53,951 nucleotides of DNA. Source: a virus. Lineage: Duplodnaviria; Caudoviricetes. A model generated the notes under the pieces. The model was not told the DNA's origin, ran no database searches, and was given only the letters and a program-made list of their open reading frames with translations. The number at the start of each line of letters is the position of its first letter. Positions within the stretch are counted from its first letter, which is position 1. The stretch is taken from the IMG/VR virus record IMGVR_UViG_3300021339_000008, positions 1 to 53,951 of that record; one strand, written 5' to 3'. Of this stretch, positions 1 to 53,951 are shown one piece after another. The position numbers and the translations under genes are program-made.

Positions 1-9
1 CCCGCACGC

Positions 10-135
10 CCTGCCGCTGACGCTGATGGGCCGTCCGATCGTGTTCACCGAGAAGGCGGACACGCTCGGCACCGGCGGCGACCTGAACTTCGTCGACCTC
101 GGCTACTACCTGATCGGCGACCGGCAGCAGATCGA
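10..135 (+). repeat. 126-bp terminal direct repeat, copy 1 (circular assembly overlap)
   Basis: 10..135 is identical to 53826..53951; bases 1-9 do not match. Confidence 0.95.
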
Positions 136-292
136 GATCGCCACCAGCGAGCACATCAAGTTCAACCACGACACCACGGCCTACCGGGCCATCGAGCGCA
201 TCGACGGCCGCCCCGGCATGAAGACCGCCATCACCCCGCACAAGGGCGCCGACGCGCTGTCCCCGTTCGTCAGCCTCGCGACGCGGGCCTGA
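26..292 (+). CDS. Major capsid protein, C-terminal part (continues from 52765..53951)
   Basis: LMGRPIVFTEK...GDLNFVDLGYYLIGDRQ...RAIERIDGRP is an HK97-fold capsid C-terminus, in frame with the window end. Confidence 0.9.
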   Translation: MGRPIVFTEKADTLGTGGDLNFVDLGYYLIGDRQQIEIATSEHIKFNHDTTAYRAIERIDGRPGMKTAITPHKGADALSPFVSLATRA

Positions 293-299
293 TCAACCA

Positions 300-360
300 G
301 CGCGGGGTCGGCACTCAACCCCCGGCCCCGCGCCATCCCACTCGGCAGTGAAGCCCCGAG
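300..360 (+). other. Tandem RNA hairpins after the capsid gene with a shared 10-nt loop consensus
   Basis: GCGCGGGGTCGG-CACTCAACCC-CCGGCCCCGCGC (300..333) and CTCGG-CAGTGAAGCC-CCGAG (341..360). Confidence 0.6.
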
Positions 361-381
361 CGGAGAAACGGAGTACCGATC

Positions 382-807
382 ATGTCCGGACAGGAAGCCC
401 TCGGGCGCCTCATCAACCTGTGCCACACGGCCGACAACGTGTACGTCAACCTCGGCGACGCCGGCGCGGTCACGTTCATCTGCCAGCTCGACGCCGGCGA
501 CACGTTCACCGTCACCGAGGCGACCGCGCTGGGCGGCACCGGCGCGCAGGTGCTGACCACGGTCACCCAGTTCTACAAGGCGTCGAAGGCCGGCACCGGC
601 ACCTGGACCAAGGTCACCCAGGCCGCGGCGTCCACGGTGGTCACGTCCGACGCCGTCGTCGCGGTCTTCACGCTCCGCGGTGAGGAGCTGTCCGACGGCT
701 ACAGCTTCGTCAAGGTGGCGTCGACCTCGACGGGCACCGTCATGGCGGTGCTGCACGACCTGAAGACGCAGCGGACCCCCGCGAACCTGCCGGCGGTGTC
801 GGCATGA
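382..807 (+). CDS. Putative capsid decoration/virion protein
   Basis: Directly after the capsid gene, GGAG RBS, Thr/Ala/Val-rich beta-type sequence. Confidence 0.6.
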   Translation: MSGQEALGRLINLCHTADNVYVNLGDAGAVTFICQLDAGDTFTVTEATALGGTGAQVLTTVTQFYKASKAGTGTWTKVTQAAASTVVTSDAVVAVFTLRGEELSDGYSFVKVASTSTGTVMAVLHDLKTQRTPANLPAVSA

Positions 808-1283
808 GCGTCATCATCCAGGGCGACCAGGTCCGCACGATCCTGCTCGGCGTCCGCGTGCACCGGCCCACCGAGGCGCTGCCGGCCGACGCCGCCACCG
901 ACGCGCTGTTCACCATCGCCGGCGGCCGGGTCATCCTCACGTCGCTCGTGGGCCGGGTCACCACGGCGCTGCAGGCGCAGGCCAACGCGGTCAAGCTCAG
1001 CTACGACCCCACCGCCGCGGGCACCACGTTCGACCTGTGCACCGCGGTGGAGACCAACGGCGACGCGGTCGGCCAGACGTACTACATCGCCGGCGACGTC
1101 GGCACCCCCGGTGGCCTGCTCGTCGGCGGCGCCGTGGGCCAGGCCAACCCGGTGTTCCCCAAGCCGCTGCTGCTCGACGCGGGCTCGATCCTCGTCGACT
1201 GCGCGGACGGCGGCACCGGCTCCGTCGAGTGGACCGTGACGTACATCCCGTACGACAACGGCGCGTCGGTCGCGGCGGCCTGA
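804..1283 (+). CDS. Putative virion structural protein
   Basis: ATGA coupling, Gly/Thr-rich, head module position. Confidence 0.6.
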   Translation: MSVIIQGDQVRTILLGVRVHRPTEALPADAATDALFTIAGGRVILTSLVGRVTTALQAQANAVKLSYDPTAAGTTFDLCTAVETNGDAVGQTYYIAGDVGTPGGLLVGGAVGQANPVFPKPLLLDAGSILVDCADGGTGSVEWTVTYIPYDNGASVAAA

Positions 1284-1287
1284 CGCC

Positions 1288-1983
1288 GTGCTGTGGATCT
1301 GCAAGAGCGACGGGGTCGCCTACTCGGTCGGTGCGTCGCACTGCCCGCAGTGCGGCTGCACCGATTACGTCGAACAGGGATCGGAGGAACACGAAGCGAT
1401 GGCGAAGATCGCAAAGCAGGGTGGGCCGAGCGACGCGACCGCGTACCCGCCGGCCGACCTCGAAGAGGACACCAGCGGGGCGTACGAGGCGGCGCGTCAG
1501 CGGCACGCCGCCGGGCACGCGTCAGCTGCGGACCACGAGTTCCTGCTGACCCACAGGCCGCCGGTCGAGGACGACGCCGCCGGCCGCCGGGCGGCGTACG
1601 AGGCGGCACAGGAGCGGGACGCGCGCGGTGAGGCGACGCCCGCCGATGGCGAGCTGCTTCGCTCGTACGGCGCCGACGACGTGCCGTTCGGCGAGCGGGT
1701 CGACGAGGGCGACGGCGTCGAGAAGGTCGGCACCGAGCACGTGCTCGTCGGCGAGCACGGGCCGGAGCTCACCGACCTCGCTCCCGGCGCGATGGTCACG
1801 CCTAAGGCCGACGAGCCGGACTACGACAGCAAGGACGTGGACTGGCCGCGCGCGGAGTGCGCGGCCCGCGACCTGGCGACCGGCGGCACCCCGAAGCAGC
1901 TCGCCGCTCGGCTGCGGAAGGACGACGAGAAGAACGCGCGCCCGGCCGACGCCGAGGGCGTGGACGGGACCGAGCGGTCGTGA
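1288..1983 (+). CDS. Mosaic protein: N-terminal Cys cluster, AYEAA repeats, GEHGPE motif, C-terminal SAP-like domain
   Basis: CKSD..HCPQCGC; two xAYEAAxxRxAxGxAxxADxExL repeats; YDSKDVDWPRAECAARDLATGGTPKQLAARL resembles SAP. Confidence 0.6.
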   Translation: MLWICKSDGVAYSVGASHCPQCGCTDYVEQGSEEHEAMAKIAKQGGPSDATAYPPADLEEDTSGAYEAARQRHAAGHASAADHEFLLTHRPPVEDDAAGRRAAYEAAQERDARGEATPADGELLRSYGADDVPFGERVDEGDGVEKVGTEHVLVGEHGPELTDLAPGAMVTPKADEPDYDSKDVDWPRAECAARDLATGGTPKQLAARLRKDDEKNARPADAEGVDGTERS

Positions 1984-2234
1984 AGCCGACAACCGGCCGC
2001 ATCCTGCGGTACCGCGGCAAGCAGGGTTTCCAGGCCATGCGCGCGGCGATTGTCACTGCCGACGTCGACACCCTCGACCCGCGCGGTGTCGAGTCCGGCA
2101 CGGTGCCGGCGCTCGACGACGACGAGCACGTGCACCTGTGGGTGTTCACGCCTGGCGAGTCGGGCGGGTTCGCGGAGTTCAACGTGGGTCCGGGCGATGG
2201 TCCCGGCGAGTGGTCCTGGCCGCCGAGGTCCTGA
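1980..2234 (+). CDS. Conserved phage hypothetical protein (MKPTxGRI...WSWPPR type)
   Basis: GTGA coupling; recognisable small phage protein pattern. Confidence 0.65.
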   Translation: MKPTTGRILRYRGKQGFQAMRAAIVTADVDTLDPRGVESGTVPALDDDEHVHLWVFTPGESGGFAEFNVGPGDGPGEWSWPPRS

Positions 2235-2237
2235 CCG

Positions 2238-2399
2238 ATGTCGTGGGAGCAGCTGCGGGACATCTTGCGGGAGGCCGCCGACCTGGCGACAGAAGCGGCG
2301 GCCTCCCCGCCCGTGGCCTGCCCCCACTGCGGTGAACCGCTGGAGACCGGACCGAACGGTGTCCTGCACTGCAAGTTCGACGGTTGGACAAACAACTAA
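2238..2399 (+). CDS. Small Zn-finger-like protein (53 aa)
   Basis: MSWEQLRDILREA...PVACPHCGEPL...LHCKFDGW; read directly from the sequence, below the ORF-track cutoff. Confidence 0.7.
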   Translation: MSWEQLRDILREAADLATEAAASPPVACPHCGEPLETGPNGVLHCKFDGWTNN

Positions 2400-2463
2400 A
2401 TAGCAATTCCAGTCCACGACCTGTCGCTATTCAGCGGCTGGGCCCGAAAGCAAGGCAAAGGTA

Positions 2464-3501
2464 ATGGGCGTCAAATACACCTCGCGGGAGGCGGTGAAGG
2501 CCGCCACCGACCAGGCCGAGACCGCGCGTTCGAACGCGAGGGTCGACGCCGCCATCGAGTCCGCGTCACGGACGATCGAGCGCAAGATGCACCGCCGGTT
2601 CTATCCGTGGACCGGCACCCGCACCCTCGACTGGCCGCCGGACCAGCGGTCCCGGTCGCACGTGCTGTGGCTCGGCGAGGACGAACTGCTGTCCGTGAGC
2701 GCGCTGACCGCCGGTGGTGTCACGATCCCGCCCGGCGACTTCTTCCCGCGGCCGGACAACGCCACCCCGTACGACCGGCTGGAGATCAACCTCGCGGGCG
2801 GGTCCGCGTTCGGGGCGGGTGACACCTCGCAGCGGGCGGTGTCCATCGCGGGCGTCTTCGGCTACTGCGACGACACTGTGGCCGCCGGCGCCCTGGCCGA
2901 GGGACTGGACGTGTCGGAGACCGCGGTCGACGTGACCGACAGCGCGGCCGTCGGCGTCGGTGACCTGCTGCTGGTGGGCACCGAGCGGATGATCGTCACC
3001 GGCAAGACCATGCTGTCGACCGGGCAGACGCTGCAGGCGCCGCTCACCGCCGACGTCCGCGCCCAGACGGTGGCCGTCACCACCGGCTCGGCCTACGCCG
3101 CCGGGGAGACGCTCCTCGTCGACGCCGAGCGGATGCTCGTGGTGGACATCGCGGGCAATAACCTGATCGTGCAGCGCGCGCACGACGGCAGCACGCTGGC
3201 CGTGCACACCGGGTCCACGATCTACGCCCCTCGCACCCTGACCGTCGAACGCCACGCCGTCGGCACCACCGCGGTCGAACACAACACCGCGGCCGCGGTG
3301 CGCCGGCACACCCCGCCGGGCCCGATCGCGACGCTCGCCCTGGCGATCGCCGTCAGCGACCTGCAGCAGCAGGCCGCCGGGTACGCCCGCACCAGCGGCT
3401 CCGGCGACAACCAGCGCGAGACCGCCGGCAAGGGCGTGGCCGACGCCTGGCGCAACGCTGACCCCTACCGCCGCAAGGCACGCGGGCCGTGGGCCGTATG
3501 A
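2464..3501 (+). CDS. Head-to-tail adaptor protein with inserted beta-rich repeats
   Basis: YTSREAVK...AIESASRTIERKMHRRFYP adaptor-like N-terminus; two xxGxxLLVxxERMxV repeats; position. Confidence 0.7.
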   Translation: MGVKYTSREAVKAATDQAETARSNARVDAAIESASRTIERKMHRRFYPWTGTRTLDWPPDQRSRSHVLWLGEDELLSVSALTAGGVTIPPGDFFPRPDNATPYDRLEINLAGGSAFGAGDTSQRAVSIAGVFGYCDDTVAAGALAEGLDVSETAVDVTDSAAVGVGDLLLVGTERMIVTGKTMLSTGQTLQAPLTADVRAQTVAVTTGSAYAAGETLLVDAERMLVVDIAGNNLIVQRAHDGSTLAVHTGSTIYAPRTLTVERHAVGTTAVEHNTAAAVRRHTPPGPIATLALAIAVSDLQQQAAGYARTSGSGDNQRETAGKGVADAWRNADPYRRKARGPWAV

Positions 3502-3887
3502 GCGTCATCGAGATCGACATCAACGGGCCCCTGTTCGACGGCCGCGCCCTGGTCGCCGTCGAGGACTTCCTCGACGAGGCCAAGGACGAGGTCGCCGCGC
3601 AGGGCCTGGCCGAGGTGCACCTCATCCTCGACCGCTCCATCCGTCAGCCGACCCCGTACTACGAGACCCAGGTCCACGTCAGCAACGTGGGCACCGACCG
3701 GGTCATCAGCGACCGGGATGTGATCTACGGGCCGTGGCTGGAAGGTGTCGGGTCACGGAACGCGACCACTCGGTTCAAGGGGTACTTCGCGTTCCGGATC
3801 GCCCACCAGCAGCTGGAGCAGCAGGCCGGTCCGCTCGCCGAGCGGGTGCTGCCGCCTTACCTGCGGCGCATGGGCGGTGACGGCTGA
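3498..3887 (+). CDS. HK97 gp10-like neck/tail completion protein
   Basis: VIYGPWLEGVGSRN..TRFKGY motif; position. Confidence 0.6.
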   Translation: MSVIEIDINGPLFDGRALVAVEDFLDEAKDEVAAQGLAEVHLILDRSIRQPTPYYETQVHVSNVGTDRVISDRDVIYGPWLEGVGSRNATTRFKGYFAFRIAHQQLEQQAGPLAERVLPPYLRRMGGDG

Positions 3888-5116
3888 TGGCCCACGGATG
3901 GAGCGGCGCCGACCCGGCCGAGGTGACCGACGGGTCGGACTACGAACTCGGCACGGAGCAGCTCGCCAACCAGGACCTGACGATCACCCACGTCCGGGTG
4001 TGGACCGGCGCCGGTGAGGTCGCCATCGGCAACCGCCGCGGCCGGATCTGGTCCACAGCCGGTGCACAGCTGGGGATAGCCACCCTCCCGGACGACCTCA
4101 CGACAGGCTGGTCCGAGCACGAGCTCGACGCGCCCGTGCCGCGTACAGCCGGTCAGAGCTGGGTGGTGTCGTACTCGACCGGCGGCAACTACGGCGCTTT
4201 GCCGAACGCCCTCGACAGCGTGGTGATGTCGGTGGACGTGGCGGTTGCCTCGGCGGCCGGCGCCGATGGTGTCCACGGCAATGGGTCGTTCAACGGCTCA
4301 CCCGGGCAGTTCCCGACGAACCCCAGCTTCAACAACGCGTTCTACGGCGTCGACGTCGTCTACGACCTGGGCATCGAGGGCAACACCGCGCCGACGATCA
4401 CCCAGCTGACCGCCACCGCGTCGGGGGCGGTGGTCACGGCGGTGGTGGTGGCCACCGACGACCAGACCCTCGTGGGAGCGTCGTACCGGTACGAGTGGGG
4501 CGACGGCACTGACAGCACGTCCGCGTCGACGACCGCGCAGCACACGTACGCCGCGTCGGGGACGTACGCGGTGATGGTGTCGGTGACCGACTCCGGCGGC
4601 CTGTCCGACCACGCGGCCGTGCCGGTGCTCGTCGTGGTGCCCGCCGGGGACCTGATGGCGTTCAGCACGCGGGACATCATCGACACCGTCCGGTCGCACG
4701 CCATGGCGTCGGGCCACTTCGAGCGCACTGCCGGGCATGAGCCGAAGTCGAAGCCCGGCGCGGGCCTGACGTGCGCGGTGTGGGTGCAGCGTGGACCGGC
4801 GCCGGCGGTCCGGTCGTCGGGGCTGGCCGCCACCAGCGCGCGGCTGGTTCTGAGCGTCCGGATCTACAAGAACATGATCAGCGACCCGCAGGACGAGATC
4901 GACCCCGAGATCGTCGCCCTGGTGGACGTCCTGATGGGCGCCTACAACGGCGACTTCACCCTCGGCGGCCTCGTCTCCGAGGTCGACATCCTCGGGATGC
5001 ACGGCATCCCGCTGGACGCGGTGGCCGGCTACCTCCAGCAGGACGGCGCGATCTTCCGCGTCATGACCATCACCCTGCCCGTGATCATCGAGAACGCCTG
5101 GGAGCAGGTCGCATGA
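3887..5116 (+). CDS. DUF4082-like + PKD domain + tail terminator fusion
   Basis: YELG..ITHVRVW..GWSE..PV..VVSY..NG..FP..FYGVDVVY (DUF4082-like); YEWGDG..HTYAASGTY.V.V.VTD (PKD); HAMASGHF..GHEPKSKPG..AYNGDFTLGG (actinophage terminator). Confidence 0.75.
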   Translation: MAHGWSGADPAEVTDGSDYELGTEQLANQDLTITHVRVWTGAGEVAIGNRRGRIWSTAGAQLGIATLPDDLTTGWSEHELDAPVPRTAGQSWVVSYSTGGNYGALPNALDSVVMSVDVAVASAAGADGVHGNGSFNGSPGQFPTNPSFNNAFYGVDVVYDLGIEGNTAPTITQLTATASGAVVTAVVVATDDQTLVGASYRYEWGDGTDSTSASTTAQHTYAASGTYAVMVSVTDSGGLSDHAAVPVLVVVPAGDLMAFSTRDIIDTVRSHAMASGHFERTAGHEPKSKPGAGLTCAVWVQRGPAPAVRSSGLAATSARLVLSVRIYKNMISDPQDEIDPEIVALVDVLMGAYNGDFTLGGLVSEVDILGMHGIPLDAVAGYLQQDGAIFRVMTITLPVIIENAWEQVA

Positions 5117-5430
5117 ACAGCACCAACGATGACGCCCCCGTGGTCACCGTGACGCCGACGATCTGCGACGGCACCGTGGTCCGCTGGCACCGCGACGTCA
5201 ACGCCGCAGCGAACCACCGCACGGTCGTGTCGGCCAGCCGCAACGGGGTGTCGATCCACACCGAGTACCTGCACGAGGTCCCGGCCGACTGGCTCACCGC
5301 AGCGAACGCGGCGTACGAGCAGCTGCGGCGGAACCGCAACGCCGACGTCGGGCACCTGGCGACGCACCGCAACAGCATCGTCCGCAACGGACCGCTGGTG
5401 CCCGTCGAGCGGGAGGCCGACCATGGCTAA
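5113..5430 (+). CDS. Hypothetical protein inserted in the tail operon
   Basis: ATGA coupling upstream and 8-nt overlap with the next gene; 105 aa. Confidence 0.6.
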   Translation: MNSTNDDAPVVTVTPTICDGTVVRWHRDVNAAANHRTVVSASRNGVSIHTEYLHEVPADWLTAANAAYEQLRRNRNADVGHLATHRNSIVRNGPLVPVEREADHG

Positions 5431-6181
5431 GCAGTCCGGCCTCGGTGACCGCCTTTTCTACGCCGGGTACGACGTGTCCGGCGACATCGGCTCGCTGTCG
5501 CGGATCGGCGGCGGCCCGGCCGCGATGGACGTCACCGACATCACCCAGTCCGGGTTCGGCCGCATCGGCGGCAAGTTCGACGCCGCGATCGAGTTCAGCG
5601 CCTACTTCAACCCGGACAACGACCGCGCGCACGACCGGTTCTCCCTACTCCCCACCGGGCACCAGGCCCTGACGTACTGCCGCGGCACCACGCTGGGCGG
5701 CTCCGGTGCTGGGCTGCGCGCCAAGCAACTCGGCTACGACCCCACCCGCGCGCAAGACGGCGGGTTCACCTTCAACGTCGCCGCCGCGGCATCCGACGGC
5801 ACCGGCCTGGAATGGGGCCGGCAGCTCACCGCCGGGACCCGCACCGACACCGGTGCCACCACGGGCAGCAGCGTCGACCTCGGGTCAGCCTCACCGGGCG
5901 CGTTCGGCCTGGTCGCCTACCTGCAGGTGTTCGCGTTCACCGGCACCGACGCCACCATCAAGATCCAGGCGTCGTCCGACAACGCGGTCGGCGACCCGTT
6001 CGCCGACGTGGTCGGCGGCGGCTTCACCCAGATCACGGCCGGCCGGACGGCGCAGCGGATCGCCACCGCGGCGATCGCCATCGAGCGCTACCTGCGGGTC
6101 ATCACCATCACCACCGGCGGGTTCTCGTCGCTGGCGTTCTCGGTGGTGGCCATCCGGTACGACACCGAGATGGAGTTCTGA
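5423..6181 (+). CDS. Tail tube-like protein 1 with C-terminal extra domain
   Basis: MAKQSGLG..DVTDITQS..TRAQDGGFTF; paralogous to 6644..7051. Confidence 0.65.
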   Translation: MAKQSGLGDRLFYAGYDVSGDIGSLSRIGGGPAAMDVTDITQSGFGRIGGKFDAAIEFSAYFNPDNDRAHDRFSLLPTGHQALTYCRGTTLGGSGAGLRAKQLGYDPTRAQDGGFTFNVAAAASDGTGLEWGRQLTAGTRTDTGATTGSSVDLGSASPGAFGLVAYLQVFAFTGTDATIKIQASSDNAVGDPFADVVGGGFTQITAGRTAQRIATAAIAIERYLRVITITTGGFSSLAFSVVAIRYDTEMEF

Positions 6182-6630
6182 TGCGGCCCCTGACGCGGGC
6201 CGACCGGCTGTTGCTGCCCGCGGCGGCGTACCGGACGTACGGCATCGCGGCGCCGGCCGACACCCACCACCGCCCGGCGACGTGCGCCGAGGTGGACTGC
6301 GCGGCGCACCTGCACGGGTGGGTGACGACGGTGGACGAGGCCACGGACCTGGGGCAGCGGCAGGCGCATCACATTCGGTCGGCCGCCGGGCGGGGCTACC
6401 GCGAGGAACGCACGGCGGCGGGTCTGACCGCGTTCACGTTCCCGCCCGGTCAGCGGTGCTTCCGCCAGCACCGGACCCGGGTCGATCGGCCGGAGCTGTT
6501 CTACGTCCGCGGCGGCGACTGGCGCGGCAACCCGACCGGCGAGACGTACCAGCACACCCGACCGGCTGACTGGGTCGACGACTTCGCCACTCATCAGGAC
6601 CGGCTCGCGACACAGCAGCAACGCGGATAG
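6181..6630 (+). CDS. Conserved tail-region hypothetical protein (Cys/His motifs)
   Basis: TGATG coupling; ATCAEVDC..GW.T..GQRCF..H..GGDWRGNP. Confidence 0.7.
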   Translation: MRPLTRADRLLLPAAAYRTYGIAAPADTHHRPATCAEVDCAAHLHGWVTTVDEATDLGQRQAHHIRSAAGRGYREERTAAGLTAFTFPPGQRCFRQHRTRVDRPELFYVRGGDWRGNPTGETYQHTRPADWVDDFATHQDRLATQQQRG

Positions 6631-6643
6631 GAGAGGCAACGCA

Positions 6644-7051
6644 ATGGCCAAGGAGAACGGACTGGGCTGGACCACATTCTCGGTGGACACCAGCGCCGGT
6701 GCAGCGAAGGCAATCAAGAACGACATCACGAACTTCCAGTTCGCCACCCCACGGGCGGTACAGGACGTCACCGGCGTGGACAAGTCGGCAATGGAGCGAC
6801 TGCTCCTGCTGGCCGACTTCTCCGTCACCCCGAACGGGGTGTTCAACGACGAGACCGACTTCTCCCACGACGTGTTCAAGACCGTCCCGTCGACCTCGGT
6901 GGCGCGGACCGTGACCCTCACCGTGTCCGGGCAGACCCTCGCGAACGAGTGCCTGTTCACGGACTACGCGCTCACCCGAGCCCAGGACGGCTCCTTCACC
7001 TGGACAGCACCGGGTGTGCTGGCCAACGGCACGGTGCCCACGTGGGCGTGA
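6644..7051 (+). CDS. Major tail (tube) protein 2
   Basis: Strong RBS; MAKENGLG..DVTGVDKS..TRAQDGSFTW; precedes the chaperone and tape measure. Confidence 0.7.
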   Translation: MAKENGLGWTTFSVDTSAGAAKAIKNDITNFQFATPRAVQDVTGVDKSAMERLLLLADFSVTPNGVFNDETDFSHDVFKTVPSTSVARTVTLTVSGQTLANECLFTDYALTRAQDGSFTWTAPGVLANGTVPTWA

Positions 7052-7488
7052 CCGACGACACCCCGGCCGGGGTTCGGCTGCCGCGCACGGTGTTCGTGCT
7101 GCGCTTCGACGACGGCGACCTCGCCGGGCAGGTCGTGCGGGCCCGGTCGACGAGCGCCGGCGGCGAGGTGGACATCGCGATGGCCGGGGAACGACCGCCC
7201 ACCGACACGGTGCTGACCGGCAGTGAGCAGGCGGACCGGGTGTACCGACTGTTCCGGGCGTTCGCCCGGTCGCTGCTGTCGTGGACCCTGCTGGACGACG
7301 AAACCGGCGACCCGGTGCCGGCCACCTTCGAGGGTCTGCTGTCGCTGGACTTCGGCCACGCCACCCACATCACGTACGCCTGGCTCGACGCGGTCGGCGC
7401 CGCAGCACATGCCGACGAGGACCGGGCCGCCACCGAGGCCGAACTGCAGCTGCCTGTCGAGGCCCTCACCGGCGTGGCGCTGGGCTGA
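7048..7488 (+). CDS. Tail assembly chaperone
   Basis: GTGA coupling; LLSWTL.DETGDPVPATFEG motif; immediately upstream of the tape measure. Confidence 0.7.
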   Translation: MTDDTPAGVRLPRTVFVLRFDDGDLAGQVVRARSTSAGGEVDIAMAGERPPTDTVLTGSEQADRVYRLFRAFARSLLSWTLLDDETGDPVPATFEGLLSLDFGHATHITYAWLDAVGAAAHADEDRAATEAELQLPVEALTGVALG

Positions 7489-7491
7489 CCC

Positions 7492-9432
7492 ATGGCCAAT
7501 GTCGTCGAGATCGTCGTCAAGTCCAAGGACCAGTCCGGTCCTGGGCTGGCTTCTGGCGAACGGAATCTCGACGCATTCGCGAAGACCGGGGTCAAGGCCG
7601 GTGACGCGGTCGCCGGGTCGATGGAGAAGATGGCCGACAAGGTCACCGTCGCGCAGAAGCGAGTGTCTGCGGCGCTCGACGCGGAGGCGGAGTCGCTGGC
7701 CGAGGTGATGCGCGCCTCGGACCAGGTCGACTTCGAGCGGATCAGCGGTGACACCGACAAGCTGACCGCCGCGCAGAAGCGCCTAGACGAGGCGTTGCGG
7801 AAGCAGGCCAAGGCCAGCAAGGACGCGGAGAGCGCCGCGGCGTCACTCGGCCAGGCGCAGGCTCAGGCCGCGAAGGCCGCCGACAAGGCGGCGGCCGACG
7901 CCGGCAAGAAGCCGTTCCTGGAACTCGGGGGGAAGAAGTTCTCCGAGTCGATGGTGGCTGGTATCGCGGCTGGCGGTCCGCTGGTCGCCGCGGTTGGGGC
8001 GGCGGTCGGCGCTGCGGGTGCGGGTGCGGTGGTCACCGGGTTCGGTGCGGGTATCGCCGGGCTCGGTCTGACGATCGCGGCGAACTCGGGCCCGGTCAAG
8101 GGTTCCATTGAGAAGTTCAAGGCCGAGATCGGCGCGGATATGTCGCGCATTTCGGCGCCGTTTCAGCAGACGTGGGCGGTCATTCTCGATCAGGGCGAGA
8201 AGACGTTCGACAAGTTCAGGCCCGCCCTGGAGAAGTCGATGGGTGATCTGGCGCCGGTGATGTCTCGGTTTGTGGCTCGGCTTGGTCAGGGGTTCGCGCA
8301 GTTGGTGCCGGCGATCGCGCCGATCACCCGGGCCTTTTCGAAGGTGCTGGACGATTTGGGTCCGCGGATGCCGCAGGTCATCGGCGGGATCGAGAAGTCC
8401 CTTACCCGGTTGGCGTCGTCGATCGAGCGGAACCCGCAGGCGTTCGGCGATTTCATCAGCATTGTCGGTAAGGCGATTGAGCTTGTGCTCAATTTCGGGA
8501 TGGCCGTCAATGAGGCAAACGCGATTGTTCACAAGGCGTGGGACTTCGTCACGCTGAAGCAATTCCGGGGTGAGGCAGAGGGCGCCACGGGTGCGGTCGA
8601 GGGGCTCGACGGGGCGCAGCTGAAGGCGAAGCAGTCCGCGGCCGACATGGCCGAGGCCGAGCGGGCCGCGAAGGACGCCGCCGCGGCGCTGGCTGACGCG
8701 ATCCGCGACCTGACCGACGCCACCTACGCCAACATCGGCGGCGAACTCGCACGCAAGGCCGCGGTCGACGCCAGCGACGAAGCCCTCAAGACCTACACCG
8801 AGGCGGTCCGCGACCACGGGGCGAAATCCGAGGAAGCGTCGGACGCGCTGCTCGGCGTGGAGCAGGCCGCGTTGGCGGTGGCCGAGGCGACGTACAACGC
8901 CGCGCTGGCGCAACAGACGGCATCCGGGCAGGCACAGAACTCCGTCGCCGCGCAGACCGCTGCTCGCGACGCCCTGATGAACATGGCCGCGCACGCCAAG
9001 GGGCCGGCGCGCGACGCGATCCTGGCGCAGGCCGACGCCGTGCAGCAGTTGATCAACAAGCTGAACGCCGTCAACCGCACCTTCAACGCCAAGGTGATGA
9101 TCAGCTATCAGGGCACCGTCCCACAGGGGTTCCAGGCGGCGTCCGGCCGGACCGGCCTCGCCCACGGCGGCATCACCGGCGCGGCGGGCGGTGGCCCCCG
9201 CTCCCGGCAGACCCTCGTCGGTGAGCACGGCCCCGAGATCGTCGACCTCGCACCCGGGTCCACCGTCCACACCGCGGGTGAGACGCAGCGGATGCTCAGC
9301 CAGGGCGGCACCGGCGGCTTCACCCTGACCGAGCTGGTGCTGCCGCGCGGCAGCATCGAGGCCCTGCTCGTCGAGATCCTGCAGAAGGCCATCCAGGACC
9401 GCGGCGGCATGGGGCGGGTGTTCGTCGCATGA
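7492..9432 (+). CDS. Tape measure protein
   Basis: Ala-rich helical sequence, hydrophobic Gly/Ala segment, C-terminal AHGG..VGEHGPE motif. Confidence 0.9.
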   Translation: MANVVEIVVKSKDQSGPGLASGERNLDAFAKTGVKAGDAVAGSMEKMADKVTVAQKRVSAALDAEAESLAEVMRASDQVDFERISGDTDKLTAAQKRLDEALRKQAKASKDAESAAASLGQAQAQAAKAADKAAADAGKKPFLELGGKKFSESMVAGIAAGGPLVAAVGAAVGAAGAGAVVTGFGAGIAGLGLTIAANSGPVKGSIEKFKAEIGADMSRISAPFQQTWAVILDQGEKTFDKFRPALEKSMGDLAPVMSRFVARLGQGFAQLVPAIAPITRAFSKVLDDLGPRMPQVIGGIEKSLTRLASSIERNPQAFGDFISIVGKAIELVLNFGMAVNEANAIVHKAWDFVTLKQFRGEAEGATGAVEGLDGAQLKAKQSAADMAEAERAAKDAAAALADAIRDLTDATYANIGGELARKAAVDASDEALKTYTEAVRDHGAKSEEASDALLGVEQAALAVAEATYNAALAQQTASGQAQNSVAAQTAARDALMNMAAHAKGPARDAILAQADAVQQLINKLNAVNRTFNAKVMISYQGTVPQGFQAASGRTGLAHGGITGAAGGGPRSRQTLVGEHGPEIVDLAPGSTVHTAGETQRMLSQGGTGGFTLTELVLPRGSIEALLVEILQKAIQDRGGMGRVFVA

Positions 9433-12400
9433 CCACCTTCCCTCAGTTCCCCCGCGACCTCGACGCGGAGCTGTTCGTCCCCGGCACCGGGTGGGTGCCG
9501 CTCGGTGCCTACCCGCTGCAACGGGGGTCGTTCCGGCTGGAACGCGGTCTCGGGTCCAACGCGACCGCCGTGGTGCGGGGCACGGTGTCCGGCGAGTTGA
9601 ACAACCGCGACGGCCGCTTCAGTCCACGGAACCCGCGTGGCCCGTACTACGGCAAGCTCGGCGTCTACACCCCGTTCTACCTGGGTACGCGAGTCATCGA
9701 GGACGCGTTCGCCCGCACCTCGGCGTCGTCCTGGGGCAGCACCCCAGCCGGGCTCGCGTACACCACCCTCAGCGCCGGCGGCACCATCGCCGCGGCGGAC
9801 TACAACGTCGCCGCCGGCGTGGGCACCCACTCGGTGCCGGCCGCGGTGGCGTCCCGCGCCACCTACCTCGCGGGCCACGTGTACCGCGACGTCGACGTGA
9901 CGGTCGACGTCAGCCTGCCGTTCACCAACGTCACCGGCGGGTCGATCACCCTCGGGGTGATGCTCCGCGGCAAGTCCACCTCCGAGTACTACCTCGCGAC
10001 CGCCACCATCACCACCGCCGAGGCCATCGAACTCGGCTGGGAACACTCCACCGAGGGCCCCATCAGCGGCGCCACGGCCGTCACCGGCCTCACCCATGCC
10101 ACCGCCCAGACGCTGCGCCTGCGGGTCCTGCTCGAGGGGCAGACCCTGCGGATGAAGGCGTGGCCGGCCAGCGGCGCCCAGCCGTACGCGTGGCCCCTGG
10201 TGTGGTCCAACGTGGTCGCCGGGGCCGACATCCAGGTGAGCGGGTTCGGCTGGGTCGGGCTGATGGCCCGCGTCGACGCCGGCAACTCCAACGCGAAGCC
10301 GGTCATCGCGTCGTGGGACAACCTGGTCGTCAGGGTGCCGGAGGGCGCCGGGGAGATCACCGAACTACCCGTCGAGTGGGACAAGTCCGGCACCGACGTG
10401 TGGACCCCGTTCGTCGCGTCGGGGGTGCTGCAGCGGCTGGCCGCCGGCACCGGGGTGCTGGAGTCGGCGCCGCGGCGGTTCATCCCCACCAATGGGGCCC
10501 CGGTCGGCTACTGGCCCCTCGAGGGCGCCGAGCTCGCCGACGCGCTGCGACCGGTCGTGGGTACGCCACCGGCGGTGCTCGCCAGCTCCCTCAACTCGTC
10601 GGCGCACTTCGGCAAGGGCCAGTTGGCTTCGTGGCTGTCGCCGGTGTGCGCCCTGTTCGGCAACGACAGCGTCACCGTCAAGGTCACCATGCCCACCGCG
10701 TGGGCGACGACCGACGGGTGGCGTGTCGAGTTCGCCCGCCGCGGCGGGCGCGGCTCCGACACCACCCTCGTCATCCGCGGTGTGGCGGACGTGTGGACGT
10801 GCACGTTCCGGCCCGCGGTCGGCGACGTCGTGGTGCAGCCCCCGACAGGCGGGTCCACGTCGATCGGTGTCGAGGCCCTCTACGACGACGCCGTCCACCA
10901 GATCATGTTCTCCGCGCACCAGGTCGGCGCCGACGTCGTGTGGACGATCGACCTCGACTACGACGCCGCGGGCAGCGGCGCCACCCTCGGCGCCCACACC
11001 CTGCAGGGCGTCACCTCGGTCACCCTCGGAGACCCGACCGTCCACTCCGAGCCGTACGCCGTCGGTCACCTCGCGATCGCACCGGAGGCGTTCGTCGCGT
11101 CGACGGACTCGTGGCACGCCCTCACCGGGTTCCGGGGTGAGAAGGCGGGGTGGCGGTTCGCCCGGCTGTGCGACGAGCTCGGTATCGGCCGCAACCTCCT
11201 CGGCCACCCCGAGGACACCCAGCCGATGGGGCCGCAACGCGCCGGGCAGAAGGGCATCGTGCTGCTCGAGGAATGCACGGTGTCGGGGTCGATGGGTGAG
11301 ACCCGCGGCCTGAGCGGACTGTGGTTCCGCACGCTGCGGGACCGGTACAACGACGACCCGACCCTGACCCTGGACTACGCGCAGGGCGAGTTCGACGAGT
11401 TCAAGCCGGTCGACGAGGCGAGCGTCCTGGCCAACAAGGTCACCGCCTCCCGGACCGACGGCGGCACCGCCACCTCCGAGCTCACCACCGGCCGCCTGTC
11501 GACGCTGGCACCGGAGGACGGCGGCGCCGGCGAGGTCGCCACCACGGTGCCCGCCCCGGTGGCCACCGACAAGCAGCTGCCGCATATCGCCGGGTGGGCC
11601 CGCCGCCTCAGCACCGTCGACGAGTCCCGGTACCGGATCGGCCTGCAGCTGGGCAACGACCGGTACCAGACCGCGTCGGGGGCGCAGGCCCGCGCCGCCG
11701 CGGCGCAGGCCCTGACCGTCGACGACGTGCTGGCCGTGCTCAACCCGAAGGACGTGCTGGCGCCGGACACGATCCGGCAGGTGCTGCGCGGGGTGACCGT
11801 CGACCTGTGCCGGTACCGGCACGAGCTCGCGATCAACACGGCACCGGCCAGCCCGTACGACGTGTTCACCGTGGAGGACCCGGTGCTCGGCCGCCTGCAC
11901 GCGAGCGGGTCGGTGCTGGCGGTGGCGATCGACGACAACGACACGGCGCTGTCGGTGGCGTCGCCGGCGCGGCGGCGGTGGGCGACCACCACGGAGCCGT
12001 ACGTGGCGCGGATCGGCGGCGAGGACATCACGGTCACGGCCTGCGCCGACGAGGTGATGTCAAGCATCGTCGCCGGGACGGTGGCGCACGGCAACAACGC
12101 GAGCGTCGCACCAGGCCTGCCGGCTGGCCACGTCAGCGGCAACACGCTGCTGTGTCTGGCGGCGATCCGCAACAGCGGCGCCGGGGTGCCGTCGGGCTGC
12201 TCGGCCAGCTCTGGTGCCTACACCCGGCTGCCCGTGTTCGAGGCGGCGAGCAACGTCCAGCTGTTCGCGAAGATCGACAACGGGGCGGAGACGACCCCGA
12301 CCGTCACGTTCACGGGCGGCGTGGCCAACGCCGACACGTCGGCCCAGATCATCAAGATCGCGGGCGCCGTCTACGACGTCGACGAACTGCTCGTCCGCTC

Positions 12401-12794
12401 GGCCAGCGCCCTCAACGCGGCCGCCCAGAACATCGCGTTCCCCGGGCTGACCGTGAAACTCCCCAACTGCCTGATCATCTACGTCGGCTGGAAAGCCGAC
12501 GACTGGACCAGCGTCGCCGCGCTGGCCGGCGCCACCGAGATCGGCGAACCCGACACCACCACCGGTGATGACCAGGGCATCGTCTGGGACTACGTCCCTC
12601 AGACCCTCGCCGCGCACATCCCCACCGGCGAATTCGTCGTCACCGGCGGCGCGAGCGCGATCTCCCGCGGGGCCGTGCTGGCGCTGCGCTGCGACCGGCA
12701 GGCCTGGACCGTCACCCGCGGCACCGCGTGGGCCGGCGCCCACTCCGTCGGCGACCCCGTCCGGCTCGCCTCAACCCATGCCCTCGGACAGTAG
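9429..12794 (+). CDS. Large minor tail / baseplate protein
   Basis: LNNRDGRFSPRNP.GPYYG motif; 1121 aa following the tape measure. Confidence 0.8.
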   Translation: MTTFPQFPRDLDAELFVPGTGWVPLGAYPLQRGSFRLERGLGSNATAVVRGTVSGELNNRDGRFSPRNPRGPYYGKLGVYTPFYLGTRVIEDAFARTSASSWGSTPAGLAYTTLSAGGTIAAADYNVAAGVGTHSVPAAVASRATYLAGHVYRDVDVTVDVSLPFTNVTGGSITLGVMLRGKSTSEYYLATATITTAEAIELGWEHSTEGPISGATAVTGLTHATAQTLRLRVLLEGQTLRMKAWPASGAQPYAWPLVWSNVVAGADIQVSGFGWVGLMARVDAGNSNAKPVIASWDNLVVRVPEGAGEITELPVEWDKSGTDVWTPFVASGVLQRLAAGTGVLESAPRRFIPTNGAPVGYWPLEGAELADALRPVVGTPPAVLASSLNSSAHFGKGQLASWLSPVCALFGNDSVTVKVTMPTAWATTDGWRVEFARRGGRGSDTTLVIRGVADVWTCTFRPAVGDVVVQPPTGGSTSIGVEALYDDAVHQIMFSAHQVGADVVWTIDLDYDAAGSGATLGAHTLQGVTSVTLGDPTVHSEPYAVGHLAIAPEAFVASTDSWHALTGFRGEKAGWRFARLCDELGIGRNLLGHPEDTQPMGPQRAGQKGIVLLEECTVSGSMGETRGLSGLWFRTLRDRYNDDPTLTLDYAQGEFDEFKPVDEASVLANKVTASRTDGGTATSELTTGRLSTLAPEDGGAGEVATTVPAPVATDKQLPHIAGWARRLSTVDESRYRIGLQLGNDRYQTASGAQARAAAAQALTVDDVLAVLNPKDVLAPDTIRQVLRGVTVDLCRYRHELAINTAPASPYDVFTVEDPVLGRLHASGSVLAVAIDDNDTALSVASPARRRWATTTEPYVARIGGEDITVTACADEVMSSIVAGTVAHGNNASVAPGLPAGHVSGNTLLCLAAIRNSGAGVPSGCSASSGAYTRLPVFEAASNVQLFAKIDNGAETTPTVTFTGGVANADTSAQIIKIAGAVYDVDELLVRSASALNAAAQNIAFPGLTVKLPNCLIIYVGWKADDWTSVAALAGATEIGEPDTTTGDDQGIVWDYVPQTLAAHIPTGEFVVTGGASAISRGAVLALRCDRQAWTVTRGTAWAGAHSVGDPVRLASTHALGQ

Positions 12795-12803
12795 GAGCCA
12801 CCG

Positions 12804-13319
12804 GTGACGTTCCCTGCGGGCCTGGAGATGACCGGCGACGAGCTCGATCTCGCCGTCGAGAAGCTCATCGCGCGCGGCCGCCGCACTACCCCGTCGACGG
12901 CGTCGACCGGCTCCACCGTGGCCGTGCTGCGCCTGGACGACATCCCCATCGAGGGCGGCTACGCGTACGCCATCCGCTGCCCCGGTCTCGGGGTCCGGTC
13001 GACGGTGGCGGCCGACCTCGTGCAGTGCCTCATCCGCTACACCACCGACGGCTCCACCCCGACCACGTCGTCGCCGATCCTGCAGGGGTCGATCGTCCTG
13101 AAGGCGGTGCCCGGCGGCAGCACCGCCGTGTCGCTCGACCTCGACGTCGAGTACTACCCGGCGCCGGGCGGCACGGAGCAGCTGTCCCTGCTGCTGTGCG
13201 TGATCCGCCTCGGCGGCACCGGCTCGTGCTCGATCTTCGCCGACGGCTCCGGCTACGTCATCGACCTGCGGGTCTACAACATGGGGCCCGACGTGGGCGA
13301 CACCGGGACCGACCTGTGA
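12804..13319 (+). CDS. Minor tail protein
   Basis: AGGAG RBS; FPAGLEMTGDEL N-terminus; beta-rich. Confidence 0.65.
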   Translation: MTFPAGLEMTGDELDLAVEKLIARGRRTTPSTASTGSTVAVLRLDDIPIEGGYAYAIRCPGLGVRSTVAADLVQCLIRYTTDGSTPTTSSPILQGSIVLKAVPGGSTAVSLDLDVEYYPAPGGTEQLSLLLCVIRLGGTGSCSIFADGSGYVIDLRVYNMGPDVGDTGTDL

Positions 13320-13339
13320 CCAGCCCACGGAGGACGACC

Positions 13340-14047
13340 ATGACCCGAGTTCAGAGCCTCGCCGCACCACCCGCCGGCGGCACCGGGCCCGCCGTGGTGG
13401 AGGTGGCCGAGCCGACGACGTGGGCCGTGGACCGCGACGCCGGCACCGCCTCCCTCGTGGTGCTGGGCGACAGCATCAGCGTGGGCCCGCCGTTCGCGTC
13501 CTGGCCGAATGTGTGGCCGGGCAGGGTGTCCTGGGAGTGGCCGGTCACCAACCTGTCCCGTCACGGCGTCATGCCGGGCGACCTGGTCCCCAACGGGTGG
13601 TGCGGCAGCCGTGCCCCCTGGTACACGGACTGGGGCGCGGCCGTCATCGCGCAGGTCGGCCAGTCGCAACCCTCCGCCGTCATCATCGCCCTCGGAGCGG
13701 TCCCGTACGGGTTCATCGGCCAACACCCCGTCGACTTCGCGGCGAGCCTGCGCCGGGTCGTGGACAGCGTCCGCCAGGTGTCGCCGCGCAGCACCATCGT
13801 GCTGGTCCATACCCCCGGGTTCATCGCGGCGCACGGCCAGCACTGGATCTTCGTCGACTACGGCAGTCGGATGGCGGAGATCGTCGAGGAGACCCCGAAC
13901 TCGGCGTACGTCGACTTGGCCCGCGACCTGCCGTGGGCCAACACCGACACCAGCGGGGCGTTCACCGCCGACCACGTCCACCCCGGCCAGTCCGGCCACG
14001 TGATGATGGCCGTCGGGATCGTCGTCCGGCTGCGGTGGCTCTCATGA
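13340..14047 (+). CDS. SGNH/GDSL-family esterase
   Basis: VVLGDSIS block I, NLSRHG block II, DHVHP catalytic DxxH; GGAGG RBS. Confidence 0.85.
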   Translation: MTRVQSLAAPPAGGTGPAVVEVAEPTTWAVDRDAGTASLVVLGDSISVGPPFASWPNVWPGRVSWEWPVTNLSRHGVMPGDLVPNGWCGSRAPWYTDWGAAVIAQVGQSQPSAVIIALGAVPYGFIGQHPVDFAASLRRVVDSVRQVSPRSTIVLVHTPGFIAAHGQHWIFVDYGSRMAEIVEETPNSAYVDLARDLPWANTDTSGAFTADHVHPGQSGHVMMAVGIVVRLRWLS

Positions 14048-14403
14048 GCGAAACGGAACCGGGGGCCTACGACCGCGGTGTCATCGCGGGCGCGATCGAG
14101 GCCAGACTCGCCGGCCACGACCGGCACTTCGACTCGATCAACGGCTCGCTCGCGCGGATCGCCGACGAACTGCGCGGTCTCGCGGACCAGTTGCACACCC
14201 TGTCGTTGGCCGTGCAGTTGCTGGGCACGCAGGCGGTAGCCCGTGACGCCACCGTCGTCACCACCGCGGCGGCGTTGAAGGACGCCGACGAGGCCCGTCG
14301 CAACGTCAGCGAGCGTGGCTGGTCGCCGTGGGCCAGGGGCCTCGCCGTGCTGGCCGCTGCCGTGGGGGTGGTCGGCCTGTTCCTCATCCTGCGTGGCCCG
14401 TGA
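14044..14403 (+). CDS. Coiled-coil protein with C-terminal TM helix (lysis-associated)
   Basis: ATGA coupling; LAVLAAAVGVVGLFLIL. Confidence 0.65.
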   Translation: MSETEPGAYDRGVIAGAIEARLAGHDRHFDSINGSLARIADELRGLADQLHTLSLAVQLLGTQAVARDATVVTTAAALKDADEARRNVSERGWSPWARGLAVLAAAVGVVGLFLILRGP

Positions 14404-14472
14404 TGACCACCGCCGCCCAGCCCGGACACCAGACCTGCCGTACTCCCTCCCCGGACCCCGGAGGTTCCCGCA

Positions 14473-14781
14473 GTGGACGTAGCCAGTCTGCTGCCATCCC
14501 TGGACACCCTCGCCCAGGGTGGCCTGCTCGCCGGGCTGCTCGGCCTCGTGCTGCGGGTGATGTACGTGGAGCGGCGGGAGCACCGCGAGGAGAGCGCCAC
14601 CTACCGGGCGCGGATCGTCGAGCTGGAGGACCACGCGCGCACCCGGATCCGAGAGCACGAGGCCGAGGTCGACGCCGAACGGGACAAGCGCCGGGCGGCC
14701 GAGGACGTCGCGGCCCTGGCCGAGCGCACCGCGCTGGCCGCTGACCGACTGCGAGACGCGATCAAGCGGGAGACGGAATGA
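14473..14781 (+). CDS. Membrane protein, holin-like
   Basis: N-terminal TM followed by a charged coiled coil; GGAGG RBS. Confidence 0.6.
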   Translation: MDVASLLPSLDTLAQGGLLAGLLGLVLRVMYVERREHREESATYRARIVELEDHARTRIREHEAEVDAERDKRRAAEDVAALAERTALAADRLRDAIKRETE

Positions 14782-15494
14782 CCACAGGACGGCACCAGGC
14801 ACCGACCCGGCGTGACCTATGGGTCTTCGCGTTGGTTGTGGCGCTCGCGATCGTCGGCGGGTCGGTGTTGATCGACAAGGACTCGGAGGCGGACCGCGCC
14901 GACACCGCCGACAGCCGCGCCGACGTGGCCGTGGAGCAGCGTGACACCGCGGTGGCGCAGGCCAAGGGCCTCGGCCAGCAGATCACCGACGCGTGCACCG
15001 CCGACGGCGGCCTGGCCGCCCAGATCGCGGACCTGTGCGCCCGCGCGCAGCGGGTGGTGGACCAGCCGGAGCCGGACCGCATCGACACCGACGCGCTCGC
15101 CAGCCTCGTCACCGCGCGGGTGCTGGCCACGATTCCCCGGCCGCGGGACGGCCGCGACGGGGCGACACCGCCGTGCGCACTGCTGCCGCCGTTCTGCGCG
15201 GGCACCGACGGCACCGACGGCGAGGACGGCAGCGACGGACGCAACGGCCAGGACGGCGCCGACGGCCGCGGTATCGCCGCGACCGAGGTCCGCGACGGTC
15301 GCCTGTTCATCACCTACACCGACGGCGAACAGGTCGACGCCGGCCCGGTGCCACCGGGCGCGGACGGCCGCGGGATCACTCGCGCGGAGGTCGTCGACTG
15401 CCGACTGATCGTGACCTACACCGACGGGGCCACGCAGGACGCCGGCCAGGTGTGCGACCCCAACCCTGCCCCGCTGCCCCTGTTAGGAGGCTGA
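14778..15494 (+). CDS. Membrane-anchored protein with collagen-like G-x-D repeats
   Basis: N-terminal TM; GTDGTDGEDGSDGRNGQDGADGRGI; two GADGRGI..L.(I/V)TYTDG..DAG repeats. Confidence 0.75.
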   Translation: MTTGRHQAPTRRDLWVFALVVALAIVGGSVLIDKDSEADRADTADSRADVAVEQRDTAVAQAKGLGQQITDACTADGGLAAQIADLCARAQRVVDQPEPDRIDTDALASLVTARVLATIPRPRDGRDGATPPCALLPPFCAGTDGTDGEDGSDGRNGQDGADGRGIAATEVRDGRLFITYTDGEQVDAGPVPPGADGRGITRAEVVDCRLIVTYTDGATQDAGQVCDPNPAPLPLLGG

Positions 15495-15496
15495 CG

Positions 15497-16393
15497 ATGA
15501 CGACCCTTCGCATCATCTCGCGCGCCGAGTGGGGTGCCCGGTACGACAACGGCGGCGGCCCGGCGCCGATCCCGGCGTCGGAGTGCTGGCTGCACCACTC
15601 CGTCACCGGCGCGCCCGGCGTCGACGCGACGTTCGAGCAGGACGTCGCCGCGATCCTGGCGTTGGAGCGGATCGGCGAGGACCGCTTCGGGCAGGGCATG
15701 TCGTACACGTGGCCGATCTGCCCGTCGGGCCGGATCTTCGAAGGCCACGGTGTCGGTCGGCTGGGCGCGCACACCGGCGGCCGCAACGGCGTGGCCCGGG
15801 CCATCTGCTTCGTCGGCAACTACGAGACCAGCCGACCCTCGACCGCCCAGATCCGCTCGGCGGCGTGGCTGCTCCAGCACGGCCGCGATCGGGAGTGGCT
15901 CCGCGTGGCCGCGCTGCGCGGTGGCCACCGGGACGTGCTGCGGCTGACCGGCGACTCCATCGCCACCGACTGCCCCGGCGCGCACGCCTACACGCGCATC
16001 GGCGACATCAACCGGCTCGCCGCCGGACCACCCATCGACATGGAGGACGACATGCCCCTGACCAAAGAAGACGCACTGCTGGTGGCGCAGACCGTCTGGG
16101 GGACGCAGTTCCCCGGCGGCCACGCCCAGGCCCACCTCACCGTGACCAACGCGAACAGCTGGGAGATCAAGACCCAGCTGGCCGCGCTCGACGGCACGCT
16201 GGACCAGCGGGACGCGGCCCTGCTCGCGGCCATCCGCGCGGACGGCGAGCAGGTCGACGTGCGCCAGCTCGCGGCCGCGCTCGCCCCGATGCTCCCGACC
16301 GGGACCGACCCCCACGAGCTGGCCGCGGCGATCGCCGACGAGCAGGACCGCCGGGCCCGCGACAGCGACCCGGCCACCGGGCCGGCCAGCTGA
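15497..16393 (+). CDS. Endolysin, N-acetylmuramoyl-L-alanine amidase (PGRP/Amidase_2)
   Basis: IISRAEWGA, LHHS, SY, IFEG.G..GAHT, GHRD, TDCPG motifs. Confidence 0.9.
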   Translation: MTTLRIISRAEWGARYDNGGGPAPIPASECWLHHSVTGAPGVDATFEQDVAAILALERIGEDRFGQGMSYTWPICPSGRIFEGHGVGRLGAHTGGRNGVARAICFVGNYETSRPSTAQIRSAAWLLQHGRDREWLRVAALRGGHRDVLRLTGDSIATDCPGAHAYTRIGDINRLAAGPPIDMEDDMPLTKEDALLVAQTVWGTQFPGGHAQAHLTVTNANSWEIKTQLAALDGTLDQRDAALLAAIRADGEQVDVRQLAAALAPMLPTGTDPHELAAAIADEQDRRARDSDPATGPAS

Positions 16394-16486
16394 CCGAGTG
16401 GCCGCACCCACCACCCCGGCGGAGCCACCACCCCCGCCACCAGCCAAACCCAAGCCAGCCCCAGCCCGACCACCACGGAGGTAGTC

Positions 16487-16711
16487 ATGCCCGACCCCAC
16501 CGCCACCGGCTCAACCGCCACCGAACCCGTCGTCACCGCCGAGTCCATCCGCGTCGTCCTGGCCAGCGCCGTCGCGCTGGGCTGGGCCACCTGGGACGAG
16601 CCACGCATCATGGCCATCGCCACCGGCGCCGCCGTGCTCGTGTCCATCGGCGCCACCGTCTGGGCTCGCGCGAAGGTGACGCCGCTGGCCCGCCGCCACC
16701 TCGGCACCTGA
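16487..16711 (+). CDS. Holin
   Basis: 74 aa, two TM segments, EPV...RAKVTP pattern; follows the endolysin. Confidence 0.75.
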   Translation: MPDPTATGSTATEPVVTAESIRVVLASAVALGWATWDEPRIMAIATGAAVLVSIGATVWARAKVTPLARRHLGT

Positions 16712-16745
16712 CCTCTGCAGAGGACGCCCGGCCACCCCCGACCGG

Positions 16746-16794
16746 GCACGACCGCCCCGCCCTGGCTACCTGCCGGGACGGGGCGGTGTCGTGC
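16746..16794. terminator. Hairpin terminator between convergent operons
   Basis: GCACGACCGCCCCGCCCTGGC-TACCT-GCCGGGACGGGGCGGTGTCGTGC imperfect inverted repeat. Confidence 0.7.
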
Positions 16795-16802
16795 GCGCGG
16801 GG

Positions 16803-17258
16803 TCAGAGGCTGGCGAGCCCGGCGACGGCCAGCACCACGGCGAGCGGCAGGTAGACGGCGAGGACGGTCCGGGACAGCGCCGCACGGTAGTAGCGGGTCG
16901 TGGCCCGGTACGGCCTGACGTCCATCCGCAGCCACGGCACGCCGCCACCGATGACCGCGTTGTACAACGCGCGGAACAGCCGGGACTGCCACAGGTAGTA
17001 GCCGTCCAGGGCGCCGATGGCGAGGATCACCGCGATGGCCGGCCAGACGATGACGGCGGCCTGGCCTGCGACGGCCGCGTTGCCGCTGAGGGAGACCGCG
17101 GCGGCGGCGGTGGTGATGGTGACGGCGGCACCGCGCAGGGGCAGGGCGTGTCCGGCGAGCCGGGCGTTGATCGCCTGAATCAGCTTGGCGTGCTCGAGCA
17201 CGTCGTCGCGGGACGCGCGCTGCCGGACGGTGATGCGGCGGGGGCGGGGGTGCAGCAT
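16803..17258 (-). CDS. Three-TM membrane protein resembling a defence-island effector family
   Basis: GGAG RBS; EHAKLIQAINARLAG..RG....LDGYYLWQSRLFRALYNAV. Confidence 0.65.
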   Translation of the reverse strand: MLHPRPRRITVRQRASRDDVLEHAKLIQAINARLAGHALPLRGAAVTITTAAAAVSLSGNAAVAGQAAVIVWPAIAVILAIGALDGYYLWQSRLFRALYNAVIGGGVPWLRMDVRPYRATTRYYRAALSRTVLAVYLPLAVVLAVAGLASL

Positions 17259-17274
17259 GGCGGTCTCCTGTGTC

Positions 17275-17820
17275 TCAGGCAACGAGGATGGCGGCGGCGG
17301 CGAGGTGGTAGCAGGCGCGGCCGTGCTGACCGGCCGGGCAGGTGCAGGTGCCGGTGGCCAGCTCGACGCGGTAGGCGACGTCCCCGGCGGTCGACAGCGC
17401 GGCGTAGGTGGTGCCGGCGGTGCGGATGACCGCGTGCAGTTCGAGGCTCTCGACCGCCTTGGCGACCTGCGCCGGCTTGAACAGCGCGGCGGCGGCCTTG
17501 GCGGCGACGGCGATGCGGGTCTGGCAGGTGCGGCCGTAGCCGGCGGCGACCGAGCGCAGCGCGGTGAGGGTGCGTCCGCAGCGTCCACACTTGGCGGTCG
17601 GGGCGGGGCGCAGGCGGCGGGCGGCGTCGGCGGTGAGGACGACGTGCTCTTCGCGGCGACGGTCGGCGCCGCGGCGGTGGAGGACGGTGGCGATGACGGC
17701 GGTCTCGCCGTGCTCGGCGACGAGGTCGTCGACGCGCTGGGCCAGCTCGACACAGGTGACGCCGAGCTCGGCCGCGAGGGCGGTGAGGCTGATGGTGTCG
17801 GTTGCGGCTGCGGTCGTCAT
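17275..17820 (-). CDS. DUF6011-like + SWIM zinc-finger protein
   Basis: CGRCGRTLT..S.AAGYGRTC and CTCPAG...CYH motifs. Confidence 0.8.
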   Translation of the reverse strand: MTTAAATDTISLTALAAELGVTCVELAQRVDDLVAEHGETAVIATVLHRRGADRRREEHVVLTADAARRLRPAPTAKCGRCGRTLTALRSVAAGYGRTCQTRIAVAAKAAAALFKPAQVAKAVESLELHAVIRTAGTTYAALSTAGDVAYRVELATGTCTCPAGQHGRACYHLAAAAILVA

Positions 17821-17827
17821 AGGAGAA

Positions 17828-17896
17828 ACCTTATCCGGTTGGCGGACGAGGTTTAAGGGCCGAACGGGTGAACCTCAACCGCCCAGCGGATAAGGT
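17828..17896. promoter_or_regulatory. Two 25-bp palindromic operators between divergent genes
   Basis: ACCTTATCCG-N5-CGGACGAGGT (17828..17852) and ACCTCAACCG-N5-CGGATAAGGT (17872..17896); they overlap TAAGGT -10-like hexamers. Confidence 0.8.
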
Positions 17897-17908
17897 ATCG
17901 TCCCGGGG

Positions 17909-18130
17909 GTGAGCACCACCTGGACCGCCGACGCCTGCGCCGCGCACTGGGGCGTCACCCGCGATTCCTGGATGCGGTACGTCCGCGCCGGCCGCGCCCC
18001 GAAGCACGACCACTACGACCCTGAGACCGGCGAGCGCGTGTGGTTGGAAGCTGCCGTCCGAGCCTGGCAACGCCCCGGCCAGGGCGTCGGCGGCGGCCGG
18101 CCACGCAAGACGGCGGATACGCCCGACTGA
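17909..18130 (+). CDS. AlpA/MerR-like HTH DNA-binding protein
   Basis: WTADACAAHWGVTRDSWMRYV..G.AP....W....V.AW.RPGQG..GGRP. Confidence 0.8.
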   Translation: MSTTWTADACAAHWGVTRDSWMRYVRAGRAPKHDHYDPETGERVWLEAAVRAWQRPGQGVGGGRPRKTADTPD

Positions 18131-18254
18131 CCGAAGGCGTCAAGATCAGGCGACCGGCGACGATGCTTGACCGGCTCGGCGGCGCCTGACGTACCCTCGG
18201 CCTCGCGCGTCTTCCCCCGCGCTCCGCGTCAGCGTCGAGCCACGGGAGTCCGCC

Positions 18255-18554
18255 ATGCCCGATCTCAGCCAGATCCCCATGCCACCGGACCGGTACACCG
18301 TCGACGACCGCGTCGGCACCGTGCACCCGGACCGCTGCCCGGCCGGGCACCGCAGCGGCGTCGACGGGGTCCGCTGGATACACAGCGCACCGTCCCCCGG
18401 CTCCGCCAACTACTGGCTGTGCCTCGGCTGCGACCCCGTCCGTGGCCGCCGGTTCCGGGCAGCGGTCGAACTGTACGACGACCTGTCGTGGTGGTTCGAC
18501 GACCTGCAGGTGAGCAAGCGGGCGTACTGGAAGGCGCGGCACCTCGCGCGGTGA
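18255..18554 (+). CDS. Hypothetical protein (CPAGH / CxxC motifs)
   Basis: GGGAG RBS; 99 aa. Confidence 0.55.
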   Translation: MPDLSQIPMPPDRYTVDDRVGTVHPDRCPAGHRSGVDGVRWIHSAPSPGSANYWLCLGCDPVRGRRFRAAVELYDDLSWWFDDLQVSKRAYWKARHLAR

Positions 18555-18557
18555 CGG

Positions 18558-18746
18558 TCAGATCCGCCAGTGCAGCGCGGTGACCTCGACACCGGGCCGG
18601 GCGCCGGCGAGCGCGTGCGCGAGCAGGAACGCCTCGGCGTCAGTTGTGGCGGCGACCACGACGCGGGTCCGGTACACGGCGGTGACACCGCGTTTCAGGT
18701 CCGCGTGCGTGGCCGTCTCCGCGTCGAAGCTGTAGACCGCGACGTC
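18558..18746 (-). pseudogene. Coding-like frame lacking a proper start
   Basis: DVAVYSFDAETATHADLKRG...LHWRI* begins one base out of frame with the upstream stop codon. Confidence 0.35.
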
Positions 18747-19572
18747 ACGCCTCGATCCACGCGGGCGGGTTGGCCCAGTACTCCCGGTGCGCTTCGATCA
18801 GCCACCGGTCCGCCGCTTCCCGGTCCGGTTCGGCCGGCAGCGGGCTGGAGTCGAGCAGCGCGGTGAGCTCCGCCTCCGCCTCGCTGGCCGCGTCGAGCGC
18901 CCACTCCTTCGACCGCTCGCCGTACCGCAGGGCGGTGAGGTCGGACCGCCACGGCTCGGGCATCGGCAGCGTCAACCGTCCGGTGCGCAGCAGTTCGACG
19001 CCCTGCACTCCGAGTCGCACCATGTGGTAGGCGAACTTGGTGTCGAACCCGTGGAGGTCGACCAGCTCCGGCCGGTTCGTGTGTCGCTGCCCGCGGAGGC
19101 CGAGCATCTGCTCGCGTTGGGACCGCAGGTAGCCGATGAACCGGTGTCCGGCCTGCCGGGACAGGATCATCTCCGGGTGCTCGCGCAGGTACCGGCCGGT
19201 GGCGGTGCTGTCGACGACCTCGGAGTCCGGGACGAACAGCGGCAATAGCACCGTCGGGTTGCCCTGCAGGGCGAGCCGCAGCCACTTCCGCAGCGAGTAG
19301 ATCACCAGGTCGATGTCACCTGGTCCGGAGCGGACGCCCTGCGGTTGGGTGCGGTACTCGTACTGGTCGAACCGGCGCAGGCCGATGACGTACTCGGGTG
19401 GTTCGAGGCAGATGCCCATCTCGTCGCGGTCGTCCTGTTCGGCCACGGTGACGCCGTGGACGCCGCTGCCGACCTGGGTGCGCAGGATCTCACCGCGCAG
19501 CGCGAGGTCGCGGGCCGTCGGGGTGGAGTGCGGGCCGGTGAACGCCGCCGTGTAGATCACGCCGCCCATCAT
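18745..19572 (-). CDS. Pol-beta superfamily nucleotidyltransferase (RlaP/Nuc-transf-like)
   Basis: VGSGVHG...DDRDEMGI, YSLRKW..LA..GNP, GFDTKFAYHMVRL motifs. Confidence 0.85.
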   Translation of the reverse strand: MMGGVIYTAAFTGPHSTPTARDLALRGEILRTQVGSGVHGVTVAEQDDRDEMGICLEPPEYVIGLRRFDQYEYRTQPQGVRSGPGDIDLVIYSLRKWLRLALQGNPTVLLPLFVPDSEVVDSTATGRYLREHPEMILSRQAGHRFIGYLRSQREQMLGLRGQRHTNRPELVDLHGFDTKFAYHMVRLGVQGVELLRTGRLTLPMPEPWRSDLTALRYGERSKEWALDAASEAEAELTALLDSSPLPAEPDREAADRWLIEAHREYWANPPAWIEA

Positions 19573-19784
19573 GCAGCCCTGCGGATCGCATCGGCCAGCT
19601 CGTCGGCGTGGGACCGGTCCACCACCGTTGTCGACCGGTCGGTGCCCTGCCACGACACCAGGACCCCGATGGCCGCGCGGCCGCGCATGTCCACCCGGTC
19701 GACGATGATCGTGCACGGGTGCCCGTCGGCCGTGTATGCCTCGACGAGCGTCCGGTACGACAGGTCACCGTCGTCGCCGTTCAC
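19569..19784 (-). CDS. Hypothetical protein
   Basis: GTGA/ATGA coupling on both sides. Confidence 0.6.
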   Translation of the reverse strand: MNGDDGDLSYRTLVEAYTADGHPCTIIVDRVDMRGRAAIGVLVSWQGTDRSTTVVDRSHADELADAIRRAA

Positions 19785-20083
19785 GACTCGATCACCTGCG
19801 TCAGCCGGTTCGCCTCGGCGTGCATGCCGTCGGCGATCTGCGCGCACCTGGTGGCCTCGTCGACGTGATGGGTGGCCCGGTCCCGGTGGTGCACCGCGCG
19901 GCGCCCGTACCGGCCGGCCGCGGTGCGCAGCTCCCGGACGAGCAGGCGGCCCTCCGTCTCGACGTCGGGCGACGGTGCGATGTGCCCGTCGGTGCGGCCG
20001 CCGGGGATGACGGTCAGGTGCCGACGACGTCGACGGTGGGTCTCCGGTCGCTCACCGAGCGGCCGTGTCCGAGAATCTTCCAT
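19781..20083 (-). CDS. Hypothetical protein
   Basis: AGGAGG RBS; 100 aa. Confidence 0.6.
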   Translation of the reverse strand: MEDSRTRPLGERPETHRRRRRHLTVIPGGRTDGHIAPSPDVETEGRLLVRELRTAAGRYGRRAVHHRDRATHHVDEATRCAQIADGMHAEANRLTQVIES

Positions 20084-20163
20084 GGGTCTCGCCTCCTGGG
20101 GCGGGGTCAAGCCCTCCGGCCGGTGCTCGTAACACCGAGCCGGGGGGCGTCCAACAACGGGGT

Positions 20164-21156
20164 CTAGGTCGTTCCGCACACCTCGAAGAACATGTCGGCA
20201 GCGACGAGCCACGGCTCCAGCGGCGCCTCGGCCGTCAAGCCGAGCAGACCAGCCCGGGAGCTCACCTGATCGGAGTCCGACGGCAGGGCAAGTGCGAAGA
20301 TGGCGTCGGCCAGGATCTTGCGCTCAGTGGCCGAGCCGATGTCCTTGCCGCTCTCGTCGACCGCCCGAGCGAACGTGTCGCACGCGAGCTGGCCGGCCTG
20401 GTCCAGCGCCACCGTCGGCCCCGCCGCCGACGTTGTGGCATCGGTCGTGGTGGTCGTCGAGCTGGCCGCCGGCTGCACCGCCGGGTCGTCGTCGCCCCGG
20501 GTGGCGGCGATGAAGCCGCCGACCGCCGCCACGACGATGAAGGCGATCAGGCCGATGACCACCCCGAGGTTGGGGCCGCGACGGTCGGGCGGCGGCGGAT
20601 CGGTGGGCTGGCCGGGGGTGGGCGGGTCCTGCGGGGCCATGGGGGCTCTCCTCGGTGGGCTACCCCCGCGTATCGCTCGCCGAACACGCAGCATTAGCCA
20701 CGCGGTCGCGACGAGCGACCAACCGATCACCACCGAGCGGAGATCGCCGACGGCCACACCGGCGACGGTGCCGGCCGCGGTGAGCGCACCAGCCGCGAGT
20801 AGGCGCCACCGCTGGCGCCCAGGACGGGGCGGCGGCCGGGACCCGGTCGGCGGTCCTGCCGCTGCCGGTGAGGGCTGCGCCGTCGGCACGGGCCGTTCAC
20901 CGGGTCCCGGCGCGGGTGGCGTTGACGGCGTCGCTGCGGGTGCCGCCGTCCCGCCCGGCGCCGGACGCGACGCGGCACGCCGGACCCGTCCGCGTGCCCG
21001 CCGCAGCAGCGCGGTCAGCTCGTCGAGCAGCTGCCCGACGTCGGCGGGGGCGGCGCGCAGATCGGGATGCCGCTCGAGCAGCGCGGCGAGCTGGGTGAGG
21101 AGATCGTGACCGGCGCCGGCCAGCACGGTCGCCGGGTCCACGGTGCGGGCGGTCAC
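20164..21156 (-). CDS. Membrane protein; strong internal start at 20640 would give a 158-aa single-TM protein
   Basis: Three TM segments; GAGGAGAG RBS before the internal ATG; Cys pair in the C-terminal domain. Confidence 0.6.
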   Translation of the reverse strand: MTARTVDPATVLAGAGHDLLTQLAALLERHPDLRAAPADVGQLLDELTALLRRARGRVRRAASRPAPGGTAAPAATPSTPPAPGPGERPVPTAQPSPAAAGPPTGSRPPPRPGRQRWRLLAAGALTAAGTVAGVAVGDLRSVVIGWSLVATAWLMLRVRRAIRGGSPPRRAPMAPQDPPTPGQPTDPPPPDRRGPNLGVVIGLIAFIVVAAVGGFIAATRGDDDPAVQPAASSTTTTTDATTSAAGPTVALDQAGQLACDTFARAVDESGKDIGSATERKILADAIFALALPSDSDQVSSRAGLLGLTAEAPLEPWLVAADMFFEVCGTT

Positions 21157-21165
21157 AACGCCACC

Positions 21166-21384
21166 TCAGAGCGGGCGCCCGTTGTCCTCGTAGTACTCGC
21201 CCGTGACGAGTTTGTAGTAGCAGACGTTGACCGCGGTGAGGAGATGCACGGCCTCGGCGGGGCTGAGCCGGACCCGCCGACCCTCGTGGTAGATGTAGAC
21301 GTGCTGGCCGCGAACGGCGACCGCGAGCCAGTCCGGTTCACCATCCGCGTTCTCACAGCGGACGCGTTGTACCCGTTCCCCCAT
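21166..21384 (-). CDS. Hypothetical protein, first gene of the leftward operon
   Basis: 72 aa ORF with plausible codon use. Confidence 0.55.
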   Translation of the reverse strand: MGERVQRVRCENADGEPDWLAVAVRGQHVYIYHEGRRVRLSPAEAVHLLTAVNVCYYKLVTGEYYEDNGRPL

Positions 21385-21469
21385 GTCACCGTCCAGTCGC
21401 CGACATCTCGATCACTGTCCGTAGTTGATCTACCTTCCGCCACTGAACCCGGCTGGATGGTCGTAGCTA

Positions 21470-21485
21470 TCACCCGAACGGGTGA
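21470..21485. promoter_or_regulatory. Perfect 16-bp palindrome matching the BldM homodimer box
   Basis: TCACCCG-AA-CGGGTGA, intergenic; Streptomyces BldM consensus as recalled is TCACcCgnncGgGTGA. Confidence 0.7.
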
Positions 21486-21496
21486 CACGACCCGGG

Positions 21497-22483
21497 TCAT
21501 GACCGGCCGCCCTGGACCAGGGCCAACGTCGACCGCTGCTTGTCCCGCAGCGACCGGGCCGTCATCTCGTCCACCGAGTCGGCAGCGCCCTCAGGCTCGA
21601 CCAGGGTGTACATCGCGGTCGTCTCGGGGCTGCTGTGACCGAGGAGGATCTGCAGCTTGCGGATGTTCGGCTCCACCTCCAGCGTCCGGGTGGCGAAGGA
21701 GTGCCGCAGGTGGTGCCCGACGTGCTGGATGTCGAGCTCGGCGAAGTGCTGCCGGATGCGCTCACCCACGTCGGCCGGCCGGTAACCCTTGCCCGACGGC
21801 TTGGTGAACAGCGGCCCCTGCCCGCCGCGGAACGGCCGCAGCGCGCTCGCCACCTCGGCGGCCACCGGGACGCGGCGGACCTTCCCCCCTTTGCCTCGGA
21901 CGGTGAGCCACAAGCCGCCGCCGGCGCGGTCGGCCAGGTCTCCCGCTCGAAGGCCGGCGACCTCCATCCGGCGCAGTCCGCCGTAGCGGTACAGCATCAG
22001 CCAGGCGAACAACTCGGGGTCGTGGGTGGCTGCGTCCAGCGCGAGGAACACGTCGGGCTCTTCGACCGGGTCCGGGTTCCCCTTCTTGATCCGCTTCGGC
22101 CGCTTCACCCGCGCGGCCGGGTCGTCAAGCCGGTACTCGACCACGCCGACGAGGAACTCGCCGAAGAACAGGTGCAGCGCGCTGATGTAATTCGCGGCTG
22201 ACCGCGGCGAGCAGGTCAGTGCCTCGCGCCACTCCTGGAGCTGCGCGTACTGGGCGTCAACGAGCGCGACCTTGTGATGTGCGGACAGCCAGTCGGCGGC
22301 CCGCCAGTACACCCGGCGGTAGGAGTCGATGGTGAGCTGGGCCCCGCCCTCGCTGGCGTACCAGCGGATGAAGCGGCCGATGTGGAGTTCGTTGCTCTTG
22401 GTGCGCCCCTTCTTACCTCTTGTACTCGGTGGCATGTGTCGGCCAACGACCCTGTATTTGCGCTGGTCACGCGGTGTTGGCAT
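21497..22483 (-). CDS. int: Tyrosine integrase, XerC/D-like
   Basis: GLRRME (R), RGKGGK (K), HHLRHSFAT (HxxR), LGHSS..T..Y catalytic motifs. Confidence 0.92.
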   Translation of the reverse strand: MPTPRDQRKYRVVGRHMPPSTRGKKGRTKSNELHIGRFIRWYASEGGAQLTIDSYRRVYWRAADWLSAHHKVALVDAQYAQLQEWREALTCSPRSAANYISALHLFFGEFLVGVVEYRLDDPAARVKRPKRIKKGNPDPVEEPDVFLALDAATHDPELFAWLMLYRYGGLRRMEVAGLRAGDLADRAGGGLWLTVRGKGGKVRRVPVAAEVASALRPFRGGQGPLFTKPSGKGYRPADVGERIRQHFAELDIQHVGHHLRHSFATRTLEVEPNIRKLQILLGHSSPETTAMYTLVEPEGAADSVDEMTARSLRDKQRSTLALVQGGRS

Positions 22484-23015
22484 GATGCCTCGATCGAGTA
22501 ACCCCGAGTCGGGTGACGATGGCGCCGCTATGCCCGGAGTTCGGCGCTCGTGACCCTCTGTCGAGCAGCCTCGTTACGTGTTCTGACGCCGGCTGGTAAC
22601 GCGGCCAAGTACGACCTCCGGTGATATCGCCAGAGAAGGCCCTGACCTGCGGTGATCCTTGTCGAGTGTCCTGTCCATAACACGGATTATCGACGGCGAT
22701 ATCGACAGAATGCATCGCGCCGTAACTGTCCGTGCCCGTGGCGGCTTCGCGCTCGGCGAGTTGCGACAGCTTGGCCGCGAGCTGTGCCGCGGGCAGGAGC
22801 AGATCGGATGCCTGGACGCCGAGGGCGGTGGCCAGGACCGGCAGGTCCTCGATCTGCCAGCGCCTCCGGCCGCTGATCTTGTTGGCCACGGCGTTCTCTT
22901 GAAGTCCCATGGCCTGGGCGAGCTGCTTGGCGTACTTCATGCGCCGCCAGCCCATCAGGGCGTCGACATTCCGACGTATCACTGGCTGCAGGATGTCTGA
23001 CTCCTCGGCTGTCAC
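22467..23015 (-). CDS. Immunity repressor (XRE/Cro-CI HTH) with long C-terminal tail
   Basis: AKQLAQAMGLQENAVANKISGRRRWQIEDL..LA.ALGV..SDLL; upstream of int and divergent from the Cro-like gene. Confidence 0.85.
   Translation of the reverse strand: MTAEESDILQPVIRRNVDALMGWRRMKYAKQLAQAMGLQENAVANKISGRRRWQIEDLPVLATALGVQASDLLLPAAQLAAKLSQLAEREAATGTDSYGAMHSVDIAVDNPCYGQDTRQGSPQVRAFSGDITGGRTWPRYQPASEHVTRLLDRGSRAPNSGHSGAIVTRLGVTRSRHHANTA
22670..22697. other. Candidate attP core, dif-like
   Basis: CCTGTCCATAA-CACGGA-TTATCGACGGC: GTCCATAA/TTATCGAC inverted arms around a 6-bp spacer, inside the repressor ORF. Confidence 0.6.
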
Positions 23016-23030
23016 CCCGCCATCGTGCCT

Positions 23031-23123
23031 GATTATCTGCCACCCCGGCAAGTAATCCATCCGGGTGATACTCCGGACCGATATGCCAAACGGTCTATCA
23101 ATCTGCCGAGCTGGCAGATAATC
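23031..23123. promoter_or_regulatory. Repressor/Cro operators
   Basis: GATTATCTGCC-N5-GGCAAGTAATC (23031..23057) and ATCAATCTGCC-N5-GGCAGATAATC (23097..23123). Confidence 0.8.
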
Positions 23124-23130
23124 TACCGAC

Positions 23131-23349
23131 ATGGCTCGCACCCCAGAGATCCGACGACTGGCCTCCAAGGCCGTCGGTGGGCCCATCGCGCAGTGGATCG
23201 ATGGGCATCGCAAGTCCGCTGTCCAGTTGACCTACCCCCAGATCGCCAGCCTGCTCGCGGCTGATCACGACATCTGCGTGAGCGCCGAGACGCTGCGGGT
23301 CTGGCACATCAACGCCGACGCCGAGCCGGACCTCGCCGACACCGCCTAG
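23131..23349 (+). CDS. Cro-like HTH protein
   Basis: TYPQIASLL....VSAETLRVW; divergent from the repressor. Confidence 0.7.
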   Translation: MARTPEIRRLASKAVGGPIAQWIDGHRKSAVQLTYPQIASLLAADHDICVSAETLRVWHINADAEPDLADTA

Positions 23350-23445
23350 ACCGGCTGTCGCCCCGACCGGACCACGAACCAGCCGGGTCGGCAGCCACCC
23401 ACGGTCAGCAGCGCGCACCTCCCTCGGCGCAGCAGCGGCCACCCC

Positions 23446-23530
23446 GGCCGGCGGGGTGTCAGCACCACCCCGTCGGCCACCAAACGCAGACAGCAAGCGG
23501 GGCGCCGGATCGCACCCGGCGCCCCACCGC
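23446..23530 (+). terminator. Two GC-rich hairpins after cro (tR1-like)
   Basis: GGCCGGCGGGGTG..CACCCCGTCGGCC and GGGGCGCCGG..CCGGCGCCCC. Confidence 0.5.
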
Positions 23531-23555
23531 ACCGACCGAAGGGAAGTGACCTCCC

Positions 23556-24389
23556 ATGGCCACCACGACCGTACCGCCCGAGACGGAGATGGAGCAGATC
23601 CGCGTGTTCGCGCCGGGCGAGCTCGACCGCCTCTTCGCCGACGACGCGCCGGCCGCCGGGCATTGCCCGCGTTGCGGCGGCGGCTACAAGTGCCCGTGCA
23701 CGCACTGCCAGGCGTGCAAGGAGACCTACGGCCAGTGCGCCTGTCCGAAGGGTGAGGTCGACGGCCTGTTCGTGCCGGTGGCCCGGGGCGGTGACCCGGT
23801 CGTCAACGTCGAGGCGGTCGTCTGCCCCACCTGCGGGCGCCTCCCGTGCGGCTGCATGTCCGGCCCGCCGGTCGACCGGTCCGACCTCGTCCAGGCGTGG
23901 CACGACGCGCAGCACTCCGCCCGCTACGACGACGCCGAGGACCTCGTGACGCAGACCAAGGACGCCATCCGCACCGCCGCACTCCCCGGCCTCACCGTCC
24001 TCGACGGCGACGGCTACGACCAGCTCCTCGACACCGACGGCGACCCCGGCACCCCCATCGCATGGGGCAGGCCGCCCGTGCTGACCATCACCGACCACGA
24101 CGGCAGCCAGCTCACCGTGCAGCGCAGCAACGACCTGCACCGCGTGGCCATCGCCGACCACAACGGTGCCGTGTACCTGGCCGACACCGCCCTCGACGCC
24201 CTCGCCGAGCACCTGCTCCACCGCGGCACCGAGCTGGACGCCCTCGACCGGCACATCCAGGCGCTGCGCACCCTGGCCATCCGGCACGGCGGCGGCGGGT
24301 CGAACCTGCGGGCCGCGGTCGAGCACCTGGTCGACGAGCTCCGCGACCGCAGGACCCCCGCCCCGTCGACCGGCGGCCGGGTCGCGTGA
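23556..24389 (+). CDS. Cys-rich hypothetical early protein
   Basis: CPRC..CPCTHCQAC..CAC..CPTC..CGC. Confidence 0.7.
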   Translation: MATTTVPPETEMEQIRVFAPGELDRLFADDAPAAGHCPRCGGGYKCPCTHCQACKETYGQCACPKGEVDGLFVPVARGGDPVVNVEAVVCPTCGRLPCGCMSGPPVDRSDLVQAWHDAQHSARYDDAEDLVTQTKDAIRTAALPGLTVLDGDGYDQLLDTDGDPGTPIAWGRPPVLTITDHDGSQLTVQRSNDLHRVAIADHNGAVYLADTALDALAEHLLHRGTELDALDRHIQALRTLAIRHGGGGSNLRAAVEHLVDELRDRRTPAPSTGGRVA

Positions 24390-24739
24390 TGGCCACCGTC
24401 AACCGCCGATCCGGTAACACGGCGTCGGTCCGCGCCGTCCGCCTCGGTGACCCGCTGAGCGACCGCGAACGGCTCATCCTGATCCTCGTCGCCCGCGGCT
24501 ACACCAACGTGTCCATCGGCCTCGAGCTGCACCTGACCGACAACACCGTCGCCGGGCTGCTGCGGGTGATGTTCGCCAAGACGGGCGCCCGCTGCCGCAC
24601 CACCCTGGTCACGCGGGCGTTCGCCCCGTTCGGCTTCGGCATCGAGACTGCCCCGTCGTCGCGGCTCATCCCGGCGGCGCCCAACGCCACGGTCACCGCC
24701 ACCCGTCAGCTCGTCGCGACCGCCGCGAGGGTGTCGTGA
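24389..24739 (+). CDS. Stand-alone LuxR-type HTH protein
   Basis: LSDRERLILILVARGYTNVSIGLELHLTDNTV..K.GA..R; TGATG coupling. Confidence 0.8.
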   Translation: MATVNRRSGNTASVRAVRLGDPLSDRERLILILVARGYTNVSIGLELHLTDNTVAGLLRVMFAKTGARCRTTLVTRAFAPFGFGIETAPSSRLIPAAPNATVTATRQLVATAARVS

Positions 24740-25248
24740 ACGCCGACGACCGGCTGGTGCCGGTGTACATCGTGACCCGCCTGTCGGACCTGCTCGGCCC
24801 GGTCGGGTTGTCCCGGCTGCTGCCGCAGGTGCTCGACGCCTACGACGCGACCGAGACCGCCGACGTGGCCGTCCACCTGGTAGGGATGCTCACCCCGCGC
24901 GACGCCGAGGCACTCCTCGGGCCGCTGCTCGCCCTGTACGAGGTGCACCGGCAGGCCGTCGAGCCGGACGCCGCGGCGCTGGCCGACGATCTCGCCGTCG
25001 ACGCGGCCGTCCACGTGGAGCCGTTGACGAACCAGGAACGGCTGGTGCTGGCCGGGATCGCCACGGGGCGTACCAACGGTGAGATCGGCCGGGCGATGTA
25101 CCTGGCCGAGGCCACGGTGAAGACGCACACGGTGCGGCTGCGGCAGAAGCTCGGCGCCAGGGACCGCGCGCACGCCGTCGCCCGGGGGTATGAGCTCGGG
25201 CTGCTGCCGGCGGCGTTCCACCCGGCGGACCAGGCGGCGGCGTCATGA
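24736..25248 (+). CDS. LuxR/NarL HTH protein with BldM-like DNA-binding domain, no receiver
   Basis: LTNQERLVLAGIATGRTNGEIGRAMYLAEATVKTHTVRLRQKLGARDRAHAVARGYELGLL. Confidence 0.85.
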   Translation: MNADDRLVPVYIVTRLSDLLGPVGLSRLLPQVLDAYDATETADVAVHLVGMLTPRDAEALLGPLLALYEVHRQAVEPDAAALADDLAVDAAVHVEPLTNQERLVLAGIATGRTNGEIGRAMYLAEATVKTHTVRLRQKLGARDRAHAVARGYELGLLPAAFHPADQAAAS

Positions 25249-25499
25249 GCACCGTCTGCCCGACCTGCCGCAAGACGGCGGCCTACTGCACCTGCCGGGC
25301 CCGCCGGGTGGTCGCGGTCGTCGTCCTGGCGTTCGCGCTGGCAGGGTGTGAGCCGGGTGTCCAGACGCCCGGCCCGCCCGCCCCGGCGGAGCAGGTCATC
25401 GAGGAGGACGACCCGGGCTGGGACTGCCGCGTCCACGGCAACCGGCAGTGCGGCCCGGCGCAGACCGTGCCCGTACCGACCCCGGCGGTGCAGCCGTGA
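25245..25499 (+). CDS. Putative lipoprotein
   Basis: Hydrophobic stretch ending in an LAGC lipobox; EDDPGWDC..GNRQCG. Confidence 0.65.
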   Translation: MSTVCPTCRKTAAYCTCRARRVVAVVVLAFALAGCEPGVQTPGPPAPAEQVIEEDDPGWDCRVHGNRQCGPAQTVPVPTPAVQP

Positions 25500-25714
25500 G
25501 CGACCTCGTGGCGCGCGCGGAGCGTGAGCACTTCGACCGGGTGGTCGCCGCCCTGTCCGCGGTCGAGTCGGCGCTCGCCCAGTCGCCGCCGTTCGGCCAC
25601 CAGGACCAAGGGCGCCAGGCCCTGCGGTCCGCCGTGGACCTGCTCACCCGGGCCCGCCTGTACGCCGACGTACACCTCGACGTCGCCGAGCAGCGAGCTG
25701 GAGCGGCGTCATGA
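25496..25714 (+). CDS. Hypothetical protein
   Basis: GTGA coupling. Confidence 0.55.
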   Translation: MSDLVARAEREHFDRVVAALSAVESALAQSPPFGHQDQGRQALRSAVDLLTRARLYADVHLDVAEQRAGAAS

Positions 25715-25950
25715 CCGCGGTCCTCGCCCTGGCCCTGGCCACCGCCGGGTTCGCCCTCACCGGCGCCCCCGACGCCAAGGCCCGCCTGCTCGGTACCGCG
25801 CTGTGCCTCGCCGCCGGTGTCGTCGTGTGCCGCCGCTGGGAGCGCTACCGGAGGGCCGCCCGTGTGGACCACCACCGCAGCCTCGCTACTGATCCTGACC
25901 GCCGCCGCGCTGACCTCATGGCCGCTCCTGGAGGCGACCGTGACCACTGA
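25711..25950 (+). CDS. Small membrane protein
   Basis: ATGA coupling; two hydrophobic segments. Confidence 0.55.
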   Translation: MTAVLALALATAGFALTGAPDAKARLLGTALCLAAGVVVCRRWERYRRAARVDHHRSLATDPDRRRADLMAAPGGDRDH

Positions 25951-26461
25951 CACCGCGCACGGTCTCACCCGCTGCGCCGCCCACACCCTGCCCATCTACC
26001 CCACCCAGGCCGCGGCCGACGCCGAGGTGATCCGCCGCAAGACGCGCGCCGCCATCTCCGGCTCGGCCCCACCGCAGGTCGTCGCACAGGAGTGCACCGG
26101 CGGCGGCTGGCACGTCCACCGGCCCATCAAGCCCGTCCGGGCCGGCGTCCTCACCGACCGCGAACCCTGCCGCGCCTACGCCCGCCGCCTGCACCAGCAC
26201 GACGGCGACTGGCGCATCAACAGCGGCTACATCGCCAGCGAAACCGTTCCCCGCGACAACCCGTGCGGGGTGTGCCAGAAGTACGGCCGCTGCGGCCAGG
26301 TCCACATCTCGTGGTCCCCCGCCGGCCGCGCCAGCACCGACCAGGTCGACGCCTGCACCGGGTGCGCCCCCGAGTACCTCCAGTCCGTGGTGTCGGTCGA
26401 CGCCGGCGACTGCGACGTGCACACCGACCTGATCGACGTCGAAGTGCGGCGAGTCGCGTGA
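25940..26461 (+). CDS. Hypothetical Cys-containing protein
   Basis: GGAGG RBS; two CxxC pairs. Confidence 0.6.
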   Translation: MTTDTAHGLTRCAAHTLPIYPTQAAADAEVIRRKTRAAISGSAPPQVVAQECTGGGWHVHRPIKPVRAGVLTDREPCRAYARRLHQHDGDWRINSGYIASETVPRDNPCGVCQKYGRCGQVHISWSPAGRASTDQVDACTGCAPEYLQSVVSVDAGDCDVHTDLIDVEVRRVA

Positions 26462-26543
26462 GCCGTCTGCCGATCAACCCGCCGCGCCCACGCCGGTACC
26501 CGGCCGTGGCCAAGCCCGGACGCAAGCCACGGCGGTGGACGTC

Positions 26544-26819
26544 ATGACCGCCACCACGGAACTGGCCGAGCCGAACGGCCCGGCGCCCGCCCAGCACCGG
26601 AAGATGCACGCGCTCTGGAAGGTCGCCGGTGTCACCGACCGCGGCGACCGGCTCGCCCTCACCGGCCAGATCGTCGGCCGCGAACTCGCCACCTCGAACG
26701 ACCTCGACAGCCGCGACGCCAACGCGGTCATCGAGTACCTCGTGCAGCTCGACGAGGCCGGCGTCCTCGCCAGCAAAGCCGCCGGATGGCTCGCCGAGCA
26801 CCGGCGGGCCGCCGCATGA
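26544..26819 (+). CDS. Small helical protein resembling recombinase C-terminal domains
   Basis: QHRKMHAL...DR..RL....VGREL..SNDL...A..VI. Confidence 0.65.
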   Translation: MTATTELAEPNGPAPAQHRKMHALWKVAGVTDRGDRLALTGQIVGRELATSNDLDSRDANAVIEYLVQLDEAGVLASKAAGWLAEHRRAAA

Positions 26820-27730
26820 CGACCACGGCACGCACCGTCATCACCGAAGCCGGCGTGTACGACGGCATGTCCGACGACGTCTACCACAGCGACCCCGTCC
26901 CGGCCGGTTCCCTGTCCAGCACCGGCGCGCGGCGGCTCCTGCTGCCGTCCTGCCCGGCGCTGTACCGCCACGACCAGCTCGTCGGCCAGCCACACAAACG
27001 CGAGTTCGACATCGGCCACGCCGCGCACTACCTCGCGCTCGGCGCCGGCCCCGAACTGGCCGTCATCGACGCCGACGACTGGCGCACCAAAGCGGCCAGG
27101 GCGGACCGCGACGCCGCCTACGCCAAGGGCGAGGTGCCCGTGCTCGCCCACGAATACGACGTCGTCGAGGAGATGGCGACCGTCCTCCGCGAGCACCCGG
27201 TCGCCGGGGGGCTGTTCGACCCCGCCGGGGGGAAGCCCGAGCAGTCCCTGTTCTGGGTCGACCAGCCCACCGGGGTGTGGCGGCGGGCCCGCCTGGACTG
27301 GCTGCCGCACCCGCGCGACACCGGCCGGTTGATCATCCCCGACTACAAGACCTGCAAGTCCGCCGAACCGGCCGCGCTGTCGCGCGCGATGGAGAACTTC
27401 GGTCTGTACCAGCAGGCCCCGTACTACCTCGACGGAGTCGAGGCATTGAACCTGTCACCGAATGGTGAAGCGGCATTCGTCTTCGTGTTCCAGATGAAGA
27501 CGCGACCCTATTTGGTGACCATTTGCCAGCCCGACCCAATGGCGATGCGCTACGGCCGCCTACGGAATCGCAAGGCCCTTGACGTGTTCGCGCAGTGCCA
27601 GGCCACCGGGACGTGGCCCGGCTACGCCGACACCGTCATCAGCCTCCCGCTGCCGCCCTGGGCTGAGCGGCAGCACGAAGCCGCGTTCGAACGCGGCGAC
27701 TACGAGCCCGAGATGAGGAAGTCCGCATGA
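26816..27730 (+). CDS. RecE-like exonuclease VIII (DUF3799, PD-(D/E)XK)
   Basis: YH.DP...SLSSTG, G.AAH, EQSLFW, RARLDW, DYKT, YQQAPYY. Confidence 0.88.
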   Translation: MTTTARTVITEAGVYDGMSDDVYHSDPVPAGSLSSTGARRLLLPSCPALYRHDQLVGQPHKREFDIGHAAHYLALGAGPELAVIDADDWRTKAARADRDAAYAKGEVPVLAHEYDVVEEMATVLREHPVAGGLFDPAGGKPEQSLFWVDQPTGVWRRARLDWLPHPRDTGRLIIPDYKTCKSAEPAALSRAMENFGLYQQAPYYLDGVEALNLSPNGEAAFVFVFQMKTRPYLVTICQPDPMAMRYGRLRNRKALDVFAQCQATGTWPGYADTVISLPLPPWAERQHEAAFERGDYEPEMRKSA

Positions 27731-28248
27731 ACATCGACGTGACCGTGTCGGAAGTCGACCTGGCCAGCGAGGTCGGGACCCGCTACGACAACGACGGGGA
27801 CCAGGTCCCCATGACGCTGGCCGACAAGGTGGCCGCTCGGATCGCCGCCGACCTGCGCAAGGACCAGTCGTACGGCGATCTGCGCCGCGAGGTCTTGCAG
27901 CTGCGGACCGAGGAGGTGCGCCGTCAGCTGGAGCCGATCGTCGCGGAGGCCATCAGCGGCGAGCTCGTGCAGACCAACCAGTTCGGCGACCCGATGGGCA
28001 AGCCGACGACGTTGCGGGAGCTGATCCTCAAGGAGGTCGGCGCGTACCTGAAGCGGCAGCACGAGTCCGGCTACCGCAGCACCGGGCAGACGGTCGTGCA
28101 GAAGTTCGTCCAGGACGCGGTCGACACGGTCATCAAGAAGGAGCTGGCCGAGGCGATCGTCGAGGAGAAGGCCAAGGTCGTCGCCGCTGTCCGCGCTGCC
28201 GCCGCTGACCTGATCGCCGACGCCGTGAAGCAGGGAGTCGGCCGATGA
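27727..28248 (+). CDS. Hypothetical helical protein
   Basis: ATGA coupling on both sides. Confidence 0.7.
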   Translation: MNIDVTVSEVDLASEVGTRYDNDGDQVPMTLADKVAARIAADLRKDQSYGDLRREVLQLRTEEVRRQLEPIVAEAISGELVQTNQFGDPMGKPTTLRELILKEVGAYLKRQHESGYRSTGQTVVQKFVQDAVDTVIKKELAEAIVEEKAKVVAAVRAAAADLIADAVKQGVGR

Positions 28249-29381
28249 GCGAGATCGCACTCCCGCACACCGGCCGCACCACGCAGGCCACCCAGATCGA
28301 ACAGTCCCGCGTCATCGCCGAGGTCCAGGGCGCCATCGTCGTCGCCCAACAGTGCCCCCGGAACCTCCAGGCCGCCATGGCCGCGATGCAGGACTCCTGC
28401 AAGATGCAGGCCCTCGCCGAGCGCGCCTTCTTCCGCTTCCCCCGCGCCGGCCAGACCGTCACCGGACCGTCGGTCCACCTCGCCCGCGAGCTCGCCCGCT
28501 GCTGGGGCAACATCCAGTACGGCGTGTCGGAATTGTCCCGCGACGCCAACGCCGGCGAATCCGAAATGCAGGCGTCCGCATGGGATCTCCAGACCAACAC
28601 GCGCGCATCCGCAATCTTCATCGTCCCGCACAAGCGAGACACCCAGAAGGGCACGAAAGACCTCGTGGATATGCGGGACATCTACGAGAACAACGCCAAC
28701 AACGGGGCCAGGCGGGTCCGGGAATGCATTTTCGCCGTGCTGCCACCGTGGTTCAAGGAAGAGGCCATCGACCTCTGTCGGACCACGATCAAGGAAGGTG
28801 GCGGCGTGCCGCTGCCTCGGCGCATCTCGAAGATGCTCGGGAAGTTCGCCGAGCTGCGGGTGACCGAGGAGGACATCACGCGCAAACTCGGCCGGCCGTC
28901 GGATCGGTGGACCGAGTTCGACGTCGCCGACCTCACCGTGATCTACAAGAGCATCGAGCGCGGCGAGGTGCAGCGCGACGACGAGTTCCCGCCGTTCGAG
29001 GCGACCGTCACCGCGGCCGAGATCGCCCGCCAGTCGCAGCCGGCATCGAACGGTCGACGGGCCGGGAGGACCGCGACGCCGCCGGCCGCCGCCCCGCCCG
29101 ACGCTGACGCTGGCGCCGAGCCGGCGGCCACCGCCGACCAGATCGCCGAGCTGACCGGGTTCTTCACCACCCACCAGCTCGACGCTCGCTACCAGGGCAC
29201 GGTGCTCGCCGCCCTCACCGGCCGCCGGGGCGCGACGACCGCCGATCTGACCGCGGCCGCGGCGGCCGCTGTTCTGGACCACCTCCGCCGGCTCACCGGC
29301 CAGCACGCGGGTGACGACGTCGTCCGCGCCCTCGACCACCTCGTGACCGAGCTGCTCGACCAGCAGGGAGCGACGGCATGA
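28245..29381 (+). CDS. Putative single-strand annealing recombinase (RecT-like partner)
   Basis: Downstream of the exonuclease; FPRAGQTVTGPSVHLARELARCWGNI motif. Confidence 0.65.
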   Translation: MSEIALPHTGRTTQATQIEQSRVIAEVQGAIVVAQQCPRNLQAAMAAMQDSCKMQALAERAFFRFPRAGQTVTGPSVHLARELARCWGNIQYGVSELSRDANAGESEMQASAWDLQTNTRASAIFIVPHKRDTQKGTKDLVDMRDIYENNANNGARRVRECIFAVLPPWFKEEAIDLCRTTIKEGGGVPLPRRISKMLGKFAELRVTEEDITRKLGRPSDRWTEFDVADLTVIYKSIERGEVQRDDEFPPFEATVTAAEIARQSQPASNGRRAGRTATPPAAAPPDADAGAEPAATADQIAELTGFFTTHQLDARYQGTVLAALTGRRGATTADLTAAAAAAVLDHLRRLTGQHAGDDVVRALDHLVTELLDQQGATA

Positions 29382-29779
29382 CCACGACCGTCATCACCGC
29401 GGTGGCCGCGCTCATCGCCGGCGTCATCGGCCGCGACCTGTGGATCCAGGCAGGCATCGCCCTGGCCAACCGGCCGGCACACTCCCGCACCCGCGCCCTG
29501 TACCGGGCGCAGCGGATCTCCGATGTCCTCGACGACCTCGACCCCGGGCGCATCACCCGGCGGGAGCTGCGCGAGCGGACACCCCGCCTGGAGTTGACCG
29601 CCATGCCAGCCGTGGTCGAGCCCAGCCTCGACGACATCGTCACCATTCCGACCGTCGTCGCCCGTGGCCGCACCCCGGCCGACGGTGAGCGGTACGCGGC
29701 GCTGCGCCAGCAGGACGCCAACCGGGCCGCGGTGCTCGGCCTCGCCCGCCACGCGGCCGGGCAGGTGCGGATCTCATGA
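29378..29779 (+). CDS. Hypothetical protein with N-terminal TM
   Basis: ATGA coupling. Confidence 0.55.
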   Translation: MTTTVITAVAALIAGVIGRDLWIQAGIALANRPAHSRTRALYRAQRISDVLDDLDPGRITRRELRERTPRLELTAMPAVVEPSLDDIVTIPTVVARGRTPADGERYAALRQQDANRAAVLGLARHAAGQVRIS

Positions 29780-30201
29780 CCGCCCGCGACACCGACCGCA
29801 CGCTCGCCGCCATCAACCACGTCCTCGGCGTGGACGGTGAACCGACGGGACTCCGGGCCGTCGTCCATGCCGCGACCGCCGACCAACTGGACCGTGAGCA
29901 GCGGATCGTCCACCTCCACGGCGACGCCACCGCCGCACGGCAGGCCGGGCTGCCGACCATGCAGGTCGCCCCGGCCGACGTACTCATGCTCATCGACCAC
30001 GCCGACGCCTTCCGGGCGATCGCGGAGTGCGCCACCGGTCCATGCGACACCGACTACGACCTCGACTGCTCCCTCGGCTTCGACGACGCCACCTCGGCTC
30101 AGTTCCACGGCGCTCTTGTCGTGACCGCGTCAGCCGCCGCCGCTGCTCTCGCTGCCGCCCTCGCATGGGTGGGGCGACTGACCTACCGGAGGAACCGATG
30201 A
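29776..30201 (+). CDS. Hypothetical protein with C-terminal TM
   Basis: ATGA coupling. Confidence 0.55.
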   Translation: MTARDTDRTLAAINHVLGVDGEPTGLRAVVHAATADQLDREQRIVHLHGDATAARQAGLPTMQVAPADVLMLIDHADAFRAIAECATGPCDTDYDLDCSLGFDDATSAQFHGALVVTASAAAAALAAALAWVGRLTYRRNR

Positions 30202-30452
30202 GCGCCTTGTCCCTTGAGCCCGACTCCTGGGTGATCGTCCGCCACTACTCCGACAACTCGGGCTTGCTCGACACCTTCGGTCCGTTCGACAGCGAGGAAT
30301 CGGCCGAGGCCGTGAAGGGCGGCCTGGACGTTCTCGTCGCCGAGACGCTGACGGTCGACAGCACCGGCCGCCCGAGTGGTCGTCTGCGGCTCGCTGTCGC
30401 AGCAGGCCGACCTGGACGGACTGGCCGCCAGGTACCGAGAGCATGGGCATGA
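30198..30452 (+). CDS. Hypothetical protein, possibly frameshifted into 30376..30675
   Basis: GGAGG RBS, ATGA coupling; overlaps the next ORF by 77 nt. Confidence 0.5.
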   Translation: MSALSLEPDSWVIVRHYSDNSGLLDTFGPFDSEESAEAVKGGLDVLVAETLTVDSTGRPSGRLRLAVAAGRPGRTGRQVPRAWA

Positions 30453-30675
30453 CGTGCTGTCCCCTCAGCCGTCGGCCCGCTCCCGCGCGGAGCTGGACGC
30501 CGAGTGGCTGACGGCGATCGAGCGCGCCGACCTGGTGCTGGTACTGCGCAAGCCGGACGGGTCCATCGGTGCGCAGACGACGGCCGAGGTGGCCCACGCG
30601 CTGGCCTGGGACGTGCCCGTGCACTGGCTCAAGCCGCCCACCACCCCGGACGCCGATGGAGGCGAGCATGGCTGA
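30376..30675 (+). CDS. Nucleoside 2-deoxyribosyltransferase-like fold protein
   Basis: VVVCGS..GHDVLSP..IERADLVLVL..G.IG..T.AEV.HA....PV. Confidence 0.65.
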   Translation: MVVCGSLSQQADLDGLAARYREHGHDVLSPQPSARSRAELDAEWLTAIERADLVLVLRKPDGSIGAQTTAEVAHALAWDVPVHWLKPPTTPDADGGEHG

Positions 30676-31393
30676 GCAGCCCCACGAGCGCCTTGACGGC
30701 CCCGTGCACGAGTGGTTCGAGCTCTCCTATTCCAACTATCAGGTGCTGCATCGGACGTTGATGCAGTCGATGCCGCTTGGCTGGCAACGGCGGATGGTCG
30801 CCTGCCTGTCGGAGCTGCGCGCCGCGTTCCGCCACATCGAGCAGGCACCTGGCTACGAGGTCACGCCGTGCGACTGGCTCGCGCCGGTCGAGATGGGCGA
30901 GGCGGACATGCGCGCAGCCGGTGTGACGGTGGAGTGGCCATACGGCGCCGACGCCGAGCCTCTGTATCAGGACCGCGAGGGCAACGAACTGGACGCCAAC
31001 ATCGGGCGGGTGGCGGTGCCTCGCGGCGAGCCGGTTCCGCACTACGACCGTGGCCGGACGTACATCCTGCCCGCCACCCCGGACGCCGTGACCGGGCAGG
31101 GCTGCACCCTCCACCACCGCCCGGACGGGTCGATGTGGGCCCGAGTGTGGTGCCCACGCTGCGACGCGGGCGACGCCTCGGACGCCGTGACCACCCAGCC
31201 GCCCACCGACGACGACCGTGCCGCCCTCGCCGCGCAGCAAGCCGACGACGCCGACGCCCAGGAGCGGGCTGAGTCCGAGCCGGACCCCTACGACGTCGCG
31301 GCCGCTGAGGTCGAGGCGTGGGCCGATCAGCTCCGGTCCGAGCAGCACGACGAGCCCGACGCCGCGACCACCGAGGAGACCAGTCATGGCTGA
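30668..31393 (+). CDS. Conserved phage hypothetical protein
   Basis: VHEWFELSYSNYQVLHRTLMQSMP..WQ.RMV motif; GGAGG RBS. Confidence 0.7.
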   Translation: MAEQPHERLDGPVHEWFELSYSNYQVLHRTLMQSMPLGWQRRMVACLSELRAAFRHIEQAPGYEVTPCDWLAPVEMGEADMRAAGVTVEWPYGADAEPLYQDREGNELDANIGRVAVPRGEPVPHYDRGRTYILPATPDAVTGQGCTLHHRPDGSMWARVWCPRCDAGDASDAVTTQPPTDDDRAALAAQQADDADAQERAESEPDPYDVAAAEVEAWADQLRSEQHDEPDAATTEETSHG

Positions 31394-31937
31394 GCGACCG
31401 CCCGAAGGGGAGGGCCTGTGGGTCCGCTCCGACGTCCTGCCGGATGGGTCCTACTCGGTGTCGGTGTCGTGCGACGCCGACCACGCCTGGACCCTGACCC
31501 CCGCCGAGGCCGTGGCCTACGCCGCCCAGTGCGTCCGCCGCGCCACCGAGGCCGAGCACGACGCGGCGGTGCTGTCGTTGCTCGCCTCGCTCGGCATCGC
31601 CACGGTGTCGGCGGTACAGCTGGTACTCGATGACCTCCGGCCGGCCCGGCCGGCCTCAACCGGCCCGGTCGAGGTCGCCTTCGAACCGGGCGTGAACATG
31701 GCCGGGGCACCGTTCGTGGCGATCCGCCTGGCCGGCCGGCGGGTGGGGCAGCTGACGCCCGCAGAGTTGCGCGGGCACGCCGCGGGTGTGCTGCAGGCGG
31801 TGGCCGCGGTGGAGTTGGACGCCACGCTGCACCGCGTCCTCGTCGAGCGGATCCACCTCGACGGCGATCAGGCCCGCGCGGTGGTGGGCACCCTGGCGCA
31901 GCACTGGCCCCCGACCAGCGAGGGGGCCGGCCGATGA
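31386..31937 (+). CDS. Hypothetical protein with two internal LTPAE repeats
   Basis: GAGGAG RBS. Confidence 0.65.
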   Translation: MAERPPEGEGLWVRSDVLPDGSYSVSVSCDADHAWTLTPAEAVAYAAQCVRRATEAEHDAAVLSLLASLGIATVSAVQLVLDDLRPARPASTGPVEVAFEPGVNMAGAPFVAIRLAGRRVGQLTPAELRGHAAGVLQAVAAVELDATLHRVLVERIHLDGDQARAVVGTLAQHWPPTSEGAGR

Positions 31938-32254
31938 CCGTCTACGTGGACCGGTTCATCGTCTCCGTGCCGCCGAAGTGGGAGGGCGGCGGCCACCTGC
32001 TGACGTCCGACATCGAGGAGCTGCACCGGTTCGCCGCCCGCATTGGGCTGAGGCGCGCGTGGTTCCAGGACAAGACGTTCCCGCACTACGACCTCACGCG
32101 GAACAAGCGGGCATCAGCGCTGCACAACGGCGCGACGTCGATCGAGCCGGGCCAGTTCCCGGAGGACCTGCTGGTCCGCAGCCCCGACGGAACCCACGAG
32201 CCGTACGCGGCCCGCGTGGCCCGCCGTTCGACCACCGAGGGGGCGAGTACCTGA
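31934..32254 (+). CDS. DUF4031 family protein
   Basis: MTVYVD..HL.SD..ELH.FA.RIGLRR.WFQ...HYDL. Confidence 0.85.
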   Translation: MTVYVDRFIVSVPPKWEGGGHLLTSDIEELHRFAARIGLRRAWFQDKTFPHYDLTRNKRASALHNGATSIEPGQFPEDLLVRSPDGTHEPYAARVARRSTTEGAST

Positions 32255-33180
32255 TGGCCGACAAGACCGGCATCGAGTGGACCGACGCGACCTGGAACCC
32301 GACCACGGGCTGTGACCGGGTCTCGGACGGCTGCGACAACTGCTACGCCCTGACCCTCGCCGGTCGGCTCAAGGCGATGGGCTCGGCGAAGTACCAGACC
32401 GACGGGGACCCCCGGACGTCCGGTCCGGGCTTCGGGATCGCGGAGCACGCGACGACGCTCGATCAGCCGCTGCGGTGGACCAAGCCGCGCATGATCTTCG
32501 TCAACTCGATGTCCGACCTGTTCCACGACGGCGTGTCCGACGCGTTCATCGCCGAGGTGTTCTCGGTGATGGCCCGCGCGCCACGGCACACCTTCCAGGT
32601 GCTGACGAAGCGGCACGGGCGGATGCGGTCCCTGCTGAACCGGCCGTCGTTCCGCGACAACCTCGCGCATCTCGCGCCGTGGCCGCTGCCGAACGTCTGG
32701 CTCGGGGTCAGCGTCGAGGACCAGAAGCGCGCCGACCTCCGGGTGCCCGCATTGCTCGACACCCCGGCCGCTGTCCGCTGGTTGTCGTGCGAGCCGTTGC
32801 TCGGACCCGTGGACCTGGGCATCGGGGATCCGCACCGTGGCCACGACAGCGACGACGTCAACGGGCACCCGCACCCCCGGATCTGCCTGACCTGCTCGAC
32901 AGACGATCACGAGGTCGAGTACTTCCGCCGCGACCAGAGCGCCAACCCCGGCATCGACTGGCTCGTGGTTGGCGGCGAGTCCGGAGGCGCCCACGTCAGG
33001 CCGATGGACGTCGCCTGGGCGCGGTCCCTGCGGGACCAGTGCGCCGCTGTCGAGCTCCCGTTCCTGTTCAAGCAGTGGGGCCACCACGACGCCGCCGGGC
33101 AGCCGGTCGGCAAGCACGCCGCCGGGCGCACGCTCGACAGCCGGACCCACGACGACTACCCGGTGGTGGCCCGTGGCTGA
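32254..33180 (+). CDS. DUF5131 / Gp37Gp68 family three-Cys protein
   Basis: TGIEWTDATWNPTTGC.RVS.GC.NCYA, FVNSMSDLFH, GGESG, FKQWG. Confidence 0.92.
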   Translation: MADKTGIEWTDATWNPTTGCDRVSDGCDNCYALTLAGRLKAMGSAKYQTDGDPRTSGPGFGIAEHATTLDQPLRWTKPRMIFVNSMSDLFHDGVSDAFIAEVFSVMARAPRHTFQVLTKRHGRMRSLLNRPSFRDNLAHLAPWPLPNVWLGVSVEDQKRADLRVPALLDTPAAVRWLSCEPLLGPVDLGIGDPHRGHDSDDVNGHPHPRICLTCSTDDHEVEYFRRDQSANPGIDWLVVGGESGGAHVRPMDVAWARSLRDQCAAVELPFLFKQWGHHDAAGQPVGKHAAGRTLDSRTHDDYPVVARG

Positions 33181-33400
33181 CCTCGACATCGAGCGGGTGG
33201 TCGACGCGGGCGATCCCCGAGTGCCTGACGCACACACCGTGCAACCCGTGGCTTGGCTGGGCACCTGCGGCCGCTGCGGCGAGCCCTCACCCGAGGTGCG
33301 GGACAGCGAGGAAGCGGCCATGTGCGACGCGGAGGAGTGCCCGTGCTGGGCCGACGCCGCCGCTGACGGCGCGTGGGAGAACGGCCAGGTGTGCCGGTGA
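33173..33400 (+). CDS. Small Cys-rich protein
   Basis: Overlapping start; CGRC. Confidence 0.5.
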   Translation: MADLDIERVVDAGDPRVPDAHTVQPVAWLGTCGRCGEPSPEVRDSEEAAMCDAEECPCWADAAADGAWENGQVCR

Positions 33401-33717
33401 GCGCCCCGGACCCCGTGCGTGAGGGCGAGACACCCACGTTCGCCGAGTGGGTGATCATCGAACTGATGGGGCACCGCCGCCTGGGCGGGCACCTGTCCGA
33501 GCAGGAGATCGCCGGACGTGGCTTCCTGCGCCTCGACATCCCAGGCGACCCGCCGACGACGCAGTACTACAGCCCGTCGGCCGTCTACTGCATCACCCCG
33601 ACCACCGAGGGCATCGCCCGCGCAGTGGCCGCAGGCGCACGTCCAGCGCCGGTGCAGCGGTGGGAGCTGGAACCGGCCAGGACCGACAACGAGGCGGACG
33701 ATCATGGCCCCTTCTGA
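33397..33717 (+). CDS. Conserved phage hypothetical protein
   Basis: W.I.ELMGHRR..G...E.EIAG..FLR.D.P...YSPSAVYCITP. Confidence 0.75.
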   Translation: MSAPDPVREGETPTFAEWVIIELMGHRRLGGHLSEQEIAGRGFLRLDIPGDPPTTQYYSPSAVYCITPTTEGIARAVAAGARPAPVQRWELEPARTDNEADDHGPF

Positions 33718-34153
33718 CCCCGTGCGCGAGAGCGCCGCCCGTCCGCCCGTGAAGCAGGTGATCGCCCATGCGATCCACGCCGCGCTGTGCTCGGACTGCG
33801 ACCCGTCGGCGGGGACCGGCCTGACGATCCGAGCAGCTGACATCGACAAGGCAGTGCCCGCTGTCCTCGACGCCCTCACCGCCGCCGGTATCCGCCTGGC
33901 CATGCCGGGCGCCATCGTCATCCCTGCACCGCCGCCGCTCGACGACCTGCCCGGCTACTGCGACTGGTCCTGCGCGAGCACCTGGCCGGTCGCGTGGCGC
34001 TGGTACGACGGCATGTGGCTGCCCGTATGCCGCGAGCACATCACCCACGACCAGCTCACCACCGCCTGCCGTCTCCGCGTCGTGCCCTGCACGGGCGAGG
34101 CCCACCCGCATCCCGGTGTGTGCGCCGGCAATCCACCTGAGGTGATCCCGTGA
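33704..34153 (+). CDS. Hypothetical protein
   Basis: GAGG RBS; Cys pairs. Confidence 0.55.
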   Translation: MAPSDPVRESAARPPVKQVIAHAIHAALCSDCDPSAGTGLTIRAADIDKAVPAVLDALTAAGIRLAMPGAIVIPAPPPLDDLPGYCDWSCASTWPVAWRWYDGMWLPVCREHITHDQLTTACRLRVVPCTGEAHPHPGVCAGNPPEVIP

Positions 34154-34545
34154 CCTTCGTCGACCCGATCGGCCTGATCCGCTCCGCCATGGGCGACCCC
34201 GGCCAGTACTGCCCGCGCGGCGACGGCGAGTCGGTGCCTGGGTGGGGCGCTCGCGCCGCCGCGATCGCCCTGACCCGCGCGGGGGTCCGCCTGGCCATGC
34301 CGGGAGAGGTGGTGGTGCGGCTGCCGGAGATCCAGGACACGGGGACCGACTCGTCTGGAGCCGTGTGGACGCACTGCGGCCAGGCGTACGGCCAGGCTTA
34401 CCCGGATCTCGCCACCGCTGGCCTGCCCGGTCTGAGCATGACCCTGGACGACGCGCGAGCTCGCGCGTTGGAACTGCTGGCCGTCGCGGAGCACATGCAG
34501 CGCGCCACCTCCCCGGCTGAACCCACCGCGGCAGGAGACGAGTGA
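34150..34545 (+). CDS. Hypothetical protein
   Basis: GTGA coupling. Confidence 0.6.
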   Translation: MTFVDPIGLIRSAMGDPGQYCPRGDGESVPGWGARAAAIALTRAGVRLAMPGEVVVRLPEIQDTGTDSSGAVWTHCGQAYGQAYPDLATAGLPGLSMTLDDARARALELLAVAEHMQRATSPAEPTAAGDE

Positions 34546-34778
34546 TGCGCACGCAGTTCCTCCGCCCACGCCGCGGCTCCTGGCGGGATCGTCGCCTGCT
34601 CGTCTACATCGAGCTGCGTGACCTGTGGATCGGCGCGTTCGTCGCACGGGATGCCGTCTACGTCGTCCCTCTGCCGGGCCTGGTGTTCAGGTGGGATCGG
34701 GCCCTGCCTGGTTCCCTCTGGGCGGCTGAGCCCACCGACCACCCGTCCTCCCCACCCGTGGGAGGTGGGGACAGGTGA
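34542..34778 (+). CDS. Hypothetical protein
   Basis: GTGA coupling; E.RDLWIG.F...YVVPLP.LV. Confidence 0.6.
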   Translation: MMRTQFLRPRRGSWRDRRLLVYIELRDLWIGAFVARDAVYVVPLPGLVFRWDRALPGSLWAAEPTDHPSSPPVGGGDR

Positions 34779-36508
34779 CCGCGATCGACTTCGAACTCGA
34801 CTACACGGACATCTTCTGCGGCGCCGGCGGCAGCTCCATCGGCCTCACCGAGGCCGGGTTCACCCTGAAACTCGCCGCCAACCACTGGGCCCGCGCCATC
34901 GAGACCCACGCCGCCAACTTCCGCGACGCCGACCACCTCTGCGCCGACGTCAACAACTACGACATGCGCCGCCTGCCGCGCACCGCGGTGCTGTGGGCGT
35001 CGCCGATCTGCACCGAGAACAGCCCGGCCGGCGGCCGCCGACGACGCAGCGCGCAACCGGACCTGTTCGACCACGGCCCGGTCGACGACGCCGCGTTCGA
35101 GCGGACCCGCGCCACCTTCTGGGACGTCATCCGCGCCACCGAGGTCCACCGCTACCAGGCGGTGATCGTCGAGAACGTCGTCGAGGCCGCGAGCTGGGAG
35201 CTGTTCGACGTTTGGCTCACCGCGATGCGCACCCTCGGCTACAACGCCCAGACGGTGTGTGTGTCCACCGCGCACGTCGGCGACGACGCCAACCCGCACG
35301 CGCCGCAGTGGCGCGACCGGCTCTACATCGTCCTCACCCGGATCGGCATCCCGCTGCCCGACGTCGCACCCCGTCCACCCGCGTGGTGCCAGGAGTGCGA
35401 CGAAGACGTCGCCGCGGTGCAGAGCTGGAAGGACCCACGGAAGCGGAAGATCGGCAAGTACCGCCAGCAGTACCTGTACCGGTGCCCGAACACGGGCTGC
35501 CACCAGGCGGTCGTCGAGCCGTACGTGCTCCCGGCCGCCGCGGCGATCGACTGGACCGACCTCGGCCAGCGCATCGGCGACCGGGCGAAGCCGCTCGCCG
35601 ACAAGACCCTCGCGCGGATCCGCGCCGGCCTGGCGCAGTTCGCCGAGCCGATCACCCTGGAAGCCACGGGCAACACGTTCGAACGCCGACCCGGGGTGCG
35701 GACCTGGCCCGCCGCCGGGGCGCCGCTGACCACCGTCACCGGCTCGGCCACCAAGGCCGTCGCGTGTCCACCGCTGTTGGTCCCGACCGGCGGCACGTGG
35801 AACGAGACCGTCACCTCGACCGGCGAGCCGATGCGCACCCGCCTGGCGAACGAGAAGGGCTTCGAGGGGATCGTCAGCGCGCGTCCGCTGATGCTGTCGG
35901 TGAACCACGACGACGAGCACGGACGCGTCTTCCCGGCTGCCGCCGCGCCGCTGCCGCCGCGCACGACCAAGATCGGCGATGCCTTGGTGCTGCCGTTCAT
36001 CACCGAACTGCGCGGCGGCAGCTCCGACGTCCGGCCGATCCACGACCCGCTGGCCACCCTGGCGGCATCGGGCAACCACCACGGGCTGACGGTCCCGCCG
36101 GGCGCGTTCTTCACCAAGCACTACACCCCGCGCGGCCGCGACGGCCAGATGTGCAAGAACGTCCGCACCGACCCGCTCGGTGCCATCCTCGCCGCCGGCG
36201 GCCGCCACTCCCTGGTCGTGCCCTACTACCGCACCGGGCGGGCCAAGACCACCGCCAGCCCGCTGGACACCGTCACCAGCCGGGAGCGGTTCGCCCTGGT
36301 CGAGGCCATCGGCTCGGCCGAGGTCGACGACTGCCTGTTCCGCATGTTGCAGCCGCGCGAGCACCTCCGCGCCCAACGGTTCCCCGACAGCTACATCGTC
36401 ACCGGGAACAAGGGCGAGCAGACCATGCAGGCCGGAAACGCCGTCTCGGCCAACGTCGCCCACTGGCTCGGCCGCGCCATCGCCGCAGTCCTCGGAGGTA
36501 CCGCATGA
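34775..36508 (+). CDS. DNA (cytosine-5) methyltransferase
   Basis: DIFCGAGG (motif I), ASPIC (IV), ENV (VI), QWRDR (VIII), QAGNAV (X). Confidence 0.93.
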   Translation: MTAIDFELDYTDIFCGAGGSSIGLTEAGFTLKLAANHWARAIETHAANFRDADHLCADVNNYDMRRLPRTAVLWASPICTENSPAGGRRRRSAQPDLFDHGPVDDAAFERTRATFWDVIRATEVHRYQAVIVENVVEAASWELFDVWLTAMRTLGYNAQTVCVSTAHVGDDANPHAPQWRDRLYIVLTRIGIPLPDVAPRPPAWCQECDEDVAAVQSWKDPRKRKIGKYRQQYLYRCPNTGCHQAVVEPYVLPAAAAIDWTDLGQRIGDRAKPLADKTLARIRAGLAQFAEPITLEATGNTFERRPGVRTWPAAGAPLTTVTGSATKAVACPPLLVPTGGTWNETVTSTGEPMRTRLANEKGFEGIVSARPLMLSVNHDDEHGRVFPAAAAPLPPRTTKIGDALVLPFITELRGGSSDVRPIHDPLATLAASGNHHGLTVPPGAFFTKHYTPRGRDGQMCKNVRTDPLGAILAAGGRHSLVVPYYRTGRAKTTASPLDTVTSRERFALVEAIGSAEVDDCLFRMLQPREHLRAQRFPDSYIVTGNKGEQTMQAGNAVSANVAHWLGRAIAAVLGGTA

Positions 36509-39039
36509 CCACCGCCGAACGCATCACCCCCGACGGCCGGGCCTACATCGAGTTCCTGGCGGCGAAGACGCAGCTGGCGCCGGTGACCGGGTTCCAGGTG
36601 GATCCGGACGAGGTGCACCCGAGCCTGAAGGCACACCAGCGCGACGCCGTGCTGTGGGCGGTCCGCGGCGGCCGGCGCGCCGTGTTCGCCAGCTTCGGCC
36701 TGGGCAAGACCCGAATCCAGCTGGAGATCGAACGGCTGGTGCTGGCCAAGCTCGGCGGCGGCCGCGGTCTGATCACCCTCCCGCTCGGCGTCCGGCAGGA
36801 GTTCATCCGCGACGCCGCCGACCTGGATACCTCGGTGCGGTTCATCCGCACCGAGGACGAGGCACGGACCGACGGCCTGTACCTCACCAACTACGAGACG
36901 GTCCGCGACGGCAAGCTCGACCCGCGCCGGTTCGACGTCGTCTCGCTGGACGAGGCCGCCATCCTGCGCGGCTTCGGAGGGTCGAAGACGTTCCGCGAGT
37001 TCATGCGCCTCTACGAGGGCAGCGCCGGCTACCGGTTCGTGGCCACGGCCACCCCCTCGCCCAACGAGTACATCGAGCTGCTCGCCTACGCCGCGTTCCT
37101 GGACGTGATGGACGTCGGCCAGGCCAAGACACGCTTCTTCAAGCGCGACAGCACCAAGGCCGACAAGCTGACCCTGCTGCCGCACATGGAAGAGCAGTTC
37201 TGGCTGTGGGTGGCGTCGTGGGCGCTGTTCCTGCAGAAGCCTTCCGACCTCGGTCACTCCGACGACGGCTACGAGCTGCCGCCGATGGAGGTGCGCTGGC
37301 ATGAGGTGGCCGGCGGCCCGGTCGACCCCGACCGCGACGGCCAGGGTGCGCTCCTGCACACCGCCCGGCTCGGGGTGCAGGAGGCGGCGAAGGCCAAGCG
37401 GGACAGCCTCACCGCCCGGGTCACCGCCACGGCCGAGCTCGTCGACGCCGACCCGGGTGAGCACTTCCTGATCTGGCACGACCTCGAGGACGAACGCCGC
37501 GCCATCACCGCGGCGATCCCGGACGCGGTATCGGTGTGGGGTTCACAGGACCTCGACGAACGCGAGCAGCGGATCATCGACTTCTCCGACGGCCGGTTCC
37601 GCATCCTCTCGACCAAGCCGGTCATCGCCGGGTCGGGGTGCAACTTCCAGCGGCACTGCCACCGGGCGATCTTCACCGGCATCGGCTTCAAGTTCGCCGA
37701 CTTCATCCAGGCGGTCCACCGGATCTACCGCTTCCTGCAGACCGAGCAGGTGCGCATCGACATCATCTACTCGGAGGCCGAGCGGTCGGTCCGGGCCGAG
37801 CTGGAACGCAAGTGGGCCCAGCACGTCGCCGCGTCCGCGCGCATGGCCGAGATCATCCGCACCTACGGCCTGTCCCACGAGGCGATGGCCAGCACCCTGC
37901 GCCGCTCGATCGGCGTGGAACGGGTCGAGGTAGCCGGCGACGACTACCGCCTGGTCAACAACGACACCGTCCTGGAAACGTCGTCGATGGCCCCCGACAG
38001 CGTCGACCTGATCGTCACGTCAATCCCGTTCAGCACCCAGTACGAGTACACGCCCAGCTACAACGACTTCGGCCACACCGACGACAACGGCCACTTCTGG
38101 GCGCAGATGGACTTCCTCACCCCGCAGTTGCTGCGAGTCCTGGCGCCCGGCCGCAACGCCGTCATCCACGTCAAGGACCGCATCGTCCCCGGCGGCATGA
38201 CCGGCCTCGGCTTCCAGACCGTGCAGCCGTTCCACGCCGAAGCGATCGCCCACTACACCCGGCACGGGTTCGCGTTCCTCGGGATGAAGACGATCGTCAC
38301 CGACGTCGTCCGGGAGAACAACCAGACCTACCGGCTGGGCTGGACCGAGCAGTGCAAGGACGGCTCCCGCATGGGCGCTGGCATGCCCGAGTACCTGCTG
38401 ATCTTCCGCAAGCCGCCGTCCGACCACTCCGATGGCTACGCCGACATCCCGGTGGTGAAGTCGAAGGAGCGCTACTCGCGGACCCGCTGGCAGATCGACG
38501 CGCACGGGTTCGCCCGCTCCAACGGCAACCGGCCGCTGCTGCCGCACGAGCTCGCCGAGCTGCCCCATGACCAGATCTTCAAGCGGTTCCGGGAACGGTC
38601 CCTGACCGCCGTGTACGACTTCGACGAGCACGTCCGCATCGGCGAGGACCTGGAGACAGCCCGCCGGCTCCCGACCACGTTCATGCTGCTGCAGCCCGCG
38701 TCGTGGCACCCGGACGTGTGGACCGACGTCGCCCGCATGCGCACCCTCAACATGCTGCAGGAGCGGAAGGGCCAGCAGCAGCACCTGTGCCCGCTGCAGT
38801 TCGACATCGTCGACCGCCTGATCGAGCAGCTGTCCATGCCCGGCGACACCGTGTTCGACCCGTTCGCCGGCCTGATGACCGTGCCGTACTGCGCGCTCAA
38901 GCTCGGCCGCCGCGGCGTCGGGGTCGAGCTGAACCCCGAGTACTTCCGCGACGGCATCGCCTACGTCCAGGCCGTCGCTGACGAACAGGCAGTGCCCACC
39001 CTGTTCGACCTCGTTGACGCAGAACAGGCCGTCTCATGA
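36505..39039 (+). CDS. SNF2-like helicase fused to an N4/N6 DNA methyltransferase
   Basis: FGLGKT, LDEA, TATP, RIYRF helicase motifs; TSIPF and DPFAG methyltransferase motifs. Confidence 0.88.
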   Translation: MTTAERITPDGRAYIEFLAAKTQLAPVTGFQVDPDEVHPSLKAHQRDAVLWAVRGGRRAVFASFGLGKTRIQLEIERLVLAKLGGGRGLITLPLGVRQEFIRDAADLDTSVRFIRTEDEARTDGLYLTNYETVRDGKLDPRRFDVVSLDEAAILRGFGGSKTFREFMRLYEGSAGYRFVATATPSPNEYIELLAYAAFLDVMDVGQAKTRFFKRDSTKADKLTLLPHMEEQFWLWVASWALFLQKPSDLGHSDDGYELPPMEVRWHEVAGGPVDPDRDGQGALLHTARLGVQEAAKAKRDSLTARVTATAELVDADPGEHFLIWHDLEDERRAITAAIPDAVSVWGSQDLDEREQRIIDFSDGRFRILSTKPVIAGSGCNFQRHCHRAIFTGIGFKFADFIQAVHRIYRFLQTEQVRIDIIYSEAERSVRAELERKWAQHVAASARMAEIIRTYGLSHEAMASTLRRSIGVERVEVAGDDYRLVNNDTVLETSSMAPDSVDLIVTSIPFSTQYEYTPSYNDFGHTDDNGHFWAQMDFLTPQLLRVLAPGRNAVIHVKDRIVPGGMTGLGFQTVQPFHAEAIAHYTRHGFAFLGMKTIVTDVVRENNQTYRLGWTEQCKDGSRMGAGMPEYLLIFRKPPSDHSDGYADIPVVKSKERYSRTRWQIDAHGFARSNGNRPLLPHELAELPHDQIFKRFRERSLTAVYDFDEHVRIGEDLETARRLPTTFMLLQPASWHPDVWTDVARMRTLNMLQERKGQQQHLCPLQFDIVDRLIEQLSMPGDTVFDPFAGLMTVPYCALKLGRRGVGVELNPEYFRDGIAYVQAVADEQAVPTLFDLVDAEQAVS

Positions 39040-39112
39040 CCGGCATACGGGCAACAATGGTGCCCGCTCCGTCCGCGTCCCAGCGGCCCGTGGATTGCGG
39101 CATGCGCGCGCC

Positions 39113-39265
39113 CTACTTCGCGTCGGCGTACGCCCGCAGGTACTCCCGGAGCACCTCGTACAGCGACCGGCCCTCGGCCTTGGCCTTCGCCATCGCCGCG
39201 GCCCACAGGTCGTCGTGCACCGGGATGCCGCGCATGCGCACCCCGGGCGCGCGCTGCCCGGGCAC
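39113..39265 (-). CDS. Ribbon-helix-helix protein (50 aa)
   Basis: MRGIPVHDDLWAAAMAKAKAEGRSLYEVLREYLRAY; read directly from the sequence. Confidence 0.8.
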   Translation of the reverse strand: MPGQRAPGVRMRGIPVHDDLWAAAMAKAKAEGRSLYEVLREYLRAYADAK

Positions 39266-39266
39266 T

Positions 39267-39500
39267 TCAGGCGGCCCAGGCCGGTACGGCGATGCCGAGC
39301 GCGGCGCAGTAGTGCACCAGCGCGCCGCCGGCGTGGAGCGCGGTCAACTCGGCCAACGCCTCCCGCGCCGTGGCGGCGAACTCGCCCACCGTCAGGGCGT
39401 CCAGTGCGGTGCGATCGGCGCGCATCAGGTCCTCGATCACGGCGATGGTCGACGGGTCGGTCTCGCCGGTCGCCTGGCTGATCAGCATCGCGTAGGGCAT
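39267..39500 (-). CDS. Small hypothetical protein co-transcribed with the RHH gene
   Basis: AAGGAG RBS; 77 aa. Confidence 0.7.
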   Translation of the reverse strand: MPYAMLISQATGETDPSTIAVIEDLMRADRTALDALTVGEFAATAREALAELTALHAGGALVHYCAALGIAVPAWAA

Positions 39501-39516
39501 CTCGTACTCCTTGGTC

Positions 39517-39557
39517 GGTATAGCTACACCTTAGCCCGGTGTAGCTACACCCGTCAA
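39517..39557 (-). promoter_or_regulatory. Sigma70-type promoter with two 14-bp palindromic operators
   Basis: TTGACG-N18-TAAGGT on the minus strand; GGTATAGCTACACC (39517..39530) and GGTGTAGCTACACC (39538..39551). Confidence 0.8.
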
Positions 39558-39592
39558 CGGGCGGCCGCCGCCGCTGTGGTTGGCGGCGTCAC

Positions 39593-39856
39593 ATGACCGA
39601 CCGGACCCCCGTCGGCAGCGTCCACGCCCTACCACCAGAACCGCCCCCCGGCGCGGTCGTCGAGATCATCGGCGGCACCTGGGCCGGCGACCGGTACCGC
39701 CGCGACAACCGTCACTGGAAGGGCATGTGGTTCAAGGTCGGCCAGTGGGAGTCCCACACCTGGGCGCTCGTCCTGGCTCTGGCCAAGGGCGACGGGGTGC
39801 GGGTCATCGAGGACGGCACCACCCCGCCGGATGACGACGGCGGTGATGATGGGTGA
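39593..39856 (+). CDS. Hypothetical protein
   Basis: LPPEPPPGAVV...W..W..L pattern. Confidence 0.6.
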   Translation: MTDRTPVGSVHALPPEPPPGAVVEIIGGTWAGDRYRRDNRHWKGMWFKVGQWESHTWALVLALAKGDGVRVIEDGTTPPDDDGGDDG

Positions 39857-40626
39857 CTGAGATCCGCCACGGCTACACGCTGGCCGACGTCGACCGCCTC
39901 GCCCGGTACGCCGTGCGCACGGACTACCTGCCGAGCGAACCGGACTGGCCGGACCGGGTCGCGGAGGCCCGCTGCGTCATCGTGGAGCGGCTGCTCACCA
40001 CCGTCACCCCACCCGCCCAGTCCGCCGACCTGGTCCGCATCGGCCGCCGGGCGTCGCTGGAGTACGTCCGGCGTCACATGTCCCACCGCGGCTGGCGCAG
40101 CGACCGCGCCGGCGGCTCCGGGGCCAGTGCCGCCTTCCAGCGGTACTGGACCTCCGCCGACCCCGCCCCGATGGAGGAACGGATCGTCGACCGGCTCGCC
40201 GTCCAGCAGATCCTGCCGATGCTGTCACCGTCACAGCGGGAGACCCTGGCAGCTCTGGCCGCGGTCGACGACCAGGCCCGCGCCGCCCAGACCATGGGCC
40301 TGGACTATAGCCAGTACCGGGGTCTGCTCAACCGCTCCCGGCGGCTGTTCCGGGCGTGGTGGCACGAGCACGAGCGGCCATCCGGGGTGTGGCGCGACGA
40401 CCGCCGCAACGGCGCCCGCACCGGACTCGACTCCCTCGGCCGCCCCCGCATCACGGTCTCCGAGCTCGACGCCATCCGCGGCCGCCGCGACGCCGGCGAA
40501 ACCCTCGATGCGCTGGCTGCCGAGCGCGGCATCACCCGGCAGGCGCTCGGCCGACTCCTCCTCGGCAAGACCCGCCCGGCGCCGGACCCAATCGGGGCAC
40601 CCGCCCCACCACTACCGTCCAACTGA
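39853..40626 (+). CDS. Sigma-70 region-4-like / HTH transcription regulator
   Basis: EERIVDRLAVQQIL..LSPSQRE.L....AA..MGL......L.RSR; additional C-terminal HTH (TLDALAAERGITRQAL). Confidence 0.55.
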   Translation: MTEIRHGYTLADVDRLARYAVRTDYLPSEPDWPDRVAEARCVIVERLLTTVTPPAQSADLVRIGRRASLEYVRRHMSHRGWRSDRAGGSGASAAFQRYWTSADPAPMEERIVDRLAVQQILPMLSPSQRETLAALAAVDDQARAAQTMGLDYSQYRGLLNRSRRLFRAWWHEHERPSGVWRDDRRNGARTGLDSLGRPRITVSELDAIRGRRDAGETLDALAAERGITRQALGRLLLGKTRPAPDPIGAPAPPLPSN

Positions 40627-40643
40627 TTGCAATAAGGAGACCC

Positions 40644-41159
40644 GTGACCACGCTCAAGATCGACGGCAAACCCACCGCCACCGCCCGCGACGGCATCGAC
40701 GCCTACATCCCCGGCCTCTACGCCACCCCCGGGAAACGCCTCGTCGGGGTCATTGAGCTAGAGCATGTCGAGCGCGTCGAGCCCGCCCCCGGGGCCGACC
40801 GCGAGGCGTCCGTCCGCGTGCGCATCTCCGCCCTGGAGATCGCCAACCCCGACCAGGAGGACCAGCTCCGCCGCGCGCAGCAGGCGCTCTATCTGCACCG
40901 CACCGCCATGGGCACCCTCGGCGAGGACGGCGACTGGCAACTCGCCAAGGACACGCTCGACCGGTGCGCCGGCATGCTCCACGCCCTCGAAGCCGCCCGC
41001 CTCCGCGCCGCCACCAACCACGCCCGCAACCACGCGAGGCGCGTCCTCGCCGTCCCCGAGATCACGGTCGCCGAGATGCGCCACGAACTCGACCAGCTCG
41101 CCGACATGCTCGACGCCACCCTCCGCGCCGTCGAGTTCGACGACCAGGGCGAGGACTGA
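40644..41159 (+). CDS. Hypothetical protein
   Basis: AAGGAG RBS, GTG start. Confidence 0.7.
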   Translation: MTTLKIDGKPTATARDGIDAYIPGLYATPGKRLVGVIELEHVERVEPAPGADREASVRVRISALEIANPDQEDQLRRAQQALYLHRTAMGTLGEDGDWQLAKDTLDRCAGMLHALEAARLRAATNHARNHARRVLAVPEITVAEMRHELDQLADMLDATLRAVEFDDQGED

Positions 41160-41165
41160 CCCCCT

Positions 41166-41405
41166 ATGAACCGCACCACCGACGACCCGACCGGCCGGCC
41201 ACCCACGCCGACCGGCGGGGTCGTCGTGCCCATCGAGACGGCCGCCGAGCTCCGCGGCCGGATACGGCTCGCGCTCGCGCTGTTCGACCACCGCGGCCAC
41301 ACCGCCGACACCGCCCGCCTCGCCGACCGGGCACTCCGCGGGGACTCCATCGCACACCTGGCCGCCGGCGACACCGCCGGACGGCGCACCACGAAGGGGG
41401 CATGA
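41166..41405 (+). CDS. Hypothetical protein
   Basis: ATGA coupling to the replication gene. Confidence 0.55.
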   Translation: MNRTTDDPTGRPPTPTGGVVVPIETAAELRGRIRLALALFDHRGHTADTARLADRALRGDSIAHLAAGDTAGRRTTKGA

Positions 41406-42481
41406 GGATGGCGCGCGCCACCGACACCGGCACCGGCACCGGCGAACCCGGCTGGATCAAGGTCCACGAACGGATGCCCGAACACCCGAAGATCGAGGGC
41501 CTCTCCGACCGGGCCTTCCGGGTGCTCGTCGAGACCTGGTGCTGGTCCCGCCGCAACCACACCGACGGTCACGTCAAGGCCGCCGTGTGGGCCAAGCGCG
41601 GCACCCCCGCGGCGCGCCGTGAACTGGTCGCGGCCGGCCTCGCCGACCCCACCGCCGACGGCATCGTCATGCACGACTGGCTCGACTGGCAGAAGTCCGC
41701 CGAGGCCCTCGCCGCACTGTCCGCCACCCGCGCCGCAGCCGGCGCCAAGGGCGCCGCAGCCACCGCCCAGCGGCGAGCAAGTGCCGGGGCAAATGCCAGG
41801 GCAAGTGGTGAAGCAAATGCCGAGGCAAACGCTCGGCAAGTGCCCAGGCAAAACTCCGGCAAAACGGCAGCAGAGTCAGAGGAAAGAACTCCTATGGTCT
41901 CGTCTGGGGTAAAACCCCAGACCGCGCGTACACACGTCCAGGCGAGCGCACGCGATAGCGCCCCAACCCCCAGCCCGTCAACCCCTGGCCGCCAGCGCGC
42001 CGCCGACCTCAACGCCACCGCCCGGCGCCCCGACACCCAGCGCATCCTCAGCCAGTTCGAAACCGCCCGCGGAACCCCGCTGCTCAGCGACGTGCGACGC
42101 ACCTACGTCCGGATCGTCGACCAACTCCTCGACGAGGGCGTCCCCGAACACGAGATCGTCGGCGCCCTGCCCGACCTCGCCACCCGCGGCGCCGGCCCCG
42201 CCGTCCTGCCGCACCTCATCGAGGAACGCCGCGCCAAGCAGGCCAGCCGGCCGGTCCACGAACGCCGCCCCGACGAGGTCACCGACGCCGACCTCACCCC
42301 GGCCGTCCTCGACGACATCCTCGGCCCCGACTCCTGGATGGGCGACCCGCCACCCGACGCGATCGAACTCGGACCCGCCGAACCGCGCCGCGCCTGGTAC
42401 GCCGCCCGCCGCGACGAACGCCTCACCGAACGCCGCGCCGAGGCCCGCGCGCTGCTCGCCCGCCGCCAGGTCCCGGCATGA
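41402..42481 (+). CDS. Replication initiator protein
   Basis: WIKVH..MPEHPKI..LSD.AFR..W.WS....TDG..HDWLDWQ; internal iterons; upstream of DnaB. Confidence 0.8.
   Translation: MRMARATDTGTGTGEPGWIKVHERMPEHPKIEGLSDRAFRVLVETWCWSRRNHTDGHVKAAVWAKRGTPAARRELVAAGLADPTADGIVMHDWLDWQKSAEALAALSATRAAAGAKGAAATAQRRASAGANARASGEANAEANARQVPRQNSGKTAAESEERTPMVSSGVKPQTARTHVQASARDSAPTPSPSTPGRQRAADLNATARRPDTQRILSQFETARGTPLLSDVRRTYVRIVDQLLDEGVPEHEIVGALPDLATRGAGPAVLPHLIEERRAKQASRPVHERRPDEVTDADLTPAVLDDILGPDSWMGDPPPDAIELGPAEPRRAWYAARRDERLTERRAEARALLARRQVPA
41777..41869 (+). repeat. Iteron array / replication origin
   Basis: Eight 11-12-bp units starting GCAA(A/G), followed by an A-rich tract. Confidence 0.75.
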
Positions 42482-43803
42482 CCGCCGTGGCCGACCCCAC
42501 CGTCGACGAACTCGACGCCGCCCGCGACGGTGTCGGTGTCGACGCCGAACGCGCCTGCCTCGGCGGCGCCCTCTGGTCGTCGACCGCCATCACCGAGATC
42601 GTCGAGATCGTCGACCCCGGCGACTGGTCCCAGCCCAAACACGCCGCCATCGCCGCCGCCATCGCCGCGCTCGCCGACACCGGGCAGGTCATCGAACCCA
42701 CCTCGGTGCTGGCCGAGCTCGAACGCCGCGGTGAGATGCTCCGCGTCGGCGGCGCCCCCTACCTGCACACCCTCCTGGCGGCCGGCAGTCCCGCGTACCT
42801 GCACTACGCCCGGCTCGTCGCCAACCGGGCGCACCTGCGGCGCATCGGCCAGACCGGCCAACGGCTGCAGCAGCTCGCGCTGGTCGGCGACGTCGACGCC
42901 CCCGACGAGGTCCTCGACCGGGCCCGCGCCGACCTCGATGCCGTCGCCGAACGCCGCCGCGGCCGCGAGCTGTATGCGTTCGCCGACCTGCTCAACGCGG
43001 CCGTCGACGGCTACGGCGACCCGATCCCGCCGGGGCTGGCCACCCCGTGGCCGGACCTCGACGAGATCCTCGGCGGCGGCGGGTTGCGCGCCGGCGCCCT
43101 CACCATCGTCGGGGCGAGGCCGGGCGTCGGGAAGTCCGTGATCGCGGTGAACCTCGCCCGGTACGCCGCAGCCGGTGGCGCCGGCGTGCTGGTCGCGTCG
43201 CTGGAGATGCCGCAGGCCGAACTCATGGACCGGCTCGTCGCCGCCGAAGGCCCCGTCGACTACGGCCGGCTCCGCGACCACAAGCTGACCGAGGCCGACT
43301 GGCAGGCCGTCGACCGCGCCGCCGACGCCCTGCGCCACCACCCCATCCGGATCGACGACAACCCGAACGCCACCCTCGCCAGCATCCGCGCCGCCGGCCG
43401 CGACATGACCCGCACCCCGACCGGTCTCGGCCTGCTGGTCATCGACTACCTGCAGCTGATCAAACCGGCCGACTCGCGGCAGCCCCGGCAGGAACAGGTC
43501 GCGGCCGTGGCCCGCGGCTGCAAGCTGCTGGCCCGCGAGCTGGCGGTCCCGGTCGTGGCGCTGTCCGGCATCAACCGCGGCCCCACCGCCCGCGCCTCCG
43601 CCCGACCAACCATGGCCGACCTCCGCGAAAGCGGCGAGATCGAGAACTCCGCCGACCAGATCATCCTGCTGCACCGCGACGACGAGAAGCACGGCGAGAT
43701 CGAACTCGCCGTCGTGAAGAACCGCGCCGGCCGGACCGGGTCGGTGTCCCTGTCCTGGGCCGGGCACTACCAGCGTGCCGCGTCCCTGTCCCGCTACGCC
43801 TGA
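42478..43803 (+). CDS. dnaB: DnaB-like replicative helicase
   Basis: GARPGVGKS, SLEM, IDYLQL, RP.MADLRESGEIENSAD, KNRAG. Confidence 0.95.
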   Translation: MTAVADPTVDELDAARDGVGVDAERACLGGALWSSTAITEIVEIVDPGDWSQPKHAAIAAAIAALADTGQVIEPTSVLAELERRGEMLRVGGAPYLHTLLAAGSPAYLHYARLVANRAHLRRIGQTGQRLQQLALVGDVDAPDEVLDRARADLDAVAERRRGRELYAFADLLNAAVDGYGDPIPPGLATPWPDLDEILGGGGLRAGALTIVGARPGVGKSVIAVNLARYAAAGGAGVLVASLEMPQAELMDRLVAAEGPVDYGRLRDHKLTEADWQAVDRAADALRHHPIRIDDNPNATLASIRAAGRDMTRTPTGLGLLVIDYLQLIKPADSRQPRQEQVAAVARGCKLLARELAVPVVALSGINRGPTARASARPTMADLRESGEIENSADQIILLHRDDEKHGEIELAVVKNRAGRTGSVSLSWAGHYQRAASLSRYA

Positions 43804-43813
43804 ACGGAGCACC

Positions 43814-44053
43814 ATGCCCAACAACCAGTGGTCCGACCCGCTGCCCAGCGCGCCCACCTACACCGGACCCACGCAACCCGTCGACCCACCGCCCCCGCCG
43901 TCGGACCCGCTGCGCGCCGCTGTCCGGGACGCCCTCGCCGAGCACACCCCAGCGGTCAAGATCTGTGCGTGCGGTGTGCAGACCGTCGGGCAGGACTCCC
44001 GCACCGGCCACCTCGAGGACGTCATCGTCGCGGCCCTGGCGAGCAACCGATGA
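43814..44053 (+). CDS. Hypothetical protein
   Basis: GGAG RBS. Confidence 0.55.
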   Translation: MPNNQWSDPLPSAPTYTGPTQPVDPPPPPSDPLRAAVRDALAEHTPAVKICACGVQTVGQDSRTGHLEDVIVAALASNR

Positions 44054-44319
44054 CCGCCGTCGAACCGGCTGCGGTCGGTGACGCCCTGCACCTGAAGACC
44101 GATGGCACCGGCACCATGCACGTCCGTGGCATCGACATCAGCGACGCTGTCACCGGCGTCCGGATCGAGCACCGCGCCGGCATCCCGGTGGTCGTGCGGG
44201 TCGACCTGCGGGGTGTCGAGGTCCGCTCCGGCTTCGGCCAGGTCGAGCTGCCGCCGGCCGCCGTCGAGGCCCTGATCGCGCTCGGCTGGACCCCGCCCGG
44301 CGACGAGGCCGGCCGATGA
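44050..44319 (+). CDS. Hypothetical protein
   Basis: ATGA coupling; ALIALGWTPP ending. Confidence 0.65.
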   Translation: MTAVEPAAVGDALHLKTDGTGTMHVRGIDISDAVTGVRIEHRAGIPVVVRVDLRGVEVRSGFGQVELPPAAVEALIALGWTPPGDEAGR

Positions 44320-44789
44320 CCGCCGCCCTGTTCGACACCCCAGCCGCGCCAGCACCGCAACCCGAACCCCGCATCGAACACGTCCTCACCACGTTCGTCG
44401 CCGGGAAGCCCGCCCCCCAGGGCTCCAAGCGCTACCTCGGCGCCGGCCGGCCGATGATCGAGTCGTCCAAGGCTGTCGCCCCGTGGCGCGCCGACATCCG
44501 CACCCACCTGCTCATCGCCCACGACGGGCCGCCCCTCGCCGGCGCCGTGCACCTGGTGCTGGAGTTCGTGCTCCCGCGCCCGGCCAGCACGCCGAAGCGA
44601 CGCACGCCCGCCGCGGTGAAGCGCCCGGACCTCGACAAGCTGATCCGCGCGGTGCTCGACGCCGTCACGTCGGCCGGGGTGTGGCGCGACGACTCGCAGG
44701 TCGTGCAGCTCGACGTGCGGAAGCGGCTCGCCGAGGCGGACGAGACCACCGGCTGCCGCATCGTGATCGCCCAGGAGATCCCGTCGTGA
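44316..44789 (+). CDS. rusA: RusA-family Holliday junction resolvase
   Basis: PAPQGSK, PDLDKL.RAVLDA, WRDDSQV. Confidence 0.92.
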   Translation: MTAALFDTPAAPAPQPEPRIEHVLTTFVAGKPAPQGSKRYLGAGRPMIESSKAVAPWRADIRTHLLIAHDGPPLAGAVHLVLEFVLPRPASTPKRRTPAAVKRPDLDKLIRAVLDAVTSAGVWRDDSQVVQLDVRKRLAEADETTGCRIVIAQEIPS

Positions 44790-44989
44790 CCACCACGGCC
44801 CACGAGTTCACACCCGACCAGATCGAGGCCAGCATCGCGCGGGCCATCCACGACCGGGAGCTCGCCGTGGTGCCGAGCCTGATCCGCCTGCTCGCCGTGC
44901 AGGCGCCCGACCGCGCGCGGCTGATCATGGACACCATGAAGGTCGGCATCGCCATCAACCGGGCCATCAACCGGGAGCGGACACCGTGA
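44786..44989 (+). CDS. Hypothetical protein
   Basis: GTGA coupling, AGGAG RBS. Confidence 0.6.
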   Translation: MTTTAHEFTPDQIEASIARAIHDRELAVVPSLIRLLAVQAPDRARLIMDTMKVGIAINRAINRERTP

Positions 44990-45098
44990 GCAACGGCAGC
45001 CAGCTGGCCGAGTCCGGGCAGGCGTTCACCCGGGACCGCCACACCAACCACCGCATCCGCGCGTCGGCCACCCGGTACGTCCTACGGACGGCAGGGCC

Positions 45099-45647
45099 GT
45101 GACCGCGACAGACGGTGACCGTCCGGGCAGCGAGGTCCAGCCTCGCGACGGCAAAGGAAAGTGGATCAAGGGTCAGGACTCGACCGAGCGTGACACCGAG
45201 GCCGCCCGGCTGCGTGCCCGGTCGTGGACGTGGCAGCGGATCTCCGACCACCTGGGCTACGGCGACGAGGCCAACGTCCGCCGCGCGGTGAGGAAGCTCC
45301 GCGAGGGGATCGTCGAACCGGCCGTTGCCGAGTACCGGGCCGAGATCGTCGCCCAGCTCGAGGAGCTGATGGAGCGGGCGCAGCAGGTGTTGGACACGAC
45401 GCACTACGTGTTCCAGCAGGGCGCCGCTGTGCGGATGCCGGGCACTGTCGAGGATGGTGCGGACAAGGGTGACGGCAGTTTGGTGGAGGACACCGGGCCG
45501 ACGCTGCGGGCCATTGCCGAATTGCGCGCCTTGCTCGACAAGAAGGCCGATGTGGTGGGGGCGAAGGCGCCGGTGAAGGTGGACCAGATGACGAATGCAA
45601 CCGTTCGGTACGAGATCTCGGGAGTAGATATGGAGGCTTTGCGATGA
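45099..45647 (+). CDS. Putative terminase small subunit
   Basis: HTH (WTWQRISDHLGY) and RAI..L..L......G.KAP.K.D; upstream of terL. Confidence 0.65.
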   Translation: MTATDGDRPGSEVQPRDGKGKWIKGQDSTERDTEAARLRARSWTWQRISDHLGYGDEANVRRAVRKLREGIVEPAVAEYRAEIVAQLEELMERAQQVLDTTHYVFQQGAAVRMPGTVEDGADKGDGSLVEDTGPTLRAIAELRALLDKKADVVGAKAPVKVDQMTNATVRYEISGVDMEALR

Positions 45648-45994
45648 GCTGGCGCGCGTACGTCATCCCCGAGGTGATGGCCGACCGGGTGCGGCTCGGC
45701 CTGGTGCAGAACCGGTACTCCGACGGCAGGCACGTGGTGGTCGGCACGGACAACGACAACCCCGGTCGGCTGCTCTTCGAGCCGGTGGCCGACGAGGCGG
45801 CGGAGTTCGATCACTGGCGGCTGCCGGCGGTCCCGGTCGAGCTGGCGCGCGAGTTGCTGGACGCGCTGGCCGGGCACTTCGGCGGGACGTCGAACTCGGT
45901 GCAGCTGCGCCGCGACTACGACGCCGAACGCGGTCGCGTCGACCGGCTCATCGGCGCGATCATCGACCACCCCGTCAGGCAGGAGCACCGATGA
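45644..45994 (+). CDS. Hypothetical protein
   Basis: ATGA coupling; LRRDY.AERGRVDRLI. Confidence 0.65.
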   Translation: MSWRAYVIPEVMADRVRLGLVQNRYSDGRHVVVGTDNDNPGRLLFEPVADEAAEFDHWRLPAVPVELARELLDALAGHFGGTSNSVQLRRDYDAERGRVDRLIGAIIDHPVRQEHR

Positions 45995-46395
45995 ACGACC
46001 CGCTCGCCTCGATGACCCGCGCCCTGCAGGACATCGAGGCGGCAGCCCAGCCGATCGAGCCGCGCCTGACGGTCACGAAGCTGACGCAGTACGTGCCCAT
46101 CTCGACCGAGCTACTGCGCGAGCCGACCGACGCCGAGCGCGCCGAGTGGGCGGCGCAACATGCCGAGGACGCGCTCGACGCCTTGGCTCAGCGGGCGCTT
46201 TACGCCGTGGCGATCGGTAGTGCCACGAACGCCCTGTTGCGTGAGGTGCTGGAGTTGCACCGGCCGGTCGAGGACCACGGCCGCTGGGTGTGCACCGGCT
46301 GCGACTGGGACGGCGTCGACGGTGAGTCGGCGATGTGGCCGTGCCGCACCGCTCGGCTCGTCGGCCTGCCCACCACTGAACGGAGCGGCACGTGA
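45991..46395 (+). CDS. Hypothetical protein (LHRP..CxxC..WPCRT)
   Basis: ATGA coupling; common phage Zn-binding pattern. Confidence 0.65.
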   Translation: MNDPLASMTRALQDIEAAAQPIEPRLTVTKLTQYVPISTELLREPTDAERAEWAAQHAEDALDALAQRALYAVAIGSATNALLREVLELHRPVEDHGRWVCTGCDWDGVDGESAMWPCRTARLVGLPTTERSGT

Positions 46396-46724
46396 CCGAC
46401 CAGCCAGCCGCGGCCGTGGCCCACGTGGTCGTCGGGTTCGCCTCCGACGTGCAGCCAGAGACGGGCCTGTTCGGCACGCCCGTGCGGATGATCCCGATGC
46501 CGGACCTGCCGGGCTGCGAGCAGGTGTTCCTGACCCTGGCCGTCGCACGGGAGGTGTTCGACGAGGTGGATCGGACGTGGTTCGCCGCCCACCTCGGCAG
46601 CAAGATCGCCGACAAGGTCCGCGAGCTGATCACGCGCGGACCCACCTCGACGGTGGCGGTCACCGAGTGGCCCGACGACCTCCCCGAGGCGGAGATCGCC
46701 GTCACCGACGGGAGCACGACGTGA
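46392..46724 (+). CDS. Hypothetical protein
   Basis: GTGA coupling. Confidence 0.6.
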   Translation: MTDQPAAAVAHVVVGFASDVQPETGLFGTPVRMIPMPDLPGCEQVFLTLAVAREVFDEVDRTWFAAHLGSKIADKVRELITRGPTSTVAVTEWPDDLPEAEIAVTDGSTT

Positions 46725-47287
46725 GCCGCCTCATTCGTGGTGCCGAAACGAGAACCACCTCCGGATCAACCCTGGTCAACACGGTTGACCGTCTCCGGTG
46801 GCGGCTGAGCCGCGCGTGGTTCGGCTGCCCGCTGTGCCGCCGCCGGTTCGGCGACCACACCGAGTGCAGCCAGGCTGTCGATCAGGCGCTGGAGGCCGCG
46901 CTCGACGTCGCCAACCGCCTCGACCGCATCGAAGTGACCGTGCTCCCGGCCGAGGACTTCCTCGACGACATGCCCCCGCTCGTGCGGGTCACCGGCGTGC
47001 TCGACGGGACGCCGTTCAGCACCACCATGCTCGCCGCCACCTGGAGCGACGAGCACCCGCACGGCGGGCCGCGCCTCCGCCTGCTGGAGCGGCTCACCGC
47101 CGAGGCCGAGATCGAGCGGCGGTTCATCGGCGTCCTCGACGGGTGGCGGCCGACCGGCATCCTCACCGGTGGCAACTGGGACGGCGACGTTGCCGCGTTC
47201 CGACGGTCCGAGATCGACGCCCCGAGCCGGCCGCCGCTCACCGTCGACGAGGTGCCAGACACAGCGGCCAACGGCCCACCCGGCTGA
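46721..47287 (+). CDS. Hypothetical protein
   Basis: GTGA coupling; CPLC..H..C. Confidence 0.55.
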   Translation: MSRLIRGAETRTTSGSTLVNTVDRLRWRLSRAWFGCPLCRRRFGDHTECSQAVDQALEAALDVANRLDRIEVTVLPAEDFLDDMPPLVRVTGVLDGTPFSTTMLAATWSDEHPHGGPRLRLLERLTAEAEIERRFIGVLDGWRPTGILTGGNWDGDVAAFRRSEIDAPSRPPLTVDEVPDTAANGPPG

Positions 47288-47289
47288 CC

Positions 47290-48714
47290 ATGACCGCCAC
47301 CATCGTCGAGCACGTCTACCGGCCACGCGGCTCGGCCATCGAGCTGATGGAGTGCCGCGACGGACAGGTCCTCGTCCGCGGCCCAGCCGGCACCGGCAAG
47401 TCCCGCGCCTGCTTGGAGAAGATCCACCTGCTGTGCCTGCTCCACCCCGGCATGCGCGGACTCATGGTGCGCAAGACGAACGTGTCGCTGACGTCGACGG
47501 CGCTGGTCACCTACCGCGAGCACGTCGCCAAGGAGGCGCTCGACGCGGGCATCGTCTGGTTCTACGGCGGCAGCAAGAGCGAGGCCGCGCAGTACCGGTT
47601 CACCAACGGCTCGACCATCACCGTCGGCGGCCTCGACAACCCAGCCGCCTCCATGAAGATCATGTCCAGCGAGTACGACATCGTCTACGCGCAAGAGGCA
47701 ACCGAACTCACCGAGGACGACTGGGAGAAGATCACCACCAGGCTGCGGAACAACCGCATCCCCTTCCAGCAGGTCATCGCCGACTGCAACCCCGACATGC
47801 CCACCCACTGGTTGAACGTGCGCTGCGACCGCCGGCAGACCACCGGCCTGGAGTCCCGCCACTGGGAGAACCCACGCCTCTACGACGAACACATCAACCC
47901 CGACAGCGCCGCCAAGACGTACACCCTCACCGACGGTGGCAGGCAGTACATGGCCATCCTCGACGCCCTCACCGGCGTCCGCCGCGCCCGACTCCGCGAC
48001 GGCCTGTGGGTGGCCGCCGAAGGCATGATCTACGCCGGTGAGTGGGACCCCGCGATCCACCACATCCCGCGGTTCCCCATCCCCGACGACTGGCCCCGCT
48101 ACTGGGTGGTCGACTTCGGGTACAACCACCCGTTCGTCTGCCAACGCTGGGCCGAAGACCCCGACGGCCGGCTGTTCATGTACGGCGAGCGGTACCGCAC
48201 CGGGCAGACCGTCGACGTGCACGCGGTCGGGATCATGGCCGCCGTCTCGAAGGCCGACCCGGACTACGTGCATCCCGAGGGCGACGAGCGCTTCGCGCAC
48301 CACGGCCGGATCTGGACGGAGCCGCGGCCGCGGGCGTTGATCTGCGACCACGACGCCGAGAACCGCGCGCAGCTGTGCAGGCAGCTCGGCATGACCACCA
48401 AGGCGGCGCACAAGAAGGTGCTGGCCGGGATCCAGGCGGTGCAGCAGCGGCTGAAGCCGGCCGGCGACGGTCGGCCGCGGCTGGCGCTGCTGCGCGACTC
48501 GCTGGATCACGCGCCGGACGCGGCGCAGGCCGCGGCGAAGCTGCCGACGTCCACGGCCGAGGAGCTGCCGGGCTACGTGTGGGCGATCAAGCCGGGCGGC
48601 ACGCTCAAGGAAGAGCCGCACAAAGAGGGCGACGACGGCTGTGACGGCGCGCGCTACATGGTCGCGTACAAGGACCTGAAGGGCCGTCCGCGGGGCGACC
48701 GCTACCTGGGGTAG
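47290..48714 (+). CDS. terL: Terminase large subunit (PBSX-like)
   Basis: GPAGTGKS Walker A, YAQEATE, DCNP, VDFGYNHP, DDGCDGARY. Confidence 0.93.
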   Translation: MTATIVEHVYRPRGSAIELMECRDGQVLVRGPAGTGKSRACLEKIHLLCLLHPGMRGLMVRKTNVSLTSTALVTYREHVAKEALDAGIVWFYGGSKSEAAQYRFTNGSTITVGGLDNPAASMKIMSSEYDIVYAQEATELTEDDWEKITTRLRNNRIPFQQVIADCNPDMPTHWLNVRCDRRQTTGLESRHWENPRLYDEHINPDSAAKTYTLTDGGRQYMAILDALTGVRRARLRDGLWVAAEGMIYAGEWDPAIHHIPRFPIPDDWPRYWVVDFGYNHPFVCQRWAEDPDGRLFMYGERYRTGQTVDVHAVGIMAAVSKADPDYVHPEGDERFAHHGRIWTEPRPRALICDHDAENRAQLCRQLGMTTKAAHKKVLAGIQAVQQRLKPAGDGRPRLALLRDSLDHAPDAAQAAAKLPTSTAEELPGYVWAIKPGGTLKEEPHKEGDDGCDGARYMVAYKDLKGRPRGDRYLG

Positions 48715-48839
48715 ACCGCCCCCCTGAACGCCCCGAAACCGCAAGATCTTCTGCTCAAGGTGCGATCTAGCACGCCACGCGGGAGAATCTTCGGCAGCGC
48801 TGTTCGATAATCGGACACTTCTGTGCGACCATCGGCCAC

Positions 48840-49052
48840 GTGACGGGCCGCGGTGTCTCCCTGCTCGGCCTCCTCCTGGGCAAGATCGCCAACCTCCCGG
48901 CCGTCAGCCTGCTGCTGTGCATCGCCGGCCTCGTCTTCCTCAGCGTCGCCGCGTTCACCTGGAACCTCACCGCCGGCTTCGCCTCGATCGGCGGTGGGCT
49001 GCTGCTCCTTGAGGTGCGCGTCAGCGCCAGCACCACCGCGGCCGCGCCATGA
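48840..49052 (+). CDS. Small membrane protein preceding the portal
   Basis: Two hydrophobic segments; ATGA coupling to the portal. Confidence 0.6.
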   Translation: MTGRGVSLLGLLLGKIANLPAVSLLLCIAGLVFLSVAAFTWNLTAGFASIGGGLLLLEVRVSASTTAAAP

Positions 49053-51256
49053 CGTCGTTGCTCGGCGCCCTCGCCACCGCCGCCCGCCCAGCCACCACGC
49101 AGCCGCGCAACGCCTCCCCTGTGCCGCTCACGACCAGCTTCGCCGGCGGGTTCGGCCGCATGATGGGCAGCGCCGGCACCGAGTCCCAGCTCCGCGCCAT
49201 GGGCGGCGTCGGCACCCTCTACTCCGTCGTCAACAAGATCACCACCGCGACGGCCGCAGTGGACTGGCACCTCTACCGCGAGGCCAAGTCCGGCCTCGAG
49301 GAGGACCGCGAAGAGGTCACGTCGCACGCGTGCATCGACCTGGTCCAGCGGCCCAACCCACACCAGACCCGCAGCGAACTCATGGAGGCCAGCGGCCAGC
49401 ACTTCGAGCTGACCGGCGAGGCCCCGATCGTCATCAGCCGTCACGAACGGTTCCGGGCGCTGCCGCTGGAGCTGTGGTCGGTGCGGCCCGACCGGATCGA
49501 GCCGGTGCCCCACCCGTATGAGTTCATCTCCAAGTACCTGTACCGCACCCCGGACGGGCAGCAGCTGGAGCTGGAGCTCGACGAGGTGCTGCGGCTGATG
49601 ACGCCGTGCCCGTGGGACCCGTACCGGGGTCTCGGGGTGGTGCAGACCATCCTCGTCGAGCTCGACTCGGCGCGCGCGTCGGCCGAGTGGAACCGCAACT
49701 TCTTCATCAACTCGGCCGAGCCGGGCGGCGTCATCGAGTACAGCGAGGTCCTCGAGGACCCCGACTTCGAACGAGCCCGGAAGCACTGGGCCGACCAGCA
49801 CAAGGGCGTCCGCAACGCGCACCGTGTCGCCATCATCGAGGGCGGCAAGTGGGTCGACCGCAAGTACACGCGCCGCGACATGCAGTTCGTCGAACTCCGC
49901 GCGGCCAGCCGCGACACCATTCTCGAAGGCTGGGGCCTGCACAAGGCCAGCCTCGGCATCACCGACGACGTCAACCGGGCCGCGTCGCTGTCTGCGAAGG
50001 CACTGTTCGCCGAGGACATCCTGGTGCCGCGACTGAAGCGGTGGCGCGGCCTGTTCAACCGGTTGCTTGCCATGTACGGCGACACCGCCCGTGGCCTCAC
50101 CTGGGACTACGAGAACCCGATCCCGCCCGATGCCGAAGCGGTCGACCGGGAGCGGGATAGCAAGACCAAGGCGTGGGCCTCGCTGTGTGCCGCCGGCGCC
50201 GACCCGGACGAGGCCGCCGATGCCGTCGGGCTGCCCCGCGGCCTCGTGAAGATCACCGGCCCGGAGGCCACGCCGACCGAGGGCGATGGCCCGGCGGCCC
50301 GGCAGCTGAGCCTGGTCGAGCAGGTGCAGAAGGTGTACCTCGGCGTCGGCACCGTCCTCACGTGGCAGGAAGCCCGGCAGATCCTCAACGACGGCGGCGC
50401 CAACCTCGACCTCACCCTGCCCCCACCCGCCGCGGCTGCCCCGCCACTGGCAGCGCCGGCCGCGCGGATGCCCCGGGCATGGCCCCGCGCGGCGGCCGAC
50501 CCACCCGACGACCCGGACGCCGTCGACGAGATCGATCTGTCCCCGGTGCAGGCCGCGTGGGAAGCCGCTGTTGCCGCCCTGCTGGCGTCGTTCGTCGGTG
50601 GCGCGCTCGTGGACTGGATCGACGCCCTGGTCGACCAGGTGCGGGACTGGGTCCGCAGCGGCGGTCGACTGGCCGACCTCCAGGTCGATCCGGACGACGC
50701 GGTCGACCTCGTCACCGACGCCCTCGCCGACCTCGCGGACATCGCCGCCGGGCACGTGGTCGCCGAGGCCGCCGACCAGGACGTCGACCTCGACCCGGCC
50801 ACCCCGACCCGGGCCGTGCTGAAGGAGCAGGCGCTCACGACGGTCGAACTGCTCGGCCAGGTGTACGAGCTGTCCGCCGCCCGCGAGGCCCAGCGGGTGG
50901 CCGGCCCGGACCCGGACGCCGACGAGCTCGCGGACTTGGTGCGCACCCACCTCGAGGCGCTCACCACCGCCCAGCCCGAACAGCAGCTCGGTGCCGCCCT
51001 CACGTCGGCCCAGAACCAGGCGCGCGCGGCGACCCTCACCACCGGGCCGGTCGGTGCCATCTACGCCAGCGAGCAGATGGACCTTCGGACCTGCGGCCCG
51101 TGCCGGGAGATCCACGGCCGGTGGATCACCAACACCGACGACCTCGGGCCGCTGTGGCGGCTGTACCCCGGCGCCGGCTACGTCGACTGCAAAGGCCGCA
51201 GCTACTGCCGCGGCACGTTCGTCGGCGTGTGGCGCGAAGGAAAGGACGCCGCATGA
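49049..51256 (+). CDS. HK97-family portal fused to a MuF-like head morphogenesis domain
   Basis: RPNP, LTGEA, ELWSVRPDR, NFF.NSAEPGG, DMQF.E; C-terminal D.RTC.PC..G...C.G...CRG. Confidence 0.88.
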   Translation: MTSLLGALATAARPATTQPRNASPVPLTTSFAGGFGRMMGSAGTESQLRAMGGVGTLYSVVNKITTATAAVDWHLYREAKSGLEEDREEVTSHACIDLVQRPNPHQTRSELMEASGQHFELTGEAPIVISRHERFRALPLELWSVRPDRIEPVPHPYEFISKYLYRTPDGQQLELELDEVLRLMTPCPWDPYRGLGVVQTILVELDSARASAEWNRNFFINSAEPGGVIEYSEVLEDPDFERARKHWADQHKGVRNAHRVAIIEGGKWVDRKYTRRDMQFVELRAASRDTILEGWGLHKASLGITDDVNRAASLSAKALFAEDILVPRLKRWRGLFNRLLAMYGDTARGLTWDYENPIPPDAEAVDRERDSKTKAWASLCAAGADPDEAADAVGLPRGLVKITGPEATPTEGDGPAARQLSLVEQVQKVYLGVGTVLTWQEARQILNDGGANLDLTLPPPAAAAPPLAAPAARMPRAWPRAAADPPDDPDAVDEIDLSPVQAAWEAAVAALLASFVGGALVDWIDALVDQVRDWVRSGGRLADLQVDPDDAVDLVTDALADLADIAAGHVVAEAADQDVDLDPATPTRAVLKEQALTTVELLGQVYELSAAREAQRVAGPDPDADELADLVRTHLEALTTAQPEQQLGAALTSAQNQARAATLTTGPVGAIYASEQMDLRTCGPCREIHGRWITNTDDLGPLWRLYPGAGYVDCKGRSYCRGTFVGVWREGKDAA

Positions 51257-51552
51257 CCGACGAGCGGATTGCGCTGACCACCCTCACCGGGGTGGCGGCC
51301 CAGCCCGGCGACGTGCTGGTGATCACCACAGCCGACTACCTCGACCGACAGGACGCCGACCGACTTCGAGCCGAGCTGGAGGCGCGGTTGCCGGGCATCC
51401 GCGCGGTGTTCCTCGACGGCGTCACGTCGGTAACCGTGTGCCGGCCGAAGCGCGCCACCGGCGGTGTGCTCTCCCGTGACGACGTCGCCACGCGGGTCAA
51501 CGAGTACGCGCTGGTCGAGCCGCCCACCAATGGTGCTGGTGGTCAGCGATGA
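51253..51552 (+). CDS. Hypothetical protein
   Basis: ATGA coupling; QPGDVLV; RATGGV. Confidence 0.6.
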   Translation: MTDERIALTTLTGVAAQPGDVLVITTADYLDRQDADRLRAELEARLPGIRAVFLDGVTSVTVCRPKRATGGVLSRDDVATRVNEYALVEPPTNGAGGQR

Positions 51553-51797
51553 ACCGGCCCGTGACCCCGCCCGAGGACGGTGACGGCCCGCCCGCCTCGG
51601 GTTACGGCGGCGCCATCGTCCGCCGCCCCGGTCACCCCACCGTCCGGTCCAAGCCGGTCTGCCTGCCGGGCGCCACCGAGAGCGTCACCCCGTGCTGGCC
51701 CGGCGAGGCCGGACCCGAGCTGTTCACCACCTGCTCGGTCGACGACTGCGACCGCCCCGCCGTGCCGCCGGGCGACACGTGCGGAGGACACCCGTGA
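51549..51797 (+). CDS. Hypothetical protein (GEAGPELF motif, C-terminal Cys/His cluster)
   Basis: ATGA/GTGA coupling. Confidence 0.5.
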   Translation: MNRPVTPPEDGDGPPASGYGGAIVRRPGHPTVRSKPVCLPGATESVTPCWPGEAGPELFTTCSVDDCDRPAVPPGDTCGGHP

Positions 51798-52768
51798 ACC
51801 GGCCACCCGTACCCGCCATCGACCGCGCCCTCATGGCGTCGGTGTGGCAGCACCTGCGCAACCGCGACCAGCGACCCAAGGCCGACCTCCCCGAAGGCCG
51901 CGGGCAGCTCCGCGTCACCGACGAAGCCGGTGTCGTCGAGATCTACCTGTACGACGAGATCGGCTACTGGGGCGTCACCGCCACCGACTTCGTCCAGACC
52001 CTCCTCAGCATCCAGGCCGTCAAGATCGTCCTGCACATCAACTCGCCGGGTGGCGAGGTCTGGGACGGGCTCGCGATCTACAACGCCCTGTGCGACCACC
52101 CCGCAGCGATCGAGGTCAAGGTCGACGGCATCGCGGCCAGCGCCGCGTCGTTCATCGCCCAGTGCGGCGACACCGTCGCGATGAACCGCGGCGCCTCGAT
52201 GATGATCCACGATGCGTCCGGGTACTGCTTCGGCAACGCCGCCGCCATGGCTGAGATGCAGCAGTTGCTCGACCAGACCAGCGACACCATCGCCGGCATC
52301 TACGCCGCCCGCGCCGGCGGCACCGTCGAGGCCTGGCGTGAGGCCATGCGCATCGAGTCGTGGTACTCCGCCACCGAGGCCGTCGCGGCCGGGCTGGCCG
52401 ATACCGCGGTGCCGGAGAAGACCACCGCGCCGGCCGGTGCGCCGGCGGCCCGGTTCGACCTCGCCCTGACCAGCTTCCACTTCGCCGGCCGGGCCCAGGC
52501 GCCGCGGCCGCCGATGCCCGGCCGCGCACCGGCCAACCAGCTACCCGTTGCGCCCACCGAGGACGGCCCCGGGCCGGCGGCTGGCGCCGAGCCCATCGCC
52601 ATCCCAGACCCGACGCCGGTAGCACCGGCACCCGCAGACCCGACCCCGGAACCCACCCCGCCCGCCGCTGACGCAGGCGACAGCGACCACGAATTCCAGG
52701 TCGACGCGTTCCGCGCGGCCCTCAGCACCGCGTTCGCACTCACCACCCAGAAGGAGGCGGCACTGTGA
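51794..52768 (+). CDS. ClpP-like head maturation protease
   Basis: INSPGG, DGIAASAAS, MMIHD, ESWY.A.EAV.AGLAD; Pro-rich tail. Confidence 0.92.
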   Translation: MNRPPVPAIDRALMASVWQHLRNRDQRPKADLPEGRGQLRVTDEAGVVEIYLYDEIGYWGVTATDFVQTLLSIQAVKIVLHINSPGGEVWDGLAIYNALCDHPAAIEVKVDGIAASAASFIAQCGDTVAMNRGASMMIHDASGYCFGNAAAMAEMQQLLDQTSDTIAGIYAARAGGTVEAWREAMRIESWYSATEAVAAGLADTAVPEKTTAPAGAPAARFDLALTSFHFAGRAQAPRPPMPGRAPANQLPVAPTEDGPGPAAGAEPIAIPDPTPVAPAPADPTPEPTPPAADAGDSDHEFQVDAFRAALSTAFALTTQKEAAL

Positions 52769-53951
52769 CCGCAACCGATGTCATCCCGACCAGTGCCGCC
52801 GAGCTCGAGGAGATGCTCCTCGACAAGGACCGGATGAAGCCCATCGCCAAGGACCCGGCGCTCTACACCGAGTTCATCAAGGCGTACGCCAACGCGCAGC
52901 AGTCCCTGTCCGCGCTCGCGCAGGCGAAGGCCGACTTCCAGCGGTTCCAGGCCGAGTGGCTCCGTGAGCACGGCCAGACCGACGAGGTGAAGCGCCTCAA
53001 CCTGGCCGCCACCGTCGACCGTGCCGCCGGGCGGGGCAAGAGCTACGACCCCGACGCCCCGGGTGCCGCGATCGACGGCAAGTTCAAAAACCTCGGCGAT
53101 CTCGCCGCGTCGCTGTACCGGGAGCGCAACGGCGTCACCGAGGCGCAGCAGCGCCTCGGCCAGCTCCGCAACGACTTCTCCTCCGCCGTCCCGTCGGACG
53201 GCGGGTTCCTCGTGCCGGAAGAGTTCCGGGCCCAGCTCATGGAGATGGCGCTGGAGACGGCGCTCGTGCGGCCCCGCGCGCAGGTCATTCCGATGGCGGT
53301 GCCGCGGGTGAAGCTGCCGTTCGTCGACGCCACGAGCAACGCGTCGTCGGTGTTCGGCGGGTTCGTCGGTTACTGGACGGAGGAGGCGGCCGAGCTCGTC
53401 GCGTCGTCGATGAAGTTCGGGTCGATCACCCTCGACGCGAACAAGATCACCCTGTACACCGAGGTGCCGAACGAGCTGCTGCGCGACTCGCCGATCTCGG
53501 TCGACGCGATGCTGCGCAAGAACATGCCCGGTGCGTTGGCCTGGTTCGAGGACGTGGCGTTCACCCGCGGCACCGGCGTCGGTGAGCCCCTCGGGTTCCT
53601 CCACGCCGGCAACACCGCCCGGGTGACGGTGGCCAAGGAGACCGGGCAGGCGGCGAACACCATCGTGTTCGAGAACGTCGTGAAGATGTTCGCCCGGATG
53701 CTGCCGTCGTCGCTGTCCCGCGCGGTGTGGATCGCCAACATCAACACGATCCCGGAGCTGGCCACCATGGCTCTGTCCGTGGGCACCGGCGGCGGCCCGA
53801 TCTGGGTGCAGAACGGCGCCGACGGCCTGCCGCTGACGCTGATGGGCCGTCCGATCGTGTTCACCGAGAAGGCGGACACGCTCGGCACCGGCGGCGACCT
53901 GAACTTCGTCGACCTCGGCTACTACCTGATCGGCGACCGGCAGCAGATCGA
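52765..53951 (+). CDS. HK97-family major capsid protein (continues at 136..292; about 447 aa in total)
   Basis: AAGGAGG RBS, GTGA coupling; SDGGFLVPEE, YWTEE, PNELLRDS, GTGVGEPLG. Confidence 0.93.
   Translation, partial: MTATDVIPTSAAELEEMLLDKDRMKPIAKDPALYTEFIKAYANAQQSLSALAQAKADFQRFQAEWLREHGQTDEVKRLNLAATVDRAAGRGKSYDPDAPGAAIDGKFKNLGDLAASLYRERNGVTEAQQRLGQLRNDFSSAVPSDGGFLVPEEFRAQLMEMALETALVRPRAQVIPMAVPRVKLPFVDATSNASSVFGGFVGYWTEEAAELVASSMKFGSITLDANKITLYTEVPNELLRDSPISVDAMLRKNMPGALAWFEDVAFTRGTGVGEPLGFLHAGNTARVTVAKETGQAANTIVFENVVKMFARMLPSSLSRAVWIANINTIPELATMALSVGTGGGPIWVQNGADGLPLTLMGRPIVFTEKADTLGTGGDLNFVDLGYYLIGDRQQI
53826..53951 (+). repeat. 126-bp terminal direct repeat, copy 2
   Basis: Identical to 10..135. 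Confidence 0.95.

Follow-up and report, generated by a model that had tools for sequence, protein, structure and literature searches.

We analyzed a 53,951-nucleotide stretch of viral DNA (hereafter, the window), in which a short peptide of the tape measure protein (TMP) also occurs in a small protein of the head module. Between the capsid gene and the head–tail adaptor gene, and following two small genes, lies P0001, the gene that carries this second copy. Its product had no Pfam or PHROG family match, and an ESM Atlas search with it gave no usable match. The features considered below are listed in Table 1.

Table 1. Features of the window, with positions counted from its first nucleotide
Feature	Position	Strand	Basis and remarks
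Carrier gene P0001, 231 aa	1288..1983	+	ORF, gene call; GC3 0.90; 3 homologues
Zn-ribbon-like N-terminal domain (C5, D8, C19, C22)	1288..1386	+	Alignments; model blocks 1–40, mean pLDDT 71–80
SD-like GGAGGA (1383–1388) and in-frame internal ATG (1399–1401)	1383..1401	+	Probable second start, shorter product
MAKIAKQGG at start of nested product; family motif x-K-I-T-x-H-G-G	1399..1428	+	60/86 Zn-ribbon representatives
Two helical AYEAA repeats	1474..1668	+	Translation; alignment A1; helices 63–74, 80–88, 97–112
TMP-type core element VLVGEHGPELTDLAPGAMVTPKAD	1741..1812	+	TMP-only profile, hhalign; includes 1744–1788
SAP-like helix-extension-helix DNA-binding domain	1834..1935	+	PF02037 in homologues; predicted helices
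C-terminal tail NARPADAEGVDGTERS	1933..1980	+	Nearly invariant in 4 close homologues (alignment A1)
Tape measure protein, 646 aa	7492..9432	+	PHROG tape-measure families; precedes 1121-aa tail protein
TMP C-terminal module	9154..9318	+	AHGG half, 13-residue Gly-rich spacer, core LVGEHGPEIVDLAPGSTVHT, helix, second GG cluster
RATGGV, weak resemblance to Gly-Gly half	51451..51468	+	In 99-aa ORF 51253–51552
82-aa Cys-rich ORF with GEAGPELF (51702–51725), possible third copy	51549..51797	+	Frame plot; between portal and protease
ClpP-type prohead protease (context)	51794..52768	+	Pfam, PHROG; window copy without element

Layout of the carrier protein

The Zn-ribbon-like domain of P0001 had no Pfam match but was common to 38 IMG/VR loci and 10 genome loci. 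Most relatives have four cysteines in the pattern CxxC...CPxC; in P0001, P0005, and P0006, the second of these is replaced by Asp. At the spot corresponding to the internal start, an ATG or GTG was found in 33 of the 38 loci in addition to the window, the SD-like core was present in 27 of 29 non-duplicate loci, and the rare GAA codon was used in 23 of 68 cases against a background of 15%. Furthermore, P0036 starts at the Met corresponding to the internal start, and the nested part is a separate ORF in another frame in L026. These comparisons support a probable second, nested start, which would give rise to a shorter product. Phage lambda C and Nu3 are in-frame nested genes of the head module, and the arrangement here is similar in that a head-module gene contains an internal RBS and start, from which two products of different length with a common C-terminus are predicted, one of them full-length; however, the carrier gene is not a protease/scaffold pair. 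The MAKIAKQGG motif at the start of the nested product resembles the Gly-Gly half of the TMP module, a resemblance without statistical support.

At the end of the second AYEAA repeat stands a degenerate core, RGEATPADGELL (1624–1659), at the site of the intact core in the homologue P0004. The intact core of P0001 is at another site than that of its homologues, and the degenerate copy is at theirs. This intact core falls within residues 115–173, a predicted disordered linker with pLDDT < 50. The first-pass annotation had also described a SAP-like DNA-binding end, which our analysis supports: PF02037 was found in three homologues (P0004–P0006) and in the L026 partner ORF (E = 3e-6), and the model of P0001 has SAP helices at residues 185–193 and 202–216 (block-mean pLDDT 90–93 for residues 181–210 and 78 for residues 211–220), although the window copy itself scored below threshold (E = 0.12; 12.5 bits against a cut-off of 23.9).

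The TMP core and its counterpart in the head module

The peptides encoded at positions 1744–1788 (LVGEHGPELTDLAPG) and 9214–9258 (LVGEHGPEIVDLAPG) share 13 of 15 residues, and both 45-base stretches sit inside genuine coding frames (the 231-aa ORF and the 646-aa TMP). Base comparison reproduced the earlier count of 37 identical bases among 45, with five synonymous differences (codons 3, 6, 7, 13, and 15) out of eight; the remaining three, in codons 9 and 10, are non-synonymous. On extension beyond this stretch, identity falls to 50/75, 62/105, and 103/225 bases. The pattern GE.GPE was found three times in the six-frame translation of the window (1750, 9220, and 51702), in each case on the + strand and in a called gene, whereas shuffling residues inside each of the 83 called proteins (2000 shuffles) gave a mean of 0.0185 per proteome and at least two copies in none of the 2000 shuffles.

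The 15-residue stretch is, on good support, the core of a short element that belongs to the C-terminal module of many TMPs. The core spans ~24 residues with the pattern hydrophobic-hydrophobic-V-G-E-x-G-P-E-h-h-x-h-P-x-G-x-x-V, and in the window TMP it begins 72 residues ahead of the C-terminus; the module scored 58.5 bits against a TMP profile built without the window TMP. When the 31-aa region was searched with tblastn against 50,697 phage records, 108 records matched; among the matches listed, 59 of 60 were annotated as tape measure, and the 60th (Dagobah) was an unannotated 653-aa protein encoded at the TMP position. We also sampled 80 IMG/VR loci with a DNA pattern for VGEHGPE; in 69 of them, over a GC range of 0.30–0.71, the core was 59–135 codons short of the end of an ORF with 388 codons or more. 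By the same rule for TMP-like loci, 58 of 82 matches to the VGEAGPE pattern were TMP-like, and most others were in large or truncated tail ORFs. E40, P43, and E44 were invariant across 80 TMP C-termini, and the His position was variable (Q, A, S, N, E, F, or R) in TMPs and carrier-family members. A beta-hairpin tipped by the GE.GP turn is predicted for the core: in the model of the TMP C-terminus, strands 35–38 and 44–47 flank the GEHGP turn, with block-mean pLDDT of 76–85 for residues 31–60.

Pfam, NCBIfam, and PHROGs gave nothing on the window TMP C-terminus or P0001, even at E ≤ 10. Searching the TMP module against the sequences of solved structures (100-aa query, 43-aa query, and 10-sequence profile) returned unrelated chains only (E ≥ 0.24), and fold searches with the TMP C-terminus model were uninformative either way (Foldseek, none at E ≤ 0.001; VIA wide, best Z 2.3). 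Literature searches with variants of the motif letters gave no phage paper, and those on conserved motifs or glycine-rich cleavage regions of TMPs gave no description of the element outside TMPs.

A TMP-only profile of 70 TMP segments was searched against 6,923 six-frame ORFs; the analysis of non-TMP copies as a whole extended to some 50 related loci plus two 80-locus samples. The top ranks were 15 TMPs at E ≤ 1.3e-10, eight of which were training sequences; the window TMP was not among the training sequences. Directly below them came the window 231-aa ORF (2.2e-7), P0006 (2.8e-7), the L026 partner ORF (6.7e-6), and P0004 (3.4e-4). P0001 aligned to profile positions 31–54 with 28.0 bits for the stretch, and hhalign of the carrier family against the TMP gave a probability of 97% (E = 7e-11) over 24 columns. 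The head-module core is homologous to the TMP core by these searches, and the significant similarity is limited to its ~24 residues. The Gly-Gly half remained unaligned in most head-protein profile alignments (hmmsearch and hhalign), with P0022 as a partial exception (profile positions 20–49). The spacing of Gly-Gly also differs: K-Q-G-G of P0001 lies 108 residues upstream of the core, and H/L-G-G of P0005, P0022, and P0036 lies 12–14 residues upstream. We regard the carrier as bearing a copy of the element and not as a TMP, because it is a 231-aa head-module protein without a TMP family match.

The two copies would have no shared function if the head copy were a recent gene-conversion patch from the phage's own TMP gene, or if the two had converged by chance in a Gly/Glu/Pro-rich proteome. 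The match of 37/45 bases fits such an origin, as does the displaced core of P0001 with a degenerate copy at the homologues' site. However, the codon usage of the genome predicts 35.1 ± 1.9 identical bases for the two peptides (P(≥37) = 0.23), so the observed identity is what codon bias leads one to expect and gives no sign of a recent DNA copy. In addition, the head copy was no closer to the TMP of its own genome than to TMPs of other genomes, and the earlier description of the motif as copied is not borne out. Co-variation of head core and TMP core within the same genome was not seen in four genomes, and megablast found no phage records near-identical to the window. The conservation at the protein level that had been claimed is confirmed: the element is common to the TMP and an otherwise unrelated head-module protein, and the core is kept in all three close homologues and in 15 of 86 diverged representatives of the carrier family. 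The loss of the motif from homologues, which the first-pass annotation had named as part of a refuting outcome, was therefore not observed. Since the core is conserved across homologues, and with the low chance expectation for GE.GPE, gene conversion and chance are largely refuted, and we consider an origin of this kind very improbable.

The carrier family and other possible copies

P0001 belongs, on good support, to an uncatalogued family of small proteins of actinomycete phages; its members come from Streptomyces, Amycolatopsis, Lentzea, Pseudonocardiaceae, and Frankiales, both in phages and in prophages. Members share a layout of Zn-ribbon-like domain, probable internal RBS and start codon, acidic linker, and either a SAP domain or a basic Ser/Thr-rich tail. 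The TMP core was present in the acidic linker of about one in six Zn-ribbon representatives (the 15 of 86 above), and one member in a Streptomyces prophage scored E = 1.4e-8. A core-positive member is also carried by the prophage locus of Streptomyces sp. H27-C3 (L163). Every carrier with known context was in the structural module. The position of the core relative to SAP varies among members; in P0144, for example, the core is at residue 126 and SAP at 92–114. A search with the A1 profile collected 1,261 proteins at E ≤ 0.001, a mixture of the carrier family and SAP-domain proteins. When the carrier and a prophage family member were searched against the 50,697 cultured phage records, there was no match at tblastn sensitivity.

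A comparable protein is ORF37 of phage TP901-1 (NP_112700, 65 aa, annotated "head to tail joining, putative"), a HeH/LEM (SAP-like) protein whose gene likewise follows the capsid gene and precedes the adaptor gene. It has neither a Zn-ribbon nor a TMP-type core, and the likeness is one of domain and gene position. The TMP of TP901-1 lacks the module; therefore, the TP901-1 TMP mutagenesis study (PMC5099701) is silent on whether the module is essential.

Further copies in the window had been proposed. GEAGPELF is indeed present in the 82-aa ORF, but with E = 1.2 against the TMP profile it is not significant alone, and the probability of a chance GE.GPE anywhere in the proteome is about 0.02. 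The single homologue of this ORF retains the stretch, but overall identity is 72%. The RATGGV string is likewise present but not significant alone: BLASTP aligned its region over just 16 residues (E = 0.019), with PATGGVL near the C-terminus of the prohead protease of L008, in the tail. The window protease is 50% identical to that of L008 until the extensions diverge, and the protease homologues of L008, L027, and L169 have GEHGPE in the C-terminal extension. We also considered the 99-aa and 82-aa ORFs as a relocated protease tail; this was reduced to a weak lead, with only the 16-residue match for the former and none for the latter. Weaker core matches were found in ORFs of 53, 71, and 93 aa (in L037, L028, and L046), in or beside connector genes and upstream of the major tail gene, with the 71-aa and 93-aa ORFs immediately before it. 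The protease-tail and mini-ORF copies are individually weak and sub-threshold (E = 0.0045 to 0.15).

A word search limited to the motif region and short proteins returned the query itself as the sole candidate and was thus uninformative. Cultured comparators with the TMP module (T5, Dagobah, and Franklin22) had no non-TMP copy, indicating that the element is not generally needed outside the TMP. The view of the element as portable is supported at the sequence level. The core is mobile among structural-module proteins, given its variable position among the family domains and the weak matches elsewhere in the structural module, but the latter matches are individually non-significant. A TMP-core peptide on a small DNA-binding head-module protein suggests a movable tag.

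Possible roles of the element

The first-pass annotation had put forward that the element may be a signal for processing, packaging, or ejection, which is an inference. Among the closest known counterparts is T5 pb2/pb2C (Linares et al. 2023, PMC10038345), in which A-x-G-G, a spacer of ~10–13 residues, and h-G-E-H-G-x-E-h-V lie in the last ~100 residues of the TMP; pb2 residues 1119–1171 matched the TMP profile with 21.9 bits. T5 differs in having T in the turn where the window phage has P, in having no non-TMP copy in its 46-kb late region, and in that its element lies in the TMP beside a mapped cut, whereas here the copy is in a small non-TMP head-module protein. In lambda gpH, a short conserved core close to the maturation cut is enclosed by two ATGG motifs with a separation of ~45 residues, and the window TMP similarly has GG clusters on both sides of its core, but the lambda core, IVHRGEFVF, has no GE.GPE and no profile match. 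The C-terminal region of gpH corresponds to NCBIfam TIGR01541 (tape_meas_lam_C), which had no match to the window TMP at E ≤ 10. In maturation, pb2 is converted to pb2* and pb2C, and gpH to gpH* and gpHC; the pb2 cut is mapped and the gpH cut position is approximate (PMC10038345, PMC12617516).

These precedents raise the question of whether the module is a maturation determinant that marks proteins for assembly-linked proteolysis, in which case cleavage at the module or close by would be expected in carriers and protease tails, and the nested start would yield an "already cut" form. The cut in T5 pb2 is placed after R1127 (PMC10038345), and in the T5 sequence this is directly before AEGG and 13 residues before MGEHGTEVV; the cut in gpH is placed in the glycine-rich C-terminal region (PMC12617516). 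The nested product of the carrier begins a few residues ahead of H-G-G, much as pb2C begins at A-E-G-G. ClpP-type prohead proteases usually process themselves, and the weak matches in the C-terminal extensions of those of L008, L027, and L169 would suit this reading. However, the mapped cut is at the Gly-Gly half, for which head proteins show no significant conservation, and the GG motif and core of P0001 are 108 residues apart. A cut signal would also make little sense in ORFs of 53–93 aa or past the last domain, as in P0144, and the lambda core differs and lacks a profile match. According to the lambda report, cleavage is known only for the T5 and lambda TMPs (PMC12617516). We consider a maturation determinant rather unlikely.

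Alternatively, TMP C-termini might be bundled through their hairpins, with those of several chains pairing as a small beta-barrel or annulus, and elsewhere the element would drive oligomerisation, possibly mixed with the TMP. The predicted hairpin is compatible with such self-association, as is the occurrence of the element in proteins without any other common domain. Trimeric TMP C-termini are described in T5, 80alpha, and lambda, with six copies of the rest in lambda, but the module was not seen ordered in the solved tips; in the T5 and lambda cryo-EM structures, the model of the TMP C-terminal fragment comprises its final 35 or 32 residues and does not extend to the part that would bear the module (PMC10038345, PMC12617516). 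Self-association as the main role appears improbable.

Still less probable is a role at the cell wall once ejection has taken place, with the core as a metal-binding or muralytic mini-domain of the kind proposed for T5 pb2C and the carriers as extra wall-penetration helpers. The T5 record links pb2 to InterPro IPR000834, the zinc carboxypeptidase family, with a signature containing H-x-x-E; both window copies read H-G-P-E, and E40, P43, and E44 are invariant in the 80 TMP C-termini. Nevertheless, the His gives way to any of the seven residues listed above in TMPs and family members, and the M14-type zinc ligand pair H-x-x-E is not maintained. A ~24-residue hairpin in a disordered linker is also too small for an enzyme, neither Foldseek nor VIA gave a structural match (thresholds as above), and the other carrier domains bind DNA or zinc, not the cell wall.

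We favour a docking or virion-incorporation peptide over a cleavage determinant, and put it forward tentatively, as a reading with a real but less than even chance of being correct. The core would be a short docking peptide that is disordered until bound and takes its carrier to the assembly site of the TMP fragment. Our preference over a cut site has four grounds: the core lies in the segment of P0001 with pLDDT < 50; it occurs before or after the SAP domain (P0144); weak matches occur in ORFs of only 53, 71, and 93 aa; and the TMP hairpin is predicted with block-mean pLDDT of 76–85. The structural-module context of the carriers and the TP901-1 ORF37 protein also fit this reading. Against it stand the absence of the module-bearing part from the T5 and lambda models, so that no docking site is known; the restriction of significant similarity to ~24 residues, without the Gly-Gly half; the individual weakness of the protease-tail and mini-ORF copies; the lack of co-variation in four genomes; the absence of the family from the cultured phage records searched by tblastn; and the cultured comparators without a non-TMP copy. 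The core may direct the carrier to the site or partner that handles the C-terminal TMP fragment, namely the lumen of the tail tip, the tube, or the connector rings, which are structurally related. In this way the carrier would become part of the virion's DNA conduit; there, the end of the DNA could be held by its SAP domain or basic tail, and at infection the carrier would exit with the TMP and DNA.

Portable loading signals of internal proteins are known from T4, in the capsid targeting sequence. Payloads of PVC are reported to carry N-terminal signal peptides (PMC11495950). Both are alike to the docking peptide proposed here in working only, as short transferable peptides that select accessory proteins packed into an injection machine. 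They differ in being N-terminal, unrelated in sequence, and experimentally shown, whereas the candidate peptide here is internal and shared with the TMP.

These observations bear on the maturation of TMPs, on the job of the cleaved C-terminal fragment, and on the injection of non-TMP proteins by siphophages. The Ur-lambda paper gives the catalyst and role of gpH cleavage as unknown (PMC12617516). A conserved core that adjoins the T5 cut site and has moved onto small, simple, non-essential-looking proteins is a tractable handle on these matters, with which one could ask, leaving the essential TMP untouched, whether a 24-residue peptide is enough for loading a reporter into particles or for cutting it. 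A loading tag, should the element prove to be one, would serve as a tool to pack phage tails with cargo; otherwise, the finding still adds an element and a protein family that are both uncatalogued. In its broadest form, which we hold to be rather doubtful, the proposal is that the GE.GPE hairpin of long-tailed phages is a transferable address peptide, whose bearers would enter the lumen of tail or connector with the TMP fragment and be injected ahead of or with the DNA. In the present actinomycete-phage lineage, it would load small DNA-binding proteins (SAP domain or basic tail) that escort the genome end into the cell, and this may explain why T5 and lambda keep the cleaved C-terminal TMP fragment in the particle.

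Peptide identity and gene order in the window

We compared two stretches of the window that encode GE.GPE, one in the 231-aa carrier gene (1744–1788) and one towards the 3' end of the tape measure protein (TMP) gene (9214–9258). They agree at 37 of 45 bases, five of the eight differences being synonymous, as counted in the first-pass annotation; the encoded peptides share 13 of 15 residues. GE.GPE occurs three times over the six frames of the window, always inside called genes, against a chance expectation of 0.0185 per proteome (residue shuffles, 83 called proteins); we regard a functionless copy or chance resemblance as extremely improbable. The same annotation had described the motif as copied, which was not borne out: the two peptides and the codon usage of the window predict 35.1 ± 1.9 identical bases (P of 37 or more, 0.23). 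Base identity adds no information beyond the peptides; the data thus show selection acting on a peptide and no recent DNA copying.

The window, 53,951 bp long with 71.5% G+C, is a complete virus record of IMG/VR. It is written in circularly permuted form, with the capsid gene leaving the right end and resuming in frame at the left; the right-end part matches Pfam Phage_capsid, and the C-terminal part matches a major-head PHROG, the frame being continuous. In the 735-aa portal ORF, the Pfam portal domain covers residues 56–347 and PHROG 2662 residues 55–690; residues 665–730 weakly match a PHROG of head-maturation proteases (E 1.6e-4), which suggests that the portal has an unusual extension at its C-terminus. 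The 1121-aa protein matches PHROG 5313 over residues 2–888, including a phosphodiesterase-like stretch (residues 642–819, PHROG 24476), and is probably a distal-tail or tip protein fused to an enzyme domain. Residues 26–135 of the TMP match NCBIfam ZorA below threshold (E 5.5e-6; 25 bits, the cut-off being 190), probably reflecting coiled-coil composition, not homology.

Head and tail features of the window, in circular order
Feature	Position	Neighborhood
Large terminase	47290–48714	
Portal	49049–51256	upstream of 99-aa ORF
99-aa ORF	51253–51552	between portal and 82-aa ORF
82-aa ORF	51549–51797	between 99-aa ORF and protease
ClpP-type prohead protease	51794–52768	capsid next
Major capsid	52765–53949 and 2–292	spans the record ends
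Two small genes		between capsid and 231-aa gene
231-aa carrier (P0001)	1288–1983	
Head-tail adaptor-like	2464–3501	
Major-tail-like	5423–6181	
TMP	7492–9432	1121-aa tail protein next
1121-aa tail protein	9429–12794	downstream of TMP

The tape measure module and its core in other proteins

A tblastn search with a 31-aa region against 50,697 phage records matched 108 of them. Among the 60 matches listed, 59 carried a tape measure annotation, and the other was an unannotated 653-aa protein at the TMP position of Streptomyces phage Dagobah. IMG/VR was sampled with a degenerate DNA pattern for VGEHGPE, and 80 loci were read: 70 matches lay inside ORFs of at least 388 codons, 69 of them 59–135 codons from the ORF end, on contigs of 30–71% G+C and usually with a Gly-Gly or Gly-Thr motif 10–14 residues upstream, and the other ten fell in short ORFs, mostly in the wrong frame. 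With VGEAGPE, 58 of 82 matches (80 loci) were TMP-like under the same rule of ORF length and end distance, and most others lay in tail ORFs that were large or truncated. The element is not covered by any model in Pfam, NCBIfam or PHROG. In an AlphaFold2 model of the window's TMP C-terminus (80 TMP C-termini aligned; mean pLDDT 68, block means 76–85 for residues 31–60), strands 35–38 and 44–47 flank the GEHGP turn, followed by helices 57–67 and 84–98; structural searches with this model gave no match.

A TMP-only profile was built from 70 distinct segments (69 from the IMG/VR pattern sample plus 8 from related loci, minus duplicates; window excluded) and searched against a set of 6,923 six-frame ORFs, each 40 aa or longer, drawn from the window, from 38 related loci and from two database proteins. 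Fifteen TMPs, eight of them training sequences, scored E ≤ 1.3e-10; the window's TMP, outside the training set, reached 58.5 bits. The window's 231-aa ORF ranked next (E 2.2e-7, profile positions 31–54), followed by its homologue P0006 (2.8e-7), the partner ORF of a split carrier at locus L026 (6.7e-6) and homologue P0004 (3.4e-4). Near or below threshold were a degenerate TMP (L013, 0.0023), an unrelated minus-strand ORF (L029, 0.011), two proteases (L027, 0.012; L008, 0.13), two small ORFs (L028, 0.041; L037, 53 aa, 0.11) and homologue P0005 (0.099). In hhalign, seven family segments matched the TMP alignment with 97% probability (E 7e-11), over 24 columns only. These ranks and this alignment make homology between the cores of the head-gene copy and the TMPs well supported at the sequence level; for the head proteins, this support does not extend to a bipartite pattern with the Gly-Gly half. 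Two further likenesses noted at first reading are unproven: GEAGPELF in the 82-aa ORF has E 1.2 against the TMP profile, and RATGGV in the 99-aa ORF has only a BLASTP match of 16 residues to the L008 protease tail (E 0.019). The 82-aa ORF has C-x22-C-x5-C-x10-C-G-G-H around GEAGPELF, with the four Cys and C-terminal His kept in its sole homologue (L003, ~6450–6698), and may be a small metal-binding protein.

In this lineage, weaker matches to the core also lie in C-terminal extensions of the ClpP-type prohead proteases at L008, L027 and L169 (E 0.0045 for L169), in a 71-aa Zn-ribbon ORF adjoining a major-tail-like gene on its 5' side (L028), and in the 53-aa ORF of L037, which lies among the connector genes 5' of the major tail gene. 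A 93-aa ORF from the unbiased sample represents another type of small carrier. Encoded on a contig unrelated to the window (L046), it follows connector genes and directly precedes the major tail gene; it lies at 1301–1579 on the minus strand, with GC3 0.90 and the C-terminal end KPGGGAKPAPAAVGEHGPEIVTLPAGAVIIP. At L110, the heptapeptide is in a 118-aa ORF of the replication region, without other module features. No non-TMP copy was found in the cultured comparators (T5 late region, Dagobah, Franklin22 and TP901-1).

The carrier family and its nested start

A search of 5.8 billion clustered proteins yields just three close relatives of P0001. Each of them has retained the core, so the motif persists in homologues, and each carries PF02037 (SAP), in line with the SAP-like end first noted for P0001, which is modeled as a confident helix pair. 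The P0001 model also has a small N-terminal domain and helices at 63–112, with the core in a segment (115–173) of pLDDT below 50; a degenerate core copy occupies the site of its homologues' intact core.

The larger family, defined by an N-terminal Zn-ribbon-like domain, comprises 38 IMG/VR loci and 10 genome loci (Streptomyces, six records; Amycolatopsis, Lentzea, Pseudonocardiaceae and Frankiales). A family profile search of 1.84 billion representatives returned 1,261 proteins at E ≤ 0.001, SAP-domain proteins mixed in. Of 152 examined, 86 had the Zn-ribbon-like start; among these, 60 had x-K-I-T-x-H-G-G, 31 matched the SAP pattern and 15 had the core by the TMP-only profile. An additional 108-aa protein, P0036, has the core and begins at the internal Met. 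The core lies 12–14 residues past the GG motif in P0005, P0022 and P0036, a TMP-like spacing, and 108 residues past it in P0001, the upper end of the range; in P0144 it is downstream of the SAP domain. P0034 and P0122 have two Zn-ribbon-like units upstream of K-I-T-x-H-G-G. TP901-1 ORF37 (L171, 250–447), a 65-aa HeH/LEM-domain protein of a lactococcal phage encoded directly 3' of the major capsid gene, resembles the SAP end of P0001 in gene position and domain type.

ATG or GTG stands directly 5' of [A/P]-K-I-T in 33 of the 38 related loci and in the window (1383–1401); an SD-like core precedes it in 27 of the 29 non-duplicate loci. GAA, a rare Glu codon, is enriched just upstream (23 of 68, versus 15% elsewhere; binomial P 8e-5, the loci being related and hence not independent). 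At L026, the gene is split into two ORFs that lie in different frames. The conserved internal start, the SD-like core and this split indicate that the gene likely yields two products.

Cleaved tape measures and candidate roles of the element

The TMP module is implicitly known, as the T5 "metallopeptidase motif" and lambda's glycine-rich region. The T5 pb2 maturation cut was mapped after R1127 (Linares et al., PMC10038345); in the T5 record, AEGG follows directly and MGEHGTEVV lies 13 residues past the cut, and residues 1119–1171 score 21.9 bits against the TMP profile. Lambda gpH is cleaved within its glycine-rich C-terminal region by an unknown catalyst, and TMP cleavage is known only for T5 and lambda, according to the Ur-lambda paper (PMC12617516). 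In gpH, two ATGG motifs flank a core different from GE.GPE. Since gpH does not match the profile and the TP901-1 TMP lacks the module, the module is widespread, not universal. We consider it doubtful that the element is a cleavage determinant, a reading supported mainly by the cut in T5 and by the protease tails. An envelope-active role, weakened by the lack of conservation at the His of the supposed H-x-x-E, is very unlikely; self-association is improbable.

We tentatively read the element as a docking or incorporation peptide, a reading favored by its placement in linkers at variable positions, its filling most of certain tiny ORFs and its constant location within structural modules. Against docking, the solved tail tips show no order in the matching part of pb2C or gpHC: only the final 35 residues of pb2C are modeled (PMC10038345), and only residues 818–849 of gpH are resolved (PMC12617516). 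Also counting against it, four genomes showed no same-genome co-variation between head and TMP copies. In a Lentzea cavernae prophage (L165), GE.GPE is missing from both the TMP (16555–18723; SHGEAIRLPQGSTVIP) and the Zn-ribbon/SAP protein (10001–10498; ILHEGDVVVP), each having a His-Gly/Glu variant at the expected place; this is possibly a single case of such co-variation.

Literature searches found no description of the element in non-TMP proteins. What is new is that it occurs in a family of small Zn-ribbon/SAP head-module proteins from a siphophage lineage; the family itself and its nested start are new too.

Follow-up and report, generated by a model that had tools for sequence, protein, structure and literature searches.

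The repressor–integrase region of an uncultured soil actinophage (G+C content, 72%; 53,951-bp record, the whole of which is referred to below as the window) probably represents the known type of integration-dependent immunity, with an attP core that is dif-like in architecture. With moderate confidence, we read the locus as the lysogeny switch of a temperate phage of the BPs/Brujita kind that has its crossover core at 22670–22697. The gene layout, an arm-less integrase, the disorder of the repressor tail, and the features seen across the repressor family fit such a switch. Among internal candidates for the crossover core, a dif-like palindrome within the DNA encoding the tail is the strongest. 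The genes and the control region of the locus are:

21497..22483, minus strand: tyrosine integrase, 328 aa (PF00589, 1.1e-16; PF02899, 1.6e-4; PHROG integrase families)
22467..23015, minus strand: repressor ORF (GTG at 23015, 182 aa; alternative ATG at 23060, 197 aa, the form chosen by the gene caller and termed P0121)
23031..23123, no strand assigned: operator-like repeats in the rep–cro control region (ATCTGCC-N5-GGCAGAT at 23101–23119; weaker copy at 23035–23053)
23131..23349, plus strand: cro-like gene, 72 aa, first gene of the rightward arm (GC3 0.86; role assigned from position alone)

The open reading frames and Pfam matches place the repressor gene (rep) next to and upstream of the integrase gene (int), both on the minus strand, with the cro-like gene in divergent orientation. 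The repressor stop (22467–22469) overlaps the integrase start (22483) by 17 nt, as would be expected of a coupled rep–int operon. The control region carries 20-nt inverted arms (23031–23050 and 23104–23123) that are 90% complementary (repeat search, I1; also D1), and GATTATCTGCC occurs at two places in the window, both of which are the operator-like repeats. Neither the cro-like gene nor the small ORF downstream of int (21166–21384) has a Pfam or PHROG match, and a scan of 21100–23400 for sigma-70 promoters found none. The arrangement matches the BPs/Brujita-type rep–int–cro layout described in excerpts of PMC3694055 and PMC9262239. It shares with BPs, Brujita, and Charlie (Broussard et al. 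2013) the adjacent, co-oriented rep and int genes, the divergent cro-like gene, and the operator-bearing control region, but also an integrase without arm-binding domain, an attP (here a candidate) inside the repressor ORF, and a folded repressor domain followed by a dispensable-looking C-terminal extension.

To judge from its sequence, the integrase is a simple, arm-less, Xer-like recombinase composed of a core-binding and a catalytic domain, and the original prediction of a compact, Xer-like enzyme is borne out. PF02899 and PF00589 are its only Pfam domains. Its best sequence matches in the PDB (phmmer) are XerA (4a8e, 4.8e-16) and XerD (1a0p, 2.1e-15), with a slightly weaker match to Gp33 (5vfz, E 1.1e-13), which we take to be the Brujita integrase; all three cover residues 14–308. 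The last match is pairwise evidence for a possible place in the IntBrujita subgroup of simple tyrosine recombinases (Smyshlyaev et al. 2021). The N-terminal half is all-helical in a low-confidence structural model (mean pLDDT 64) that has no beta-rich arm-binding domain, and the start of the protein (MPTP...) is common to the relatives P0005 and P0006. Integration-dependent systems need no arm-type sites, as stated in part of PMC9262239. The integrase terminates in -LVQGGRS, without an ssrA-like tag, and its five close relatives end in -RRRL, -RRVS, -VREA, -GRGL, and -EGVS; some of the integration-dependent systems treated in an excerpt of PMC8092301 also have no such tag on their integrase.

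The nearest annotated integrases (31–36% identity) are those of M. abscessus prophages, one of which (prophiGD43A-3) carries a depositors' note that puts attP inside the immunity repressor. Searches with the integrase produced 82 pattern matches and no confirmed one among genome contigs, and nothing among viral contigs. The loci among metagenome contigs numbered at least 80, all with ≤56% identity over short segments, and none of the close clade was among the matches listed. A profile of the integrase gave a hit in one of 39 genomes with a related terminase (104 bits, L185) and in one of 401 from the family of G004 (129 bits, L188), but in none of the six IMG/VR relatives found via the terminase. 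The integrases of L185 and L188 are too distant for a transfer of core sequences, and both were discarded as sources.

The repressor matches HTH_26 (Pfam; E 7.3e-6), falls in PHROG transcriptional repressor families, and consists of two dissimilar parts:

22740..23009, minus strand: folded repressor domain with the HTH (residues 18–107 of P0121)
22470..22739, minus strand: C-terminal repressor tail of about 90 aa, predicted to be disordered, with -HANTA at its end; overlaps the presumed attP

In the AlphaFold2 model of P0121, helices extend from H18–38 through H91–107, with a pLDDT of 93–98 over about residues 21–100; from residue 111 to the C-terminus, pLDDT is 47–59. An HTH repressor with a poorly structured tail (pLDDT around 50) that overlaps the integrase start, as had been predicted, is thus confirmed. 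The DNA encoding the folded domain has a GC3 of 0.84–1.0, and its codon-position bias ends at around 22720–22735; the tail DNA has a GC3 of 0.48–0.72 and is without codon bias. The tail frame is open for 86 codons and stays open in 5.6% of 20,000 shuffles (p about 0.06), so that its openness is weakly significant; the other five frames of the region contain one to four stops each.

Relatives of the repressor number 48 (E ≤ 1e-3) in a library of 1.84 billion proteins, but none was detectable by sequence among 50,697 phage records, and the repressor alignment and P0290 gave no match among viral contigs. With the single exception of P0133, homology is limited to about residues 14–126. In 32 of the 49 family members, tails of at least 45 aa follow the anchor, and homology ends at the domain end. 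Alanine occupies 25 of the 64 last-two positions of these long tails, compared to 12.3% across the tails (binomial p 5e-8), an enrichment that corresponds to the ssrA-like pattern of repressor C-termini described for known integration-dependent systems in parts of PMC8092301 and PMC9262239. A motif at the domain end, ATGT[DE] (22728–22742), is common to nine of the 49 members. One relative, P0123, has only 101 aa and ends eight residues past ATGTE. To judge from contigs of equal length (54,086 nt), it appears to stem from the same phage as the closest integrase, P0002 (60% identity), which would give the closest relative phage a short repressor; if the two indeed belong together, the tail is unconserved even in the nearest kin.

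The candidate core and its neighboring repeats lie within the tail-encoding DNA:

22670..22697, no strand assigned: dif-like 11-6-11 palindrome, candidate attP crossover core (minus strand, GCCGTCGATAA-TCCGTG-TTATGGACAGG; plus strand, CCTGTCCATAACACGGATTATCGACGGC)
22699..22708, plus strand: third copy of the half-site, ATATCGACAG, which repeats the arm TTATCGACGG (22687–22696) in direct orientation two bases farther downstream, within the 16-nt direct repeat D3
22613..22634, plus strand: repeat block GACCTCCGGTGATATCGCCAGA of the direct-repeat families D3 and D6, with a fourth half-site-like copy ATATCGCCAG at 22624–22633
22644..22656, plus strand: second copy of GACCT[CG]CGGTGAT (family D6; two in the window, both here), which includes most of CCCTGACCTGCGG

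The palindrome begins 14 codons past the folded domain of the repressor. The inverted arms around a 6-bp spacer are present as predicted, and so is the 11-6-11 layout with the dif-type core CGATAA-N6-TTATG. The 11-nt arms are complementary at eight of 11 positions, which by our estimate is not unusual for an inverted repeat, so that the significance of the site rests on its dif-type inner motif. With up to one mismatch, CGATAA-N6-TTATG occurs once in the window, compared to a mean of 0.02 over 100 shuffles, only two of which contained any match; ATAA-N6-TTAT likewise occurs only once. The presence of the motif in the phage is therefore beyond chance. A repeat search of 22470–22760 (seed 6) found no second inverted half-site pair with a 6-bp spacer, but returned a palindrome without spacer and a 10-nt pair separated by 18 nt. 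The half-site pattern TTATSGACRG (≤1 mismatch) has five matches in the window, three of them here, against 4.17 expected genome-wide, so that only the clustering of the half-sites is informative; the broader pattern WTATSGMCRG, which covers the fourth copy, is post hoc, having been derived from the very sites counted. Both GATATC sites of the genome (22623 and 22698) and three of its four GATAATC sites fall in this region, and GATAATC is common to the palindrome and the operator-like repeats. The motif CCCTGACCTGCGG (22640–22652) occurs once in the window.

In the proposed switch, the repressor and the simple, Xer-like integrase would be read leftward as one unit and the cro-like gene rightward from the operator-bearing control region. 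attP would lie within the DNA encoding the disordered tail, with the 28-bp palindrome as crossover core: two inverted integrase half-sites that flank a 6-bp overlap, accompanied by one or two extra half-site copies. After integration, the repressor would keep its folded domain and about 19 linker residues and lose about 70 C-terminal residues, including the terminal -NTA, which may mark the free-phage form for degradation. The originally predicted truncation near ..VDNPCY would result only from crossover at the palindrome. We propose that the palindrome is dif-like because the integrase, a relative of Xer, reads a similar inner half-site. The bacterial target would probably share no more than a short core with the phage.

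Several points count against the proposed switch: attB, attL, and attR were not found (see below), the repressor tail has -NTA and not -AA at its end, and the integrase carries no tag. BPs, Brujita, and Charlie have -LAA-like C-termini, in contrast to -NTA (repressor) and -GGRS (integrase) in the present phage, and the repressor tail of BPs extends about 33 residues past the core, whereas about 70 follow the candidate core here. A truncation by about 70 residues, as predicted, would also be twice the 20–35 residues reported for M. abscessus prophages in an excerpt of PMC8092301.

The attB of BPs, Brujita, and Charlie lies in tRNA genes, with a common core about 35 bp long (PMC9262239, in part), whereas neither a tRNA-like sequence nor a long core was found here. 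The phage lacks tRNA genes, Rfam yields neither a tRNA nor any other match in 22400–22800 and nothing above noise in 21330–21560, and the bacterial target is probably not a tRNA gene. A closer parallel is provided by M. abscessus prophages with integration-dependent immunity, which use non-tRNA attB sites and cores of 3–25 bp, according to part of Dedrick et al. 2021 (PMC8092301); cores that short would explain the failure of identity searches. As in the present phage, a palindrome of two half-sites and a 6-bp spacer is located at or near their attP. As a positive control, the record boundary of prophiGD43A-3 falls on ACCTTAC-TCGAAA-GTATGGT, and the 3' part of the phiT45-1 repressor gene holds TTCTTAC-TCACGA-GTATGAA; both were identified by eye, have a 7-6-7 architecture, and are complementary at six of seven positions. 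The half-sites differ (CTTAC/GTATG in the prophages, CGATAA/TTATG here), and the prophages, whose repressors are truncated by 20–35 residues, are integrated in a known host.

The comparison of the attP region with actinomycete genomes by BLAST and all further searches, which covered about 1,540 genomes, detected neither attB nor attL or attR. Among 50,697 phage records, there was no match in a near-identity search with 21000–24000 or in a blastn search (word 11) with 22484–22760. Of two soil-metagenome runs, X1, possibly the source sample, has a contig that spans 17242–25349 in phage form, and X2 contains 0.07 of the sampled words. No contig joint near 22683 was among the joints listed, whose sides had ≤22 nt at 85% likeness. 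When 22484–22760 was compared with 401 genomes spread evenly over the class of G001, none of the matches, which came from 27 genomes, exceeded 43 bits, and there was no long common core. The seven matches that were inspected (the G047 locus was left out) fall in the GC-rich stretch 22726–22760 and were dismissed as att sites, being unrelated to one another. The 22-mer GTCGATAATCCGTGTTATGGAC (≤2 mismatches) is absent from every one of the 401 genomes that represent the order of G003. With 22640–22720 (E ≤ 0.02 per genome), matches were obtained in six of 371 genomes in the order of G002 and in 12 of 366 in the order of G001, which is approximately the number expected by chance, and none of them spans the palindrome.

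The position of CCCTGACCTGCGG had been given correctly, but its supposed tie to actinobacterial att sites received no support; its genome matches are at chance level, and the surroundings of the four matches to this stretch are unrelated and contain no tRNA or Rfam match. Other candidates were rejected as well. Of four exact 19-mer matches, the one inspected (L193) lies in a LysR-type gene by eye; two matches with 78–80% identity over 45 nt belong to a conserved gene, by eye jag, and have no ATAA-N6-TTAT; and the core 17-mer has two unrelated matches in IMG/VR, with 32% and 58% GC. The terminase has relatives with about 60% identity in Pseudonocardiaceae, Nonomuraea, Streptomyces, Amycolatopsis, Lentzea, and others. 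A limited literature search, based on titles and abstracts, found no description of an actinophage with a dif-like attP.

The inner motif of the palindrome invites a comparison with chromosomal dif. CGATAA-N6-TTATG has five matches in five actinomycete genomes (approximately 46 Mb), four of which are canonical dif, whereas the Streptomyces genome among the five contains no match at all. Canonical dif reads YCGATAA-NNNACA-TTATGTCAAST in four genomes of candidate host lineages. The phage site agrees with actinobacterial dif (Kono et al. 2011, PMC3025954, in part) in the 11-6-11 architecture and is identical in the inner YCGATAA and TTATG, but the outer right arm is GACAGG instead of TCAAST. The right arm TTATGGACAGG is identical to TTATGTCAAST at six or seven of 11 positions and departs from the conserved XerD arm. 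The spacer TCCGTG, which shares one or two of six positions with TGCACA, TGTACA, TGGACA, and CGAACA, is unlike the host-type central region (mostly NNNACA), which strand exchange with a host dif requires. It ends in GTG, whereas the spacers in 48 of the 66 rows of predicted actinobacterial dif sites in PMC3025954 end mostly in ACA and in a few cases in ACG, AGA, or ATA; none of these 48 rows has a G after TTATG or a TCCGTG spacer. Overall, the phage 28-mer is identical to individual dif sites at 15–17 positions, and unlike chromosomal dif, it is located in a phage and adjoins the phage's own recombinase gene. The palindrome thus resembles dif in architecture but is probably no copy of a host dif. 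Of the predicted integration-dependent immunity at a dif-like site, the immunity layout and the palindrome as a candidate core are retained, whereas the chromosomal dif as attB is not.

Integration at the host's chromosomal dif by the phage's Xer-like integrase, alone or together with host XerC/XerD, is consequently very improbable. The near-diagnostic motif and the fully matched inner arm YCGATAA on the XerC side argue for it, and known dif-exploiting elements combine a good XerC side with a degenerate XerD side. CTXphi, VGJphi, TLCphi, and other such elements have no integrase, depend on host XerCD for integration at dif, and also carry on a mobile element a dif-like site whose XerC side is better than its XerD side. 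To our knowledge, however, elements that exploit host Xer have as a rule no recombinase of their own, whereas this phage encodes one beside the site, and integration at dif was not found in the genomes searched. The poorly matching spacer and right arm, the lack of counterparts among the 48 rows, the absence of the 22-mer from the order of G003 and of palindrome-covering matches from two other orders, and the motif-free Streptomyces genome all argue against dif as the target. Equally improbable is a scenario in which the Xer-derived integrase, perhaps with host XerC, inserts this tailed temperate phage into or next to the host site for dimer resolution and thereby cuts off a degradation tail of the repressor; such an insertion would couple lysogeny, immunity, and chromosome-dimer resolution at a single 28-bp site.

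The tail itself may have another explanation. It is unlikely, but well within reach, that the switch is a conventional one, with a functional repressor that ends at about residue 107–115, a tail that is a chance-open ORF over a non-coding rep–int spacer with attP, and an integration without any role in immunity, irrespective of the position of the core. The missing codon bias, an openness that is not rare among shuffles, the tail-less repressor of the apparent closest relative, the terminal -NTA instead of -AA, and the untagged integrase are all compatible with this explanation, but it does not account for the long, non-homologous tails of the repressor family with their terminal alanine enrichment, the closure of the five other frames, the overlap of the repressor stop with the integrase start, or the origin of the nearest annotated integrases in integration-dependent systems. 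Quite unlikely is a genuine attP with its crossover core elsewhere, either in the rest of 22484–22740 or in 21385–21496 downstream of int, the palindrome being an accessory or regulatory binding site. Such a role would agree with the occurrence of GATAATC also in the operator-like repeats, and other candidates are offered by the two copies each of GACCT[CG]CGGTGAT and of GATATC-centered 16-mers and by ATGT[DE] at the domain end; moreover, the genome searches spanned 22484–22760 or 22640–22720, with 21385–21496 outside them. On the other hand, the palindrome is the sole inverted half-site pair with a 6-bp spacer in 22470–22760 and has the architecture of attP in the nearest annotated systems, and no Rfam match rises above noise in the region downstream of int. 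Finally, recombinase and palindrome might form the resolution module of an extrachromosomal plasmid prophage, similar to Cre/loxP, in which a simple tyrosine recombinase has its palindromic target next to its own gene, or to the single-recombinase Xer systems XerS/difSL and XerH/difH (PMC2731167 and PMC8138268, both in part). The likeness lies in a simple tyrosine recombinase that adjoins a single palindrome of its own, and the failure to find attB would be in agreement. However, those systems resolve chromosome or plasmid dimers, whereas the present pair stands in the context of a lysogeny switch; ParB_N (PF02195) and ParA-type AAA_31 (PF13614) are absent from the complete record, the nearest annotated homologs are integrases of integrated prophages, and the rep–int–cro layout is that of integrating phages, which makes such a module extremely improbable.

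Should the tail be accidental, the locus would be an ordinary rep–attP–int module. If the proposed integration-dependent switch is correct, a 28-bp att site without arms would be a potential basis of simple vectors for integration in high-GC actinomycetes, and integration-dependent immunity would extend beyond the phages of Mycobacterium and Gordonia to uncultured soil actinophages with a G+C content of 72%. Its integrase would be equally close to XerC/XerD and to phage integrases, and its core would have kept the inner half-sites of dif. The idea that phages recruited Xer recombinases has been put forward in the discussion of PMC8138268 (in part), and the locus would represent a concrete intermediate for such a recruitment.

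The 53,951-bp window is a complete IMG/VR virus record (completeness rating 100%; G+C content ~72%) from soil metagenomes. It represents a tailed temperate phage, which also encodes RecE/RecT-like genes, a DnaB-like helicase, and RusA.

7492–9432: tape measure
21497–22483, minus strand: integrase
22467–23015, minus strand: repressor
22670–22697, read on the minus strand: dif-like palindrome
23131–23349, plus strand: divergent cro-like gene
within 46798–48714: terminase large subunit
49049–51256: portal
51692–52768: protease

The 3' end of the record cuts the major capsid gene (52765–53949; 395 aa, still open) and a C-terminal Phage_capsid match lies at its 5' end (26–292), so that the "linear" record appears to be a complete genome in circularly permuted form, opened within that gene. 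A near-identity search gave no match and no close cultured phage; the best match of the portal is that of Streptomyces phage Dagobah (38%). Terminase relatives (~60% identity) are carried by prophages in Pseudonocardiaceae, Nonomuraea, Streptomyces, Amycolatopsis, Lentzea, and other taxa, so the host is probably an actinomycete. Accessory genes encode an RlaP-type nucleotidyltransferase (18745–19716; PF10127, 5.5e-35), a GerE/LuxR-family regulator immediately right of the lysogeny switch (24736–25248), and a tail-region protein of 1121 aa (9429–12794; phrog_5313), part of which is phosphodiesterase-like.

Two reviews of integration-dependent immunity (PMC3694055, PMC9262239) describe leftward co-transcription of repressor and integrase genes, a divergent cro, an attP within the repressor gene, and ssrA-like C-terminal tags, without arm-type sites or a directionality factor. 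The gene layout in the window is the same. By contrast, the repressor tail ends in -NTA and the integrase in -GGRS, without a tag, which counts against membership.

The repressor (domain HTH_26) starts at either GTG 23015 (182 aa) or ATG 23060 (197 aa, P0121), and its stop at 22467 lies 17 nt inside the integrase gene; as originally described, the 28-mer lies in an ORF that overlaps the integrase start. The poorly structured tail of that description is equally evident: a strong codon-position GC bias runs from ~22990 to 22735 and is lost beyond that point, and residues 18–107 of P0121 are folded (pLDDT 93–98; AlphaFold2, 20 aligned relatives) but the final 90 residues score ~50. The tail comprises 86 open codons without codon bias, whereas the other five frames are all closed; equal openness arose in 5.6% of shuffles. 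No repressor relatives were found among phage records, but a library of 1.84 billion proteins contained 48. Likeness within the family is confined to the folded domain, and 32 of 49 members carry unrelated tails of at least 45 residues. Alanine occupies 25 of 64 last-two positions of these long tails, against 12.3% expected from composition (p 5e-8), and five of them end in -AA. The relative P0123, which also counts against membership, has only 101 aa and stops 8 residues past the domain-end motif ATGTE. Its contig has 54,086 nt, as does that of P0002, the closest integrase relative; if both are on one contig, which is inferred from equal size alone, even the nearest kin do not conserve the tail. 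A conventional switch with a tail that is open by accident is a possible but doubtful reading. ATGT[DE] lies exactly at the end of the folded domain (22728–22742) in nine of 49 repressor relatives (named: P0123, P0125, P0131, P0134, P0136, P0140, P0150, and P0164), with TGT[DE]G in others; the relatives diverge past this motif, which may be either a protein feature or a conserved DNA site.

The palindrome, in the 3' part of the repressor ORF, reads GCCGTCGATAA-TCCGTG-TTATGGACAGG, with arms complementary at 8 of 11 positions. The phage has a single copy of the inner motif CGATAA-N6-TTATG (at most one mismatch; 0.02 expected), and the exact form of this motif has five matches in five actinomycete genomes (~46 Mb), four of which are canonical dif, against one match of the reversed control pattern. 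These counts indicate that the likeness to dif noted at the outset is real and no reading artefact; the original observation is confirmed and statistically sound.

Integration at dif itself, as initially proposed, is very unlikely. In four genomes of candidate host lineages, canonical dif reads YCGATAA-NNNACA-TTATGTCAAST; the phage site has the inner arms in common, with identity at 1–2 of 6 spacer and 6–7 of 11 right-arm positions. Since tyrosine recombinases require matching overlap regions, recombination with canonical dif is improbable. Among the actinobacterial dif sites predicted by Kono et al. 2011 (48 of 66 rows compared; PMC3025954), none has a G after TTATG and none has the phage spacer. 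The 22-mer of the site (at most two mismatches) did not occur in any of 401 genomes from one order, and the proposed BLAST of actinomycete genomes for the att region, with 81 or 277 nt, gave nothing above chance in further sets of 401, 371, and 366; these are samples, and the host may lie outside them. As these searches found no attB, the case for the crossover is internal and comparative. A search of the candidate attP region for tRNA-like sequence was negative, and the class-wide sample would probably have revealed a long common core of the tRNA type. For M. abscessus systems, PMC8092301 documents non-tRNA attB sites with cores of 3–25 bp; cores this short would evade our searches. In a further genome (G1373), a perfect 16-nt inverted repeat (CCTCGTGCACGATAAG / CTTATCGTGCACGAGG) flanks ~70 nt beside an apparent Tn3-type transposase fragment and contains CCCTGACCTGCGGTGATG. 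That the site belongs to a Cre/lox-like module in a plasmid prophage is extremely unlikely; ParA and ParB were sought in the phage and neither was found. A different crossover core, in another part of the region or downstream of the integrase gene, is rather unlikely; the palindrome is the only inverted half-site pair with a 6-bp spacer in the repressor–integrase interval.

Two bases past the arm TTATCGACGG lies a third half-site copy, ATATCGACAG; a fourth, weaker one lies 63 nt upstream. Counting matches to a pattern drawn from all four sites is circular; one drawn fairly, from the two arms, has five matches genome-wide (4.17 expected), three of them within 38 nt. GATATC occurs only twice in the genome (22623 and 22698), each time inside a 16-nt direct repeat (CGGTGATATCGCCAGA, CGGCGATATCGACAGA), and the two repeats bracket the palindrome; three of the four GATAATC sites also fall in this region. 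In the control region (23031–23123), the operator-like half-site ATCTGCC forms a perfect 7-5-7 palindrome, ATCTGCC-N5-GGCAGAT, at 23101–23119 and a weaker one at 23035–23053; a lone copy lies within the repressor gene (22852–22861).

The integrase (328 aa) is as compact and Xer-like as first described, with core-binding and catalytic domains only and a start supported by an N-terminus (MPTP..QRK) common to two relatives. Its best solved-structure relatives are XerA, XerD, and 5vfz "Gp33", which we take to be the Brujita integrase, an enzyme that reportedly uses small substrates and a 6-base overlap. The best annotated relatives are M. abscessus prophage integrases (31–36% identity), and in one such record the depositors' note places attP inside the immunity repressor. 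Two M. abscessus records, read by eye, contain palindromes of the same design at the annotated or expected position of attP: ACCTTAC-TCGAAA-GTATGGT exactly at the record boundary of prophiGD43A-3, and TTCTTAC-TCACGA-GTATGAA ~100 nt ahead of the repressor stop of phiT45-1. In G823, a genome from the same family as G004, an inverted repeat of 14-6-14 layout (CTCATCGTGTGTCA / TGACACAGTCTGAG; L188, 2543–2576) lies 180 nt upstream of the gene for a distant integrase relative (129 bits to the clade profile) and may be the simple att core of that integrase. A Micromonosporaceae MAG contig (G788, locus L185) has cro, repressor, a small ORF, and a distant integrase (104 bits) in the phage form; CCATAA-CTGAGAG-TTATTC, ~40 nt upstream of the integrase gene, recalls CCATAA-CACGGA-TTATCG of the window.

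Taken together, the unique 6-bp-spaced pair, the extra half-sites, the GATATC and GATAATC clustering, the M. abscessus parallels, the Brujita overlap, and the L188 repeat make the palindrome the best candidate crossover core, a reading from sequence that we hold with somewhat better than even confidence. Crossover in TCCGTG would fall at codons P111–C112 of the 182-aa form, keeping the folded domain whole with ~19 further residues and removing ~70. We narrowly favor the view that the locus is an integration-dependent immunity module carried by an uncultured soil actinophage, whose arm-less, Xer-like integrase would act at a candidate core that retains the inner half-sites of dif.
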